Assembly: GCA_037447605.1 (NCBI GenBank)
Contig: CM074813.1
Span: 1,302,001-1,366,000 of the forward strand
Length of the DNA: 64,000 nt
Origin: Zygnema circumcarinatum SAG 698-1b
Taxonomy: Eukaryota > Plantae > Zygnematophyceae
Direction of reading: 5' to 3'
In this document: positions 1-64,000 of the stretch, one piece after another
How the letters are laid out: every line of letters begins with the position of its first letter
Numbering within the stretch: the stretch's first letter is position 1
The notes under the pieces: model-generated
Seen by the model: only the letters and a program-made list of their open reading frames with translations
Databases searched by the model: none
Told to the model about the DNA's origin: nothing
Program-made: the position numbers and the translations under genes

Positions 1-396
1 GGAAGTAAGGCCATGTCCTGGTCATGGCTGCCTAGTACAGATGCCCTGCGTTGTAGCCAATCCATACAGTAAGAGTCCTTGGGGATCGGAGTGTGTGAAC
101 TGGAAGAGGAATGCTCGTTAAGTCCTTTTGAAAGGTAATTGGGCATCACGTCTTGAGACTACAAATGGAGGGAAAGGGGATTTGTACATTTGGGGGGCGG
201 GGGACGGGTGAACCAGACTACAAGCGCGAGGGGTTGACGGGTATGGAGAGACATACGCCGCCGACTCCTTGACTAACCGTCCTCAGTAGTAGGCTTAATG
301 TCTTCAGAGCATGGAGGTTTGGGCGGGAGAAGGTCAATGGGGAGGGGGTCATTGATGGGGGGGGGCTCTGACATCAAGCATGTGTTTTTGGAGCAG

Positions 397-2066
397 AAAG
401 CGTCAGGACGAAAGTTCAAGGATGTGCTCGAGGATGCATTCGTCAAGCCGTTAGGAGTGCAGGGGGAGTTCTACATCGGTATTCCTCCGGGTGAGAATAT
501 TGTTGCTCTGATTGATGCCGTGCATTGTTGATTGTCAATTTAGGAGCGAGTCTGGATAAGGTCTGGCCTCGATGAAGTATGCAGGAGGCAGATATACAAT
601 TGAATATCTATCTGTCTAAGCTATTAGTTGACGCAATATTCCGATGGACACCGGCTGAACGAGACGATCGAAATCATTTTGCTACATATTTCTCTGGGTG
701 CATCAATGCACTGCCTACCTACAGTTGTTGACAAACCCAGAGCCAGCAAGTTCATCTCAAAGAGAAGTTCCTTTTTTGCATCCTAGCTTCACTTCTCTTC
801 TCAACTAAAACTCTGTTAGAATGTGCATTAAGTGCTCTCTCCCTCTCCCTCTCCCTCTCTCTCTCCCTCTCCCTCTCCCTCTCCCTCTCCCTCTCCCNNN
901 NNNNNNNCCCTCTCCCTCTCCCTCTCCCTCTCTCTCTCCCTCCCTCCCTCTCTCCCTCTCCTCCCTCTCCTCCCTCCCCTTCCTCCCCTCCCCCCTCCCT
1001 CCCTCCCTGCCTCCCTCAATCCCTCCTCTCTCTCTCTCTTTTCCCGCGCTTTTTTTCCTAGTAAAGTACTTACGGAACTCCAGCAACCGCATGGTCTTAC
1101 TGTCGGCACATGTCTTTTCCTGCAGGTGTCGAGTCTCGGCTGACCACTCTGGTGATGGACAAAGATGAGCTCCAAGGGGAGGGCAGCATGTCCATGAGGG
1201 CTCGCCTCGCAGAGGTGGCGCAGCAGAGGCGTGCCGAGGGCCTGCAGGATCCGCCCCTTCCAGCCTCCTCTGCCGCTGATTTGGCAGCGGCAGCTGCCCC
1301 TCTTCCCCTACTTTTTAACACTCTCTTCATTCGCCGTGCTGTGATTCCGGCAGCAAATGGCCACTTTTCTGCACGTGCACTTGCGCGATTCTATGCGGCA
1401 CTAGCAGGGAACGGTCAGGTCCCAGAGCTTCCCACGTCAAGCACTCCTCCTTTGGGGCAGGCGCAGCAGTTGCCCGAGGTGGCTGAGGAGAACAAAGTGG
1501 AGGGCAGTGAGAGGGCCCGAACCGGCTTGAGGTTGAGAGCTCAAGATAAGGTGAAGATGATGCTAGGCAGGAACAAGGGAGCCGAAGGTGAAGGGAAGGG
1601 AAAGCAGGACATAGAGCTCGACGGCCTTTTGTCAGTCAATCAGACCTCGGAAGAACGGGAGAAGCACCTGCTGTTTCTGAATCCGAACATTGTAGACGCC
1701 TTCGTTGCTGGAGGCGAATACAGCCATTTGTCTCCTTCTACCGCCAACTTTGGACTGGGATTTCAGCTTTTCCATTCTCCAGTGGACTCTCCGCCCGGTC
1801 TTGGCCGAAACTTGGAGCCGCTTCAAAGGAAGCCTTCTTTGCAGAGGAAGCCGGCCTTTGGGCACGCAGGTCTCGGCGGTTCCGTGGCCTTTTGTGATCC
1901 GGAAAGCCAGTTTTCTATTGCTGTGACATTGAACAAGCTGACTCAGCGAGGCGAGGTGGCAGCGGCCATCGTGCGGTTGGTCTGCTCTGAGTTGGGAGTG
2001 CCTGTTCCGGCAAAGTTTCGGCCCGACTGGGTTTCGGGGGCAGACATGTTGCGAACAGTGGCGTGA
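397..2066 (+). CDS. 3' part of ABC1 atypical kinase / beta-lactamase-like fusion protein (At5g24810/ABC1K11-like); exons 397-490 and 1126-2066; 5' end outside window
   Basis: Splicing gives KASGRKFKDVLEDAFVKPLGVQGEFYIGIPPG|VESRLTTL. Later motifs LFNTLFIRRAVIPAANGHFSARALARFYAALA and FGHAGLGGSVAFCD...IAVTLNK match the recalled C-terminal beta-lactamase domain of the plant fusion protein. Only this domain is visible in the window. Confidence 0.85.
835..1040. repeat. (CTCTCC)n/(CT)n microsatellite with 10-N assembly gap (898-907), intronic
   Basis: Directly visible. Confidence 0.95.
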
Positions 2067-2963
2067 TTTGGTGAAGGGGAGCACAGGAACGATGTCGGGC
2101 TTGGCTTCAGCCAATGAAGGTCTATTGATGGGCAACTTTTTTCTTTTTTGCAGTTGCCGATTGAGAATGGGCGTACTGTGGAATTCATTATCCATTACCC
2201 ATGTTAATAATTTTTTGGGCTGCGCAGTATGTAATTAATCTGGGGTTAGACTTGAGGAGTTTGACTATGCAGTTGAGGCAAGGCATGTATATTACATTTT
2301 AGTCTCTGGTCTACTGCTTGTTGTAATGCGTTCTTCTTGTAAAATGTTTCTGTCGTTGTGCCACTTGAATGATTCGGTGATTGTGTTTATTGTAAGACCG
2401 AAGAGTCGTTGGAGCGACCACTATGTGCATGTTGATTCGAAACGTGGCCCTTTCTCAATTCATGTTAGCACGCAATGATCTTCCCGAGAATGGGAGCCTT
2501 AGCATGAGGTCAAACTCATCACGATGTCTTATATAGAGCAAGATACGTTTGCACCAATATGGGGCGAGAAAAATAATAATTTACAGCTTAAGCTTAACTT
2601 TGCTACTGGAGAGTAAGTTAGAGCTATCCAAGATCGCTATAGCAGCCACGATCAAGACAATGTGCGACAAGCAGTCACAACGTGTCTGGGCAGACGCAAA
2701 GACACTGTAAGCTCCGCGCGTGCCTTTATACCCATCACCGGACTGCTCTGAAGCTTTCTCCAGAGGAGGCGGGGAAGGAAACAATTAAGGGCCAGCCAGA
2801 CAGCTGGCGCCAGGACTTGGCTTCCCTACCTAAAACACTGACTGCATCAAACAACGCAGCTCGAAGCTGTCCACTAAAGTACTTTACAACTCATACACAA
2901 TTGCGTGTATGTGTACATCCGTACTCAAATGCTCGTCTCCTATAACAGCCATTCTACCCCAGA

Positions 2964-4181
2964 TTACAACCGCAGAGTAAGTTCAAGGTCATCCTTACTT
3001 CCCTCCACGTGCCCATCATGCATGTGTGCGTCGCTATGGCCATGGCCATCGGTCGCCATGCTCTGTGCGAGAGCGCGATGTAGAGCCTCAGCAACTTGAA
3101 CTGCTACTTCAAGCTGCCGCCTGCTATCCTCCCACAGCATGCGCACACTACCATGGCCTCCCATTTTACTCTCATCGCCTCCCGTCAACTTCATTGTCAC
3201 ATCATCCGCCATGGCTTCAAGCCTTCCAGGACGGAGTTGCAACTCTGGGTTGAGGCGCTCCTGCGTACTGTAACGCACAGAAATGGAGGAGCAAAGAAGG
3301 CGGCCGCCCGCCTGCACACTGTCTCTTCCTGCTGCCTCTGCAGACGCTTCTGAAAATTCCTTCGAGATGGATCCGAACGCAAAAGTTGGAGAGACTACTT
3401 GCTGGCATATTTCACTTCCATGCCGCCTTTTTTGGGACTCTTCCTCGCAGTTTCCTCGGCTCCCATGCACTTTTGGATGCCGTTTCCATGAGCCGAAAGC
3501 GTTCCCTCGGCGGCAGGAATGCCGCCATGGCTCCTGCACGGGAGTGTGGGGCGGAGAGGGGGAGTTGCGAGCGATGGCGAGGCTCGAGCAGAGCTCAGAA
3601 GATGGGCCACTCTCTGTTTGAATTGAGACATCAATGGCGGGAGGGCGGTATGTTGGAGCCAGCTCTGAGAGGGATATGGGAGGCGGAGGGGGGGGGCTGG
3701 TTCGAGGTCGTAAGGGTTTTAAAAGGGGAGGAGCATTGCAAGGAGCCCTTTTTCCTGAAGGACTTTTAGAATTCTTTAAATTTTTTGGCGCGCCGAGAGA
3801 GTGGCGGGGGCTGGGGATGACCTTTCCCTTTATCTCCTTCCACACAATCTGCGAGTCATGGCTTCCTCCTCCTCCCGAGCTCCTCCGCTGTGCTCTGCTA
3901 TCATCTACGCTGCCATCGGGTGCTCTACTGGGAAGGGTAACGCCGCCGGAGGTAGGTACCACCGGAACAATCTGAAAGGGCGTAGCAGCGGTTGCAGACT
4001 CCTCCTCTTTGAACTTCACCTCCTCCGCCATGGCGCCCTTCTGCTGCGCCTCCACGCCCTGCAGCAGGACACTCCCTCCTCTCTTCCCCGCCCCAGCGAG
4101 CGCAAGGAGGTTCGCCGCCGCTCTCCTCACCCCCAGCGGACCGCCCTCCCCCCTTCGGCCCCTCCCCGACTTCGGGGCCAT
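2964..4181 (-). CDS. Intronless, low-complexity ~405-aa protein of unknown family with C-terminal EAR motif (DDLELTLRL*); putative transcriptional repressor/adaptor
   Basis: Long uninterrupted ORF; ATG 4181 in GCAGCCATGG context; TATAAA (minus strand) ~95 nt upstream; terminal LxLxL/DLELxL motif; basic clusters (KRHPK...KRRH); no recognisable folded domain. Confidence 0.7.
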   Translation of the reverse strand: MAPKSGRGRRGEGGPLGVRRAAANLLALAGAGKRGGSVLLQGVEAQQKGAMAEEVKFKEEESATAATPFQIVPVVPTSGGVTLPSRAPDGSVDDSRAQRRSSGGGGSHDSQIVWKEIKGKVIPSPRHSLGAPKNLKNSKSPSGKRAPCNAPPLLKPLRPRTSPPPPPPISLSELAPTYRPPAIDVSIQTESGPSSELCSSLAIARNSPSPPHTPVQEPWRHSCRRGNAFGSWKRHPKVHGSRGNCEEESQKRRHGSEICQQVVSPTFAFGSISKEFSEASAEAAGRDSVQAGGRLLCSSISVRYSTQERLNPELQLRPGRLEAMADDVTMKLTGGDESKMGGHGSVRMLWEDSRRQLEVAVQVAEALHRALAQSMATDGHGHSDAHMHDGHVEGSKDDLELTLRL

Positions 4182-4269
4182 GGCTGCCGGTCCCTCCCTC
4201 TCTCTCTCCCTCCCTCCCTCGCCGGATGTCCGCAAGGTCACACGTGCGACTCCGTCGTAGGTCCCCCCG

Positions 4270-4645
4270 GCCGCTTTATAGGGAGCCTTCCTCCGTCGCG
4301 CGCACACAGTCACTTGCCGTCCAATGGCGTCACGCCACGTACGCATGTGTGTACACGTGGCACATTATGATTGGTCTCAATGGCGGAGTTCGCGGCAATA
4401 ATAAGGTGAGTAATATGAGCCGGCGCGCGCCATTTGGCGGGAAAGCCTTGTCGTGCGGGACCAATTAGGCATCTCCACGTGTTAGAGTGTGTACACGTGG
4501 TAGGCCACGATTCGTTTGAGGCTCGCCCGCGAGCGCGCGCCCGGGCGGGCCACCGCTATCTCGGGCCCTCGAGGGCGGCCCTGTGGGCCGTAGGCACGTG
4601 TCGTTATGCACACGTGGCGAGCCTTCCCGGCGTCACGTGGACGCG
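4270..4645 (-). promoter_or_regulatory. TATA box plus G-box/ABRE cluster upstream of the EAR-motif gene
   Basis: TATAAA ~4275-4280 (minus strand); CACGTG at 4354, 4476, 4494, 4595, 4611, 4634; GCCACGT at 4335; direct repeat GTGTGTACACGTGG at 4347 and 4487. Confidence 0.7.
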
Positions 4646-5156
4646 AGACGCGGGGCGAGTGCGTCATTCGCGGGTCGCACGAGGGACGCGCAAAAGCCGC
4701 GAGGGGGCCACCGACCATATTCGCTGTGCCTGTCGCATGGGAATTCTAACGGAAAGGCCGTTTCACGACCAAAGTTTACGTTCCATGTGACGAGCTTAAA
4801 GCCTGAGGGGCTCGAATGGTTCGACCAATAGGGGACGTCTGCGGACGGTCCGGGCACAGCCTTGCTGGATTGGGACACACCTTACGCAGACCATACGGAT
4901 GCTATATGGTTAACCACACAGCCTGTGTGTTTTGTACAGCTCATGGCTTCTACCGTTCTTCCTTTCTTTCAAACTTGGGTCCCTTTGAGAGCGGTTGGTC
5001 CCTATGCTGGCTATGTGCATGCACATTTGATGGCATCGCCATCGTGAGAGCACTTCCATGTTACTTCCCCCTTTGTTCGAAGGCTAAGTAGGAATTGAGG
5101 AGGCGAGTTTCGACCTGAGTGGAGTAGAGACATACACTCTTCGGTCCATGCATGCG

Positions 5157-5224
5157 ATCATCATCATCATCATCATCATCACCATCATCTGCTTTGATGA
5201 TAATAATAATAATAATAATAAATA
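5157..5224. repeat. Compound (ATC)n/(AAT)n microsatellite
   Basis: Directly visible. Confidence 0.9.
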
Positions 5225-5756
5225 GAAAAGCAGCCATGCGCTGAACGCACTCGGGCATGCGGGAGGCCTCACTCAGCATGTCATGTCCATCTGCGGCACC
5301 AGCAACAGGCGGTTTAGCCATATGATCTCTGCTCTGCGGACCATGGCCATGCTCGTCTGCCTCATGAGAAAAAAACAGGATTCTCATTGAAACAATCGAA
5401 GGTGATGTTTCCGCAGGATGAAGGCCTCTCCAAGTCTCCTGCCCTCTCTCCCACTCCCTCCTATGCATACAGAACATCTACAATCTGCTAAATACTGGCA
5501 AACACAAACCTTTGCCTTCCCCTTCCCCAGATATTGCATACCTCTGAATGAATCCAGTCATTATGAAGCCATCACTGTTGACCGTGATTTATACTTGCCC
5601 GCGTTGTCAAGGTAGTGATCGTTTAGTAAGGATTTCTTTACAAAAGTTTTCTTGGACTAACAAACAGGGAAAAAAAAAAACAAGAACGTGCAAAGCCTAA
5701 GCCCGAATCTGCAATCATGTACAATTTTCTCAGCCTCAGCACAACCCACACTAACC

Positions 5757-7788
5757 CTATGATTTTTTGCTGTCAATCGCTGCTTCGACCGCAACTTCAG
5801 CTGCCGCCACCGCCACCGCAACCGCTGCCGCACTGCTAGCAGTTCCGGTGGAGCCATAGCCGCCTGCACCTCGTGCAGTACTTTCCAATTCCTCCACTTC
5901 TTGCACCTCCGGTGTTGCGATTCTCTCCAGAATAAGCTGAGCCACTCTGTCGCCGGCCTTCACAGGGAAGTCCGCATCTGAAAAGTTGAACAAAATTACA
6001 CCAACATTTCCACGATAGTCGAAATCCACCACGCCAGCTCCAACATCAATGGAGTGTTTCCATGCGAGGCCTGATCGAGGAGCTGCATCATAGGCAACAT
6101 GCGAACATGCGATTAACTCAACTGCTTTGATGGTCTGGCTGCAAGGTTGCAACAAGGAGGCATAGAGCCCAACTTGACCAAAACGTAAAGGTGACCCACA
6201 CATTTGTATCTGGCAGCTTTCTGAACTAGCCAGAAAGCATCATAACAGAGTGCTAACACGAGTACTATCCACCTCACTAAAGCAACACAGGCTTCCGGCT
6301 AGTACATGCTGCTCATGCATAACAGCCATGAAGATTGGGCTTAATTATGGCTGCTTCCAAATCCGATCACATCTAACTCATCGTATGTTTTCCAAAAGTC
6401 TCTGTGAGAAACTCTGGCACGTGACAAATTGCTTTCATTAGTTGCTAAGAAAGTGCATAGAACAGGCCTGTTTGCTTCACTAATGTCCACTTGATGATTC
6501 ATTCAACGAGGTACTCAAAGGAAAGGCCTTGCGAAGATATGAAGAAAAAACGGTCAACCGAAAAGCAATCTAACATACGTTGATTTTGCCTTATCAATCA
6601 ACCAATCACTTGCTCAAACTCGGCGATAGCAGCTCATCCTGAAAAAATAAAACCCAAATGATCTGAACTGCTGCAGTTGCTAGTTGAAATGGAGTTGATT
6701 TTCATTTTCGTATTCACAAATAAGGATTCTATTCCTAGATTTCAACTTGACTATCTCTTCGCAGGTTTCAACGTCGAGAGTGGGGAGCATTTGCGCTTAA
6801 GGTTATACGAGCATTCAATCCTCCTGTAGCAGTAAATTCAAGGGAAATAAACACATCAACATTCATATGCTCTCACTCAATGTATCACGACTTCCTCACC
6901 TATTCGGGCATAGGTGCCGGGTGGGATAGCCACAGCAAGATCCGTCTTGATGAGCGCCTTGCCACGAGCTGGCACTGTCGCATCGTGGGCACTGCAAGAT
7001 CAGGAAAGTTGGCTCAGCAGAAGGTTGTCTATCTAACAAAAAGGGAGGGGTGGGGGAGGGAGAGAGAGGGAAAGGAAAATGGGCATCCAGAAGGTTACTC
7101 ACAAGAACCTTAAGTGAAACAGAATGGTATCTGATCATCAAATAATAACCTTTAGCAATTCGCGCTAAGGACATTTGATGACAACCAAGTGCTTTGTGCG
7201 CACGCGATCATTGACGAGAAACTTCCTCGCGAACACGGACAAGGAAATCCACGATCCAGCCCTGTTGAAGATTCGTTTTGACGCATTATATGACAGAAGC
7301 ATTCAAGCTAAAGAAGGCAGTGCCAAGAGACGAACAAGGATGGATTTAAATATAAGAGCACTCCCCAGAACGAGCATTAGAAGTCACCTAGCGAGATCAT
7401 ATCCTGCTGCGCCGGATGAGCCACGAACAGGGAGAATCGCGTTGGCGCTGAGTTTCTTGACATAGAGAGGCGGGCAGGCGGTGTCCTCCAGAGGAACTGC
7501 AGGGGGGAAGGGCAAGCCAGGCGAGCTGCCTGCCGCGACTTTGGCGACCTTGGCGGGCTGCTCGTGGAGGCTGCCTACTCCATTTTCCACGCTGTCGCTG
7601 GCTCCGGTCTGCGTAGTCATGGCAGACGGAGAGAAGCAGCGCAGGCGAAGATGGAGAGTCGGAGGGTTGGGAGGGCGAGGAGAGACGAGGCTGAGGCAGG
7701 GGGGAAGGGAGGAAGGAAGGCGGAGGGCGAGAGGGAGGCGGAAGGAGAGAGGGAGAGACCGCGGGAGCAGCGGAGAGAGGCGCGACAT
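5757..7788 (-). CDS. DUT: Trimeric dUTPase; exons 7788(or 7620)-7388, 6991-6900, 6082-5757
   Basis: All five motifs present: [41 protein letters not shown]; GT-AG introns in phase. Confidence 0.97.
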
Positions 7789-7794
7789 TTGTAA

Positions 7795-7836
7795 ATTGGC
7801 GCGCGTTTTGGCCTCTCGCTTTGGGGGCTTTCCCGC
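7795..7836. promoter_or_regulatory. E2F sites in the dUTPase promoter
   Basis: TTTCCCGC 7829-7836 and ATTGGCGC 7795-7802 (WTTSSCSS consensus), next to an S-phase gene. Confidence 0.7.
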
Positions 7837-8039
7837 GTTTTGCAGAGACTTTGTAAGTTTGACTTACGAATCCAGTTGTTGTGTGATCCAAAGGAAGCAC
7901 CCCGAGTACAAAAGTTGGACGACAGCATGTTTATGTGCTGGTGGCCCGTGCGCTGCTTGCTATTGTTAGGACAAAATGGCCTGTGTGGTGTTTTAGTCAT
8001 CCCTGAATGAAGCAGTGAGTTGTTTCGTGTTTCATTCAT

Positions 8040-8130
8040 GGAGGGAGAGGGAGAGGGAGAGGGAGGGGGAGGGGGGGGGGGGGGGGNNNNNNNNNNAAGG
8101 GAGGACGAACGAGACAGATAGAGAGCGAGC
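8040..8130. repeat. GA/G-rich microsatellite with 10-N assembly gap (8087-8096)
   Basis: Directly visible. Confidence 0.9.
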
Positions 8131-9650
8131 GAGAAGTTTTGAGTTTGAGGTTTGGATCCACTGTTACTGTTGTGCCGCTAAGGGTTAACTCGCCATCCCT
8201 TTCATAACCAGTCCGAATCATTTTGGCTTCTGAACCAAGTGGGGACCAGACCGATTGTGGGTCCCACAAGACAAAGAGTGCAATATCAACAAATATGTTT
8301 GTTTCCTTGAGCACACAACGCAGCATGCAGGACGTAACGCAAACTTTCATTGAACTCGCGATGGCGAGGCCATCAAATTTACATGGATAAAGGCAAAATG
8401 TGGAACCACGAAGGACTGGTCACAAAGGACCGAAACACAATAAAACGAAGCTAGGAGCGGAAAACTACGCCTAGGCACAACAACGCAGCCCTAGAAGCAG
8501 CCGCGAAGGTCACCGATGTGAGGCACGTCGCGAGGAGGGAGCGGCGGAGGGAGCATGCAGGGGTTCAAAGTCATACAGGATTTCATAAATTGCTTCCACA
8601 CACCTTGAATGATTAATTTACAAATTCTTTAATCAAAAGAATTTCTCCATATAGGACAGGCTCCACAGAAGGACTGCTCGACTCTCTGTAGATTGTGTGC
8701 AGATCAAACACTGCATTATATACGGACCAACTCACACGTGTTGAGTGTTTAGCAAGTGGGTGCCTTAAGTCGCGGGTTTGAACGGAGCTGATGGCAATGA
8801 CGCCCGTGACTTTGAAGACGAACTGTTTAGCTCCATGGACTTCGATGGGTCGTTGGACGGTCCAAACCTTTAGTCCATATGTATATGTATCGAACGCGTG
8901 TTAGGGTTAACCGCATGAGACTAGTACAAGGTGTCCTAGAGCTGCCTTACGGCTTGAAGCTTCAATTATTATAATCAATCTCTGTCTAACCAGCGAGAAA
9001 ACGAAGAAAAGACGTTAAACACATATAAAGTACACTGTATTTTAAAACGTCGTCTAATACGCAATCATTATACGGTGTATTATACAGGCGTTTGATACAT
9101 ACGGATCTGTAGAGGGAGGGAGGGAGGGAGGTAGGGAGGGAGGGCGTACGAAAGGGTCAGAAGTATGTATGGATGGCAGTGCGCGCTTTGTCTGGTCGAG
9201 GAAGAAGAGTATGGGTTTACCTGAAAAGGTTACTCGAAACAAAAGGAATTTCGATGTCTGTGGTTCCAATGTACGTAAGATGCAAACCATGGGTTTTCCC
9301 TCCCACGTTTCCTTTTCATCGTCGTTGCTGTTTTTCCTTGCTGTTTTTTTTGTAGTATCCCCCGTTTCTGAAACTAGGTTTGCTGCTTTCAGTTGACAGT
9401 GCGAGATAATGATAGCTTTTGCTTTGGATTGTGAATGCACACCCCCGACCTTCATATGCTTTGTAAGCGTGGGGGCAAGAACCCAAAAAAATGCTTTGTT
9501 TAGATGTTTCAGAGGGAATGTAATTGAAAAAAATTACCCTGTGTGGTTCCCGAAATGGAGAACCCATATTAAGGGATAATGAAAAGAATGGTGCTGGACA
9601 CAAGCAGTGCGCCCAGCCAATAGGACCAGCCCTGCTGCCCCCAATCTTCT

Positions 9651-12600
9651 TCACTCGGCCCAGGATGCCCCGGTAGCCATGGCCATGAAACCGTACACAT
9701 CCGCCACTTCCTCAATTTTCTTCTTCGTGGGCTTTCCAGCTCCATGGCCAGCCTTGGTTTCAATCCTCGCTACAATCGGGTTCCTTTGCGGGCTCGTTCC
9801 GTCCACACTGCACACAACAGAATCCCTTCCATGGATTGTTCTCTGAGCAAAGGGACCTTCACAGCATGGATTGGTAAGCCTTGACCAAAAGCAAGGGTGG
9901 AAACTGTGAGCTTCTTCAGGCTTTGTCTGAACCTAGAAAAGGGAGCGCGGGCTGACCTGTGGAACAGAACATGGTGCATGGTGGCGATGTACTTGAGGGA
10001 ATGCAGAGGGACCACGCGGTCATCGTGGTCCCCCGTCAGCACCATGGTGGCCGGATACTGCACCTCACATCCCTCCACAGCTTTCTCCCAGGGCCTCCTA
10101 ACGTTGTGCAGAGGAGAGTACCTGCACAACCATTAGTCAAACCTGAATCAATATCGCGGTGATCGCTCGCCTCCACACTTGCGCCCTCCCTGACTCCCAT
10201 TCATACGAATAGACTCTCCCTATTCTTAAAGCTCCATGCGCAACCCGGAACGTTACATGGAACCCTGCATTGCCACAATGCCTACTGCCCTCCAACACAT
10301 AGAGCGTTGCCAGGAGCGGAGCAGTGCACCGTAGAAGCCACTGGAATTGCTCAGAGTTGTCCGCACAGCCGTAGTCGGTCGTCCAATTGTGTCCAGAAGT
10401 GAACTTGTGGAATCGCAGCATGTCCATCACTCCCACATGCGCTATCGCACACCCGAAAAGCTCTGGTCGCTGCCCCCCTCAAGCCAAAAGGTCAATGAGG
10501 AGCAGTCTTGCATCCGAAAGCATTCAATCTTATCTGTGATCTGTCATCGAATACAAAAAAAAACCGTTGCAGGAAAAGGGTTCAATTTTGCACCTGATTG
10601 ATGCAGGCAGCGACAAGGAGGCCTCCATTGCTGCCACCCTCTATGCAGAGGCGAGCAGACGAAGTGTAGCCCTCCTCAACAAGGTATTCCGCACAGCTCT
10701 GCAAATCCCACCCCGTTCAGGCGGGCTGTGCGAGCAATGCCATAATCTCCATATTGAGAAAGCAAAGTCAGCCAAGTTCAGGAGTGCGGCACAAAACAAT
10801 TTTGGAAAGCTTCCTGAAACAGAGAAGCTCAAAATAAAGAAGAACGAGAGAAACAAACAGACAGTTCACCTGCCTGAAAATCATCGAAACAGTTCTGTTT
10901 TTCGCCGAGCGAGCCCGCCTTGTGCCATTCCTCCCCGTACTCATTCCCTCCGCGAATGTTAGCCACCGCCACCACAGCGCCAAAGTGCTGCATGAGGACT
11001 ACACGTGACACGGAGAAGGAGGGCATGATGGAGATGCTGAAGCCGCCATATCCATAAAGCAGAGCAGGCCTACTGCCATCCAGGGGTGTCTCCTTCTTTG
11101 CCACGATGAACATAGGAACCCTGAGAAACCAGCCATCCAACAGTCACCATCTGCAAATTAATGTGCTTGTATCGGGAAATGCATTTTGCAAGACAAAACT
11201 CATCGGGTTAGCATGTTTTGAGTATTCATATTTGAAGAATTGCTACGATTGATTTTGTCGACAGGGCCTTTACATGCGTTATATATAGATGTAACCTGAT
11301 AGCCTCCAACGAAGGAACTAAGGTGGATATACGGGGACACACGTGACTAGTGGTGTGTGGTTGAGAGCCACCTGGTATGCAGCCCCCCCTAAAGACTCTC
11401 CAAGCTCAGCCATTTCATGCATGCCTGCACCGACGATGTGACACAAAGTAGTATTCTATTGCATGAACGCTCAAGAATCCATGTCCAGAGCAACCGGTTA
11501 AACCATGCCCACGATCAGCTTCGGTTTCAACAATAGCAGGACACCCGGAGGTCCACTGATCGAACTGCGGATCAACCGAGCTGGACTTTTCTGTACTGGA
11601 AGCAGAATATTCCATGCGGCAAAACCTTTTAGCCTTTTTAGAATATTGGGAAATGAACCCCCCCACCCATCTCTCACCGTGTGCCGTCCCGGCTGCTGAC
11701 AAAAACCTGTCTGCTTTCAAACTGCGACGGATCAAAGCCCTTCACAGTGATCTCGCGAAAGACCTGCACGTGCACTGCCCAACCTGTCAGGCAGAGTCAT
11801 GCAGTGTCCGCTAAGGACTTTGCTCGGGCAACAGGAGGGGTGTGGAGAGAGTGAAGGGAAAGAGGGAAGGATGGAGGGGTGGGGAATGCAAGCGAAGAAA
11901 AAGGGAGGGGGAAAAGTAAAGGAGTGAAAGTGATTATAGGGATACCCAGAGAGACGAAGTTAAAGGAAAAGGCGAAAATCTACAATCGCACCTCGGGCTG
12001 TGGATGTTCCTTGCTCAGATCACAACGGTAAATGGTTCCAGGATTCAAAAATCCTGTGAATGAATAGAAGATTTCTGAATCTTTTCGCCTCCCACTGCAG
12101 GACGACACTGATCCGATCTCCAAAGGCAGAGGTTGGATCAAGATGCCGTTGCCCAAGCTGCGTATCTGCATGGCATAACACGGAAAGGAACAATTACTTT
12201 GGAAGGAGTGGACAAAGTGACAAAATGCGGCATGCAGAAACAAGACTCAGAGTCAACATCCCGCTGAAGCACCGTGAATAATGCAGTTTGAGTCTCGCAA
12301 CAGATTCCTTTGAACATCAAATGTTTTGAACAGACCAAAATAAAGGAAAGGAAGGACTCCTCGTCCTCCAATTGACAGACGGGTTTTGCCCCTCACCTGG
12401 AGGATATTCTTCACGTCGTGCGTGTAGCACACAAGGAGCATGCGCTCTGCTACGCAGCTCGCCCATTCCAGCACATCATCTCCCTCTGCGATCACATCTG
12501 CCCACACATCCGGTGCCTCCAAGTTCACTCTTTCCAACTTGTACTTGGGCGCCGCCTTGTTGGTGTGGAAGGTGAAGCTTGACCCATCGTTGGCCACATA

Positions 12601-15338
12601 CGAGTACTGAGCCTCGAAGTTGTCCACCAGCTTCACCCACGGCAGAAGTTCATTCCCTTTTCGGCCCTCTAGGCCGCCCTCAAGACTCTCCAAGTCGCAG
12701 TAGTACAGCCGGTTTACAGGATCGCAGCCTTCAGAGATGGACAGGAGAAGATACTGCAACAGAACAGATTGGACGTGTTCAGACACTGGCTGAGTGAAGG
12801 TTGGAGAGAGTTTCCATAATCAAAAGAGTTGAATTTATGATGTGGTCAAGGTGCAAAACAGGCCTGCCTCTCCTTACCCGTCCATCCTCGCTGACCTCAG
12901 CACCGGCCATCCATTTGGGATTCACATTATCCTCCCAGCAGAGCAGGTCCTGTGCCTGGTCAGTTCCCAGCACGTGATACCACAAAGCTTGGTGCAAATT
13001 GATGTCTGTTTCCGTTCCTGCATCACCCTCCTCGCCTATGGTAGGCTCTGCAGAAACCCTTCAGACATCCCCAGTACCGGAATCCAATGAGAAATAGATA
13101 ACAGAATGAAATTTGATAAGCAGCCATAGCAAATTTTCAGACAGACAACTAGAGCCCTCCATCATATTAGACCACGCAACTCCGCTCTTTCGTATGCTTT
13201 ATGTTGTACAAGGACAGGGAAGAACTTCACAAGCCTCTGCTCCTGAAAGAGCCAAAAGGCAATAATAATGCCCGCATCAAGTGACTCCCGCTACCTTCCC
13301 CCGCAGAAGCGAACAAAGGCCATTGAGCCCCACCGAAGCTATCGCCACAACTGACCGGGATAACGGCTGTAGAAGAAGCCGCGTCCGTTGTGTGTCCATG
13401 CGAGAGAGCTGTGCTTGACCCACCGCAGCTCGTCCTTTAGCGGAGCCGCGTTCGAGGTGACAGGCAGAACGTGCACTGTCTGCCAGTCACTGCCACTCCG
13501 ACTGACACCATATGCAAGAAGGCGGCCATCCTCACTGAAGGAGTAAGTGGAGAGGGCAGCAGTGCCATCCTCGCTAAGTGAGTTTGGATCAAGAAGAATT
13601 TCCGGTTCAGCATCCAGGGATTTCTGCACACAAGTTGCTTCATCAGCCAAATAGAGACTGAGGGTGCTGGCAAGTGGAATTCGTGGTTCACTGGATATTA
13701 ATAATTTTATCTCTTTAGGAAAAAGGAGGAAAAAAAAGAAGAAGGCACAGAGAAAAAGAGTATTCTCGCTGATGTTTTGAATTATCCCTAGCTGCTAGTT
13801 GATTGAACAAGAAATGTTTGAAATATTTTTAACTTCTCCTCATTTATGTGAATGAAAGGTAGAAGGAGATATTATTTGAAATTATAGTTTTCATGGAAAT
13901 TATGACGTTGTTAGTTAGCGATTAATTGAAAAAGCTAATGGCAGGCTTCATCTTTTTGCTTTTAAAGTGATTGTGCAAGCCCTTCAAAGGGTTTATTTTG
14001 AAAAAAATCTGTTTTTCATGGATCATGTCAACCCTTACCAAGCAAGCATTCCCATTCAGATGACCAGACTACATCAAGACATGGATGCTCAGTAACCTCC
14101 GTGACTCTATAATTGAAAACAAATTGCTCATGGAGGCAACTGTGTGTTGCACGACTCACAGGGAGCTGAAAATTCTGAGTGTGCTCACGATTTCAGAACC
14201 TCAGCTATTGGACCACCATTTGGACCACAATTCTTTCTAAGGACTCTAAGGGTGACCCCGGAACCCTTTGCACTCAAGGCGCTGAATTGCATTTTGGCAC
14301 ACGTGTGTCGACGACCTTCCACTATTGCAAATAGCACTTGTGTGTTCAGTAGCAGTATCCTCGTTTTTTGTCATATATGATCATTCGCCTTAGAAATTCA
14401 TTTCATCACAATCTGACCATTGGCCAGCCTGCCAAACACTAGTTCCTCCGACTTCAATTGGCATGTGTTAAATGAAATGTTGCCTCCCCCTTTCGCAGTT
14501 TAATGGCACCGACATTATGAGTTCGATTCAAATCCCATTTCTCTTTGTTCTCTTTGTTTCTCTTTGGAAAAAACAAAAAAAAAACCACGTGAAGATGCCA
14601 GTGTTTTGCAATTGATTCCTTGCATTATGTATGCCCCGGTGTTTATATTTGAGCGGGGAAGGGGAAAGGAGTGGGGGAGGAGTTGAAAGGGGCGGAAAGG
14701 GGGAAATTTAACGTCCTTAGCTCTACGAAACAGCCTTTCTTACCCTTGAACTTCAAGTTGTGCATATACTTCAGGCTTCCCCTGAAGAAGCGCCTAATTT
14801 GGAATATCAAGTAGAACCAATACGTCTCAAATTTCAAACTAACGACCCAAAAAGTAAGTCAGTCAAACTTTGACAAAGACCCGCCGAAGAACCAGTTGGT
14901 CAAGGTTTGAGAAAGACCAGTGCATGAAAACGAGGATCACAGCCGTATACGAAGGCATACCTGCATGTAGAGCACGCTCTGCGGCTGCAGGCCGGAGTTG
15001 TAAAAGTAAAAAATGGTGTCGCCGTGCCTGGAGGGGCAGCCATAACGCGGGTAATTGTAGAGCTCTGTCATGCGCTCCCTGAACCGCTCCCTCGCATCGC
15101 AGCGCGCAAGAACGGTCTCAGTGAGGCGGTTCTGCGCCTCCACGAAGGCCTTCGTCTCCTCGCTGTCAGGGTCCTCCAGCCAGCGGTAGGGGTCCGCCAC
15201 AGCCACGCCGTGCAGCTCCTCCACCACGCCCTCGTCCCGCCGTGCAGTAGGATACGCCATGGATTCCCCGTCTCCTACCCCCATGGTTGTTATTTCTCTT
15301 CCTCCTGCTACTAATCCTCTTGCTGCTACTGCACCTCT

Positions 15339-15393
<55 letters not shown>

Positions 15394-15524
15394 GCTCCTG
15401 CTACTGTGGCTGCGAGTCGCACCCACGGGCGGTGGCGGGAGGGGCGCGGGAGGGAGCGCAGAGGCGGAGGGGAGTGCGAGAAGACCTTCACCAGCAGCGC
15501 GCCTGCGCATTGGAGGGCCGCCAT
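9651..15524 (-). CDS. POP: Prolyl oligopeptidase (S9A), ~11 exons, with N-terminal organellar-type presequence
   Basis: YPTARRD...[12 protein letters not shown]-terminus; catalytic triad GGSNGG (Ser), GDHDDRV (Asp), AGHG (His); ends ...GASWAE* at 9651. Confidence 0.96.
15340..15400 (-). repeat. Coding hexanucleotide repeat (GCAGGA)n encoding (Gly-Ala)n in the POP presequence
   Basis: (CCTGCT)n on the + strand; GAGAGAGA in the protein. Confidence 0.9.
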
Positions 15525-15728
15525 GGCGGGGCCTCTTCTCCCCCCCGCTGGTTTTGGCTTCCCATGAAGAACTTGTTCTGTTTGCAGTTGAACATAATGC
15601 TGAAAATGGAACCGACGCTATGCCGTGGTCCGTTCCGTCCGTGGAGGAAGGGAGGGCGGGAAGCTGTGACACTTGGAAAGGCTCCTAGGCGGGGCGGGAG
15701 GGGGTGTCTAGGAACGGCTGCTGCAGCC

Positions 15729-18700
15729 ATGGCGGTTGTATGCCAACCGCTCCAGCTCTCTCCTCTCTGCCAGGCCTCGTCCCGGCGCCAAGGTGGTCAC
15801 TCTCTCTGTTCTGCGAGCTTGTCATGGATTCCCGCACTCGCGAGACCTCGAGCCCTTCTGGTGAGCATTTATAGCTGTCCCTGGTGGCACGTCGTTTCTT
15901 GAAATGCAGAAGGCCAAATTTGAGAGCAAGAAAGGAGTTTTACATCATAAAACTGGATATTTTCTTCTTCATGTGATATTGCAGTAGTTTACTGAAAACA
16001 CTTCTTGCTTTTCGAGCTTTAAAGAACCCTTTGCAGCAAGCGATATATTTGATGACTTTGGTGTTGTACTGTGGAGAGTCCAGGCGGGAGGTAGCCGCTA
16101 CTCATGGCAGGTCCCTTTGACAGAAGGGGGACGACTTCTGCATTTTAGCAATGAAGAACTGCGTTCAGGTAGAAGGCAGCCCTTTGACACTGTTCCCCGT
16201 AGCGAGGAGCGAGGTCTTCTCATTCTTGAAGCATTTATGCGTGTACCTATTTTGTTAGGCAGCATACAAAGTACACATTTCCTAATTCATCATTGGGATA
16301 CCCCTCTTGAATCCGACTGCATGGCATGGACAGCAGTTTTTCATGCTACTTTAGATAGAGCTAAAAATTTCCCTTTCTATTTTTTTTGGATGGAAAAAAA
16401 TGTATGTCGTACGCTTAGAACACTCGTACAGAAGGTTCAGCTTATAGTCGAGCTGTTTGTCCAAGTGAGAGCTGCACCTGCATGGCATTAGAGAGTTGTT
16501 TTTTATAATTGACAGCGAGTTTTTACTGCTACTTTCTGATCTGTTGAGCATCTTCCTGGATCACAGTGCCAAGCCTCCTTCAACATCTGCCTGAAGCTTG
16601 CATGTGCATATTGATGCAATTTCCGGACAAGTACTGTCCTAGCAGGTCTGAAGCTTTCCGTCCTAGAAGCAGCCTCATCAGGAAAATTTATCCCTCGTTG
16701 GCATCAACGTCAGAGTTTTGCAGGCGAATTTATTTGGGGGAGGGGAATCACCAAAGGAGGACTGCCTCCATTCGTGTTGCCAGCGTCCCGGCTTGTTTGG
16801 AGGAATCCCCTTCAATTGTTGTCACAAGAGAGCAAGGAAAGAACGAAAAGTTGATCAATGCACTGGTCAGTGTCCATTCTGTTCTCACCCCTGATCTTGT
16901 TGTCAACTAGGTGGCTGAGAGGAAGTGCCGCTATTTCGGTGTGTAGATAGCTTGAGGGTTTGAAATCCCTCTAAGACGCATTTTCTGTCAGGTCCTGTCT
17001 CCAGAAAGAGCAAGGGCTGCACTGTTTGGAGCTCCCCCTCATTGAACACAGGGAAGGACCCGATCGTGAAGCCCTGCCACGGCTTCTGCAAGGTCAGAAC
17101 CTATGTTTGCGCAGCAGCACGTGAAATAACTGCACAGAGTCTGTCATAGGAACATCAACCAGTCAGTCACTGGAAGAAGGAGAAGGGAATGTTTGAGTGC
17201 AGTTTTTACGTGAGGGTGTAAAGGGGCGGAAGGAGAAAATGAATCCAAATATGACAAGATAACTTACTGGCACTTAGCTCATCGGGCATTGGGCTATGTG
17301 GAGGGTATTTTGTGAAGGCTTCTTCAGGTGCCTGATTATTGCTGAAATATTAGTCTGTGTGGTCATTTAGGATGGAGCAAAGTGATTTTGACTGTTGGCT
17401 GGCTTTGAGCTGCCACCATTATTGACCTCCATAGCTCCAGACAGAGACAGCATGGAACTCTCGTGCTGGTCTGAAGGGAGCCCCGCTGTTGGCTCGGGAA
17501 CAGAGGAAGACTTTGAGTGGATTGTGGTGACATCACCCGAAGCGGCAACCGTGTTTCTCAGTGGCTGGAGGTGTGGACGAGAAGCTCCGTGCTGCTTTTG
17601 TTTGGAAAGATTGAATTTGCCATTTGTCAACTGAACGTGCAGTGGACTATAGAGCTTTCTGATCTTTCTTGTGCTGCTGCTGTATACGTTAATGAGTCAA
17701 AAGCTATTTCGCCTATTATGTTTGCTGGTGTTCGGAGCTCAATAGATTCTCTCCACAATTTTGCAATCCAACTAAAGATTTCAATTCCGGTGAGTACGGC
17801 TATAATCGTAGTAGCCGCTGTGAGTGAAGCGCGAGTATTCACGTTGTTGAGTAGTTAACCAATTTGTGTGTTGTTGAGAGGTGCTCTGTTTCTGTATGTG
17901 TTTCTTTATCAAGATTTTGCATCTTCTGGAGGATGGTAGGGCAGGGAGGCAGGTAGTCCTCGCCTGCGATTGGCTGTAGTGGGTGCGGGCACGGGGCAAA
18001 TGTTTGAGGGCTGCGGGGACGGGCTGGACATCGCGTTCACTCCCTCTAAAGGTTGTTACTCAAGCATTCTGACTATCTTTCCATCGCTTTTTATATGTTT
18101 TTTCCCCTTTCATGTAGACTTCGTCAAAATCAGCAAATTGTAGAGTGGTTTTCAATTCAATTATGTTCATCCGATTAATCACATTCACCCACTTTTTGAA
18201 TCCATAAGTGGTAGAAAAGCCAAAACAGGGACCTTGTCCTCTTTGCAGAATGGCATGAGCGTGTGCATTGAAGCAGAGAACGGGATTGTTTTTTGACTGG
18301 TTTTTGCCGACTTCCAAAAGGGAGGGAGGATGAATTGAAGTTTCATGCTGAACGCCCATCACATTTCCGATTCACCACTTCCTCTAGAAAGGCCACATCC
18401 TTCAGCGACGCCGGAGACCTCCTCTGAAAGTTCTCATAAATTGTGCTGTGGGAGAGTGATGGGCTGACCTGCTGCTCGGGGAACAGCAACGGCCAAGGTA
18501 CTGGCTACAGAATTGCCGCGCATAGAAGGAGCGTCGGGGAAGGTTCTTTATCCGGCATCAGTGAAAGCGGGCGCCGATTTGGGTAAAATCTCAAGCGCAA
18601 GCTCTTAAGCTCTGAACTGGACCTCTGGACAGCGGCTACGGATACACAGCAGATACGCTCCTGGTTGCTGGGGGAAAATTTTAGCTAGGGAATTGCTGTC

Positions 18701-19668
18701 TGGCTCATCACGAATTTTTAGGATGGCATTTTCAAGTTCTGACGTTGTGGAAGGCATTCTGTGGGAGGTGAATGGATCAGAATATGGTCTTCGAGAGAGA
18801 GGATTTACTGTTATACGTCTCAATACCTACTCCACTGTAAGTGCTACCATAAAAAGCCCTGGACTGCCGGCTTATCCTGTTCGAAGGAAAAACCTTTATT
18901 CCACGTTAGAGCATTGTGAATCCTGAAGAAGGATGGCTGGTGGGACGAACTGAGAAATCTATGGCTGCGAATGGACTTACTGATGGTGCGTGGTTTCTTT
19001 GGGTTTCCCCCATGGCAGGAGACTGTGAAGACAGTGGAGCGCCATCTTATGGAGGCAGCTGCTGCAGCTCCGGTGGTCACATTTGCATCGCCCTCAGCTG
19101 TGAAGTGAGTGCTGTCTGCTTAGCAAGTACTCCATGCTCAGAAGTAACAAGCAAGCGAACGGAATAATTGAGTCATGTTGTTAGCCAACTAAGGCTGCTG
19201 TCGACATGAAGCATTGCGAATTTTGAGTTCTATGAATCAGCTAGGTTTTTGTACCGTACTTCGTCTTGGATACAGGGCATGGATGGAGCTCGTGGCAAAG
19301 AATAGCAGTTGGGATGGAGCAGCAGCCTGCATAGGCAGCACGTCAGCAGAAGCTGCACTCAAGGCGGGTCTAACGAAGGTGTTCTATCCTGACAGTCCGG
19401 GAATCGAGGGGTGAGTTTCCTTATTGCTGGACGTCCCTCTGTGCTTGATGAGGGGCTTCTTCGGTTTTGGGTGAGATCTTGTTCCGTTTTCATGACTGCT
19501 CTCACTCTCTGCAGCGCATGCGCACTGTAAGGAAGCATGAGATGTTCTCAGGGACGGTCCTCTTGTGCGCTGTGGTCCTTCTGAGGAATGTGCAGGTGGG
19601 TGAGCAGCGTGTTGGACGCTCTTCATGCGGCAGGACGTGTTGCGTCGTCAACTGAGGCTGTGCGATGA
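15729..19668 (+). CDS. UROS: Uroporphyrinogen-III synthase (HemD) with plastid transit peptide, ~9 exons; 5' boundary of exon 2 uncertain
   Basis: Exons encode [87 protein letters not shown]; stop at 19668. Confidence 0.93.
17726..17842 (-). pseudogene. cox1: Mitochondrial cox1 fragment (NUMT) in a UROS intron
   Basis: Translates [39 protein letters not shown], versus recalled COX1 [39 protein letters not shown]; no flanking cox1 sequence. Confidence 0.85.
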
Positions 19669-20349
19669 TTCGAAGTGGGAAGGGCTTCAATTCGAAAGCT
19701 GCCAGAAACAAGTGGACATGGTCTTGATGCTGCCAAGGGTCTGTGATTTGGCGATGATGACTTGCCGCTCCTTCTTTTTCGTGGAGTTCTGGGCAGGGCA
19801 CGGGCTGCAGGCAGGCGGACACCAAAGTTTCACCTTTGCGCAAAACTTTGCAGGACTCGAAATCAGCCATGAGAATCTTGCGAGGAATGCGCACCGTCTA
19901 CTTCTTTATATTGTTTTTGTTGCCTTTTTCTTTTTTCTGTTTTTTCTCGCCTTTTCGGCGATGTAATGAATACTGCGAAGGGTTTTTGCCCGTGTCGGAA
20001 ACTGGGTGTGTTGTTTTAGGGTCACGGGTTCCTGTATTTGAGAAACGCAGTCCATTTTTAAAGAACTGAGAGCCGTCCCTTGCGTCGGGGAATGTCGTTG
20101 TTTTTGTCCATGTACCTCTTTTGAGGTCAATGCCAATTCTCTTCTTTTTCAACTAAAAAATAATGAACAATTATGAATGAATCGATCCGCTTGCATGAGA
20201 ACACCTAACCACTTCGTAAAAGCAATTTTCCAGAAATATTGAACAGTGCCCTTCTGTTCCCTTCTGTCAAGTCCGAGGCCGGGCCGGGCCGGGCCGGGCG
20301 GCGGGGTCCCTTCAGTTTCGGCGTCGTGTGCGCCGTTTTGTTCCGGGTT

Positions 20350-22100
20350 CCGCGAGGCCACGTGGCGCCGACGTGGCTGGCCCGACAGCGACTCTCGAAA
20401 CTCGGCCCTTTCTGGAAGTCTTGAGAACACGTTGACTGAATGTGCACCTCCAATCGCGCGTCGCCACGTCAGCAATGAGATCCGTCGCGAATCTCCATGC
20501 GCGTTCCGCCGACGCGCGTGACGTGACGTGGGAGCGCAGAGCTCGCAGCAACTTGGCAGTCAACACGTGGCGAGCGCTGAATGGAAAACGCCGTTGTTGC
20601 GCAGACCGACATCCGACGTGGCGCGGTCTGATTAGTGCACCCGCGTCGCGAAATCTCGGTCGTCGTGGCGCCTGTGGGAGGTCGCGCGTGCCGCACGTGC
20701 GGAGTCCATCCGTACACTTCTTCTGGCGGCTCCGGGGGGAGGGTGACCCGTACGGACCAGCCAGCCGCCCAGCGGCGAGATCCCGGTCCTTGCGCTCCCT
20801 CGAGTGTCGGGGCACGCGCCCCTCACGGCACGGGACACAGGAGGCTGCCAGAGCCGTGACTCGCGTGACGTGACTCCTGCAAGCAGGACAAATGCGGCCG
20901 TACGTTACGCCCGTCTAATCCATACCGTACGGCAAGCTGACGTGGCAGGGGCACGGAGGGGCACGGTTTGAATGAGCGCTTCCCGGCAAGTCGTGCCCCA
21001 GGCGCGCCCTTGGCAGGCATGCCCCCTCACGCCGTCCCTCCACCACTAGTTCCCTCCCTCCCTCCCCTGAGTCCCCTCCCGCCGTCAGGCGCCCGGCCGA
21101 CAAGATATATACAGTACACACATGCAAGTCTCGATATTTTTCTTACCATTCGCTCGCTCAGAGTAGAGCGGAGCGGCGCGGAGCAGATCGTTTCCCCGCG
21201 CGGCAATGGCCGCCGCCGCGTCGCGTCGGATATTTGGCTCCGCGTCACGTCACCCCTACCGTACGGCCGCGCCTAGCCTCGCGATTTCTGGACTCGCCAG
21301 CTGGCGCGTCCGCTCTCGCCCGCGCGGTCCACGACCCGCCCGCGTTCCGTGGCCGCCGTACGGCCCTGGGCGGATTCTGCCCTGCGCTGCCATTGGCCGC
21401 CCGCGCGCCGCGGCGGTCGCGAAGCTTCCGCTGATTCGCCGCTGGATGCCAGCTGGACCGACTTTGACCGTTCACCAATCCGTGCGCGTTACGTGGAGAT
21501 AATCGCCACGTCATTACCATCTCATGGTTTCCGACACTGCGCGCCGCCACGTCATTGGCACGAGCTCAGCTGCGTGTCTGGGAAGGAACCGCGCGGTGCG
21601 GTACGGACCGATCCGCCCGCCCGTCGGGCCGCCAGCCGCGCAATTTCCCAGTGCCACGCGGCGCGCTCCGCCCGCCCGCCCGCCCGCCCGCCCGCGCCGC
21701 GTCCGCCGGGCCCGGCCCGGCCAGGCCAGGTCAGCAGCGCCGCAGCGACCGCGCTGAGCACGTGGACGGTTGCGATTCTCCGCCCGCCACATCGACCGCT
21801 CGCGGGCGCCGTGATGGGGCGGGGGAGGATCTGAGCGACCAGTGAGCGGCGGCCGCGGCACGGGCGCAACCTTGTCGCGTAGCGCGCCGCGGGCGCTGTC
21901 TTCGGGGAGCGCCCCGCGCCTGCCTTGACAGGGAATTGCCGCGTCACTGCGCCGGCTACGAGTCTGTGGCCAATCCTGGGCCGCCACGCGGCAACCATCC
22001 ACCGTTCTATGTCCAGTTCTGGCGCGTCCCGGCAGTTAAACGGCGCAGCGCACGTGCCGGGGCGGGTCCGGGCGGGCGCGCGCCGCCACACGCCGCAGAT
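20350..22100 (+). promoter_or_regulatory. GC/CpG-rich island with ABRE/G-box, DRE-core and CCGTAC clusters upstream of MGS
   Basis: About 15 ACGTG cores (ACGTGGC-type at ~20357, 20370, 20463, 20564, 20616, 20939, 21505, 21546); RCCGAC at ~20367, 20508, 20605, 21096, 21457; 7 CCGTAC/GTACGG sites. Confidence 0.7.
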
Positions 22101-22586
22101 CTCCGCCAAGCGCTCCGCACCATGCGATCGAAGCGCCACCGCGGAGGCCGTCGCCAGCCGTCCGCCGGAGCCATCGGACGGCTGCGACCGGCGGCGCCAA
22201 GGACTACGGGGGGCGGAGCCGTCGGACCCATCTGGACCGTCCGTCAGAGCATCTGGACGGCGGAGCGCGGTGCCAGTGAGGCAGGCAGCCCGCCCTCCCC
22301 TCCCGCGCCTTGAAAGCCGGGCGCGCCCCACCGCCGTCTCTGACCGCGAGCGAACGCCTTCTGCTTCCCGCCTTCCTTGCAAAGTGCCTGCCCGCCTGTC
22401 TGCCTGCCTGAAGCGCCCTCTGCTTCGAGGTCCTCGCTTCCTGCGACAGCCGGAGAGCCAGCCTGCCAGCCTCCTGTCGTCGCAGCAGCAAGCGGAGTCG
22501 GAGGACTGGTTAGAGTGCCAATAAAAGAGCTCCTGCAGCAGAGCCCAGCGGCTGCAAGGGATTCAAAAGGTCGCTGCACATATAGC

Positions 22587-24940
22587 ATGTCGCTGGTGTG
22601 CTTTCCATTCAAGGAAGAGGATGTCACAGTCGCCGTGCGCAACGTAGAAACTGCCGCCTCTCACCCCCGTGTCGCTGCCGTGCTCTGCGTGGGATTCTCG
22701 CGAGGGGAGACATGGCATGCCATTGAAAGCAACGTGCCTGCAATTGAGAAGCGCACTGGCAAGAAGGTCTTTCTAGTTTTGCAGAAACGCCTCGGCTTTA
22801 ACCTCCGTGGTGGCAAGGGCGATGGAATGAACACAGCCTTAACCTTTTTTTTGGAACACGCAGAGTATCCCCGCCTCCACTTCTATGATGCCGACATCGT
22901 ATCTTTCTCATGCGAATGGATCACCAAGGCGGAGAAGCAGGCTGACTTGGACTTCGATGTCGTCCGCCACTACTTCCCGCGCTCTAGCACTGATGCTATG
23001 ATCACCTGGTTTGTCACAAAAATCGGATTTGCGCTACTATGGCCGAACTCCGTTCTTCCGCACATCGAGCAGCCTCTGGGAGGGGAACTCCTTCTGTCCC
23101 GCAGGGCTGCGGAGATCCTCGCGTCCGATCAGAGAGTGCGCTCTCAGAGCGACTGGGGCATCGACACGCTGTACACGTTCGTGTCGGCGCAAGCGGGCCT
23201 CAGGGTGGCCGAGGTCTACATCCCTGAAGGAAAGGTCCACGCTCTCTATGGCGGCCTGCGCGACCTGCGCACGATGCTGGTCGAGTGCTTCTCAGCCATG
23301 CAGGTTGGTGGCCGGGTTTCTTAATATTGGAGTTTATGGCGCGTCGAATGGTGTTGAGTGTTTTCGATGGTGCTGTGCGTTCCCGATTGAGGACTGACTA
23401 TTCTGGTGAACACGCTTAACATATCTTAGAGATGCTTGGTAATTGACTCGCTTTCATCACCTAGTAGTCCTTTCAACGACTGGAAGGAAGTAGTCACCTG
23501 TTGCTCGTTAGTTGCTGCAGGATGCTTGAAAGTAGCTGAAATGGAAAGATTTTTCTGAATATGCAGACGTTGCGGAACGAGAAGATTGATGAGGCCGCCT
23601 TGCACCATGGAATTCATCGTATGGAAGCTTCCAAGTCTGTTCCGGAACTTGTGAAGCAGAAGATTGGCTACGATGTGGAGAAGACGCTGAAGCTTCTGCG
23701 TGACAACTGGACCCCTCGTCAGCGCGAGCTTTTGCAGCAGCACTTCGACCCTGCTCTTGCAAAGGTGGGTCGTCTTAACTGTATAGTGCTAAATGGATGC
23801 TGCATAATTTTGTATTTCGTTCATCGTTATCTTCGAAGCGCAAGTTTCTTGTTGGCTGCTGTTGGCTTGATTTGCTACCGTTCGTGGTTCAGGTTCATGG
23901 ACAGAGCACTGCTCTACAATTGTTTTGGCCCTTAATCGTTCAGATTACGATTTGAATTCTTCGGAGTCTATGAAGGTTGCCGCTTGTACAGTGCCTTTTT
24001 TGGTTATACATGGGGAGAGTATCTGACGTATCCGAATTTGCTGCAGGGCCTTCTTCTTGCGTCCGAGTGGCCATGCTGGTCATTCTGTGATGAAGAAGCC
24101 TGGGTCAATGCCTACGTCAAGTTTCTGGATAACTTTGAGAAAGGTGATGACGATTGGGAAGAGCTCCTCTTCAAGGTGTGGGTCTCGAGAGTGCTGAACC
24201 ACACACTACGGTGAGTAAATGTTCTTCCTCCTGTCATGGAGATGCAGACATTGGAGTCGTAGCGATTGAACTGTTCCTCAGTGGTTAACCGTTCCTTGAT
24301 GTTTTTTTTTTTATTAAAGTGATTTTCTCTGGATGCTAAGTTTTGCTTGTGCGATAATTTTTGCAGTCATGTGATGCGCGGGTACGACATAGCACTGGGG
24401 ACTCTGAGGGACCTTGTACGCGACACCCAGCACGCCTCAGCCATGCAGGTGTGTAAGATCGTCTGTTTGCACTGCTCGAGTAAACTTGTATTTAGGTACT
24501 TGCTTATCCCTGTAAATGTATCCTGAAACTAGAGACCTTCTGGTATACTTTTTTTGTGAGTCTGTATTTTCTGATGTGATTCGTGTGCCCGGCAGGCGGT
24601 TGTATGGACGGTGCCAGCTAGAGGAACCTGCTGCTAATCTGTCTGTCCCTGATTTTGACTAGGTGACAGGAGATTGTTCCATTAACTGCTTTTTTTTTGG
24701 CGGTGAATGCCCATGGATGCGGCGTCCAGGCCTGGGGTTGCGTTAGAACGTAGCTGACTTAGATGGAAAATTGGGTGGTTTGTGGAACAGCTGAAAGCAG
24801 CGGCTGCTGTTGCCTCACAGCCTCTATCGGCAGGACATTCTGCTGTGGAAGGAAAGGCGCATGGGCCACAGTCAAGGAAGAAAGGGAAGTGGAGTTTGAC
24901 CGCAGGTGTGGCCGGCGTGAACATCGTCGTTCAGCCGTGA
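22587..24940 (+). CDS. mgs: Mannosylglycerate synthase (GT78); exons 22587-23303, 23567-23764, 24048-24209, 24367-24448, probable last exon 24791-24940
   Basis: Near-collinear with recalled Rhodothermus marinus MGS: MSLVCFPFK, GKGDGMNTAL, HFYDADI, VRHYFPRSSTDAMITW, IEQPLGGELL, SDWGIDTLYTF, ALYGGLRDLRTMLVECF. Confidence 0.93.
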
Positions 24941-27900
24941 GCGGGCGTTTCTGCGGGGAGCAGTTGGTCAGATCACGTTGCCCTCTCGGATCAGGGCAGG
25001 TGGAAGCGAGGAGAAAGGCAGGTGGCTGCGATAGGCAGGACGGGCAGCTTGGATGACCCAGAGGGCCTGGAGAGTGAGGGAGGGATATAGAGTCCTTCTC
25101 TGCTGTGCCGTACCAGACCGCGTTGTCGGTCGTCGTAAACTTGGCATCGCTTTCAGGCGCCAGCTGCCCTCGGTTGGGACGGAGTGCCGCCCCCGCCGAG
25201 GACGCTCAAGCCTTGCAAGCGACTGCGGCCTTCTCTTTGTATGCAAGTTGAGGTATGTAAAAGAAATCTGATTTTGCGTTCTAGCACAGCGAGTTGGCCA
25301 GGTGAGCCTCTCGGCCATGAGGAATAGCTACAGTTTGGGAAGTGCTCTCCATTCTGATTTCAGTGGCAGTGTTGGGGACTGTCCGCCCTGTCAGTTTTGG
25401 CAGATGAGGATTGGTTGTTTAGGTATTGGCAGGGAGCTGGAATCAGTTGGATGACAGGCACTAGAGCCTTTGTCATTATTGTACTCTGCTTGATCCATTA
25501 TGTACAATGTGTTCATTAATAAATGGAGCAAAGTCCCTGTCAGATGGATGTGCCCCCCTCCCTTCCCATGGAGTCTCGTCAAACATGTGTTTGTCCAAGG
25601 CGCGTAGGTTGGCAGTGCGTTCGACTGTTGTTTTGGTCGACTGTTTGCGTGTTTATTTTAATTTTAAGATGCCAGTGTGGTATCTCCGCTTCCCTGCGCG
25701 TTTTCTGAATATTATGTGCGGCTGGGATGTGCAGACTGCATGGCAGAAGTATGACACCCATGCAAAGTCACGGTCAGATGAGGAATGTGTGTGTTCTCTA
25801 ACCTTGTCCTAATTTTTTCCTGTAATTTTTTTGAGTCTGTTGACAAGTGACGGGACGTAGAACATGAATTAGCTCGTACACTCCCATACGGAGTAGTAGA
25901 AGCAGAATAGCTGTCAGGGCAGGCTACCTGAGTGAAGGTTGCTGTGTGTGCAAATAGGTGGAGACTTGCAGCCCGGCACTCGCGCTGTGGGAGGGAGTGT
26001 GGGCTCGCTTCTTTCGGTGGGGGGGCTTTGGTCTCTGACCAATACCGCATGGTCTGCCTGAAACTGCAGTGGGTGAGTGGCTGCTGACTGTGGGCTCTGC
26101 AGGCGCTCTTGGGTTCACGCCCAGGTATGATTCGGAACTCGATTGTGCTTCAGGGAAATGCCATTTTTTGCAGTAAAGCGTTGGGATGGTGCCTTTTTCT
26201 TATGCTCGGTTAATATAGTGAGAACAAAGACACGTGAATATGCGGCTTCCATCCTGTCCTTGCAAGAGGCAGGCTGCACTTATCCCATGCTCGCTGTTGA
26301 AGGGATGGCAGGGGAACCTTTCTGTTGCGTTGGGACCTTGCTGTTGCTCTGGGCCATCTCTGTTCTGTTCCGCGTTCTTGCAGTCGTTAGGCAGAGACGG
26401 AGGGCTGGCACATTTGCCCTCGCCCTTTACCCTAAAGACAAGTGAAAACCAGTCTGTCAGGTCGAAGGCCAGAATAGGAACGGAATGAGCTGGGTGTTTA
26501 TTATTTTGAACTGTTTGTACTCGTTTCCTGATGACAAAAGGAGGTCACGTGTTTTCAAAGTATTTTCTTCTTAGACATTTTTAGAGAGGAGATGGGCGCT
26601 GTACTTCTAAGCGCTGTACTTGAGAAGAGCCCAGCTTAGTGGGTACGGGCACCTTCCGCATTATGGTTTTCGTATGGCTCGTTGTAGGGACTACTCATCA
26701 GGTGGATGCGGGTACCAGAGCACGCAAGGCAATGTGATACGCAATGTGAAGCTGTATGCTGGTTGGGGACACATTTATGAAGAGCCGTGTGTGGCTTCAA
26801 AATTTTGACTGTTCTGAAATTGGCGATCTTCGCATAAGTGAATGGTGTCAGCTGTCAATGATGGTGACTTCTGCAGTGCTTATCTGCTGCGCATATTGAT
26901 TCACGCGTATGTGTATACCCAGTCACACTTGTGAACATAGCTCGTTGTGGTGTACTCGCGTAGACAAAACACGGGTGTCGGCAGTACTCGCCTTTTGTGT
27001 GGCATCTAAGGGCTTGGGCATTTGCTGGGACATGGAAGCATGATAATAGTATTTTGCATCAGGGGGGTTCGTTTAGAGTAGAAGACAAGGGCAGCCACTG
27101 ACCTCATACCGGCTCTCCTTTGCAGAACCAATGAGGTTCTGACAGAGTTTCCGCCGCAAATTGTGCAGGAAAGTTGCACTGTAAAGATAAGAAGAAAAAT
27201 AGATTATCTCAGGAAAGGACGTCGTTACATCCCCTCTAATAAACTGCGTCAACGGCAGCACAACTGTTGCCTCGTCATGAGGTCCAAAAGAATTTGACCT
27301 TGCTTGTCTTGGCTTGACTTCTTAAAAGCATAAACGTGTAAAGTACTCTTCACAATGGCATCTGCATGAGAGCGAGTAGGGGCCGGTTGAATCTCAATCT
27401 TGCCGGCATCCTGTCTCCCCTCCCTCATGAATTACTGAGCAGAACTTAAGTTGGGAATACTATGTGAAGTTGCTTTAGTGTCTAAAGTACTTCATTTGAA
27501 AGAGACGAAACTGTAAAGACTCGTCCACTTCATTCTCGATCGCAACGACCCGCAGCTGCAGCTCATTGCAGCCACTCTGATTGCATGAATGAGTTCCTTT
27601 TCTGAAAAACGCTATATGAGTTGGGAGAAAGTTTCTCGAAGGACACCCTTTTGAGGAAAGTTATCTCTATGGAGGCTCTCTCGATAGCAGAGGTTTTGAA
27701 AAAGGTGCTCTTGTTGAAGGTTCGTTGAATAGAGCCTCTCTCCAAGCAAAGTTTATTCGTCTTCCCTGACATTACTCGTTTGGGAACTGCTGCACATTTC
27801 ACCCTAGTAGGAAGCCACAGAATTAAGGACCACCCTTGCAGCAAGCATCTCTCACTGAAACGATTCAAATAGTAAGTTTGACCTTCTTCTCGGTGTTGTC

Positions 27901-28519
27901 CCACTATGCTTCTCCAAAGGTGTGTAACCATCCCTTCTGTGAAACAAATTGGCAGGCCGAGGTATTTGAAGAGCAAGAAAAACAAGAGCAATAAGCAAAA
28001 CTCAACATAATGCACAGAAATTCATTCAAAGCATTGGAAATCACATCAGTGAGTAAATATCAAACATGTAAACACAACGTCATACCCCAAAAAGTTTGCA
28101 ATACTGGAATTTTCACTTGTCCTCAAAATATCGTTTGCTCTCGCTAGTCCTTCATCCATGTCTGACGAGAAATGAGTTCCCATGTCTGACAAGTTTTGCC
28201 CGAAGCCTAGATCGGCAGTTGTTTCATTGCATTGCCGTGCCAATTTTTTAACAGCGGAAGGTCTAACACAATCGACAAAGCACGATATGAAACATCATTT
28301 CACGGACACGATGGCGGTTGTAGCATTCTAATGCATCTGAAACCTTTATTTGTACCATGCGCAGGAGGAAGTTACATCTCCTGCTACAAATTCTGTAAGC
28401 AGCACAAATTGTGTAGGATGGTACCACAAAGAAAATTCTCTCGGGAACAAAAAGTTTGAGGGCCAGAGAGAGCTTTGCCGGTATGAAGAGTCATACGTTG
28501 CGGCTGAATGGAAGACTCC

Positions 28520-28636
28520 CAGAGAAAAAGAGAGAGAGGGGGGAGAGAGAGAGAGAGAGGGAGAGAGAGAGAGGAGAGAGAGAGAAAGGGAGCGAGAGAA
28601 AGAGCGAGAGAGAGAGAGGGAGGCAGAGAGAGAGAC
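28520..28636. repeat. (GA)n microsatellite
   Basis: Directly visible. Confidence 0.9.
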
Positions 28637-28931
28637 GGCCCATGTGGCTCCGTAATCTGACTTCATCACCGCGGCCCGAAGAGAGCGAACTCAGCTGGAC
28701 CCCTCGAAAAAACTCGGCGCACAGCTCCTCAAAGCTGTGGCCTTACAACTGCTTTGCTTCCAGCAGACTTGGCTTCCTTCGGGCAGAAAGTGATGCTAAC
28801 TTTGAATTAATGAAGACGGCAGGATTTCAATCTTACCATCATCTGCTACAAAACTACCTTGTCCTCCTACTGAGACCCCTACTGCTTTACCAGATTCATC
28901 TAATGAACCGCGCCCCCTCCATCCTTCCACG

Positions 28932-31900
28932 TCACCTCCGGCGTCTCTCCTTCCAATATTCAGAGTCTCTATGGCTTCTCTTGTCTCGTTCTTTCCTCAT
29001 GTTGTTGTAGGTTTCTCTTGCCAAATCTCTCCACATAGTTCCTAACAACCTATCGACATCACTCGAGTCGTCTCCTTCCACCACCTCAAGAAGCTTTCTC
29101 CTTCCCTCTCCCGTTCCCTTCTCTGATAACCTTTCCTCCCTAACGCTATCTTCCCCTTTATTTCCTGCAGCCTCTACAGACTCAGCAATGGTTTGTAACG
29201 TCTGAAGTACCTCTCGCGCATCTGCCTTAGTTGTCCCATCCACTATTTTCGCCACCTCCGCCTGTACCGTTAAAGCCTTTCCCGTCCCCTCAAGATCTGC
29301 AGCAACGTCTGCTGCCACTTTCTCCACCTTTTCAGCCTTCTCTCCTCCCTCTACCCCGTTTTCCACATTGTTTATCTGGTCTTCAGGTAAAGTGGAAGTC
29401 TTTTCTACGCTTCGGAGAGCACTCGGAGGCGGGCTCTTGGGTAAAGGCCAAGGAGTTCTCTTTGCTGGAACAACAATTGGCAGTTCGGGTATTTGCCACC
29501 TGACACCACATGTGACCGATTCAAAAGGTTAGGGGCTCTCGCACAAGAGGCATACAGCCAGGACCCCCCGGCTTTGTCAACATAATTGCTGTTCAGACTT
29601 CTTCACAAGCACTCTCGACTGTGTTTCAATATGAATTGAAGGCACTATTACGTTTGGAGTCGGTCCTCCAATCTTGGCACCCAATGAGCGATGACTAGAC
29701 AAGCGCTCTGACCTAGTGCTTCATGCAGGTTTTCAGTTTATAGTATGTTCATCAGTCGTCATAATGTGCAATAACTCAATGATTTGTGCGTGGAAACCAA
29801 CCCTCTAGGAGTTGTTGAGGCCAGCGAAAGAGGGACAAAAAGGGGAGCTCCATTTCCCGGACTGAATGCAGATTGGACAATGCAAACTGACCTGCTGTAA
29901 AACCTGCTATCTCCGCGAGCCTCAGCCCTCATCCACCATCCGAGCACTTCCTTCCCACAGGCCCCTAAGGGCTCCACATTCATCTCGTCCACAAGCATAC
30001 GTTTCAACAAGTCTCCAGCTGCGGTCTGATGCACTCCAACACTATTGAACTGCCTGTCGACAGCCTTACTGTCTGCCCATTCCTCCCATCTCCGAACCCA
30101 CGATGGCCTCTCACTACTGTCGTCTACATGTGGCACAGTTCCCGCTCCAAACTGATGCCTTATCCTGTGATCCGAGTCATCCCATAGGAGGCGCGAATTG
30201 AGAACAAAGCTTCCCCAGACCATCTGCATTCTCTCAGCCTCGATGTTTATCTCCTCCCCATAGTGAGGGAGTCCCTCCGCTACCTGCTGGGGTGAGTGCA
30301 GCATGGTGTGCCAGCCTGACAATGACCCGTTCTCATTGCATACGGGGCTTTGAATTGGCATACGTAAACTCTTTTGGTTGCTCTCCAAGGGGACTTTCTT
30401 TTTGTTCTCCTCAGCACCACCTCCAAAAATATCTGTAAACCCTGTTTGAAGCAGAATGCTGATTGCTGCTGCCCCAAACCATCTAACCTTTTGAGCCTCT
30501 TCGAAGAACTTTGGGGAGAAGACGGAGCTATCATCTGCGAATAATACGAGGCCGTCCATTCGCGTCTCTCGAACGTACCTGCAAATGTTACCGATAAATT
30601 TACGTCACAACAGCCGTTGCAGAAATACAATTGAACAGACTCTCCGTCGAAGGAATATTGCAGAAAAATACAATGTCGTAGTTGCGTTTATGTGAGCTCT
30701 ATTTTGCAGACCATGACCTACAATTATGGGGCGTTCTTAATAAACTTAATCTTGTTTTGATTGCGATGAGGGAGAAAAACTGCAAAGCACTATCAGCCAA
30801 CGACTAATAATTCCCTGGCTGTTGCAAGCAATGTCATGTCATGTAATGTAATGTCATGTCATGTCATGTCATATCTACGAATACTGCCCATGGGTGAAAG
30901 AGCCAAACAGTATGGTTTTTCACAGCTCTTTGGAACTCAAACGATATAACAAGTGCCTACGCTCTTATCCAGGTTCAGACAGCCCACACGCCCCTCCTTT
31001 CTAAAAGGTGTTTAAGCTAGAGAAACAATTGTCTCGGAAAGAGACTAAGAAAAGCGATCGCCGATAAATGGCAGCCACAAAATTCTGCTCTTACATGAAA
31101 GGAGAGTAACCTTTTGACGACTGTTTCATGGGTAAAACCCCTTTGAACATATGTTCGAAAACTTCAACTCACCTGAGCCCTAACTCTCGCATGTGAACTT
31201 CCGTAAGCCACCTTTCCTCCCACGCCTCTGGCATTTCGCTTCCATACTCTAAATGAACAAAACCTAATCCCGACTGCTGAAGAATGGCTGCAGTATCATT
31301 TGTTCGACGGGGCGCCTCAATCACAACCCAAAGCAAGGGGGCTCGCGCTCGTTTCAAAGAATTCACCAGACCAATCATATGAACAGTCTGAAAAGTACGC
31401 ATAAATGTTGGAGTTATTGCAATCAAAAGCCTTGGAGGATAAATGGAGGACGCCCGATGCTGGCGCTCTTGCAAAAGATCAAGCAGTTCATGTGCCAGTA
31501 CCACCTGATAAGGGTCTGGATGGGGATAATCTCTAATGAGAATTCCATGGCGGCCCACTCTGCTACCCCCTCTTACTCCTTTTTCATCCTCATGTCCTGT
31601 CTCCAACTCAAGCTGCTTATCGCTGCTCTCTTCATCCCAAAAGAGCATATCTCTATGAAGTGGTCGATGTGGATCAGGCAAGTCCGTCTGGATTGCTTGG
31701 CGAGAACCGCCCAAAGCACCCTCTCTCAAGACACCAATTCGTCCTTCCTGAATGGTTGTTTCGCTCCCCCCCAACAAGAGGATCTTCCCCTCCCTCGCTA
31801 AGCGGAACCCAATCAGCATAAATGCGCAGCACGCTGCGAGGTGGAGGAGCCATGGAGCTGCTGCCCTCACCCCGGAGAGAACAAGGAGGTTCTTTGCGCT

Positions 31901-32050
31901 CTCAATTTGTCTCCCAGCTGCAGCTTTCAGATTTACTGTGCGCCGGCCCATATCCCGAGTGGCTTCTGGCTCTCCTTTCCTTCCTCGCCTTACCCGGATA
32001 TTGTGTGCACGGCCCTCCTCCGCAGCAAGAGAATTTACAGCTGCCCTCAT
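28932..32050 (-). CDS. IRX14: GT43 xylan-synthesis glycosyltransferase, IRX14/IRX14L-like; exons 32050-31173, 30578-29892, 29499-28932
   Basis: Type II TM segment; GRHGILIRDYPHPDP, IAITPTFMRTFQ, LLWVVIEA, DGLVLFADDS, PLGACGKEVLGWWMRAEARGDS and VPAKRTPWP match the IRX14 clade. Confidence 0.9.
30831..30872. repeat. (ATGTC/ATGTA)n pentanucleotide repeat, intronic
   Basis: Directly visible. Confidence 0.9.
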
Positions 32051-32849
32051 GTGCCTTGGCACCTATACATCTTCTGCAGACCAGTTGAAGTCCGCAGCAC
32101 CTCACGGAACAGAAAAGCATATGTCCCTTGTCGGAAGGTGACAACCTGCAGAGCAATATAGGGTTCTCCTGGAGGAGATTGCAGGCGTTACCATGCGGAA
32201 AGTTTGCAGCGCTTTAATGGCCTTTGTAAGGCCATGCAGTATATCACTGGAAGAGATTCAGCTTCCTAATGGAAGATCGGCACGAGAGACTTGATTACCG
32301 CTTGAAACCGCCAATGCAAAAGGAAACTACGAGAGCGACAGCTCCTCATGCTGCACCTGACCCTGCCGTCGCCCTAATGCCAGAACATGATCACCAAACA
32401 TTCATCACTTCTCATCCTTTCTCTCAGCCACTCAGTCGCTTCTGCGAAACCGCTCCATACGAAAGACGCTTCCTTCCTTTTTAACGCCACGCCACCCCTG
32501 CCCTAACCCTAACTCTAACCCTAAAATCTCCGACCACCACTCCAAACCCTTCTCCCTCTCCTCTCTTTCCTCCTCCCTCCTCCCTCTGCCTCCGTCTCTC
32601 CCCCCTGATACGCGCCTCCTCCTCCCTCCCCCAGCGCGTATCCCGTATTTTCCAAGGCCTAGATTATTGACCGCCCTGCCGCCTGCCCGCCCGCCCCGCC
32701 CCGCTCCGGCCCTCTGCAGGCAGCGAAGCGCGCCTTCCTCCTCCTCCAACACCTCCCTCAGCACCTGCACCACCAGCAGCAGCAGCAGCGGCAGGCGCAG
32801 GGCCAGAGCGGGAGGGACGGACGGACGGACGGAACGGGCACGGGCACGG

Positions 32850-35080
32850 ACGGGTGAACCGCCACGTGGCGCGCTCCGAGAGGCTCACTCGCAGCTCGCA
32901 CGAGCGGCGCGGGGCGGCTCGCGCATGGATCGCGCGGTTCGCGGTTCCGTTTCGGTTGGCCGTACGTTCGTACGGTTGGCATTGTCGGGGGGGCAGGCGG
33001 TCGCCTGACGGCCAATGGGGAGAGGACACGCGCGAGAAGATTTGTCGGTGGGGCTGTCCACTGGAACTGTGTCGCTGGCAGTTCGCAGTTGGGAGCAGAA
33101 CCGAGGCCGCATGGGAATGTAGTTGGTTTGTCGGTTCCCGGCTGTGTCAGTGTCCAAAAAGCTGACAGTCAGCCACTGGAGCGGATGATGCCATGCCATG
33201 CCATGCCGACCCATACGACTGTGAGGGCCCGGTCCCATCACCGCCTGCAGCGCCCCTCGCCCACTCCCCGCCGTCGATCCACCTCAATCGAACGGACGCG
33301 CTGCAGCCCCCGCCCGCCGATCCCGCGCGGGCTGGTACGTACGGCGGAGCGCCCAAGGGGGGGGGGACGTCGGCAGAGGGCGCGGTGACCGCGGTGGCCC
33401 TACAGTCTCCGCGGTGTTCGTACGTGCCGTACAAACTGCCGTACACTCACCGGTCGTCAGTTGGGTCGGTTCGTCGGGTCGGTGTAGGCCGTACAGCCAT
33501 GCCACGTCGGTGCCACGTAGATGTATTCCGCGCTAACGTCACACGTGCCGGCCTGACGACGTGCCATGTCATGCCTTCCACAAGTAGTCACTCTCGTTTG
33601 GGATACTCTTTCCCCCTTTTACACCTCTCTCCTTTCTCCCTCTCCCCTTCCCACTCCTCTCCCTGCTCTTTTCATTTTCGTTTTCGCTCTCCTTCTCTTT
33701 CTCGTCCTTTATTACGAGAGGTCTGTGTTCTCTCCCTTCTCTTTTCTCTATTGTTCTTTCACTCGCCCTTGTCCTCTATTGCAATAATGGATATAGTTAT
33801 TGTTCATCTTCATCCTCAGATAGATAAAGAGAAACAAGCAGAGAGAACGACACGGAAAGAAAGAGGGGCTGGCTACCAGGTGGAGCCCCTCGCCACTTCC
33901 ACAAATGTGCATGTTTGATCACGTCACGTGTCGCTCCACGCCTCTGGACGTGCACGTGCAACCGCAATCAAAAGCAACCAATCGCGCACAGGCACAGCCA
34001 AATGCAAACAGATCCAGCCAAATGCAAGCAAACATGACCACACGGAACCAAACGCAGACAAGTACATGCAGAAATTCAAAGATGCAACCGCACACAGCCA
34101 AATGAAAACAAACAGAACTTGACACAACCAAACACATAAAAACATAATAACCCGCAACCAAATGCAAAACCACGCAATCAAAAACAACCAAGCGCCCCCA
34201 AACGCGATAATGACATACAAAAACAAGAAAAACGCAACCACACAACCAATTACAAGTAAGCGCAACCAGACGCAGCCACAGACAACAAGACGCGAGCAGA
34301 CCTAGCCGGACACAATCACACGCACGCGCAACCACATATTCCGTAGTTCCCACTACCCGATTCCCTTTCCATGAGTTGTGAGCCTAGGGGAAATGAATGA
34401 CATGTGTGTGGACACGACCAAAGAAACGCAAAGGAGCTACGAGCGTTGTAGAAACGTCCTTTGAAGCCGCATCCTCCGCTTGTCCTTTGATAAATGTCGC
34501 GGTGTGAGAGAGACTGGGCAACATGGCGGTTGCTCGTTCATCGTGTGGGACTTTCCTTGGAGCGTAGCCCGTACGGTACGGCCGAGCGGCACCGCTCCCG
34601 CCCGGTACGGTGCAGGCCCGCCGCGGCTACAAATATGCTCTACAGTACTGCTACGTCTAGGCTACAGCTACAGGCTACGGACTACGGTGGCGCATAGGAC
34701 CCGCACGCGCGAGGACGCCACGTGGGTGCCACGTTGGCACCGACTTGGCTGACGTGATTCGGCCACGGACGGACTTGGCATCGTGTCCGCCCATTGCGCG
34801 TGCGAATGGTAATCGGCGGCTCTGCTTAGGCCGCCATGTTGGCACAGAATTCCATGGGGCCGCGTTTCGCCAACGTGGCGCCAACGTGGAGACGACATGG
34901 CGTCGACGTGGCTGCCACGCCATCGTTCAGGAGTTGTTTTCATGCGGAGGCGCCGTGACGGCGGTACAACCATTCGCGTGCCGCCACGTGGTAACCAAAG
35001 ATCCGGCAGCGTGCGACTGCCATGCTGGCGCGTATTCGTACACCAAAATGTGTACGGCCGAAACTCATTGTACGAACGAC
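32850..35080 (-). promoter_or_regulatory. Two GC-rich G-box/CCGTAC islands (32850-33570 and 34560-35080) upstream of the IRX14-like gene
   Basis: GCCACGT at 32861, 33501, 33512, 34717, 34984 and other ACGTG cores; 10 CCGTAC/GTACGG sites. Confidence 0.55.
33961..34335 (+). repeat. Degenerate 10-bp tandem array, consensus ~AACGCAACCA, ~37 units
   Basis: 10-nt phase holds over 33961-34240 (aaagcaacca, ggcacagcca, cacggaacca, gacacaacca, cccgcaacca, aacgcaacca), then shifts by 2 nt. Confidence 0.75.
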
Positions 35081-35897
35081 GTGAAAAACGGGATTTCGCA
35101 GGATTGGGAAACTCGGTCTCATGGAACTGGCGTTTCCTTCTGCGAATCGACTCGTCCTCCGTGGACCGTGACGGACTGTTACGGAATGCGCTCACGGTAA
35201 CAGTACCGGGCCCTGCGGCAGAAGGGCAGCAGAGGCCTCCCCCAGACCGCAGGACGTTGGGCTTCATTCCATGCGCGGAGGCATCATGGTGCAACCGCTA
35301 GGGCCGCTGTGTCACACCTCCCATACCCCACAGTCCTTTTTATTTCCACAAAGGCCCATCACATATACAGCACACAACCTCCAACAAACCGGCGTAGGTG
35401 TCTCTCCGTAGCCGCAAACTCTACTGGCTCGCCTCGTCACGGTCTAACTATTACACGTCACGGCTAAATATCAAAACCTAGAGTGCAAACCGCCATACTA
35501 CAAAGCACAAGAGCTAGCAGTAAACGACCCTTAGGGCCAACACGGTAGCTGGAAAAGGGAGAGAAGCAAACCACCTCTCCGCTAGCTTAGCATGCAAAAG
35601 CTCCCTTAGCAACTAAATACACACCTGCATTGAACCTATACATACTCCTTCCTATGTCGACATTCTAGGTATAGACAGGCTTGAACACGATGCCTATTTC
35701 TACACTTGAACCAATGCTGCCACCCTTAAGGTGCCAGCATTTCCCTTTCTAAGGCGCAATGAAAGCGGGGACCCCTGTTCAAGGAATACATGCCATGCCC
35801 GCCCCCCACAGAGGTTGCCCATGGCATTTCCATGGCCATGCATGCACGGCGGCTAAACATTAAGAGGTTGGTGTCAGCCACCCAAAGGCGCCGGTGG

Positions 35898-38800
35898 CTA
35901 AGGCTTGGGAGTGATGTTCCTGCGCTCAAGGAAGCTGACCAGCTGCCTGTGTGAACGGATGCTGATGATGTCTTCCCAGAGCGCTCTCCTGCATCACATA
36001 CGCATGGGCCTTAGCATTACCACATCACATTAGCTTAACTCACTGAACGGAGGTAGGGTTGCTGGGGTTGATGGTCAGTTTTCACAAGTAAGCACATACA
36101 TGCTCGTGGGTGGGTCTTCATATTCTTTACATACAAAAGATGTGGTTTTTTCAGGCAAAGAGCAAGTAAGCCGAAGAAAGAAAGAAATGAACCCATTCGG
36201 TGGTGGCGACCCTTCAGCATTTATTGGCAGTCATCATGCTTTAGGTGTAGCCAGCTTTTGATAGTACCTCTTCTCGCTAAAGAGGAGCTCGGAGGTAACA
36301 AAACTTGTCAAGATTGCGAGGCCGATCATTTCCAAGCCGCCTTGCCCTGCAAATAGCAATAGCAGGATGCCACATCAGCTCAAGGAAGTAGATGGGAAGG
36401 ATAAATTCTCTGCAATGGAATAAGCTGCCCATGGTTCATTGTTCATGGTCTGCATGAACCATGGGCCCATGGAGACCCATGGTTCGGGTGTTGCAAAAAC
36501 CCTAACCTGGCCCTAGACATACCCCTCGGCAAAATCGCAATACGCGAGTCAGCGACTCTTTACAAGCTACAAATGCTCTTCAATAAACTTTTGAAAGCCC
36601 TAAGACAAACCAAGCCTAGCTGCACAACACGAGCAAGTACTTTTCCCCTGCAAAAGAAAACCAATGACGGAAAATCGAAGATGAGCAGCAAGTTGCTAGT
36701 CCAAGTTTAGGCACATGTATGGGCTTTTAAACCCACAGCCGTCAAACTTGCTTCTGCATCATGACTTCTGCATCCGGACAGCAGTATAAACAAATGCCCA
36801 TACGTTCAATGGTTCGCATGTTCCTTCAAATGTATACAGTAGCACACAGCCCATTAGTCACTTGTCCGGCCGGGGGAAGGGAGGGGGGGGGGTAGAGGGG
36901 GGGCGATATACATCCTGCAGTGAAGGTGGCCGCAGCTCCAGCTCCAACTGCAGCCACTGCTGGCGTGACACGTGGTACAGCCCTGACATTTTCTCCCATA
37001 TTTACCTGCAGAGGGAGGAAGCAGGGTGACCGTACAAGCTCTTGTTAGTTCTGCACTTACAACATAGAGTCAACCAACATACATCGGCATAGAGCTGATA
37101 AACTACTCGATAGCCCAATGCTGCTGATACAGGTCCAATGGCAACCACTAAATAAAAATCACCGGATAGCGCTTGTAAACAGCAGCAAAGACGCAGTAGG
37201 CATTTCTGCTGTTGCTGTCATTTTTTGTAACTTTCGGAGACAAACCAGCGAATAAGTAAGGCTCGGCTTCTGGACCATCAACAGGGAAAGCTCTTCACCA
37301 GAAGCAGAACCATGCCATGCTACTAAGGAGTCGTACAAAACAAGTGGTAAAAGTGTTGAGTAGAAAAAACGCAAGCTACGAAACTTAAAAAAAGCACGAG
37401 GAGAACGCCAACGAGACAATGGTGATTCAGCTGAGACAGTCTCCCTCAACTGACATTATAACCCATGTTTAAAAAGCCCACAAACTGACCACTCCCGGAT
37501 GTGCAGAAGCTTGCAAAACTCACTGGCCCGAATACTTACTGAGTCAGTTGCTCCTATTGGATCTTCAGGCTCCTCTCGCACTCCCTCCTGCTTCTCAGGA
37601 GCCATCATCTTCTCCAACACCTCTACTGCAAAGGCGGATGACGATTGTGAGGGTGAACTTGTGCCCTCACTTTCACTATCTAACGACGCACCGAGAGGCT
37701 CCTCCAAGAGTATCGGCGGCGTATCAAATGGTGAATCGAAACGAAGGCTGTATGCAGCAGGTTTGCTCAGAGATGCAGTCTGCAGGTTCAGACCGATTGA
37801 AGCTTCTTTCAGCCCACCATTTGAACTCTCCTCACTGCTCTTTGGAGCTGCTTCCTCTGGTTTAGGCACTACTGCTTCCTTCCCTAAGGACGATAAACTC
37901 TGCTCAACTTCAGCATCCTTCACCTTTTCAGATTCAATCGCAGCAGCAAAAGGTCGGACAGCAGGCGGGGATTGAGGACTAGATTCCGCCAAAAAGCCCG
38001 GTGTAGCATATCGAGCCGAATAATATGACAGCGAAGATATCGGAGAAATCTTCGGTTCATCCGGTAAGTCTGGTTTTGGCAAGTCGACATTGAACCCGGG
38101 TGTAGCGTACGTAGCCGGATAATACGACAGGGAAGCCATTGGCTCCTCTGTGTCCAATACTTTAGGCAAGCCAACAGTGGATTTGACTTCCACTTCCCTT
38201 CCTTCAGGTGTCTGCAAGTCGTTTGGCACGTTGACAGCGGTCTTAGACATATCAATGGTTGAGGTTGTGGGTGCCACTGTGTTCTCCTTCAAATCATCTG
38301 CCAAGCCTCCGTCTGGGTTCACTGCAGGAGGTAGGTCAGACCCCCCTCCTGACGAATTTGGAGGAAACCCCTGTTTATCTTTGTGCTCCTTTTTCATGTC
38401 ACGCTTCAGTAGCCCGAAAAGTCCAATAAGCACCAAAAGGACCCCAAGAAGGAGAACTTGAAGGCCAGCTTTGCTCCATGGTCCACTCTTTGGAGAGCTT
38501 GTAGGTGGAGGAGGGGAGCTGCTTGCACCAAACCACTGCTTGCCAGTGAGTGCTTTTGGATGGCTCACAGGAGGTGGAGTTGAGGCTTTGTGGACGACGA
38601 TTCGATCTGCAAGCTCTTTTGGAGCCTCGCCACGCCAAGCTTCTTTGGGGACCTTCAAGAACTTTCCCACCTGAATGGCGTTTACGTCTGCGATCTGGTT
38701 GACTGCTGTCCACTCGCTCACTTTGCTGTTGAACTTGTCTGCCAGCTCACTGAGGGTATCTTTGGCTCTAACTTCTAGAAACACTTCTTCGGAGTCAGCT

Positions 38801-40185
38801 TCAGGTGCAACGGGAACCTGACAAGCAGAAGCAAAGCTCATCGAAGTAGCATCAGAATCAAGCACATGAAGGGACAATTAAGAAGTTAACTGATGTGCAA
38901 GTGCGCTCAATGCATTATTTCTGCCACACGATCTGTCATACTACAAGTAGTTCTTGTGGTCGCCTTAAGAGGAGCTGAATTACCAACAAATAACTTTGGA
39001 AGTAAACAGATCTGATATGAACTGTGCGCAATTGTTTTCTCCGAGATGGGATGTTATTTTGAAGATAAAGAACATAACAGGACGTCAGTCCGGTCACCGC
39101 TGTTGTATACCATCACTCAACACTAGAAATGTACGTGTATAGGTGCCCTCATTCAAATACTTACCTCAACTGCATGACTTGTTCGCACATTTAAAAGGTA
39201 AACCTGCCACTTTTATCCCTGCCCTTCTTAAACCAAATTCTGAATGCACCTTCCTACGGCTGCGGACATCGTTTGGAAAAGAAGCTGAAGGCATTCCTTC
39301 TCCGTTGCTAAGTAAAGCAGCATTGGGGTTGAGAACAATTCATTCTGGTGGATGTGCTATGGGAAAAAAGAGCAAACGAAATAGGATGCTTTCAAGAAAA
39401 AACACCACCTACATTTATTAAAATGCCAATGAATTCACTCTACTAGCGCAAGACCTACTTATTACAAGCAAAGGCTATACTTAGCGACTCCTCCATAGCC
39501 CATATTAAACAGTAGAGAAGGCGGAGTCTGCATTCCCTTCTTCCGCACGAACTCCTCCTGTTTATTTTCTTGATGCAAGCAATGCTAACGTTACAACCAT
39601 TCACCCCTTCTCCAAATTTTCTTGCTGAAACTCTACTCACGCCTTAAGACGAACTTATTCTCGGTACAATGACTCCTTTAAAGCCCATGGTATCCTCATA
39701 AGATAAATATAGAGAAGGAGAGAGGGAAAGAGGAGGGAAGGAGAAGAGACGAAGGGGTCTACCTCACGCCATTTCACCAACAGGATACATTTATAAGGTT
39801 CTGCATGCTCGCAGTGCAGGAGAACTTTCAGGACCTAAAAGATGAATACCTCGCTTTCTGCACGCGGCGCCATTACCCTCGTCCCCTTCGCTGACGGGCG
39901 CTGTCCTCTAGGCTGCAGCAAGTTCCTCTTTAAAGAAGAGCCCATAAAGCTGCCTCTAATAGAAAGCGCCCAAACTTTAATTTTTTTCTGGGATTGCAAC
40001 GTTCTCAGCCGACCGTTCAAGAGCTGTTGCGGAGATAATTGATACTTGGGCAACAATTCCCTGCACCCAGAAACTTGCAGTGATGCAGACCTATTCGCAA
40101 GGGTTGCATTCTGGCAAGCAGACTGTGCTGCAGGCGTTCCAGGAGCCAGCCAATTAACCGACTTGGACACCACTGGCGCCTGCAT
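35898..40185 (-). CDS. Predicted chloroplast protein (~625 aa): transit peptide - LysM - TM - disordered linker - CURT1/CAAD-like hairpin; exons 40185-39850, 38817-37540, 37005-36912, 36346-36268, 35988-35898
   Basis: Four GT-AG introns join in frame (phases 0,0,1,2). Exon 1 is basic, S/A-rich and contains RGSFMGSSL. LysM: LEVRAKDTLSELADKFNSKVSEWTAVNQIADVNAIQVGKFLKVP. TM: GLQVLLLGVLLVLIGLFGLL. C-terminal: GLEMIGLAILTSFVTSELLFSEKRRALWEDI. Confidence 0.8.
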
Positions 40186-42545
40186 CTTTGCAGTTCCCGA
40201 TACGAGAAAGGCTTCCAAATGCACAAATTACTTCAGAATTGATCAATTTTTCAATTCCTAGCTTTAGCTCCGCCAGACTATTGCCCCTGAAAACAGAATC
40301 TACCCTCCCTCCTGCAATTACTGGAATGCAGGTGTCTACAGAAGCCTTCCCTTAGAGAGGGAGGACGAGGGAGAAGGCCAATGGCTCGAGTTCAAGGACG
40401 ATTGTCAGGTCCACATGGAAAATTCAACTCGAGGACGATATCTGAAACCGACGGAGCCGATCCACTTTTGCGCCAATCAGCGGCCAGAAAGTGCGGATCG
40501 GCCGTCAGCGATCAACCAAGAGCCGGCGACCTAGATCAACAGATGGATCGCGAGATATTAACCAGCAGGTAGATCCGACGATATTTCAGCAAGGTGGATC
40601 CCCATCGGACCGTTGGTCGGCGTTGACCCTCGCGGCCGCTGATTGGCCGCCTTGAGCATTTTTTGGATCAGCCTAGAGGCATGTCGTTACGTGACGCGAC
40701 AGAACGTCACGCCGCTCCTAGTCCTCGGGTGGTTGCGAGTTGTGCTCGCGCGAGATGGCTCAAAGCCGGAGAGGGGAAAGAATTTCAAAGGAATAATGCT
40801 GCGCCAGTGAATGGAATTAGAGTCACAAAGGCTGCCTTGTAGGGTATCATGTGTTGTTGTGGGACTGCCCATGACTACGAAACGAAACGACTGCTTGACA
40901 ATGACGACAATCGAGTGGTTCCACATGCAATTCTCGCATAGTCGTTTCGGTATGGTCTGAGCCTACAGTCTGCAGGAGGTCAAACACCCGTTTATACCTC
41001 GTCTGCATGAGGCTTCTGTCGACTAAACATGTCAAACGCCTGCTACAACGAGTGCTGGTGACAATGAGAGGGCTGACCTTTATTTACAACCACGTGAACC
41101 ATCAACCATCCGATTGATGGTTCTGAACATAGTGAGCATTAAGCTCACTGTCTTATGCATTGACCATTACTACGAAGCACGTGTGCTTTTAGAAAATTTT
41201 CTAACAAAACGAGGGCTGTAGACCCACAATACCCGCGAACTGCATGCCCGTAGTCGATACAACAGCCCAAATGGGCTGTACTCCATATTCCATGGCCCAA
41301 CATGCATACTCCACAAGATGATTTTCATACATGTACGCGCTTATAGTTTCAATAGAAGACCAAGGGCAGAGGGTAGATGTATGTTTCACACAAACAACCG
41401 TTGACCTCCGTTCCGTTTGAATATTTGAAAGTTATGGAGGACATCGGTATGGAGTGGAGAGATAGGGGGTATTGACTTAGGGGGTCCTGCTGTACAGATT
41501 GCAGAATCACTGGGCAGGCAGCACATTGTAACGAACTGGCGGGCTATCCACAAGTGAGAGATAGCAAGAAAACGTTGCCCTCAAGGACCCACATGGCCCA
41601 AATGAAATCTCATGAGGTTGGTATGACTGCAGCAGTCTGCATGCCTTCGCTATATTGCCTTTGAGCTTCAGGAGGCAAGCTAATGTTTTGTTCCCACGTG
41701 TATGGCGACTATGGGAAACCGACGATACTGATGCCCTGTGTGCATCACCCAACTACTGTGACGGAAGTTTCATCAATAGTGTTGGATCCAGTAAATCGAC
41801 ACCAGCACTCAAGACACGCTAAGGAACGGGCAGGGTTGGACAGGTAAGATTCCCAACTGAGGCTTGCTGGGCACTGGCAAGATTCTCATTGTGTCTGTTA
41901 GTCCTCGTCATGTCATCGACTAGCGGAATGAACTCGCTGTGACCCTGTGATTCTTGCTGATAAGCAGTGGATACGCAAGGAAAGACACAAAATTACAAAT
42001 ACCTAGCCAGAGATTAGTCCTGGCATGACCATGCAAATGCCCCGACCATTTACAAGGGAGAAAAAACACTACTGGGTATCACCAGTTGAATAGTACTTCA
42101 TGTTATGTATAAAACAAGGTATTGTGTGTGGTTACTCCGTGACTCTAGTAATCCCTCCACGAACCTACAAGGGCATTAGTTTAGCTGCACTTCCCCCATA
42201 ACATTTTTTTGCTCCTGCCCTTACAATGCCAATTCTAGCCTATGAGTCGATGCAATGAGCAGAACCAACCTCCGGAACATTTTCTCACCAGCCCTGACAA
42301 AAGACTTGTCCACTTTTTGAAAAGTGAAAAACACAATTCTTTTTGCTGCAATATTCAATATTTGATCAACTCAACCTCTTCGTACTCATAAGAAGAGACC
42401 CAGAAACCTCACTCTTTCTGGTCGTGGCGCACACATCAACACGTAGACTATAAATGAGCACCATGAACCACGACGCATGTCTGCTTCCATTCCGTCCCTG
42501 AAACGATTCAATTGTCTTTCCTATCCACATTTTTTCTTGCCGGGA

Positions 42546-44304
<1,759 letters not shown>

Positions 44305-44914
44305 ATCTGCAAACCGAGCAAAGTTTCCAGGCCTGCAACGAGAGTTCAGGCAGACATGGAGTCTTGGAAGGGTGAAAACTTTCGCCTTTCTGCAGCAGGG
44401 ACCATACGGAAGCTTCGTGACACCCTCCCTCCCTTTTCGGGAGCGCCACGTGTGACCCCAGTTCCAAACCTGCAGGAAACCTTTAGTTTGATGACGTCAT
44501 TTAGTTGTAAAGTGAGGCGTAGAACATGAGCGAGACCTGCGCGGAATGGACGGCGTTCCCTATTAAAAAATGAGGCATTTTTTGTCGTTTAGGGACTCAA
44601 AAAAACAGATGACGCCATCCGAGAAACTGAGAAATTCAGAGGCAGTCGGAGCTCTCCGCCGGCGAGTGTGAACGGACGTTCGTTCACTTTAATAAGTTAA
44701 ACTGGGAAGTCGAAACAGATGTGACTTTATGGCGCTACATCCGCCCCTTAAAGTAACGCATAACCAGTAGTTTGCCCACGTGGCTCTCGGTGACTGGTTG
44801 TAAGGGACAAATTACTTTGCCCTGAACTAAGCCTCGCCAACGTAATAGCGTTGAACAAGAAATATAACTGGACGGTAACTATAACAGCGTCATGGAGAGG
44901 AGTGGGTGTCCGTC

Positions 44915-44965
44915 TTTCCCGCCCGAATGGTATTCTGAAAATGAGGGCCCAGACTGCTTTCCCGC
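44915..44965 (+). promoter_or_regulatory. Two E2F sites upstream of POLD1
   Basis: TTTCCCGC at 44915-44922 and 44958-44965. Confidence 0.75.
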
Positions 44966-45200
44966 GCTCACCAGCTGTTTGGCAGCGCAGGCACAGCCTT
45001 GAATGCTATCAGTAATAATGTCTGGTGCGTAAGGGCAATTTGACCCATTGAAGGTTCATTCGGGCCCGCATCTGTTGGCGTCCTTTGTTGTGGCTTCCTT
45101 TATTGTTGGTGACTGCAGCTCTTTTTTTTTTACAAGTAGCAACATACAACTTGTTTGCTTTATCGAGTTTTCCTTCCAAGCAATCTTCGAGAAACAAGTC

Positions 45201-48200
45201 ATGGATACTGCCAAGCGAAGGTTTCCAGGATCGTCTCCACCACCTGCGAAGCGTGTCAACGATGGAGGAGTGAAAGGGCCGATTGGAGGGTATGGAGGCC
45301 CTGATTTGGACGAAGATGTGGAAGAGGAAGAGGAGCTTTACGACGAAGATGTGTATTATGAAAATGCGCTGTTGCGCGGGGTAGAAGCTGACAGTCTGGG
45401 TATCGAATCTGTCGCGAAGACACTCCAGAATTGGAGTAGACCCCCGGTGGAAGAATTTGACTATGCAACGACGCCAATAGGTGATGTCCTTTTCGAACGA
45501 AACAGAAACAGGGTGTAAATCTAATTTGGCCATTCTTCGAATTCAGAACGTCTACAGAGAAAGATGAGGTGGATGACGCAAAGCTAAATAGTAGTATACT
45601 ATAGTTTTAGCTTAAGCTGCAAGAACGTAAAATCAAACGTAAAATTTGACCATCACGAGAAGCAGCTAGAAACACTGATCAATTTGGCCGAGCCATTTTG
45701 AACGATACCAAACCACTCCTTCTCACTGGGACCTGCATGCCATCACCTCCGAATAAAAGACATACCTTGTCTACAGAGGCAGCAACTTAAATTTATATGA
45801 TTTTGAAGGTCAAGCTGTTTGAGCTTTAGTACAAATGTTTGAAAGAACACCGATCAGATGGATAAGCTAGAGCTAAGCTACGTCTAGGCAAATTCATTTG
45901 AACAAGACTATCTAGCAGTTTGAATTCACGTTCTCAGCAAAGCATATACCTTTTGTGAAAGTTTTAGTTTTCGCCAATCGGCTTAAGCAAGTAAGCTTGC
46001 TGCTTTCTTGCGCAACAAACATGTGGGAAGCGTGGTTCGAGTCTTTGATGCGGCCTTTGGTTGGAGAAGTAGTAGCAGATGGACTGCAGCTCTCCAGTTT
46101 GTCGCTGGTGGTGGCACCCGTGACTCATATACATGCACCATAGTCACGCCCGAAAGCAAAACATGAGGGATGTTTTTGATATTGACGGCCACAAATTGGA
46201 AGTCATGTGGGTCACTTGCATTACAGCCATCGTGGTTTGGTCCATTCTACTGAGCAGAGCCAGCATATGAGCGCAGCTTTGGATGAGCAAACGACTTCAA
46301 AAGCACTATTTCCTGTGAAGAAGATTTCTTATGGGGTTGGCTGAATGAAGAATCTGCATTGTTCCATAGAGCGGCTGTTTGTCTTGCTTGAGTAATGACC
46401 CTGGTTTCTAAAACTGGCCGTAAATAAGAGCACACGATCAAGGAAAGGAGCAGTCAGAAGGAAAAAGCAGGCTTGTGGCTCCGCCTAAACCAGCACTTTT
46501 GTTTTGTTCATGGTTGTCGTTTGCAGTTTTCCAGCAACTGGAAATTGACTATGTAATCGGGAAGAGCTCCAATTTGCTTCCAAAGAGAACAACCCCTTCT
46601 GCTATTCTGCGCATCTTTGGTGTGACAGAAAAAGGTGCGCACCTTGCAGCAAGGATGTAAAGAGTTTAGGAATTTGACCAACCATAAGACTGCCGTGTAG
46701 CTTTTCCATTCGCGTTTGCATAGTCCTTGTTGCCTAAGTGAACGAGTTAGTGCCTGTCATGGTGGGACATAATCATTCCATGTGATGTTGATAAGTTCAT
46801 AAGATGATACCTGTTATATTGAGGCAGACCTGTGAAGGGTAATAGGATTAGATGTTTGTGCATGCGTGTTGATGTGCATTTTGGACGATTGATTGCCGTA
46901 GTGCTTGTCCATAGTACGGAACAATTCAATCAACTCGGAATGATCAGCTCAAAATTTTGAAGTAGAATACATGTTAACAAACTCGATTGCTTTGTTCTCA
47001 GCATGACGGAGCACAAATTATTTGCTAACAAGTGTGCTCATTTTTTCCTTGTCAAGCTCCTAGTCATCACTGTGTATCGCTAAGGTGCGCATGCACGGTG
47101 CACGATGAGTGAATGTTATTAAACACATGACGACTCTGCTATGTACACCTTTTGCGTCACCTCGTTCATGCAATTTTTTTTTCTGATAGTTTCCAGCACA
47201 AACCGGATATTGGAGCAGGAAATAGCGTCTGCGTGCTAGTGCATGGATTTGAACCATACTTCTATGTTCGAGCTCCTGCTTACTGCAACCCTGATGATGT
47301 GGACACGTTTCGCCGTGCACTCGAGGTATGCTTCTGGGCTTCATAGCCAGCGTGCCTTTTTGTTATCTATTATCATTGGTCGCAAGAAAATAAAGACAGC
47401 CTGCGTTTACTCTCGCCGTACTTTCTATGTAGTTTATCTGTACGGTGAAAGAATTAAAGTTAAAGGACACCTTGTCATGTGGGGAAGGCTCTGTACAGGC
47501 GGCTATGAGTCAGGCTTCGAAGGGACAAAACAATGGAAAATTTGTTACAAATGTGGAGCTTGTGGATCGCCAGAGTGTCATGAATTATCAAGCTGAAAAA
47601 ACTGCTAACTTCTTCAAAATCACCATGGCCCTGCCATCAATGGTCGCTACTTGCCGAGGTTGGCTCCTCACTTTCTGCATTCATTGGCTACATTGGCATC
47701 CAGCGGCGCTGTTTGGTCAATTTGCACAAGATGGACGTATGTTTGCAGTGGACAAAGATGAGGTGGATAACACAGCAGGCTCAACAGTTGCTTGGTTTTT
47801 ATTCTTAGGAAGTAAGTAGTAGGAACTACTAATTAAGTAGGAACTAGGCCAAGCTGGAAGAAGTGGAAGGAGAATGAAAGGGAGTGGACGATTGCACAAT
47901 GCTGATAGTGGCTCATAAGACCACCTGATTAAGGTTATAGTTGACAGGAGTCGGGATTGAGAATATCCTGGCTGCTGGATGCTTTATTCGCAGGTATTTT
48001 GGAGAGAGGTTTTCCCTGGGGTAACCACATGGGCATTCCACAAGTTACCTATGAGAGCAATGTGGTATTCGCTCTGCGGTTTATGATTGATAACAGTATT
48101 TCTGGCGGCAACTGGATAGAGCTCCCTCCGGGATCATATAGCCGTCCAGAAAAGCCCATTTCGTGGTGTCAGCTGGAATTCGACATCTTGTATCCCCTCC

Positions 48201-51200
48201 GACCTTTCCTTGGAATCTAACAATCACTTACCATTGAAGCCTTACGCGTCCATGTTAAAAGGGAGTCCATCACGCTTTTGTTCGTGGCATGCCATCATAA
48301 GAGTCCAGAAATTGTATGCATAATCGACATATAGGTGGCAAAGAGCAGATGCAAGGTGTTTCAACTGTACGTGGTCTGTTGCAGTGAGAATATAGAAGGC
48401 GTAAAATTACAGCCGCACTATGATCCGAGAATGTTGACTGTTGTTGTTGTACTCATACTACCGCTGTATAACAGGATTGCTTTGCATGGATGAATATCAG
48501 TTTAAGCTTCAAAGGTTCTGTTTCCTTGACGGTTGAGGTAAGGTGGCACAAACTTGTGAGCCATCCAGCCACCGGTCAGTGGTCGAGAATGGCTCCTTTT
48601 CGTATTCTCAGTTTTGACATTGAGTGTTCGGGGCGGAAAGGGCATTTCCCTGAGCCTGACAAGGACCCCGTAATCCAAGTGAGCACCCCGTTCCTCAACA
48701 TTTTGGACCTTGGCGATAGGGGTCTTGTTATAAATGAGCGAAGTGGAGTGGACGGGGACAATAACAACAATTGTCGGACCAATTTATTGTGCGGATTGTG
48801 GGCCTTGGACGGTGCAGATTGCAAACCTGGTGACACTACAAGGAGAAAGTCGGCCTCTGTTAAGGAATGTCATGACGCTTGGGAGCTGCGCATCCATTAC
48901 AGGCGCAGACATTTTGTCGTTTGAGAAGGAGGAGGAGGTGCTACTGGCCTGGCGGGTAATGCTGCTCTATCGCTTTTCTTTGGTTAGCAGGCAGGTTTAC
49001 AACTGTGTTAGTATTGGAGATTTCTTTCCATTAAAAGAAGAAGGGCAAGGTTAGTGACGGCTTGCAAAGCCATCTACTCCAAGCCATGTTGGATTTTCCA
49101 TGTCACGATGAGTTTCTCTCTGAAGCTACTTACACAGTCTGCTTCGACAAATAGAGATGATACAGGTTGTCTTTTCATATCACCACTATCCTGGGATCTA
49201 CAAAAAGTTGGCGAGCAACAGCCACTCAAAGGTTGTATGTCTCCATCTTAAACGACGAATTTCATGGATCATGGTGCAGGACTTCGTGCAAAAGGTGGAC
49301 CCAGACATAATAATCGGTTATAATATTTGCAAGTTTGATCTGCCATATCTCATAGAGGTACGCCAAGGTGCAGGTCGACTTGTCTTGCTTGATTGTCAGT
49401 CGATAAACACAGCAAACCGGTTCTTGTGTTTGAGGTGTGCTTTCAAGTGAAAGCCGGCCTTGGAAACCTGAAGACTTTGGTATAGTTTGTTGATTTAAAT
49501 TTTCAATCGAGGGCAGTTCACTTAAAGTTTTTATCGTGCGCTTGCCTTCCAAAATTGCCTTTCGGAGGAAGAAAAAAAAAGAAAGAAAGTAAGAAAGGAA
49601 AGACAGGAGGAGAAACGTCGATCATGTGTACGATTTGTTCTAAGTTTGTGAGCACGGCATTCACAAATAGCGCGAGTGTGATTATTTAATGTGGCAGAGG
49701 GCAGAAACGCTCAAGATTGCAGCATTTAAGCTGCTTGGAAGGATACGCGGAAGCGCTTTGCGAATGCGCGACCAGAAATTTTCTTCAAGGTGCGATGCAG
49801 GCCATTAGCTGCACCGAGAGATGGATAAACCTTCTCATAGAGTTGATGCAGCTCTGCCTGCATCCATTTGGGAAGGCACTGGTGTCGGCTCAGCTGCAAG
49901 GAAATCTTGGGTCTGCTTCAAAAAGGAGATCAAAGACCTAAATGCGAGGGGGCAGGGGCTTGTAGTTGCTTTGACTAAATAGTGCTTCACATCACATGTA
50001 TGCTGTAGGAGTAAGCTTGGCAAAATCTTAATACGGAGGCATGTGTCAAACGCGGATTGGAGTCTCCTTAAGAGTGTGCCAGTTGGCCTGAAATGCAACT
50101 TGGGTTGGTTTTATGTGCTTGCCGGAGCATCCCAGGCAGTACGGCGTACGCGAAAGCAAAGAGGTGACCATAGAAGGACGGGTGCAGTTGGACTTGCTGC
50201 AGGCCATTCAGCGCGACTACAAGCTTTCGTCTTACTCTCTCAACTCTGTCTCCGCGCATTTCCTGAAAGAGCAGGTGCCGCTTTCCTGAAGTTCTCGCAT
50301 TCAGCTTGTACAGATGTGTGTCTGAGATTAGGGAGCATCCGTTTATCGGAGAGTGAGCAAAGAGCTTTTGCATGAGTTCTTTCCTTGTCATGGTAGTGTA
50401 AGTTCTTTGGTGCTACAGGCATTCTTTATTGATTGAGCACTTACTTGGACACTTCAGAGCGCAGCTTGAAGATACAGCAGGTGTAAAGACACAATGAGGA
50501 TGAGTTTCCTATACTGCTTGTCACGGCTTGAAGTGATTTTATGACGTTTCCCGAGCTTGTCAGTGGTGATTCACATAACTTTTCCAGCCTTTGCCAGGAC
50601 CCATTCTTTCTGGCTGGTAATGAGAAAGAGTACTTCCGCGGAGGTTGGAGCAGAAGGAGGACGTGCACCACTCCATCATTTCAGACCTTCAGAGGGGCTC
50701 TGCTGAAACACGGCGTCGCCTTGCTGTCTACTGCCTCAAGGTGTGCTTTTCCCCTTACATCCTTTCACACTTCTTTCGTTATGTTCATAGTTCCCCTTTC
50801 AGTTTTAGGACCTGTATCTGGAAGCAGTGTTCTCAGCTTCGTTCGGTGAGGTCATGAATCTCAGAAGCGGTAGACCCCTCCACACTACTTATTACCTTTC
50901 ATTAGGCCGCTTGAACGAGGATTTGCAATGAAAGTTTTTCTGCTTGGTTTGGGCAGGACGCCTATCTCCCGCAGCGTCTTCTTGACAAGCTGAAGTACGT
51001 CTTCAATTATGTGGAAATGGCACGCGTGACAGGTGTTCCGATCGCCTTCCTCCTTGCCCGAGGCCAAAGCATCAAGGTATTAGCTCATGAAATATTGCGT
51101 AGAACGCAGGAGCGGCGTCTTGGTTGAGAAACCTTCCAAGCACTTTATGGTTTGACAAGTTTAGCCTTTGGTGTAGTGTAAGTGCACTCGCTGGAAATCA

Positions 51201-54200
51201 GGTGAAGGATCATTAGAGCGGTCCTTTCAGCCAAAAGGGGAGGATGTCCGCTGGTAGGGATTAGATGGTGGACTGGATTAATTGCTGGAGGCACATGCAT
51301 GCGAGCAGGTGCTCTCTCAAATTCTGAGGAAGGCTCGGCAACGCAATCTGCTCATCCCCAATCTTAAAGTGCAGGGCGGTCCTGCAGAAACGTATGAAGG
51401 TGCAACGGTATGGAGCCAAATCTGGGACCCCGTATGCTTGAGGGACGTTTTTTGTACTCTTTGGTGAAGGTTGAAGGTTATTTTAGCTCTCCTTGCTGCT
51501 TCTGTTGAAGTAGAGGTAAGATGGGTGGTGGGTGTTACAACGCAGGTGCTTGAGCCAAAGCAGGGATACTACGAAAAGCCCGTTGCAACTCTAGACTTCG
51601 CCTCCCTGTACCCCTCCATCATGATGGCGCATAACCTTTGCTACTGCACTCTGGTAAGACCCTTTTGTTTATTTCTACGCAGCACGTTTCTTCCTCTGTG
51701 GCTGCAGGCTTGTCCTATCTTCCTGTATGAATCTTTGCGTGCATCCTGAAGGAGAACCTCTCTTGTTTGTTAAATTTTCTAATTTCATCCCAATTTGTGC
51801 CTGCTTCTGCAACTGCATGCAGGTGCCACGTGAGCAAGTGAACAGTTTGCCCCCCGATTGCGTCAGCCGGACTCCGACCGGAGATGTGTTTGTAAAGCCG
51901 TCTGTGACCAAGGTTGTGGCTCAATGCTGTCTTTTCTTAATTCATTTTTCTAAAATTAGAGTGTACAAGTTTAAGTGTGCCGGCTTTTTGTTTGACTGGC
52001 ATTTTCACTCTCGCCATGCGGCTCTTTTGTGCTTTTGGCTGAATTGAGGAGTGATGAGGCGGACTCTGATCACATGTGCTGCTGCATTGGCCATTCTCTA
52101 GGGCATTCTCCCGGAGATATTGGAAGAGTTGTTGGGCGCAAGAAAAAGAGCGAAAGCGGACCTCAAGGTGCCATGCTTCGCATTCACCTCCGCCTATTTG
52201 TGCTTGAAAGAATTTGAACTACAATTGCAGTAACCGAATATGTTGCAAAAATTTAACTTCCATTGAATTGGGAACAAGTGATCTTGATAAATCATCACTC
52301 CCACCCGTCCATTCCTCAAAAGTGATGAAACTATGCAAGTTTTGCTGTGATCTCCCCTCCCCCCTCCCCCCTCCCCCCCCCCCCAAAAACCCTTGGAAAG
52401 TCAAGTCGTTATCAAGGAAGGGCGTTATTCGGTTGCAGTGAATGAATGACACGAGCATCCCTGGCTGACCTTTTTTCTTTTCTTTTCTCGTTGTTGCGAG
52501 GATGATTGTGCAATTCAGGCGGCGACGGATCCCTTTGAGAAGGCAGTGCTGGATGGTCGCCAGCTGGCACTCAAGGTCAGTGCTTTAGCCTTGTAGACTC
52601 GGTCCTAGTGAGGTCTCTTTCAAGCGTTTTGCTAGGGTTTTCAGCTTAGCTTAGATATGGCAAAAACTGGAAAGGTATTGTTCGAGATGTGGATTGGGAG
52701 AATCTCTCTATGACACCATCAGCCACTCGGTTTTCATAAATTCTTTTGTTCGAATGGGTGAATTTTGTGCAATCCTTTGTCAATTTGTCGATAAATACAG
52801 CCCAGGTTGTTCTCGTGATATTCTGATTCGGTTTTAGACGTTGGACGTATTGTATGGCGTTTGGCTCATTTTTAAGGCTTCAAAGTTTTTAAGCCCGTCC
52901 ATGGCTGCTTGGAGGGCTGAGCAGATGAGTGCCAACTCTGTGTATGGCTTTACGGGAGCAACGGTGGGGGCTCTGCCCTGCTTGGAAATCTCCTCCAGTG
53001 TGACCGGCTATGGTGGGACTCTGCTGCCAAAGTCCGGGGGGGTAACTAGACTGCTTTGTTGCGGGACAATGTTGACTCACTTTGACTATCCTTGAAAGGA
53101 CTTAGTGGCCAGGGTTAGCCAAGTGATTGAGGCGGGAGAATCACTGCGTCATCATGCTAGCATGTACACATATGTGCGGCTTGAATACTTGTTTAAGATG
53201 TATGGGAGTCATACGTTGGATATTGGAAAGATGAATGGGGCCTGAGCTGTGCTGCGTTACGTGTTGCAGGGCGAGAGATGATAGAGCTGACGAGGCAGAA
53301 GGTGTTGGAGACATACAACATGAAGAACGGCTACTTACAGGATGCCGATGTAAGTTCGTCATATCCTTGAGCTGAAATTTGCTGATACGATGTTGCGCAT
53401 TTTAAAACCCTGTCATCAAGAGATTCGCTCCTTTTTTTGAACTCTATCAGTAAGGTAGGCTACAAAATTTTGGGTTTCCTGCTTCTCCCTCGCTGCACTC
53501 CAGAAAGCTTTCCTCCAGCTCCCAGCAATTTAATTAATAGCTATTGAAATTGTCAATCTGACAGAGGACGACTTTCGGTTCTTGAGTTGTCAGGTTGTAT
53601 ATGGTGATACGGACTCTGTGATGGTGAACTTTGGAGTGGAGGGTGTGGACGAAGCGATGAAGTTGGGGCAGGAGGCAGCTGAGCTCATCAGTTCCACCTT
53701 TCCAAAGGCAGGGCCCGTCATCATTCTCTTTTCACTGCTCACCTCTAACCTGGGGGGGTCTGAGCACTCCCACCTGTACGACTTAAGAAGGTGAAGCCTT
53801 TCATGTTAGCTCGTGAAGCCGCTGACATTCAATTTTTATCTGGTGGTTGTCTTGGTTGTGGGCAGCCAATCAAGCTGGAATTTGAGAAGGTGTATTTCCC
53901 ATACCTGCTTATCAGCAAGAAAAGATACGCAGGATTGCTCTGGACAAGCCCTGCGAAGTATGATAAGATGGATACCAAAGGTAGGCCTTTTCAAACAGTC
54001 GCACGTGCTCCCTGATGCAACAGGGATGTGGTTTGCATTTTTCATAAACGTCAGTGACCTTCCTCTTTTGTTCATGACTGATTTATCGCCAATCGCACAG
54101 CTGCAATCAGAGAGCATTAGCTTAGCCCTGCACTGAGAGCTGCTTAGAAGACTCTCCCTCAGCTGAGGCATGGTTGTCTGTGGCAGGTATTGAGACGGTG

Positions 54201-56739
54201 AGGAGAGATAACTGCCTGTTGGTGAAGAACCTAGTAACGGAGTGTCTGCGTCTTATTCTTGTGGAGAGAAATGTCCCCGAAGCTGTCTCGTATGTGAAGG
54301 GCACCATTGCCGATCTCCTCATGAACCGCGTTGACCTCTCGCTGCTTGTTATCACCAAGGTGAGGAGTCTCCTCATTAGGTTAAGTGCCGGTGAGAGCTT
54401 TGAATGTTGGAGTGTGAGCTTATGGGGTGTTGGAGGATTGGATTTCAGCCAAACACTTCAGCCGTATCCTTTTTGGCACTAACTTTGGAAGTAACAAACT
54501 TGTTTTCTAATGTTCAGAACTAGAAGAGATTGATAATCCTACATGTCGCATATTTAGCCGACGCTTTTGCCTCCACAGTGAGGGAAGCAATAGGCACTGC
54601 CAGAGTTTCTCTTTCGGGCGTTGAAATGCTGAACTCCATTCCCACCCGTTGGTGCCGGCAGGGATTATCAAAAACAGGTGATGATTATGCGGTGAAAGCT
54701 GCCCACGTGGAACTGGCTGAACGCATGCGCAAGGTGAGTCGTTAGGGCTCTCCAGTGTGCGCGTGGATGCTTTCAGACACGCACAACTGAGAAAGGGGCT
54801 TTCGTAGATACTACTTGGAGACCAAATCTTGCTATTTCACTAGAGGCACGTATGACCTTATGCATTCTTTTGTTAGCTACTTTCTTTTCAATATATGTAA
54901 GGGCCCCTGTTTGAGAAGGAGAGTGTGTCCGGAGTTGGGGTTATGGAGGGAATTTTCTCACATGGGCAAAGAAAGGGAAACGAGGTTTCAGCGAGATGCA
55001 GCCACTGCACCAGGAATTGGCGACCGAGTGCCTTACGTCATCGTCAAGGCAAGCAAAGGAGCCAAGGTGATTCCTTCTTTTCCATCCCTCGTACTGAGAG
55101 GAGGCCGGTAGCAGCTTTACTTTGTATATATTCAATTCGAGTGCCAACCTTCGATGTCCAGACTAAGGCCCGTTTTGTGCCTGGTCTATGTATGCCTGAC
55201 TAAGCAACTGGCATTCAATTCGAGCTGCTCCGTACATCCATGGAACAACCTCCTTAACCACAACTTCCTAAGAATTGTAGCCAACGCCTCGTTCATGCAT
55301 TGGCCCGAATTGATCAAGGCAAAAGTGCTTCGTATCAATTTCTTGTTTATATTTTGAGGCCTGGTAGGCGTATGAGAAGTCGGAAGACCCTATCCATGTT
55401 TTGGAGCATAACATCCCCATCGATCCTCAGTATTACCTGGAAAATCAGCTCAGCAAGGTCAGTGCTTCCTCTTGACGGCGCGTTGGGAGGGAAAGGGGGT
55501 CGCTCAGAATGGAAACTGGGCAGCAAGAAGGGTTGTTATGTACATCGTCCCCCCATCTGGGATTGCTTGTGTGCAAGCCAAATAGAATACTTTTCTCCGT
55601 TTACTCTATGGATATGGGGGGTGGTGCGAGGAAGGTAAGGAGCTTTCTTCATGAATTACAGAGTTATGAAGTAAGTGTTGTTTATGCACTTGAGTGCATG
55701 CTGGGGAATGGGATACAGCCTCTTCTGAGAATATTCGACCCCATATTGAAGAACGCTGCAAAGGAGCTCCTCCAGGGAAACCACACGCGTGCTGTGTCCA
55801 TTTCAACGCCAACCGCAGGAGGGATTATGAAGTTTGCAAAAGTGAAGCTTTCCTGCCTCGGTTGCAAAACACCTCTTAGGTGAGACTGGGCCTCCTTTGT
55901 GCACCGCTTGTGCTTTCGGTGGTTCAGGGAAAGTAATGGTGGATGGATTTCATGGAGTAAAAGGGGTATATCAATATATTTGTCTTTTTTCTCCTTTTTG
56001 AGGGACCCGAGGGCCGGTGGGTGGGTGGGGGGGTGGGAGATGTTTGGGCTAGGCCTCTTAAAATTCTGATATGCATGTGATGTGGGGGGGCACAGTGAAA
56101 AGGACTCCACGTTGTGCAAGCATTGTCGAAGCCGAGAAAGTGAAATCTACCAGAAGACCATCGCCAGTGGTGAGTGCTGCCGCCTCCTGGAGATGGCAGA
56201 CATTCACTCACTCACTCTCACTCTACATGTGCTCTTTTCTAGTTGCTGAGAACCGCGAAGGTGCTCATCTAAACGGCCAGGTTTGGCCCCTTGTTTGGTT
56301 GTTTTCTAATGCCGTTGATTGGTTCTCCACATTTGCAAAGTTTGGGTCCACATTGGCAAGTTCATATTTTTCTCTGCCAGACCCTGACACTAACCCTAAC
56401 CCTAACCCTAACTCCATCCGCACCATCTGCTGCAGTGAGGGAGGTGGAGCAGCAGTTCAGCCGCCTGTGGACGCAGTGCCAGAGATGTCAGGGCAGTCTG
56501 CATCAGGAAGTTCTATGTACCAGGTGCGTGGCCCTATTGAGGCGACATATGGCACGAGGACTAAAGAGCAAGAATGCATCGTAGTGTGCTTAAGGAGTGA
56601 ATTTCCTCACTGTGAGGCTGACATGGGGTCACTGCTGGGTCTGACTGGCAGTCGGGATTGTCCCATATTCTACCGGAGACGGAAGGCACAGAAAGATCTC
56701 ACGGAAGCAGAGGCGCAACTAGAGAGGTTTCAGTTTTGA
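45201..56739 (+). CDS. POLD1: DNA polymerase delta catalytic subunit, >25 exons
   Basis: ExoI LSFDIEC, Exo[10 protein letters not shown]; polymerase motifs [32 protein letters not shown]; CysA (CLGC...CKHC) and CysB (CQRC...CTSRDC); ends ERFQF*. Confidence 0.98.
48190..48542 (+). other. Probable U12-type (minor spliceosome) GT-AG intron in POLD1
   Basis: 5' site GTATCCCC; branch site TTTCCTTGAC (48521-48530) 12 nt before the exon; no polypyrimidine tract; splicing restores QLEFDIL-WHKLVSH. Confidence 0.8.
56390..56412. repeat. Short interstitial telomere-like (CCCTAA)3 tract in a POLD1 intron
   Basis: ctaaccctaaccctaaccctaac. Confidence 0.7.
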
Positions 56740-57495
56740 AGGGCTTCTTTTGGGGAGGGGGGAGCGGTTCCAGCTCCAATTCGGTTCCGGTTTTGAAGCG
56801 CATCCAACGTTCGCCCTCATTGTATTGTGCATAGCTCGTTTTTGTCTTCGTGCGTTCATCCAATGTAGGCAGAGGTTTAGGTCTTGCGGCATTTGTTTAT
56901 AAGTGCGCTTTATTTTGTTGTATGTAGAATCCTTCATACGGAAATTACCTGTGCGAAGTTAGGGCACGCCATTGGCTATAGAGGTCGATAAGCAGCGAAA
57001 CCGTGCCTCGAGCAGTTCTCTTTTGTTAGCAGTCGGGTCTGCGAAACAGTGAACAGAAGAATCATGTAAACGCAGCTCAGCGGAGTCAGGTGGAAGCAGC
57101 TCCATCCTCACTTCTTGCTTTCGCTGTAAGCAGCGCTCATCCCCGTGCACAGTGCTTGTAATGCTTGGAGCATCCAATGTTGTGCGAAGGTGGTCAGTGT
57201 TGACGTTAACATTGGTGCATTCATTACAATCCCTCAATCGGCAGTAATCGAAAAGTTCTCAATCATACCGAGGCTGTACGTGCGCATTGCACTCCACAAA
57301 GAAGCCTCCAATGCATCCCCGCGTTGCCGTCAGTGACCAGTGCAAGGAGATGCGCAGGGGATGCCGTGACAGGCGAAGGGGAAGGCGATGTGACAGGGGA
57401 CTCCACCCACGTTCATGGATCCCCATCAACACATGACAGACATGGCTCCCATGTCGCAACTGGAAGCTGGGAAACTTTAGACGAATGCCGTCGGG

Positions 57496-57531
57496 GACTT
57501 GACTTGACTTGACTTGAATTGACTTGACTTG
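57496..57531. repeat. (GACTT)n pentanucleotide repeat
   Basis: Directly visible. Confidence 0.9.
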
Positions 57532-58074
57532 GCGCCGTGGCCGTGCATACCAAACACCTTGATGGCTGTGACCAATGCTCGCCCTTCACTTGTTATGACT
57601 AATGACCAATAACTAATGACTAGTCAACAATGACCATAGCGTCATTCCGCCACCTGCCAGGCAGCCGGGCAAGCGCCGCCGACACCTCCGGCCGCAATGG
57701 CGGCCAGATGCAGTGCACCTGCCGACTGCGAGATCGGTCGGGCAGTTGGCCCGCTCGCTCCGCCAGCGTGGCGGCCGCCAGAAGGTGGCGCGCAACTTTC
57801 GCGGATCAGGAGGGAAATATGTTTGCCTTTCAAAAGATCTATTTTGGGCACGGGTAGAAATTTTCGCCCAATCATAAGCATTCAAATTTCGAGGACGGTC
57901 GTTTTCCTGACTGAAAACGACTGTTTTCCGCCTTAAAAAAGATAGTGTGCGGAATTTGGATGCGGGCGGCGGCCTTGTAAGGGGCTTGTTACTGCTCGCG
58001 GTGACTCCCTCTTCCACTCACTCTTTCCCTCTCGCTCTCGCTCTCTCGCGCTCCCACCGCGCCTTCCTCTCAGA

Positions 58075-61000
58075 ATGGCGGGAGCAGCACCTGCTCTGCG
58101 CGGGCCGAAGGAATATGACCTTGAGCCGCTTCGCCATCCCGACCTTGTCATCAACTCCGAGGTGAGTTCTGAGGGAGGCGCAGGGCGATAAAGTGAGGGG
58201 CTTCATTTCATTGACATAGTACACTTGTACCACGCTGCAGGTGAATAATTTTTAGATGTTTTATTATTTCTTACATGAAGGCAGCAACATGCTGTTGCAG
58301 ATTCTGCACAACTGTCATTTTCATTTGTTTCAGTTGGCTGCTTCGTTACTTTAAACCGCTTTCTAGCTTCTTGGAAAGGAGTGGCGCCCCTAAATCTTCC
58401 TACTCTCTCTCGCTTTCTTGCTCGCTCTATGTTTTACACATTCCACTTCCTCTCCTCCATTCCCAGTTTGTCCTCCCACTATATTTGCGGTGTTTATGTT
58501 CTTGCGTTTAAAATTTGCTTCATATACTCGACTTTAAGAAGGTATAATCAGTATCTGTGTACTTCTTCCTGCTTCAGAAGCCCTTTAATGCGGAACCTCC
58601 GCCTCCTGCACTCGCGCTGTCATTCATTACTCCAGTCGATATGTTCTACAAAAGAAATCATGGACCTATTCCCGTTTTGGATGACCCTGACAGGTGTGTA
58701 TGCGACTTAGCGTGAATGCGGTAAAGCTGTAACCTATTCGTTTTTTAATTTTCTCGGGAATTTAACTTGTTGCAGTAATTGTGATTATCCACTTGAAAAA
58801 TAGAGCTTCCTTTTAATACTTTGCACAGGTTCACAATGAGCAGTCGTTTTTTGTCATTTTTGAATTGTCCTTTCCTTAGCCCCCCTCTCTTTTTTGAGTT
58901 ATAGGGTTCTTCAAACTGAGTTCGTAATAGATAAGCAGACGGGGGGAGGAAAGAAAGACTCGAAAGCAAGTTTAGCGAGGATGAAGCCCCAGGGGCAAAA
59001 ACTGCTTAGGAGAATGTTGAATCATGTTGTGAAATGTGCAACGAGCTGTATGATAAGTTTAGATGAAGGGGCTTGGGGATCTCTTCTCTACTATGGTTGG
59101 CTGGCCAGAAGCGGGTCTTATGGTTTATCAAATATTACAATGTGGAATTCATCGGTGAATAGGGATTTAATACTTGCGTTAAAGCATATTTAGATCTGAC
59201 AAGGACAACTGCACTCCTTTACATTCAAAACCATTGAGCCATTGTTGGTAAACCGTTGTAAAGCAACTGGTCAAGTTAGATTTGATTTACATTCGTTTTG
59301 CCAAGTTAGATGAAATATTACTTTAGTCATCCCATAAATTTCTGTTGATCTTATCAGTCAATTGAGAACCGATTCGGATTTTCATCACTGGTGTGTTTCC
59401 GTATGCAGATACACTCTCGAAATTGGAGGGCTTGTTCCCAAGCCGATTTCGCTAAGCTTGCAGCAAATCAAGTGAGCTTCGCTTGCCATAGTTCTGCTGC
59501 CTCAGTGGTCTCTCTTCACCCCCCCTTTCTCTCTCTCTCTCTCTTTCCCCCTCTCTCCTTCTCCTTCCCCCCTCTCTCTTTTGTTCGCTCTCTTTCAATC
59601 TCTTCCCCCCTTCTCTTCCTCTCTCACTCTCTCTCTCTCTCCCACACACACACGTGCACACGCGCAGAAACATGCACAGTCTTCCTTCTTTAAGGGTTTG
59701 CAAGTGCTAGTTGGGCTGGCCATGAGTGCAGGAAGGAAACTTTAGTGAGCTGGTGTTTCCTTCCTGTATTTGGGCCGCCGTTTGCAGGACCTTGCCGAAG
59801 GTGACAGTTGTTGCCACTCTTCAGGTACTCAATTTCTCCTCCCCTCCCTCCCTCTCTCTTTGTTTCCTCCTTTCCATTTCTGTCGCTCTCTCCCTCGCCT
59901 ACCCTCTCTCTAAACCCAAAATCTGTTCACGTCCCACTTGCTTCCTCCATCCTTTTGCGTTGCCCCCTTCCTCCCTCCCCACCCGCAATCCCCATTCTCT
60001 CGTCCCCTCTTCGATGATTGGAAATGGAGACTCGGATCCCTCTGCTTGGTCTGTTGCATGGCTACTCCCATGCAGACTGCTGGTTTTTTAGTGGCTTTTC
60101 TTCTAACTAACTCCTCTCAAACAAGGTGGCATTTTTTTGCAGTGTGCGGGAAATAGGCGAACAGAAATGTCCCTTCAAAAAAAAGTGAAGGGTGTCGGTT
60201 GGGGCCTGGGGGCACTTGGGAACGGTAGGCTGCTCTAAAGTTTTTCAGACCCGACGAAATGAACTTTTTAAGCCCAAGTATAAAGATCTTTACGAACCTA
60301 AGAACGAAAAACCTGAAACCTTGTGAAATGCCTTTACTCCAGGGGAATGAGGATTGTAGAAACTCCTTGGACCATTAACGATTTTTTAGTTCGTAATTTC
60401 CTAAAATTCTAGAAAAAATAAATGGCTCGTTTGAAGTTCGACTGATATTTGCCCAGTCTTTTTACATATACCTTATGACGTGTTTTTCATACGAACAGCA
60501 TCATGGGCCGGAGCCCGGCTTGCGGATGTCTTGGCTCTTGCTGGCGTTCCGATTGGTTCAAGCTCTACACCAATGGGAGGACTCCATGTGGAGTTCATCA
60601 GTGTGGACGTATGCAAGGTGAGGACAAACAATTCCAACAAACACAGTTGTATCGTTGAGTTCACAAATCGATTCTGCTTTTGCATTAAATATATATAGGC
60701 GACGTGGGTCGTAAACGCCACAATATTGATTTGGCGATTACCTAAACCTTACTTACCTTGGTAAGATAGTAAGGAATGAGTGTTCAGGGTTCCCCTGTTG
60801 ACAGGAGGAGGAAGGCGGGCCGTACAAGGCTTCACTCCCTTTAAAGCAGGCAACATCGCTAGACGCGGAGGTGCTAGTGGCGTATGAGATGAATGGGGCG
60901 GTGAGCTAACCCTGAAAAGTTAATATCTCGATAGTTTTCAGAAACTCTTAAGAGCCCTTAAGTCGTCAAGTGCCTGTTAACTCTGAATACTCTAATCGAT

Positions 61001-62819
61001 TTTGAGAACGAAGTTGTCTTGCCATTTCTGTATTCAGACCTACACTCAGCTGATATGGTCCTCTCTCATGGGTGAATGCGGTGGTGCGAAAGGTGAGAAA
61101 GTATGGAGAAGATTGAACTCTGATCCGGTGTCGTCATTATGTATTATTTCAGGCACTGAACAGAGACCACGGATTTCCGCTGCGCACAGTGGTGCCGGGA
61201 GTCATTGGTGCACGATCTGTGAAGTGGTTGCAGAGCATCATCGTTCAGCCCTCTGAAAGTGATGTGAGTATAAGCCATCTGACCTGATATGAGTCGTGGA
61301 CTATTCTCTCTCGCTTGTGCCTTTCCTATCTACCTTCCTTTCCTCTATCCCCGTTTATTTGCCTCCCTTCTTTTATTTCCTTGTTCTTTTCTCGTTGTTT
61401 TCCCTCGCAACCGCTCTCCTTCTATCTCGGTGTTTCTTCTACTTGTCCCCCATTTCTCTTTCTATTCTTTCACTCGCTCGCTTTTCCCCTGCCTTTCTTC
61501 GCTTCCATCCGGCTCTCGCCTCTTTCTCGTACTGTCCTCCTCACCTCGGCATTTGTACAACTAAGCATACCTTTCCGTTTTTTTTTTTCCAGGGCTTTTT
61601 TGTGCAGAGGGACTACAAGATGTTCCCTCCCTCAGTTGATTGGCACAACGTGAATTGGTCTTCACGCCGCCCCATAATGGACTTCCCAGTTCAGGTACAC
61701 GTCCACCCCTCTTCATTACATCGAGCTCATGCTTCAGTGAGCTATTGTCCCGAAACCTTGTTTTGTTTGCATTGTATGTGGTTCGGCTTCTAACGCTAAT
61801 GGACCCTATTGACCCTTTGAAACTATGGACTACACCTGGAAATCCTCAAAACTTGAAAAAGTTCAAAGAAACAGTGTCGTTTCTAAAGGGGCTATTGCTG
61901 GTTGCCTGCAGTCTGCAATCTGTGAACCAGTCGACCTGGAAGTGGTGCCACCTGGAAGCAGGGTAAGCGGCTGTAATGTATTATTTTTTTTAGGATGTAA
62001 CTGCATACTTTTGAGACGGCATAGTGGAAAGGCAAGAATGTCGTCTTTTTCTTTTTTGCCGGGGGACGGTCATGATTTTCTTCGGAATTCAAGATTTTGA
62101 CCCTATGCTTACCTTATGCTTATGCTGCTCCCTGCTGTGTAACAGAGGACCATTCGAGGCTACGCAATTTCTGGCGGAGGGCGTGGCATAGAGCGTGTGG
62201 ATGTGTCTGCAGATGGCGGAAAGAGCTGGGTGGAAGCAAGAAGGCTGCCCCAATCAGAAGATGCAGAAGGTGTCTACGTGGCAGATGATGACAGCACAAG
62301 AAAACAGTGGGCGTGGGTGCTTTGGGAGGCTGACGTCACTCTGCACACCCCCTGTGCCCTTGTGGCTCGCTCGGTGAGTTCCCTGCGAAAGATAGCGAGA
62401 GGGAGAGAGTGGTCACAGTGAGGGAGTGGGGGAGTGGGGGAGCGTAGGGGAGGATAGAGGCCGAGAGATGTGGGGGAATGCTTGAGGAGCTTGAAGGGAC
62501 GAGGAAGAACGAGGCGGAGACGGGATGGGTGAGTGTGACGGAGAAAAGCGGGAATAGAGAGGGAGGGAGGGAGTGGAGAGAAGCAGTAGGGATGTGGGGA
62601 AAGGGAGAATGGGAGGGAGAAGTGATGTCCATCGAGACCATGACCGTTGCCGATGGCTCTCGTGATTGTCAGGTGGACATAGCGAGCAGCACGCAGCCGG
62701 AAAATGTGGATTCCATTTGGAACCTCCGTGGAGTTCTCAACAACTCGTGGCATTGCATTCGCATCAACGCGCCGAGCCCTCACTCTGAACGGTCACACAA
62801 GGCCCTTTCCAGTCTCTGA
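58075..62819 (+). CDS. SO: Plant-type (heme-less) peroxisomal sulfite oxidase, ~12 exons
   Basis: [17 protein letters not shown], Moco Cys in [49 protein letters not shown]; PTS1-type SSL* end. Confidence 0.96.
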
Positions 62820-63874
62820 CTGCGCAGGGTGAGAAGGCTATGCGGATGAGGACAGGTGGAAGATGAAAACGTGCGGAGGATAAAAGATGCTCAGAACTTT
62901 CCATTTTTGGAGGGGAATGGGTGCTGGGAGGTGTTTGTTCGTGAGTTCCTTAACCTCACGATTGTACAGTTGGCTCAAGTTTTGGCACCTTTAAGACAGA
63001 GCAGACAGCCTTTTGAAAGGCGTGGAGACGGTGGCGTGATGTGCGATGCATGTGCTGGCTAAGGAGCGGAAAAAACAGAACAGCACTGACGAAGACTGTC
63101 GTGGCACGGAGCAATATTGTTGAAGAGAGGAAAATCAAACTTTTGGGCCGAGAGAGGAGTGTCCGTTTGTAGACAAGGGTTGGCGTCAACAAAAGAATGT
63201 GGCAGATGGAGTAAAGATGGCTTTACGCCTTTCTTTCGATGATAGTGGTTAGGACAAATAAGGAACGATTTATTAGTTACCGAATCTTTCCTTTCTTCGG
63301 ATTTTCTCATGTTCCATAGCCCCCTGTGGTAAGGCTGATTGTACCGCCTTTGTTTCCTTGTTAAACAATTGGAAATTTGGTTTTTTAGGATGAACATGAT
63401 GTTGAAGAGGTCGAATTATTTCTCTGCCTTCGCATGCTACTTTTAAGTTGAGTCCGTACAGCGGCAGAATACAAGGATCAGGAAGTTAGGTGAGATGATG
63501 ACCGCCAAATGCAGTTGTCCTCTTTTCGAATGTTATGTCATTGCTTCATTGAAGACTGGAGACTTTCCAAACATCGAGAATCTATTATATATTTTATGTT
63601 CCCTTTTTAGGTGAATTGGCATTCATCTTACGATAGATATGACCTTGCGATATTTTCTTTTCCCGTTTGTTACTTGAAGAGACTGCGAGAAGATTCATGC
63701 GTACTGTTTGCTGTTAGCATTACAATCACAATATTGCAGTTTTATCAAGTTCATCTAAAAATTGAAAATAGCAAATATGTAACATCATGACTTCAAAATG
63801 AAAATAGCAGCTTTTGCATATAAACAATTGAAGAAATAAATATTTCGCTTATACAGGTTTCGTTATTTTTCAAT

Positions 63875-64000
63875 TTAAAGCTCATCTTTGCCAATTTCCA
63901 ACATAATTCTTTCTCCTTCTTCCAAACTTTTCCTCCGCTTTGTTTCACCATCAGCGCCTTCGCTCGCTGAGGCGCTTAAAATTTCTGATTTGTGATCGTT
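63875..64000 (-). CDS. 3' end of an ER-luminal protein ending in KDEL; the rest lies outside the window
   Basis: Open frame from the window edge: NDHKSEILSASASEGADGETKRRKSLEEGERIMLEIGKDEL*, followed by AT-rich 3'UTR-like sequence. Confidence 0.7.
   Translation of the reverse strand, partial: NDHKSEILSASASEGADGETKRRKSLEEGERIMLEIGKDEL

Follow-up and report, generated by a model that had tools for sequence, protein, structure and literature searches.

A predicted Zygnema protein joining a LysM domain, a long flexible arm and a partial CURT1/CAAD-like anchor: a candidate link between plastid peptidoglycan and the inner envelope

In the present study, a window of 64,000 nucleotides from Zygnema circumcarinatum SAG 698-1b (contig CM074813.1) was analysed, and one predicted five-exon gene of about 625 aa is shown by its sequence and by ab initio ranking. 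The product is most likely a chloroplast membrane protein in which a LysM domain is followed by a long flexible arm and a degenerate CURT1-like anchor, and a protein of this LysM-TM-arm-CAAD-like kind appears to be undescribed in the literature searched and has no match in the sequence collections searched. Herein, we propose, at slightly less than an even chance, that it would be an inner-envelope protein linked to plastid peptidoglycan, a landmark or tether whose stromal arm ends in a second anchor. The features are as follows.

39850-40185, minus strand: exon 1, with the ATG and a plastid-transit-peptide-like segment of 112 aa (103 aa with donor 39876; both donors phase 0), from composition; targeting presumed
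37540-38817, minus strand: exon 2, 426 aa, with the LysM, a Ser/Pro-rich stretch, TM1 and the acidic linker, from codon score and ab initio parse
38644-38781, minus strand: single LysM, beta-alpha-alpha-beta, of bacterial type, from Pfam, PDB matches, AlphaFold2 and Foldseek
38464-38586, minus strand: Ser/Pro-rich stretch adjoining TM1, a putative Tic40-like post-import signal, from composition and PMC5853536
38407-38463, minus strand: TM1, a Leu-rich, Pro-free helix of 19 aa with mean KD 2.8, then a K/R-rich patch, from sequence
37540-38406, minus strand: linker of ~290 aa, acidic, Pro/Ser-rich and probably disordered, from composition
38092-38133, minus strand: linker motif copy 1, SLSYYxAxYATPGF, from self-match
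37993-38034, minus strand: linker motif copy 2, from self-match
37729-37752, minus strand: possible degenerate third motif copy, YSLRFDSP (shuffle P=0.016, post hoc and weak)
36912-37005, minus strand: exon 3, an Ala/Gly-rich marginal helix (TM2 or re-entrant), which fits the CurT loop+H3 register and not H2
36268-36346, minus strand: exon 4, TM3, apparently homologous to CAAD/CurT helix H3, from Pfam PF14159, PSSM and hhalign
35898-35988, minus strand: exon 5, a CAAD-like H4 start followed by another amphipathic helix and the stop, from register match and hydrophobic moment

First, the gene model is coherent across 1878 nt, which encode 625 aa (616 aa via the other exon-1 donor), with GT-AG at every intron and the reading frame kept through all five exons. 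The earlier note had proposed that three small 3' exons splice in frame onto the LysM open reading frame, and coordinates, splice sites, phases and ab initio rank all agree with this proposal. The three exons were found where they had been placed on the minus strand, with TGCAG directly 5' of each and GT directly 3' of exons 3 and 4, and phases 0/1/2 hold the frame over the stretch that starts with exon 2 (38817-37540; its donor, GTAAGT, is at 37539) and ends with the TAG at 35900-35898. The acceptors of exons 2-5 lie at the 97.1-99.9th percentile among all minus-strand AG sites of the window, and the donors used lie at the 92-97.5th percentile of GT sites. In an ab initio ranking that ignored homology and used approximate plant-like splice matrices from general knowledge, the five-exon parse with these 3' exons was placed first, second or third of 5,969 open parses, according to the exon penalty. 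The best codon score in every exon is that of the annotated frame (for exon 2, +49.6 vs -137 and -170 out of frame), with a narrow margin for exon 5. The exon-1 donor is ambiguous between 39849 and 39876; a further donor, 39767, was rejected because it sits 3' of an in-frame stop.

Second, the composition of exon 1 (3% D/E, 15% K/R and 16% S/T, without a hydrophobic stretch) supports the transit-peptide-like character previously ascribed to it, and exon 1 would presumably serve as a plastid transit peptide. An ER signal peptide is absent (maximum KD19 0.33), and no Sec/Tat-type or lumenal targeting signal is visible in the sequence 3' of the transit peptide. The LysM in exon 2 is genuine and of the bacterial peptidoglycan-hydrolase type according to profile, fold and closest matches. 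Its match to PF01476 (E=1.5e-5) reaches 25.3 bits vs a Pfam cut-off of 20.9, a PDB search with the segment retrieves LysM chains, and the invariant D, A, N and G are kept, while the near-invariant Gly 5' of DTL is replaced by Lys. The AlphaFold2 model of the LysM has a pLDDT of 84.5, its best Foldseek matches are LysM folds (TM-score ~0.8), and the best single-domain matches retrieved are LysMs with 36-45% identity, those with names being Firmicutes peptidoglycan hydrolases.

Third, the region around TM1 carries topology cues. The 58 aa 5' of TM1 contain 11 P and 9 S, and in Tic40 a Ser/Pro-rich stretch is the post-import signal for insertion into the inner envelope (PMC5853536). An N-out topology of TM1, as assumed earlier, is suggested by this precedent together with the Ser/Pro stretch before the helix and the K/R patch after it; because of the stretch and of the positive charges after TM1, we infer insertion from the stroma, with the LysM in the intermembrane space. 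Beyond TM1, the acidity of the linker is marked (residues 153-426 of exon 2 contain 45 D/E vs 20 K/R). Its two 14-aa motif copies give a self-match score of 72, which was reached in 0 of 200 shuffles, and the codon differences between them are 6 synonymous vs 2 non-synonymous; the motif is apparently under selection. No Tic62/TROL peptide or related chain was found for the motif in the PDB at E<=10. The repeat does not figure in the earlier note.

Fourth, the CURT1/CAAD likeness of the C-terminal exons is real but partial. These exons had been described as a CURT1/CAAD-like hairpin, of which the last TM helix (H3) and the following helix (H4) stand as homologous, with moderate support from sequence comparison, and the complete module does not, H2 being a misfit and no clear H1 being present. 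The previous count of 13/31 ungapped identities is arithmetically right for the Arabidopsis CURT1A segment used there; 10/31 identities were counted by eye with the consensus of 112 cyanobacterial CurT/CAAD segments. With each small exon compared alone, the sole Pfam match of exon 4 is CAAD PF14159 (E=0.022, 15 bits, profile positions 46-68 of 85; gathering cut-off 30.7 bits), and exons 3 and 5 gave no match to this profile. Exon 4 fits the CurT H3 PSSM (P=0.009-0.028) and exon 5 fits at the fixed register contiguous with exon 4 (P=0.004-0.009, rank 1-2 of ~80 offsets), these P-values being indicative only, since the cyanobacterial CurT set was gathered by a degenerate H3-core pattern and is biased there. 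Exon 4 also aligns to CAAD/CurT in hhalign (E=0.042); with a cyanobacteria-only profile it gives E~5, no better than the six-frame background of the window, and a PDB search with it returned nothing relevant. From exon 4 to exon 5 the CAAD positions that are matched follow on directly, the Arg codon split between the two exons being that of the invariant CurT Arg, and the amphipathic helix of exon 5 has a hydrophobic moment of 0.67. Placed on H2, exon 3, on the other hand, has negative scores at every register tried (-8 to -23 bits), and its best offset is the loop+H3 register (shuffle P=0.004); its KD of 1.38 lies below all 112 CurT H2 helices (1.89-3.05), and its Ala/Gly content is 53% vs a maximum of 35% among them. 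In CurT, H2 is immediately preceded by an amphipathic helix, H1, at the N-terminus (PMC12462475). No such helix was found directly 5' of exon 3, where a Pro-containing segment (moment 0.32) takes its place, and the best H1 candidate (moment 0.41) lies ~30 residues further upstream.

With exon 2, whole or LysM region, no orthologue was detected among proteins that have exact 5-mers in common with it and a length of 234-745 aa; none came from plasmids or from metagenome and viral contigs, where the one match is a bacterial TM-LysM protein, and an exact look-up of the exon-2 open reading frame gave no match. In a search of 1.84 billion representatives, every one of the 150 best matches is a protein with several LysMs and none is significant against the CAAD profile; a single-LysM orthologue of <55 bits would lie below this list and go unseen. 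The lineage is probably absent from these collections, since the neighbouring GT43 exon also yields relatives of 34-35% at best. In the literature searched for LysM with CURT1, CAAD and related names, the architecture is not described; a LysM-containing envelope protein of Physcomitrium, CURL1, is said to exist and bears on novelty. No Mur genes were found among the window open reading frames scanned.

In the reading that we favour, the protein would be nucleus-encoded and would work like bacterial FimV/HubP-type proteins while standing outside that family. After import, TM1 would be inserted into the inner envelope in the manner of Tic40/SEC2, and the LysM, whose fold is well supported, may bind the GlcNAc-MurNAc strands of plastid peptidoglycan in the intermembrane space. 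The acidic stromal arm would offer its two or three motif copies to a putative stromal partner, and the CAAD-derived C-terminal hairpin would form a second membrane anchor, perhaps preferring curved membrane, a role that is weakened because H1 is missing and H2 is aberrant. The hairpin might insert into the inner envelope as TM1 does, or into invaginations of it, e.g. the division furrow, which taken singly is somewhat unlikely. In favour of the inner-envelope reading, besides the sequence features, CAAD is a portable membrane anchor that has been fused time and again to other proteins, with thylakoids as its destination in Anabaena and membranes in E. coli (PMC4893482). The participation of CurT and CURT1 in cell and chloroplast division (PMC12462475) and the retention of peptidoglycan genes and DipM by streptophytes (PMC4015805) also speak for it. 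Several points weigh against the inner-envelope reading as a whole. No orthologue was found in the collections searched, nor any Mur gene among the open reading frames scanned; the CAAD score reaches only half of the curated threshold, and the cyanobacteria-only profile gives the E~5 of exon 4 mentioned above. The N-tail of Tic40 is short, and the export of ~120 residues with a folded LysM, without a Sec/Tat-type signal, would far exceed it. Moreover, the single-TM stop-transfer proteins ARC6 and APG1 have the orientation opposite to the Tic40-type insertion proposed here (PMC5853536), and the LysM protein LMR1 persists in Chlamydomonas, which is without most peptidoglycan genes (bioRxiv 2022.05.31.493820).

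As a sub-case of the same reading, the hairpin could lie in a thylakoid margin, with TM1 in the inner envelope, forming the wall-envelope-thylakoid staple of the earlier note, as in cyanobacterial convergence zones; we regard this as quite unlikely. CAAD directs fusions to thylakoids in Anabaena (PMC4893482), CurT has ties to both division and convergence zones (PMC12462475), and a disordered arm of ~290 aa could span the membrane gap. However, one chain would have to choose two membranes, whereas three TMs in one membrane are simpler, and with H1 absent and H2 improper, margin targeting may be lost.

Outside the inner-envelope reading, a TROL-like layout confined to the thylakoid is unlikely; here, a transit peptide and a lumenal LysM, vestigial or acting on another glycan, would be followed by the TM, a stromal arm with binding motifs and the hairpin. 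The positive-charge pattern fits thylakoid insertion equally, TM1 is Leu-rich, which is a feature of thylakoid helices, and the short repeats in a Pro-rich arm on the stromal side resemble the arrangement in Tic62 and TROL. Nevertheless, the lumenal targeting signal that this layout calls for is not visible, we know of no GlcNAc polymer in the thylakoid lumen, the core residues of the LysM are kept, and the motif lacks a Tic62/TROL counterpart in the PDB. It is improbable that TM1 acts by stop-transfer in the manner of ARC6, leaving the LysM in the stroma on a stromal glycan or peptidoglycan precursors, the linker in the intermembrane space and the hairpin in either of the two envelope membranes. 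This route is reported for several single-TM inner-envelope proteins (PMC5853536), and TM1 is strongly hydrophobic and Pro-free, but the K/R residues follow TM1 instead of preceding it, a Ser/Pro stretch of this kind marks the post-import route of Tic40, and the clustered W/F of stop-transfer helices have no counterpart in TM1, which contains a single Phe and lacks Trp. Equally improbable is that the 3' exons are not, or not all, joined to the LysM exon, the gene ending via a competing terminal exon (36647-36616), by intron-2 read-through or by skipping of exon 3 and a stop, with the CAAD bits due to chance or a remnant. The competing exon scores about equal and would stop the protein after exon 3; no other acceptor of the region is as strong as its own, its parse comes out on top when the exon penalty is strictest, and the acceptor of exon 3 doubles as a strong donor-like site. 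Against this, three consecutive exons hold the frame with the correct codon bias, the CAAD match continues from exon 4 into exon 5 across the split Arg codon, and neither a promoter-like GC island nor a transit peptide lies 5' of exon 3, on which grounds a separate small gene from the exon-3 ATG was also rejected. A mitochondrial or other endomembrane LysM protein is the most doubtful reading: basic, acid-free presequences occur in mitochondria too, but this one is long (~100 aa) and Ser-rich, an ER signal peptide is absent, and CAAD/CURT1 is a cyanobacterial and plastid domain.

The attachment of plastid peptidoglycan to the envelope is an open question, and the coordination of thylakoid partitioning with envelope constriction is poorly understood (PMC13650779). 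The described plastid wall-associated LysM proteins that were found are the hydrolase DipM and the predicted outer-envelope PPASP. If the inner-envelope reading holds, the protein would be a testable candidate for an inner-envelope wall anchor, possibly a wall-to-thylakoid link, and, as a eukaryotic CAAD fusion, would belong to a type for which no report was found. If the hairpin does lie in a thylakoid margin, the protein would provide a wall-anchored streptophyte equivalent of cyanobacterial convergence zones and would couple thylakoid partitioning to wall-driven division.

Among known systems, streptophytes retain peptidoglycan genes and the LysM-bearing DipM, which in glaucophytes is located in the intermembrane space (PMC4015805). 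DipM of glaucophytes, charophytes and mosses is encoded in the nucleus, bears a LysM and acts within the plastid on its peptidoglycan (PMC4015805), as the present protein may do; however, DipM is a soluble LysM+M23 hydrolase, whereas two or three membrane helices and no catalytic domain are present here, and membership was rejected because M23/LytM is absent from every exon. PPASP, likewise from streptophytes, also combines a TM with a LysM, occurs together with the peptidoglycan pathway and has been suggested to make contact with it from an envelope membrane (PMC4815162). In PPASP, however, the TM is N-terminal and the LysM C-terminal, a transit peptide is lacking, and the outer envelope is the suggested location. 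The order here is transit peptide, LysM, TM, linker and hairpin, and PPASP membership was rejected on this opposite order and on exon 1 lacking a hydrophobic helix. LMR1 shares a LysM and a place at chloroplast-envelope patches, and is suggested to bind other glycans (bioRxiv 2022.05.31.493820); it differs in having two LysMs and no reported CAAD. In Tic40 a Ser/Pro-rich stretch also adjoins one near-N-terminal TM (PMC5853536), while the region before the TM is far longer here and holds a folded domain, and sequence kinship is not claimed. With CURT1/CurT/CAAD, the protein shares an ungapped register over H3 and the H4 start, with E, G, F, LL, R and L positions kept, and differs in its sub-threshold score, its short Ala/Gly helix for H2, the lack of a clear H1 and the loss of the G-Y..W..RY core seen in the CurT/CAAD set. 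CAAD-aminoacyl-tRNA synthetases (GluRS-CAAD), whose fusions recur among the CAAD loci fetched, similarly carry a C-terminal membrane anchor on a larger protein; none of the CAAD fusions checked has a LysM+TM partner. TROL/Tic62 membership, which would call for a rhodanese or NAD(P)-binding domain and an FNR-binding Pro-rich motif, was rejected, since no such Pfam domain was found and the linker motif retrieved no Tic62/TROL chain from the PDB. The polar landmark proteins FimV, HubP and TspA combine a periplasmic wall-binding LysM, one TM and a long acidic cytoplasmic arm with repeats. Membership in FimV/HubP was rejected, as no NCBIfam FimV core or C-terminal model matched at E<=10, and their TPR end is absent here. 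The LysM, the single TM and the long acidic repeat-bearing arm nevertheless make these landmark proteins a likeness by analogy only.

The gene at 40185-35898 (- strand) appears to be a new combination of known parts, and its predicted protein comprises 625 or 616 aa, depending on which of two exon-1 donors, 39849 or 39876 (both phase 0), is used. Its features are as follows:

40185, - strand: start ATG of exon 1, which needs splicing upstream of a stop at 39837-39835
38817-37540, - strand: exon 2, phase 0, donor GTAAGT
38781-38644, - strand: LysM domain, in exon 2
38463-38407, - strand: transmembrane segment TM1, in exon 2
38133-38092, - strand: linker motif, copy 1, SLSYYxAxYATPGF (14 residues)
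38034-37993, - strand: linker motif, copy 2, SLSYYxAxYATPGF (14 residues)
near 37752, - strand: weak third copy of the linker motif
37005-36912, - strand: exon 3, phase 0
36346-36268, - strand: exon 4, phase 1
35988-35898, - strand: exon 5, phase 2, terminating in TAG

The window comes from a eukaryote, inferred to be a streptophyte and probably an alga or a member of another non-seed lineage; its introns are short and of the GT-AG type, and its GC content is about 50%. The earlier note had spliced the three 3' exons in frame onto the LysM reading frame, and this is borne out by the phases 0, 1 and 2, the codon frame and the ranking of parses. In each of the five exons the annotated frame was favoured by a codon model trained only on the other genes of the window; the model scored read-through of intron 2 negatively. 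When all open AG...GT chains 3' of exon 2 were enumerated and scored with approximate plant splice matrices and the codon model, the proposed chain ranked first to third among 5,969 parses. The five-exon model is thus confirmed to the limit of sequence evidence. The presumed promoter, 5' of the ATG, holds a perfect 14-bp inverted repeat with a CCAAT box (40472-40647).

Homology tests were made one exon at a time. First, exon 2 exceeded the Pfam cut-off for LysM (PF01476), as the earlier note had anticipated, and the gene can be assigned to the LysM family. PDB matches included the LysM domains of Ecp6, LytE and LytN, and the top single-domain matches among those listed were 36-45% identical, the named ones being Firmicutes LysM hydrolases. 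The four invariant residues of a 40-sequence LysM alignment are all present; the Gly preceding DTL is replaced by Lys, at a position also variable in the bacterial LysMs compared. AlphaFold2 with this alignment predicted a beta-alpha-alpha-beta LysM fold (pLDDT 84.5), for which LysM domains were the first Foldseek matches.

Second, the proposal of a CURT1/CAAD-like C-terminal hairpin appears to hold for its latter half. The CURT1/CurT family is defined by an amphipathic helix (H1), two transmembrane helices (H2 and H3) and a C-terminal helix (H4) (PMC12462475). CAAD (PF14159) was the sole Pfam match of exon 4 alone (E=0.022 over 24,736 models, profile positions 46-68), scoring 15 bits where the cut-off is 30.7; TM1, though more hydrophobic, gave no CAAD match in Pfam. 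Against profiles of 112 segments from fetched cyanobacterial CurT/CAAD loci, six Pfam-confirmed, exon 4 aligned at H3 (P=0.009 versus window peptides, 0.028 versus its own shuffles), and exon 5, at the register set by exon 4, matched the start of H4 (P=0.004-0.009). The Arg codon split between these exons corresponds to an invariant CurT Arg, which lies outside the pattern used to fetch the loci. When the window was scanned in six frames with the cyanobacterial profile, exon 4 came only third (E~5), and hhalign gave E=0.042; the CAAD signal is modest. Exon 3 scored negatively at H2 for all offsets tried, and no CurT H2 is as weakly hydrophobic or has as much Ala/Gly; exon 3 fits the loop and H3 register instead (P=0.004), which may reflect internal duplication or small-residue convergence. 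No clear amphipathic H1 was seen ahead of exon 3. With H3 and the start of H4 matched, no likeness to H2 and no clear H1, the tail appears CAAD-derived in its second half but is no complete CURT1 module; that it bends membranes should not be taken for granted. Among the fetched loci, one from an Oculatellaceae cyanobacterium (L053:255-1244, - strand) joins CurT/CAAD to a C-terminal polyketide-cyclase/START-like domain, a CAAD fusion with a partner other than an aminoacyl-tRNA synthetase.

Third, the linker (~290 residues, acidic, Pro- and Ser-rich) carries a 14-residue repeat absent from the earlier note, and its self-match score was reached by 0 of 200 shuffles. The two copies differ by six synonymous codon changes versus only two amino-acid changes, which points to selection on the motif peptide. 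The motif is read as a candidate docking site for a stromal partner; searches of the PDB, plasmids and viral contigs returned nothing relevant to it. Copy 2 runs on as PGFL (38034-37987, - strand), loosely similar to PxFL, the C-terminal core of FtsZ; the motif itself has a loose likeness to the FNR-binding repeats of Tic62/TROL. The PDB search supported neither likeness.

Herein, an inner-envelope landmark or tether is tentatively preferred as the most likely reading. The LysM domain would sit on putative plastid peptidoglycan, TM1 would cross the inner envelope, the stromal arm would recruit partners, and the CAAD-derived hairpin would provide a second membrane anchor. CAAD is a portable anchor: in Anabaena it ends up in thylakoids and in E. 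coli in the plasma membrane (PMC4893482). The hairpin might thus lie in the same membrane as TM1, which is possible though doubtful, or in the thylakoid, the wall-to-thylakoid version first proposed, which is unlikely and, if true, would be a categorically new link. An envelope LysM need not imply peptidoglycan, as LMR1 shows: this LysM protein of the Chlamydomonas envelope occurs in an alga without most of the peptidoglycan pathway (bioRxiv 2022.05.31.493820).

A Ser/Pro-rich stretch lies before TM1 (mean KD 2.8) and a K/R-rich patch after it. Insertion of Tic40 into the inner envelope from the stroma, via SEC2, requires a Ser/Pro-rich domain adjoining its transmembrane segment, and this domain suffices for it (PMC5853536). 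The proposed topology, with LysM across the membrane and the arm stromal, is favoured by these cues, which do not separate inner envelope from thylakoid. A protein confined to thylakoids fits the same charge pattern and is the best-placed alternative, although unlikely. Stop-transfer proteins such as ARC6 have a stromal N-terminus and often clustered Trp/Phe in the helix (PMC5853536); a stromal LysM of this kind is quite unlikely, since the Ser/Pro stretch and the K/R patch favour LysM on the far side. A different splice form is just as unlikely. The chief competing parse ends in a terminal exon at 36647-36616 (- strand), with the protein stopping after exon 3. The top eight parses include exon 3 without exception, whatever the penalty. 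The acceptor of 36647-36616 is the strongest in the 3' region, and this might be an alternative terminal exon. The exon-3 acceptor CAG abuts GTAAAT (37007-37000, - strand), the top-scoring donor-like site of the region; if used as a recursive or skip site, exon 2 would join exon 4 out of frame, giving a short-tailed isoform without the hairpin. A non-plastid location is improbable. Exon 1 is probably a plastid transit peptide and has the composition expected of one (3% acidic, 15% basic, 16% Ser/Thr, no hydrophobic stretch); no Sec/Tat-type signal was seen in the sequence after it.

The other features of the window are as follows:

898-907 and 8087-8096: two 10-N assembly gaps, distant from the gene studied
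1110-2066: beta-lactamase-like gene, last exon
2964-4346, - strand: 460-aa ORF without Pfam match; C-terminal LELTLRL, by eye an EAR-like repression motif
5757-7788: dUTPase with a transit-peptide-like N-terminus
12253-15524: prolyl oligopeptidase
22377-23935, + strand: mannosylglycerate synthase (PF21969, E=2e-139)
~28400-32062, - strand: GT43 (IRX14-like) glycosyltransferase
42878-43159: Rab7
~45000-57000: family-B DNA polymerase, delta-like by eye

The beta-lactamase-like, dUTPase, prolyl oligopeptidase, Rab7 and DNA polymerase genes are ordinary neighbours. Mannosylglycerate synthase is a bacterial-type compatible-solute enzyme, patchy in plants and algae, and horizontal acquisition is possible. 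The GT43 gene, which bears on the early evolution of xylan synthesis, has nearest relatives that are only 34-35% identical, the sole named one being a plant IRX14 (35%); it also has an additional acidic/charged C-terminal exon (28932-29366) without Pfam match.

No protein of the same architecture was found in the collections searched, where the lineage is poorly covered, or described in the literature searched, which takes in few subscription papers. Membership of DipM, PPASP, FimV and TROL was rejected, and the CURT1/CAAD definition appears to apply in part. A LysM envelope protein is reportedly present in moss. Compared with Tic40, the exported part would be far larger in the gene studied. 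The bacterial FimV/HubP layout parallels its order of LysM, transmembrane segment and arm, a likeness of layout only, in a gene without a match to that family.
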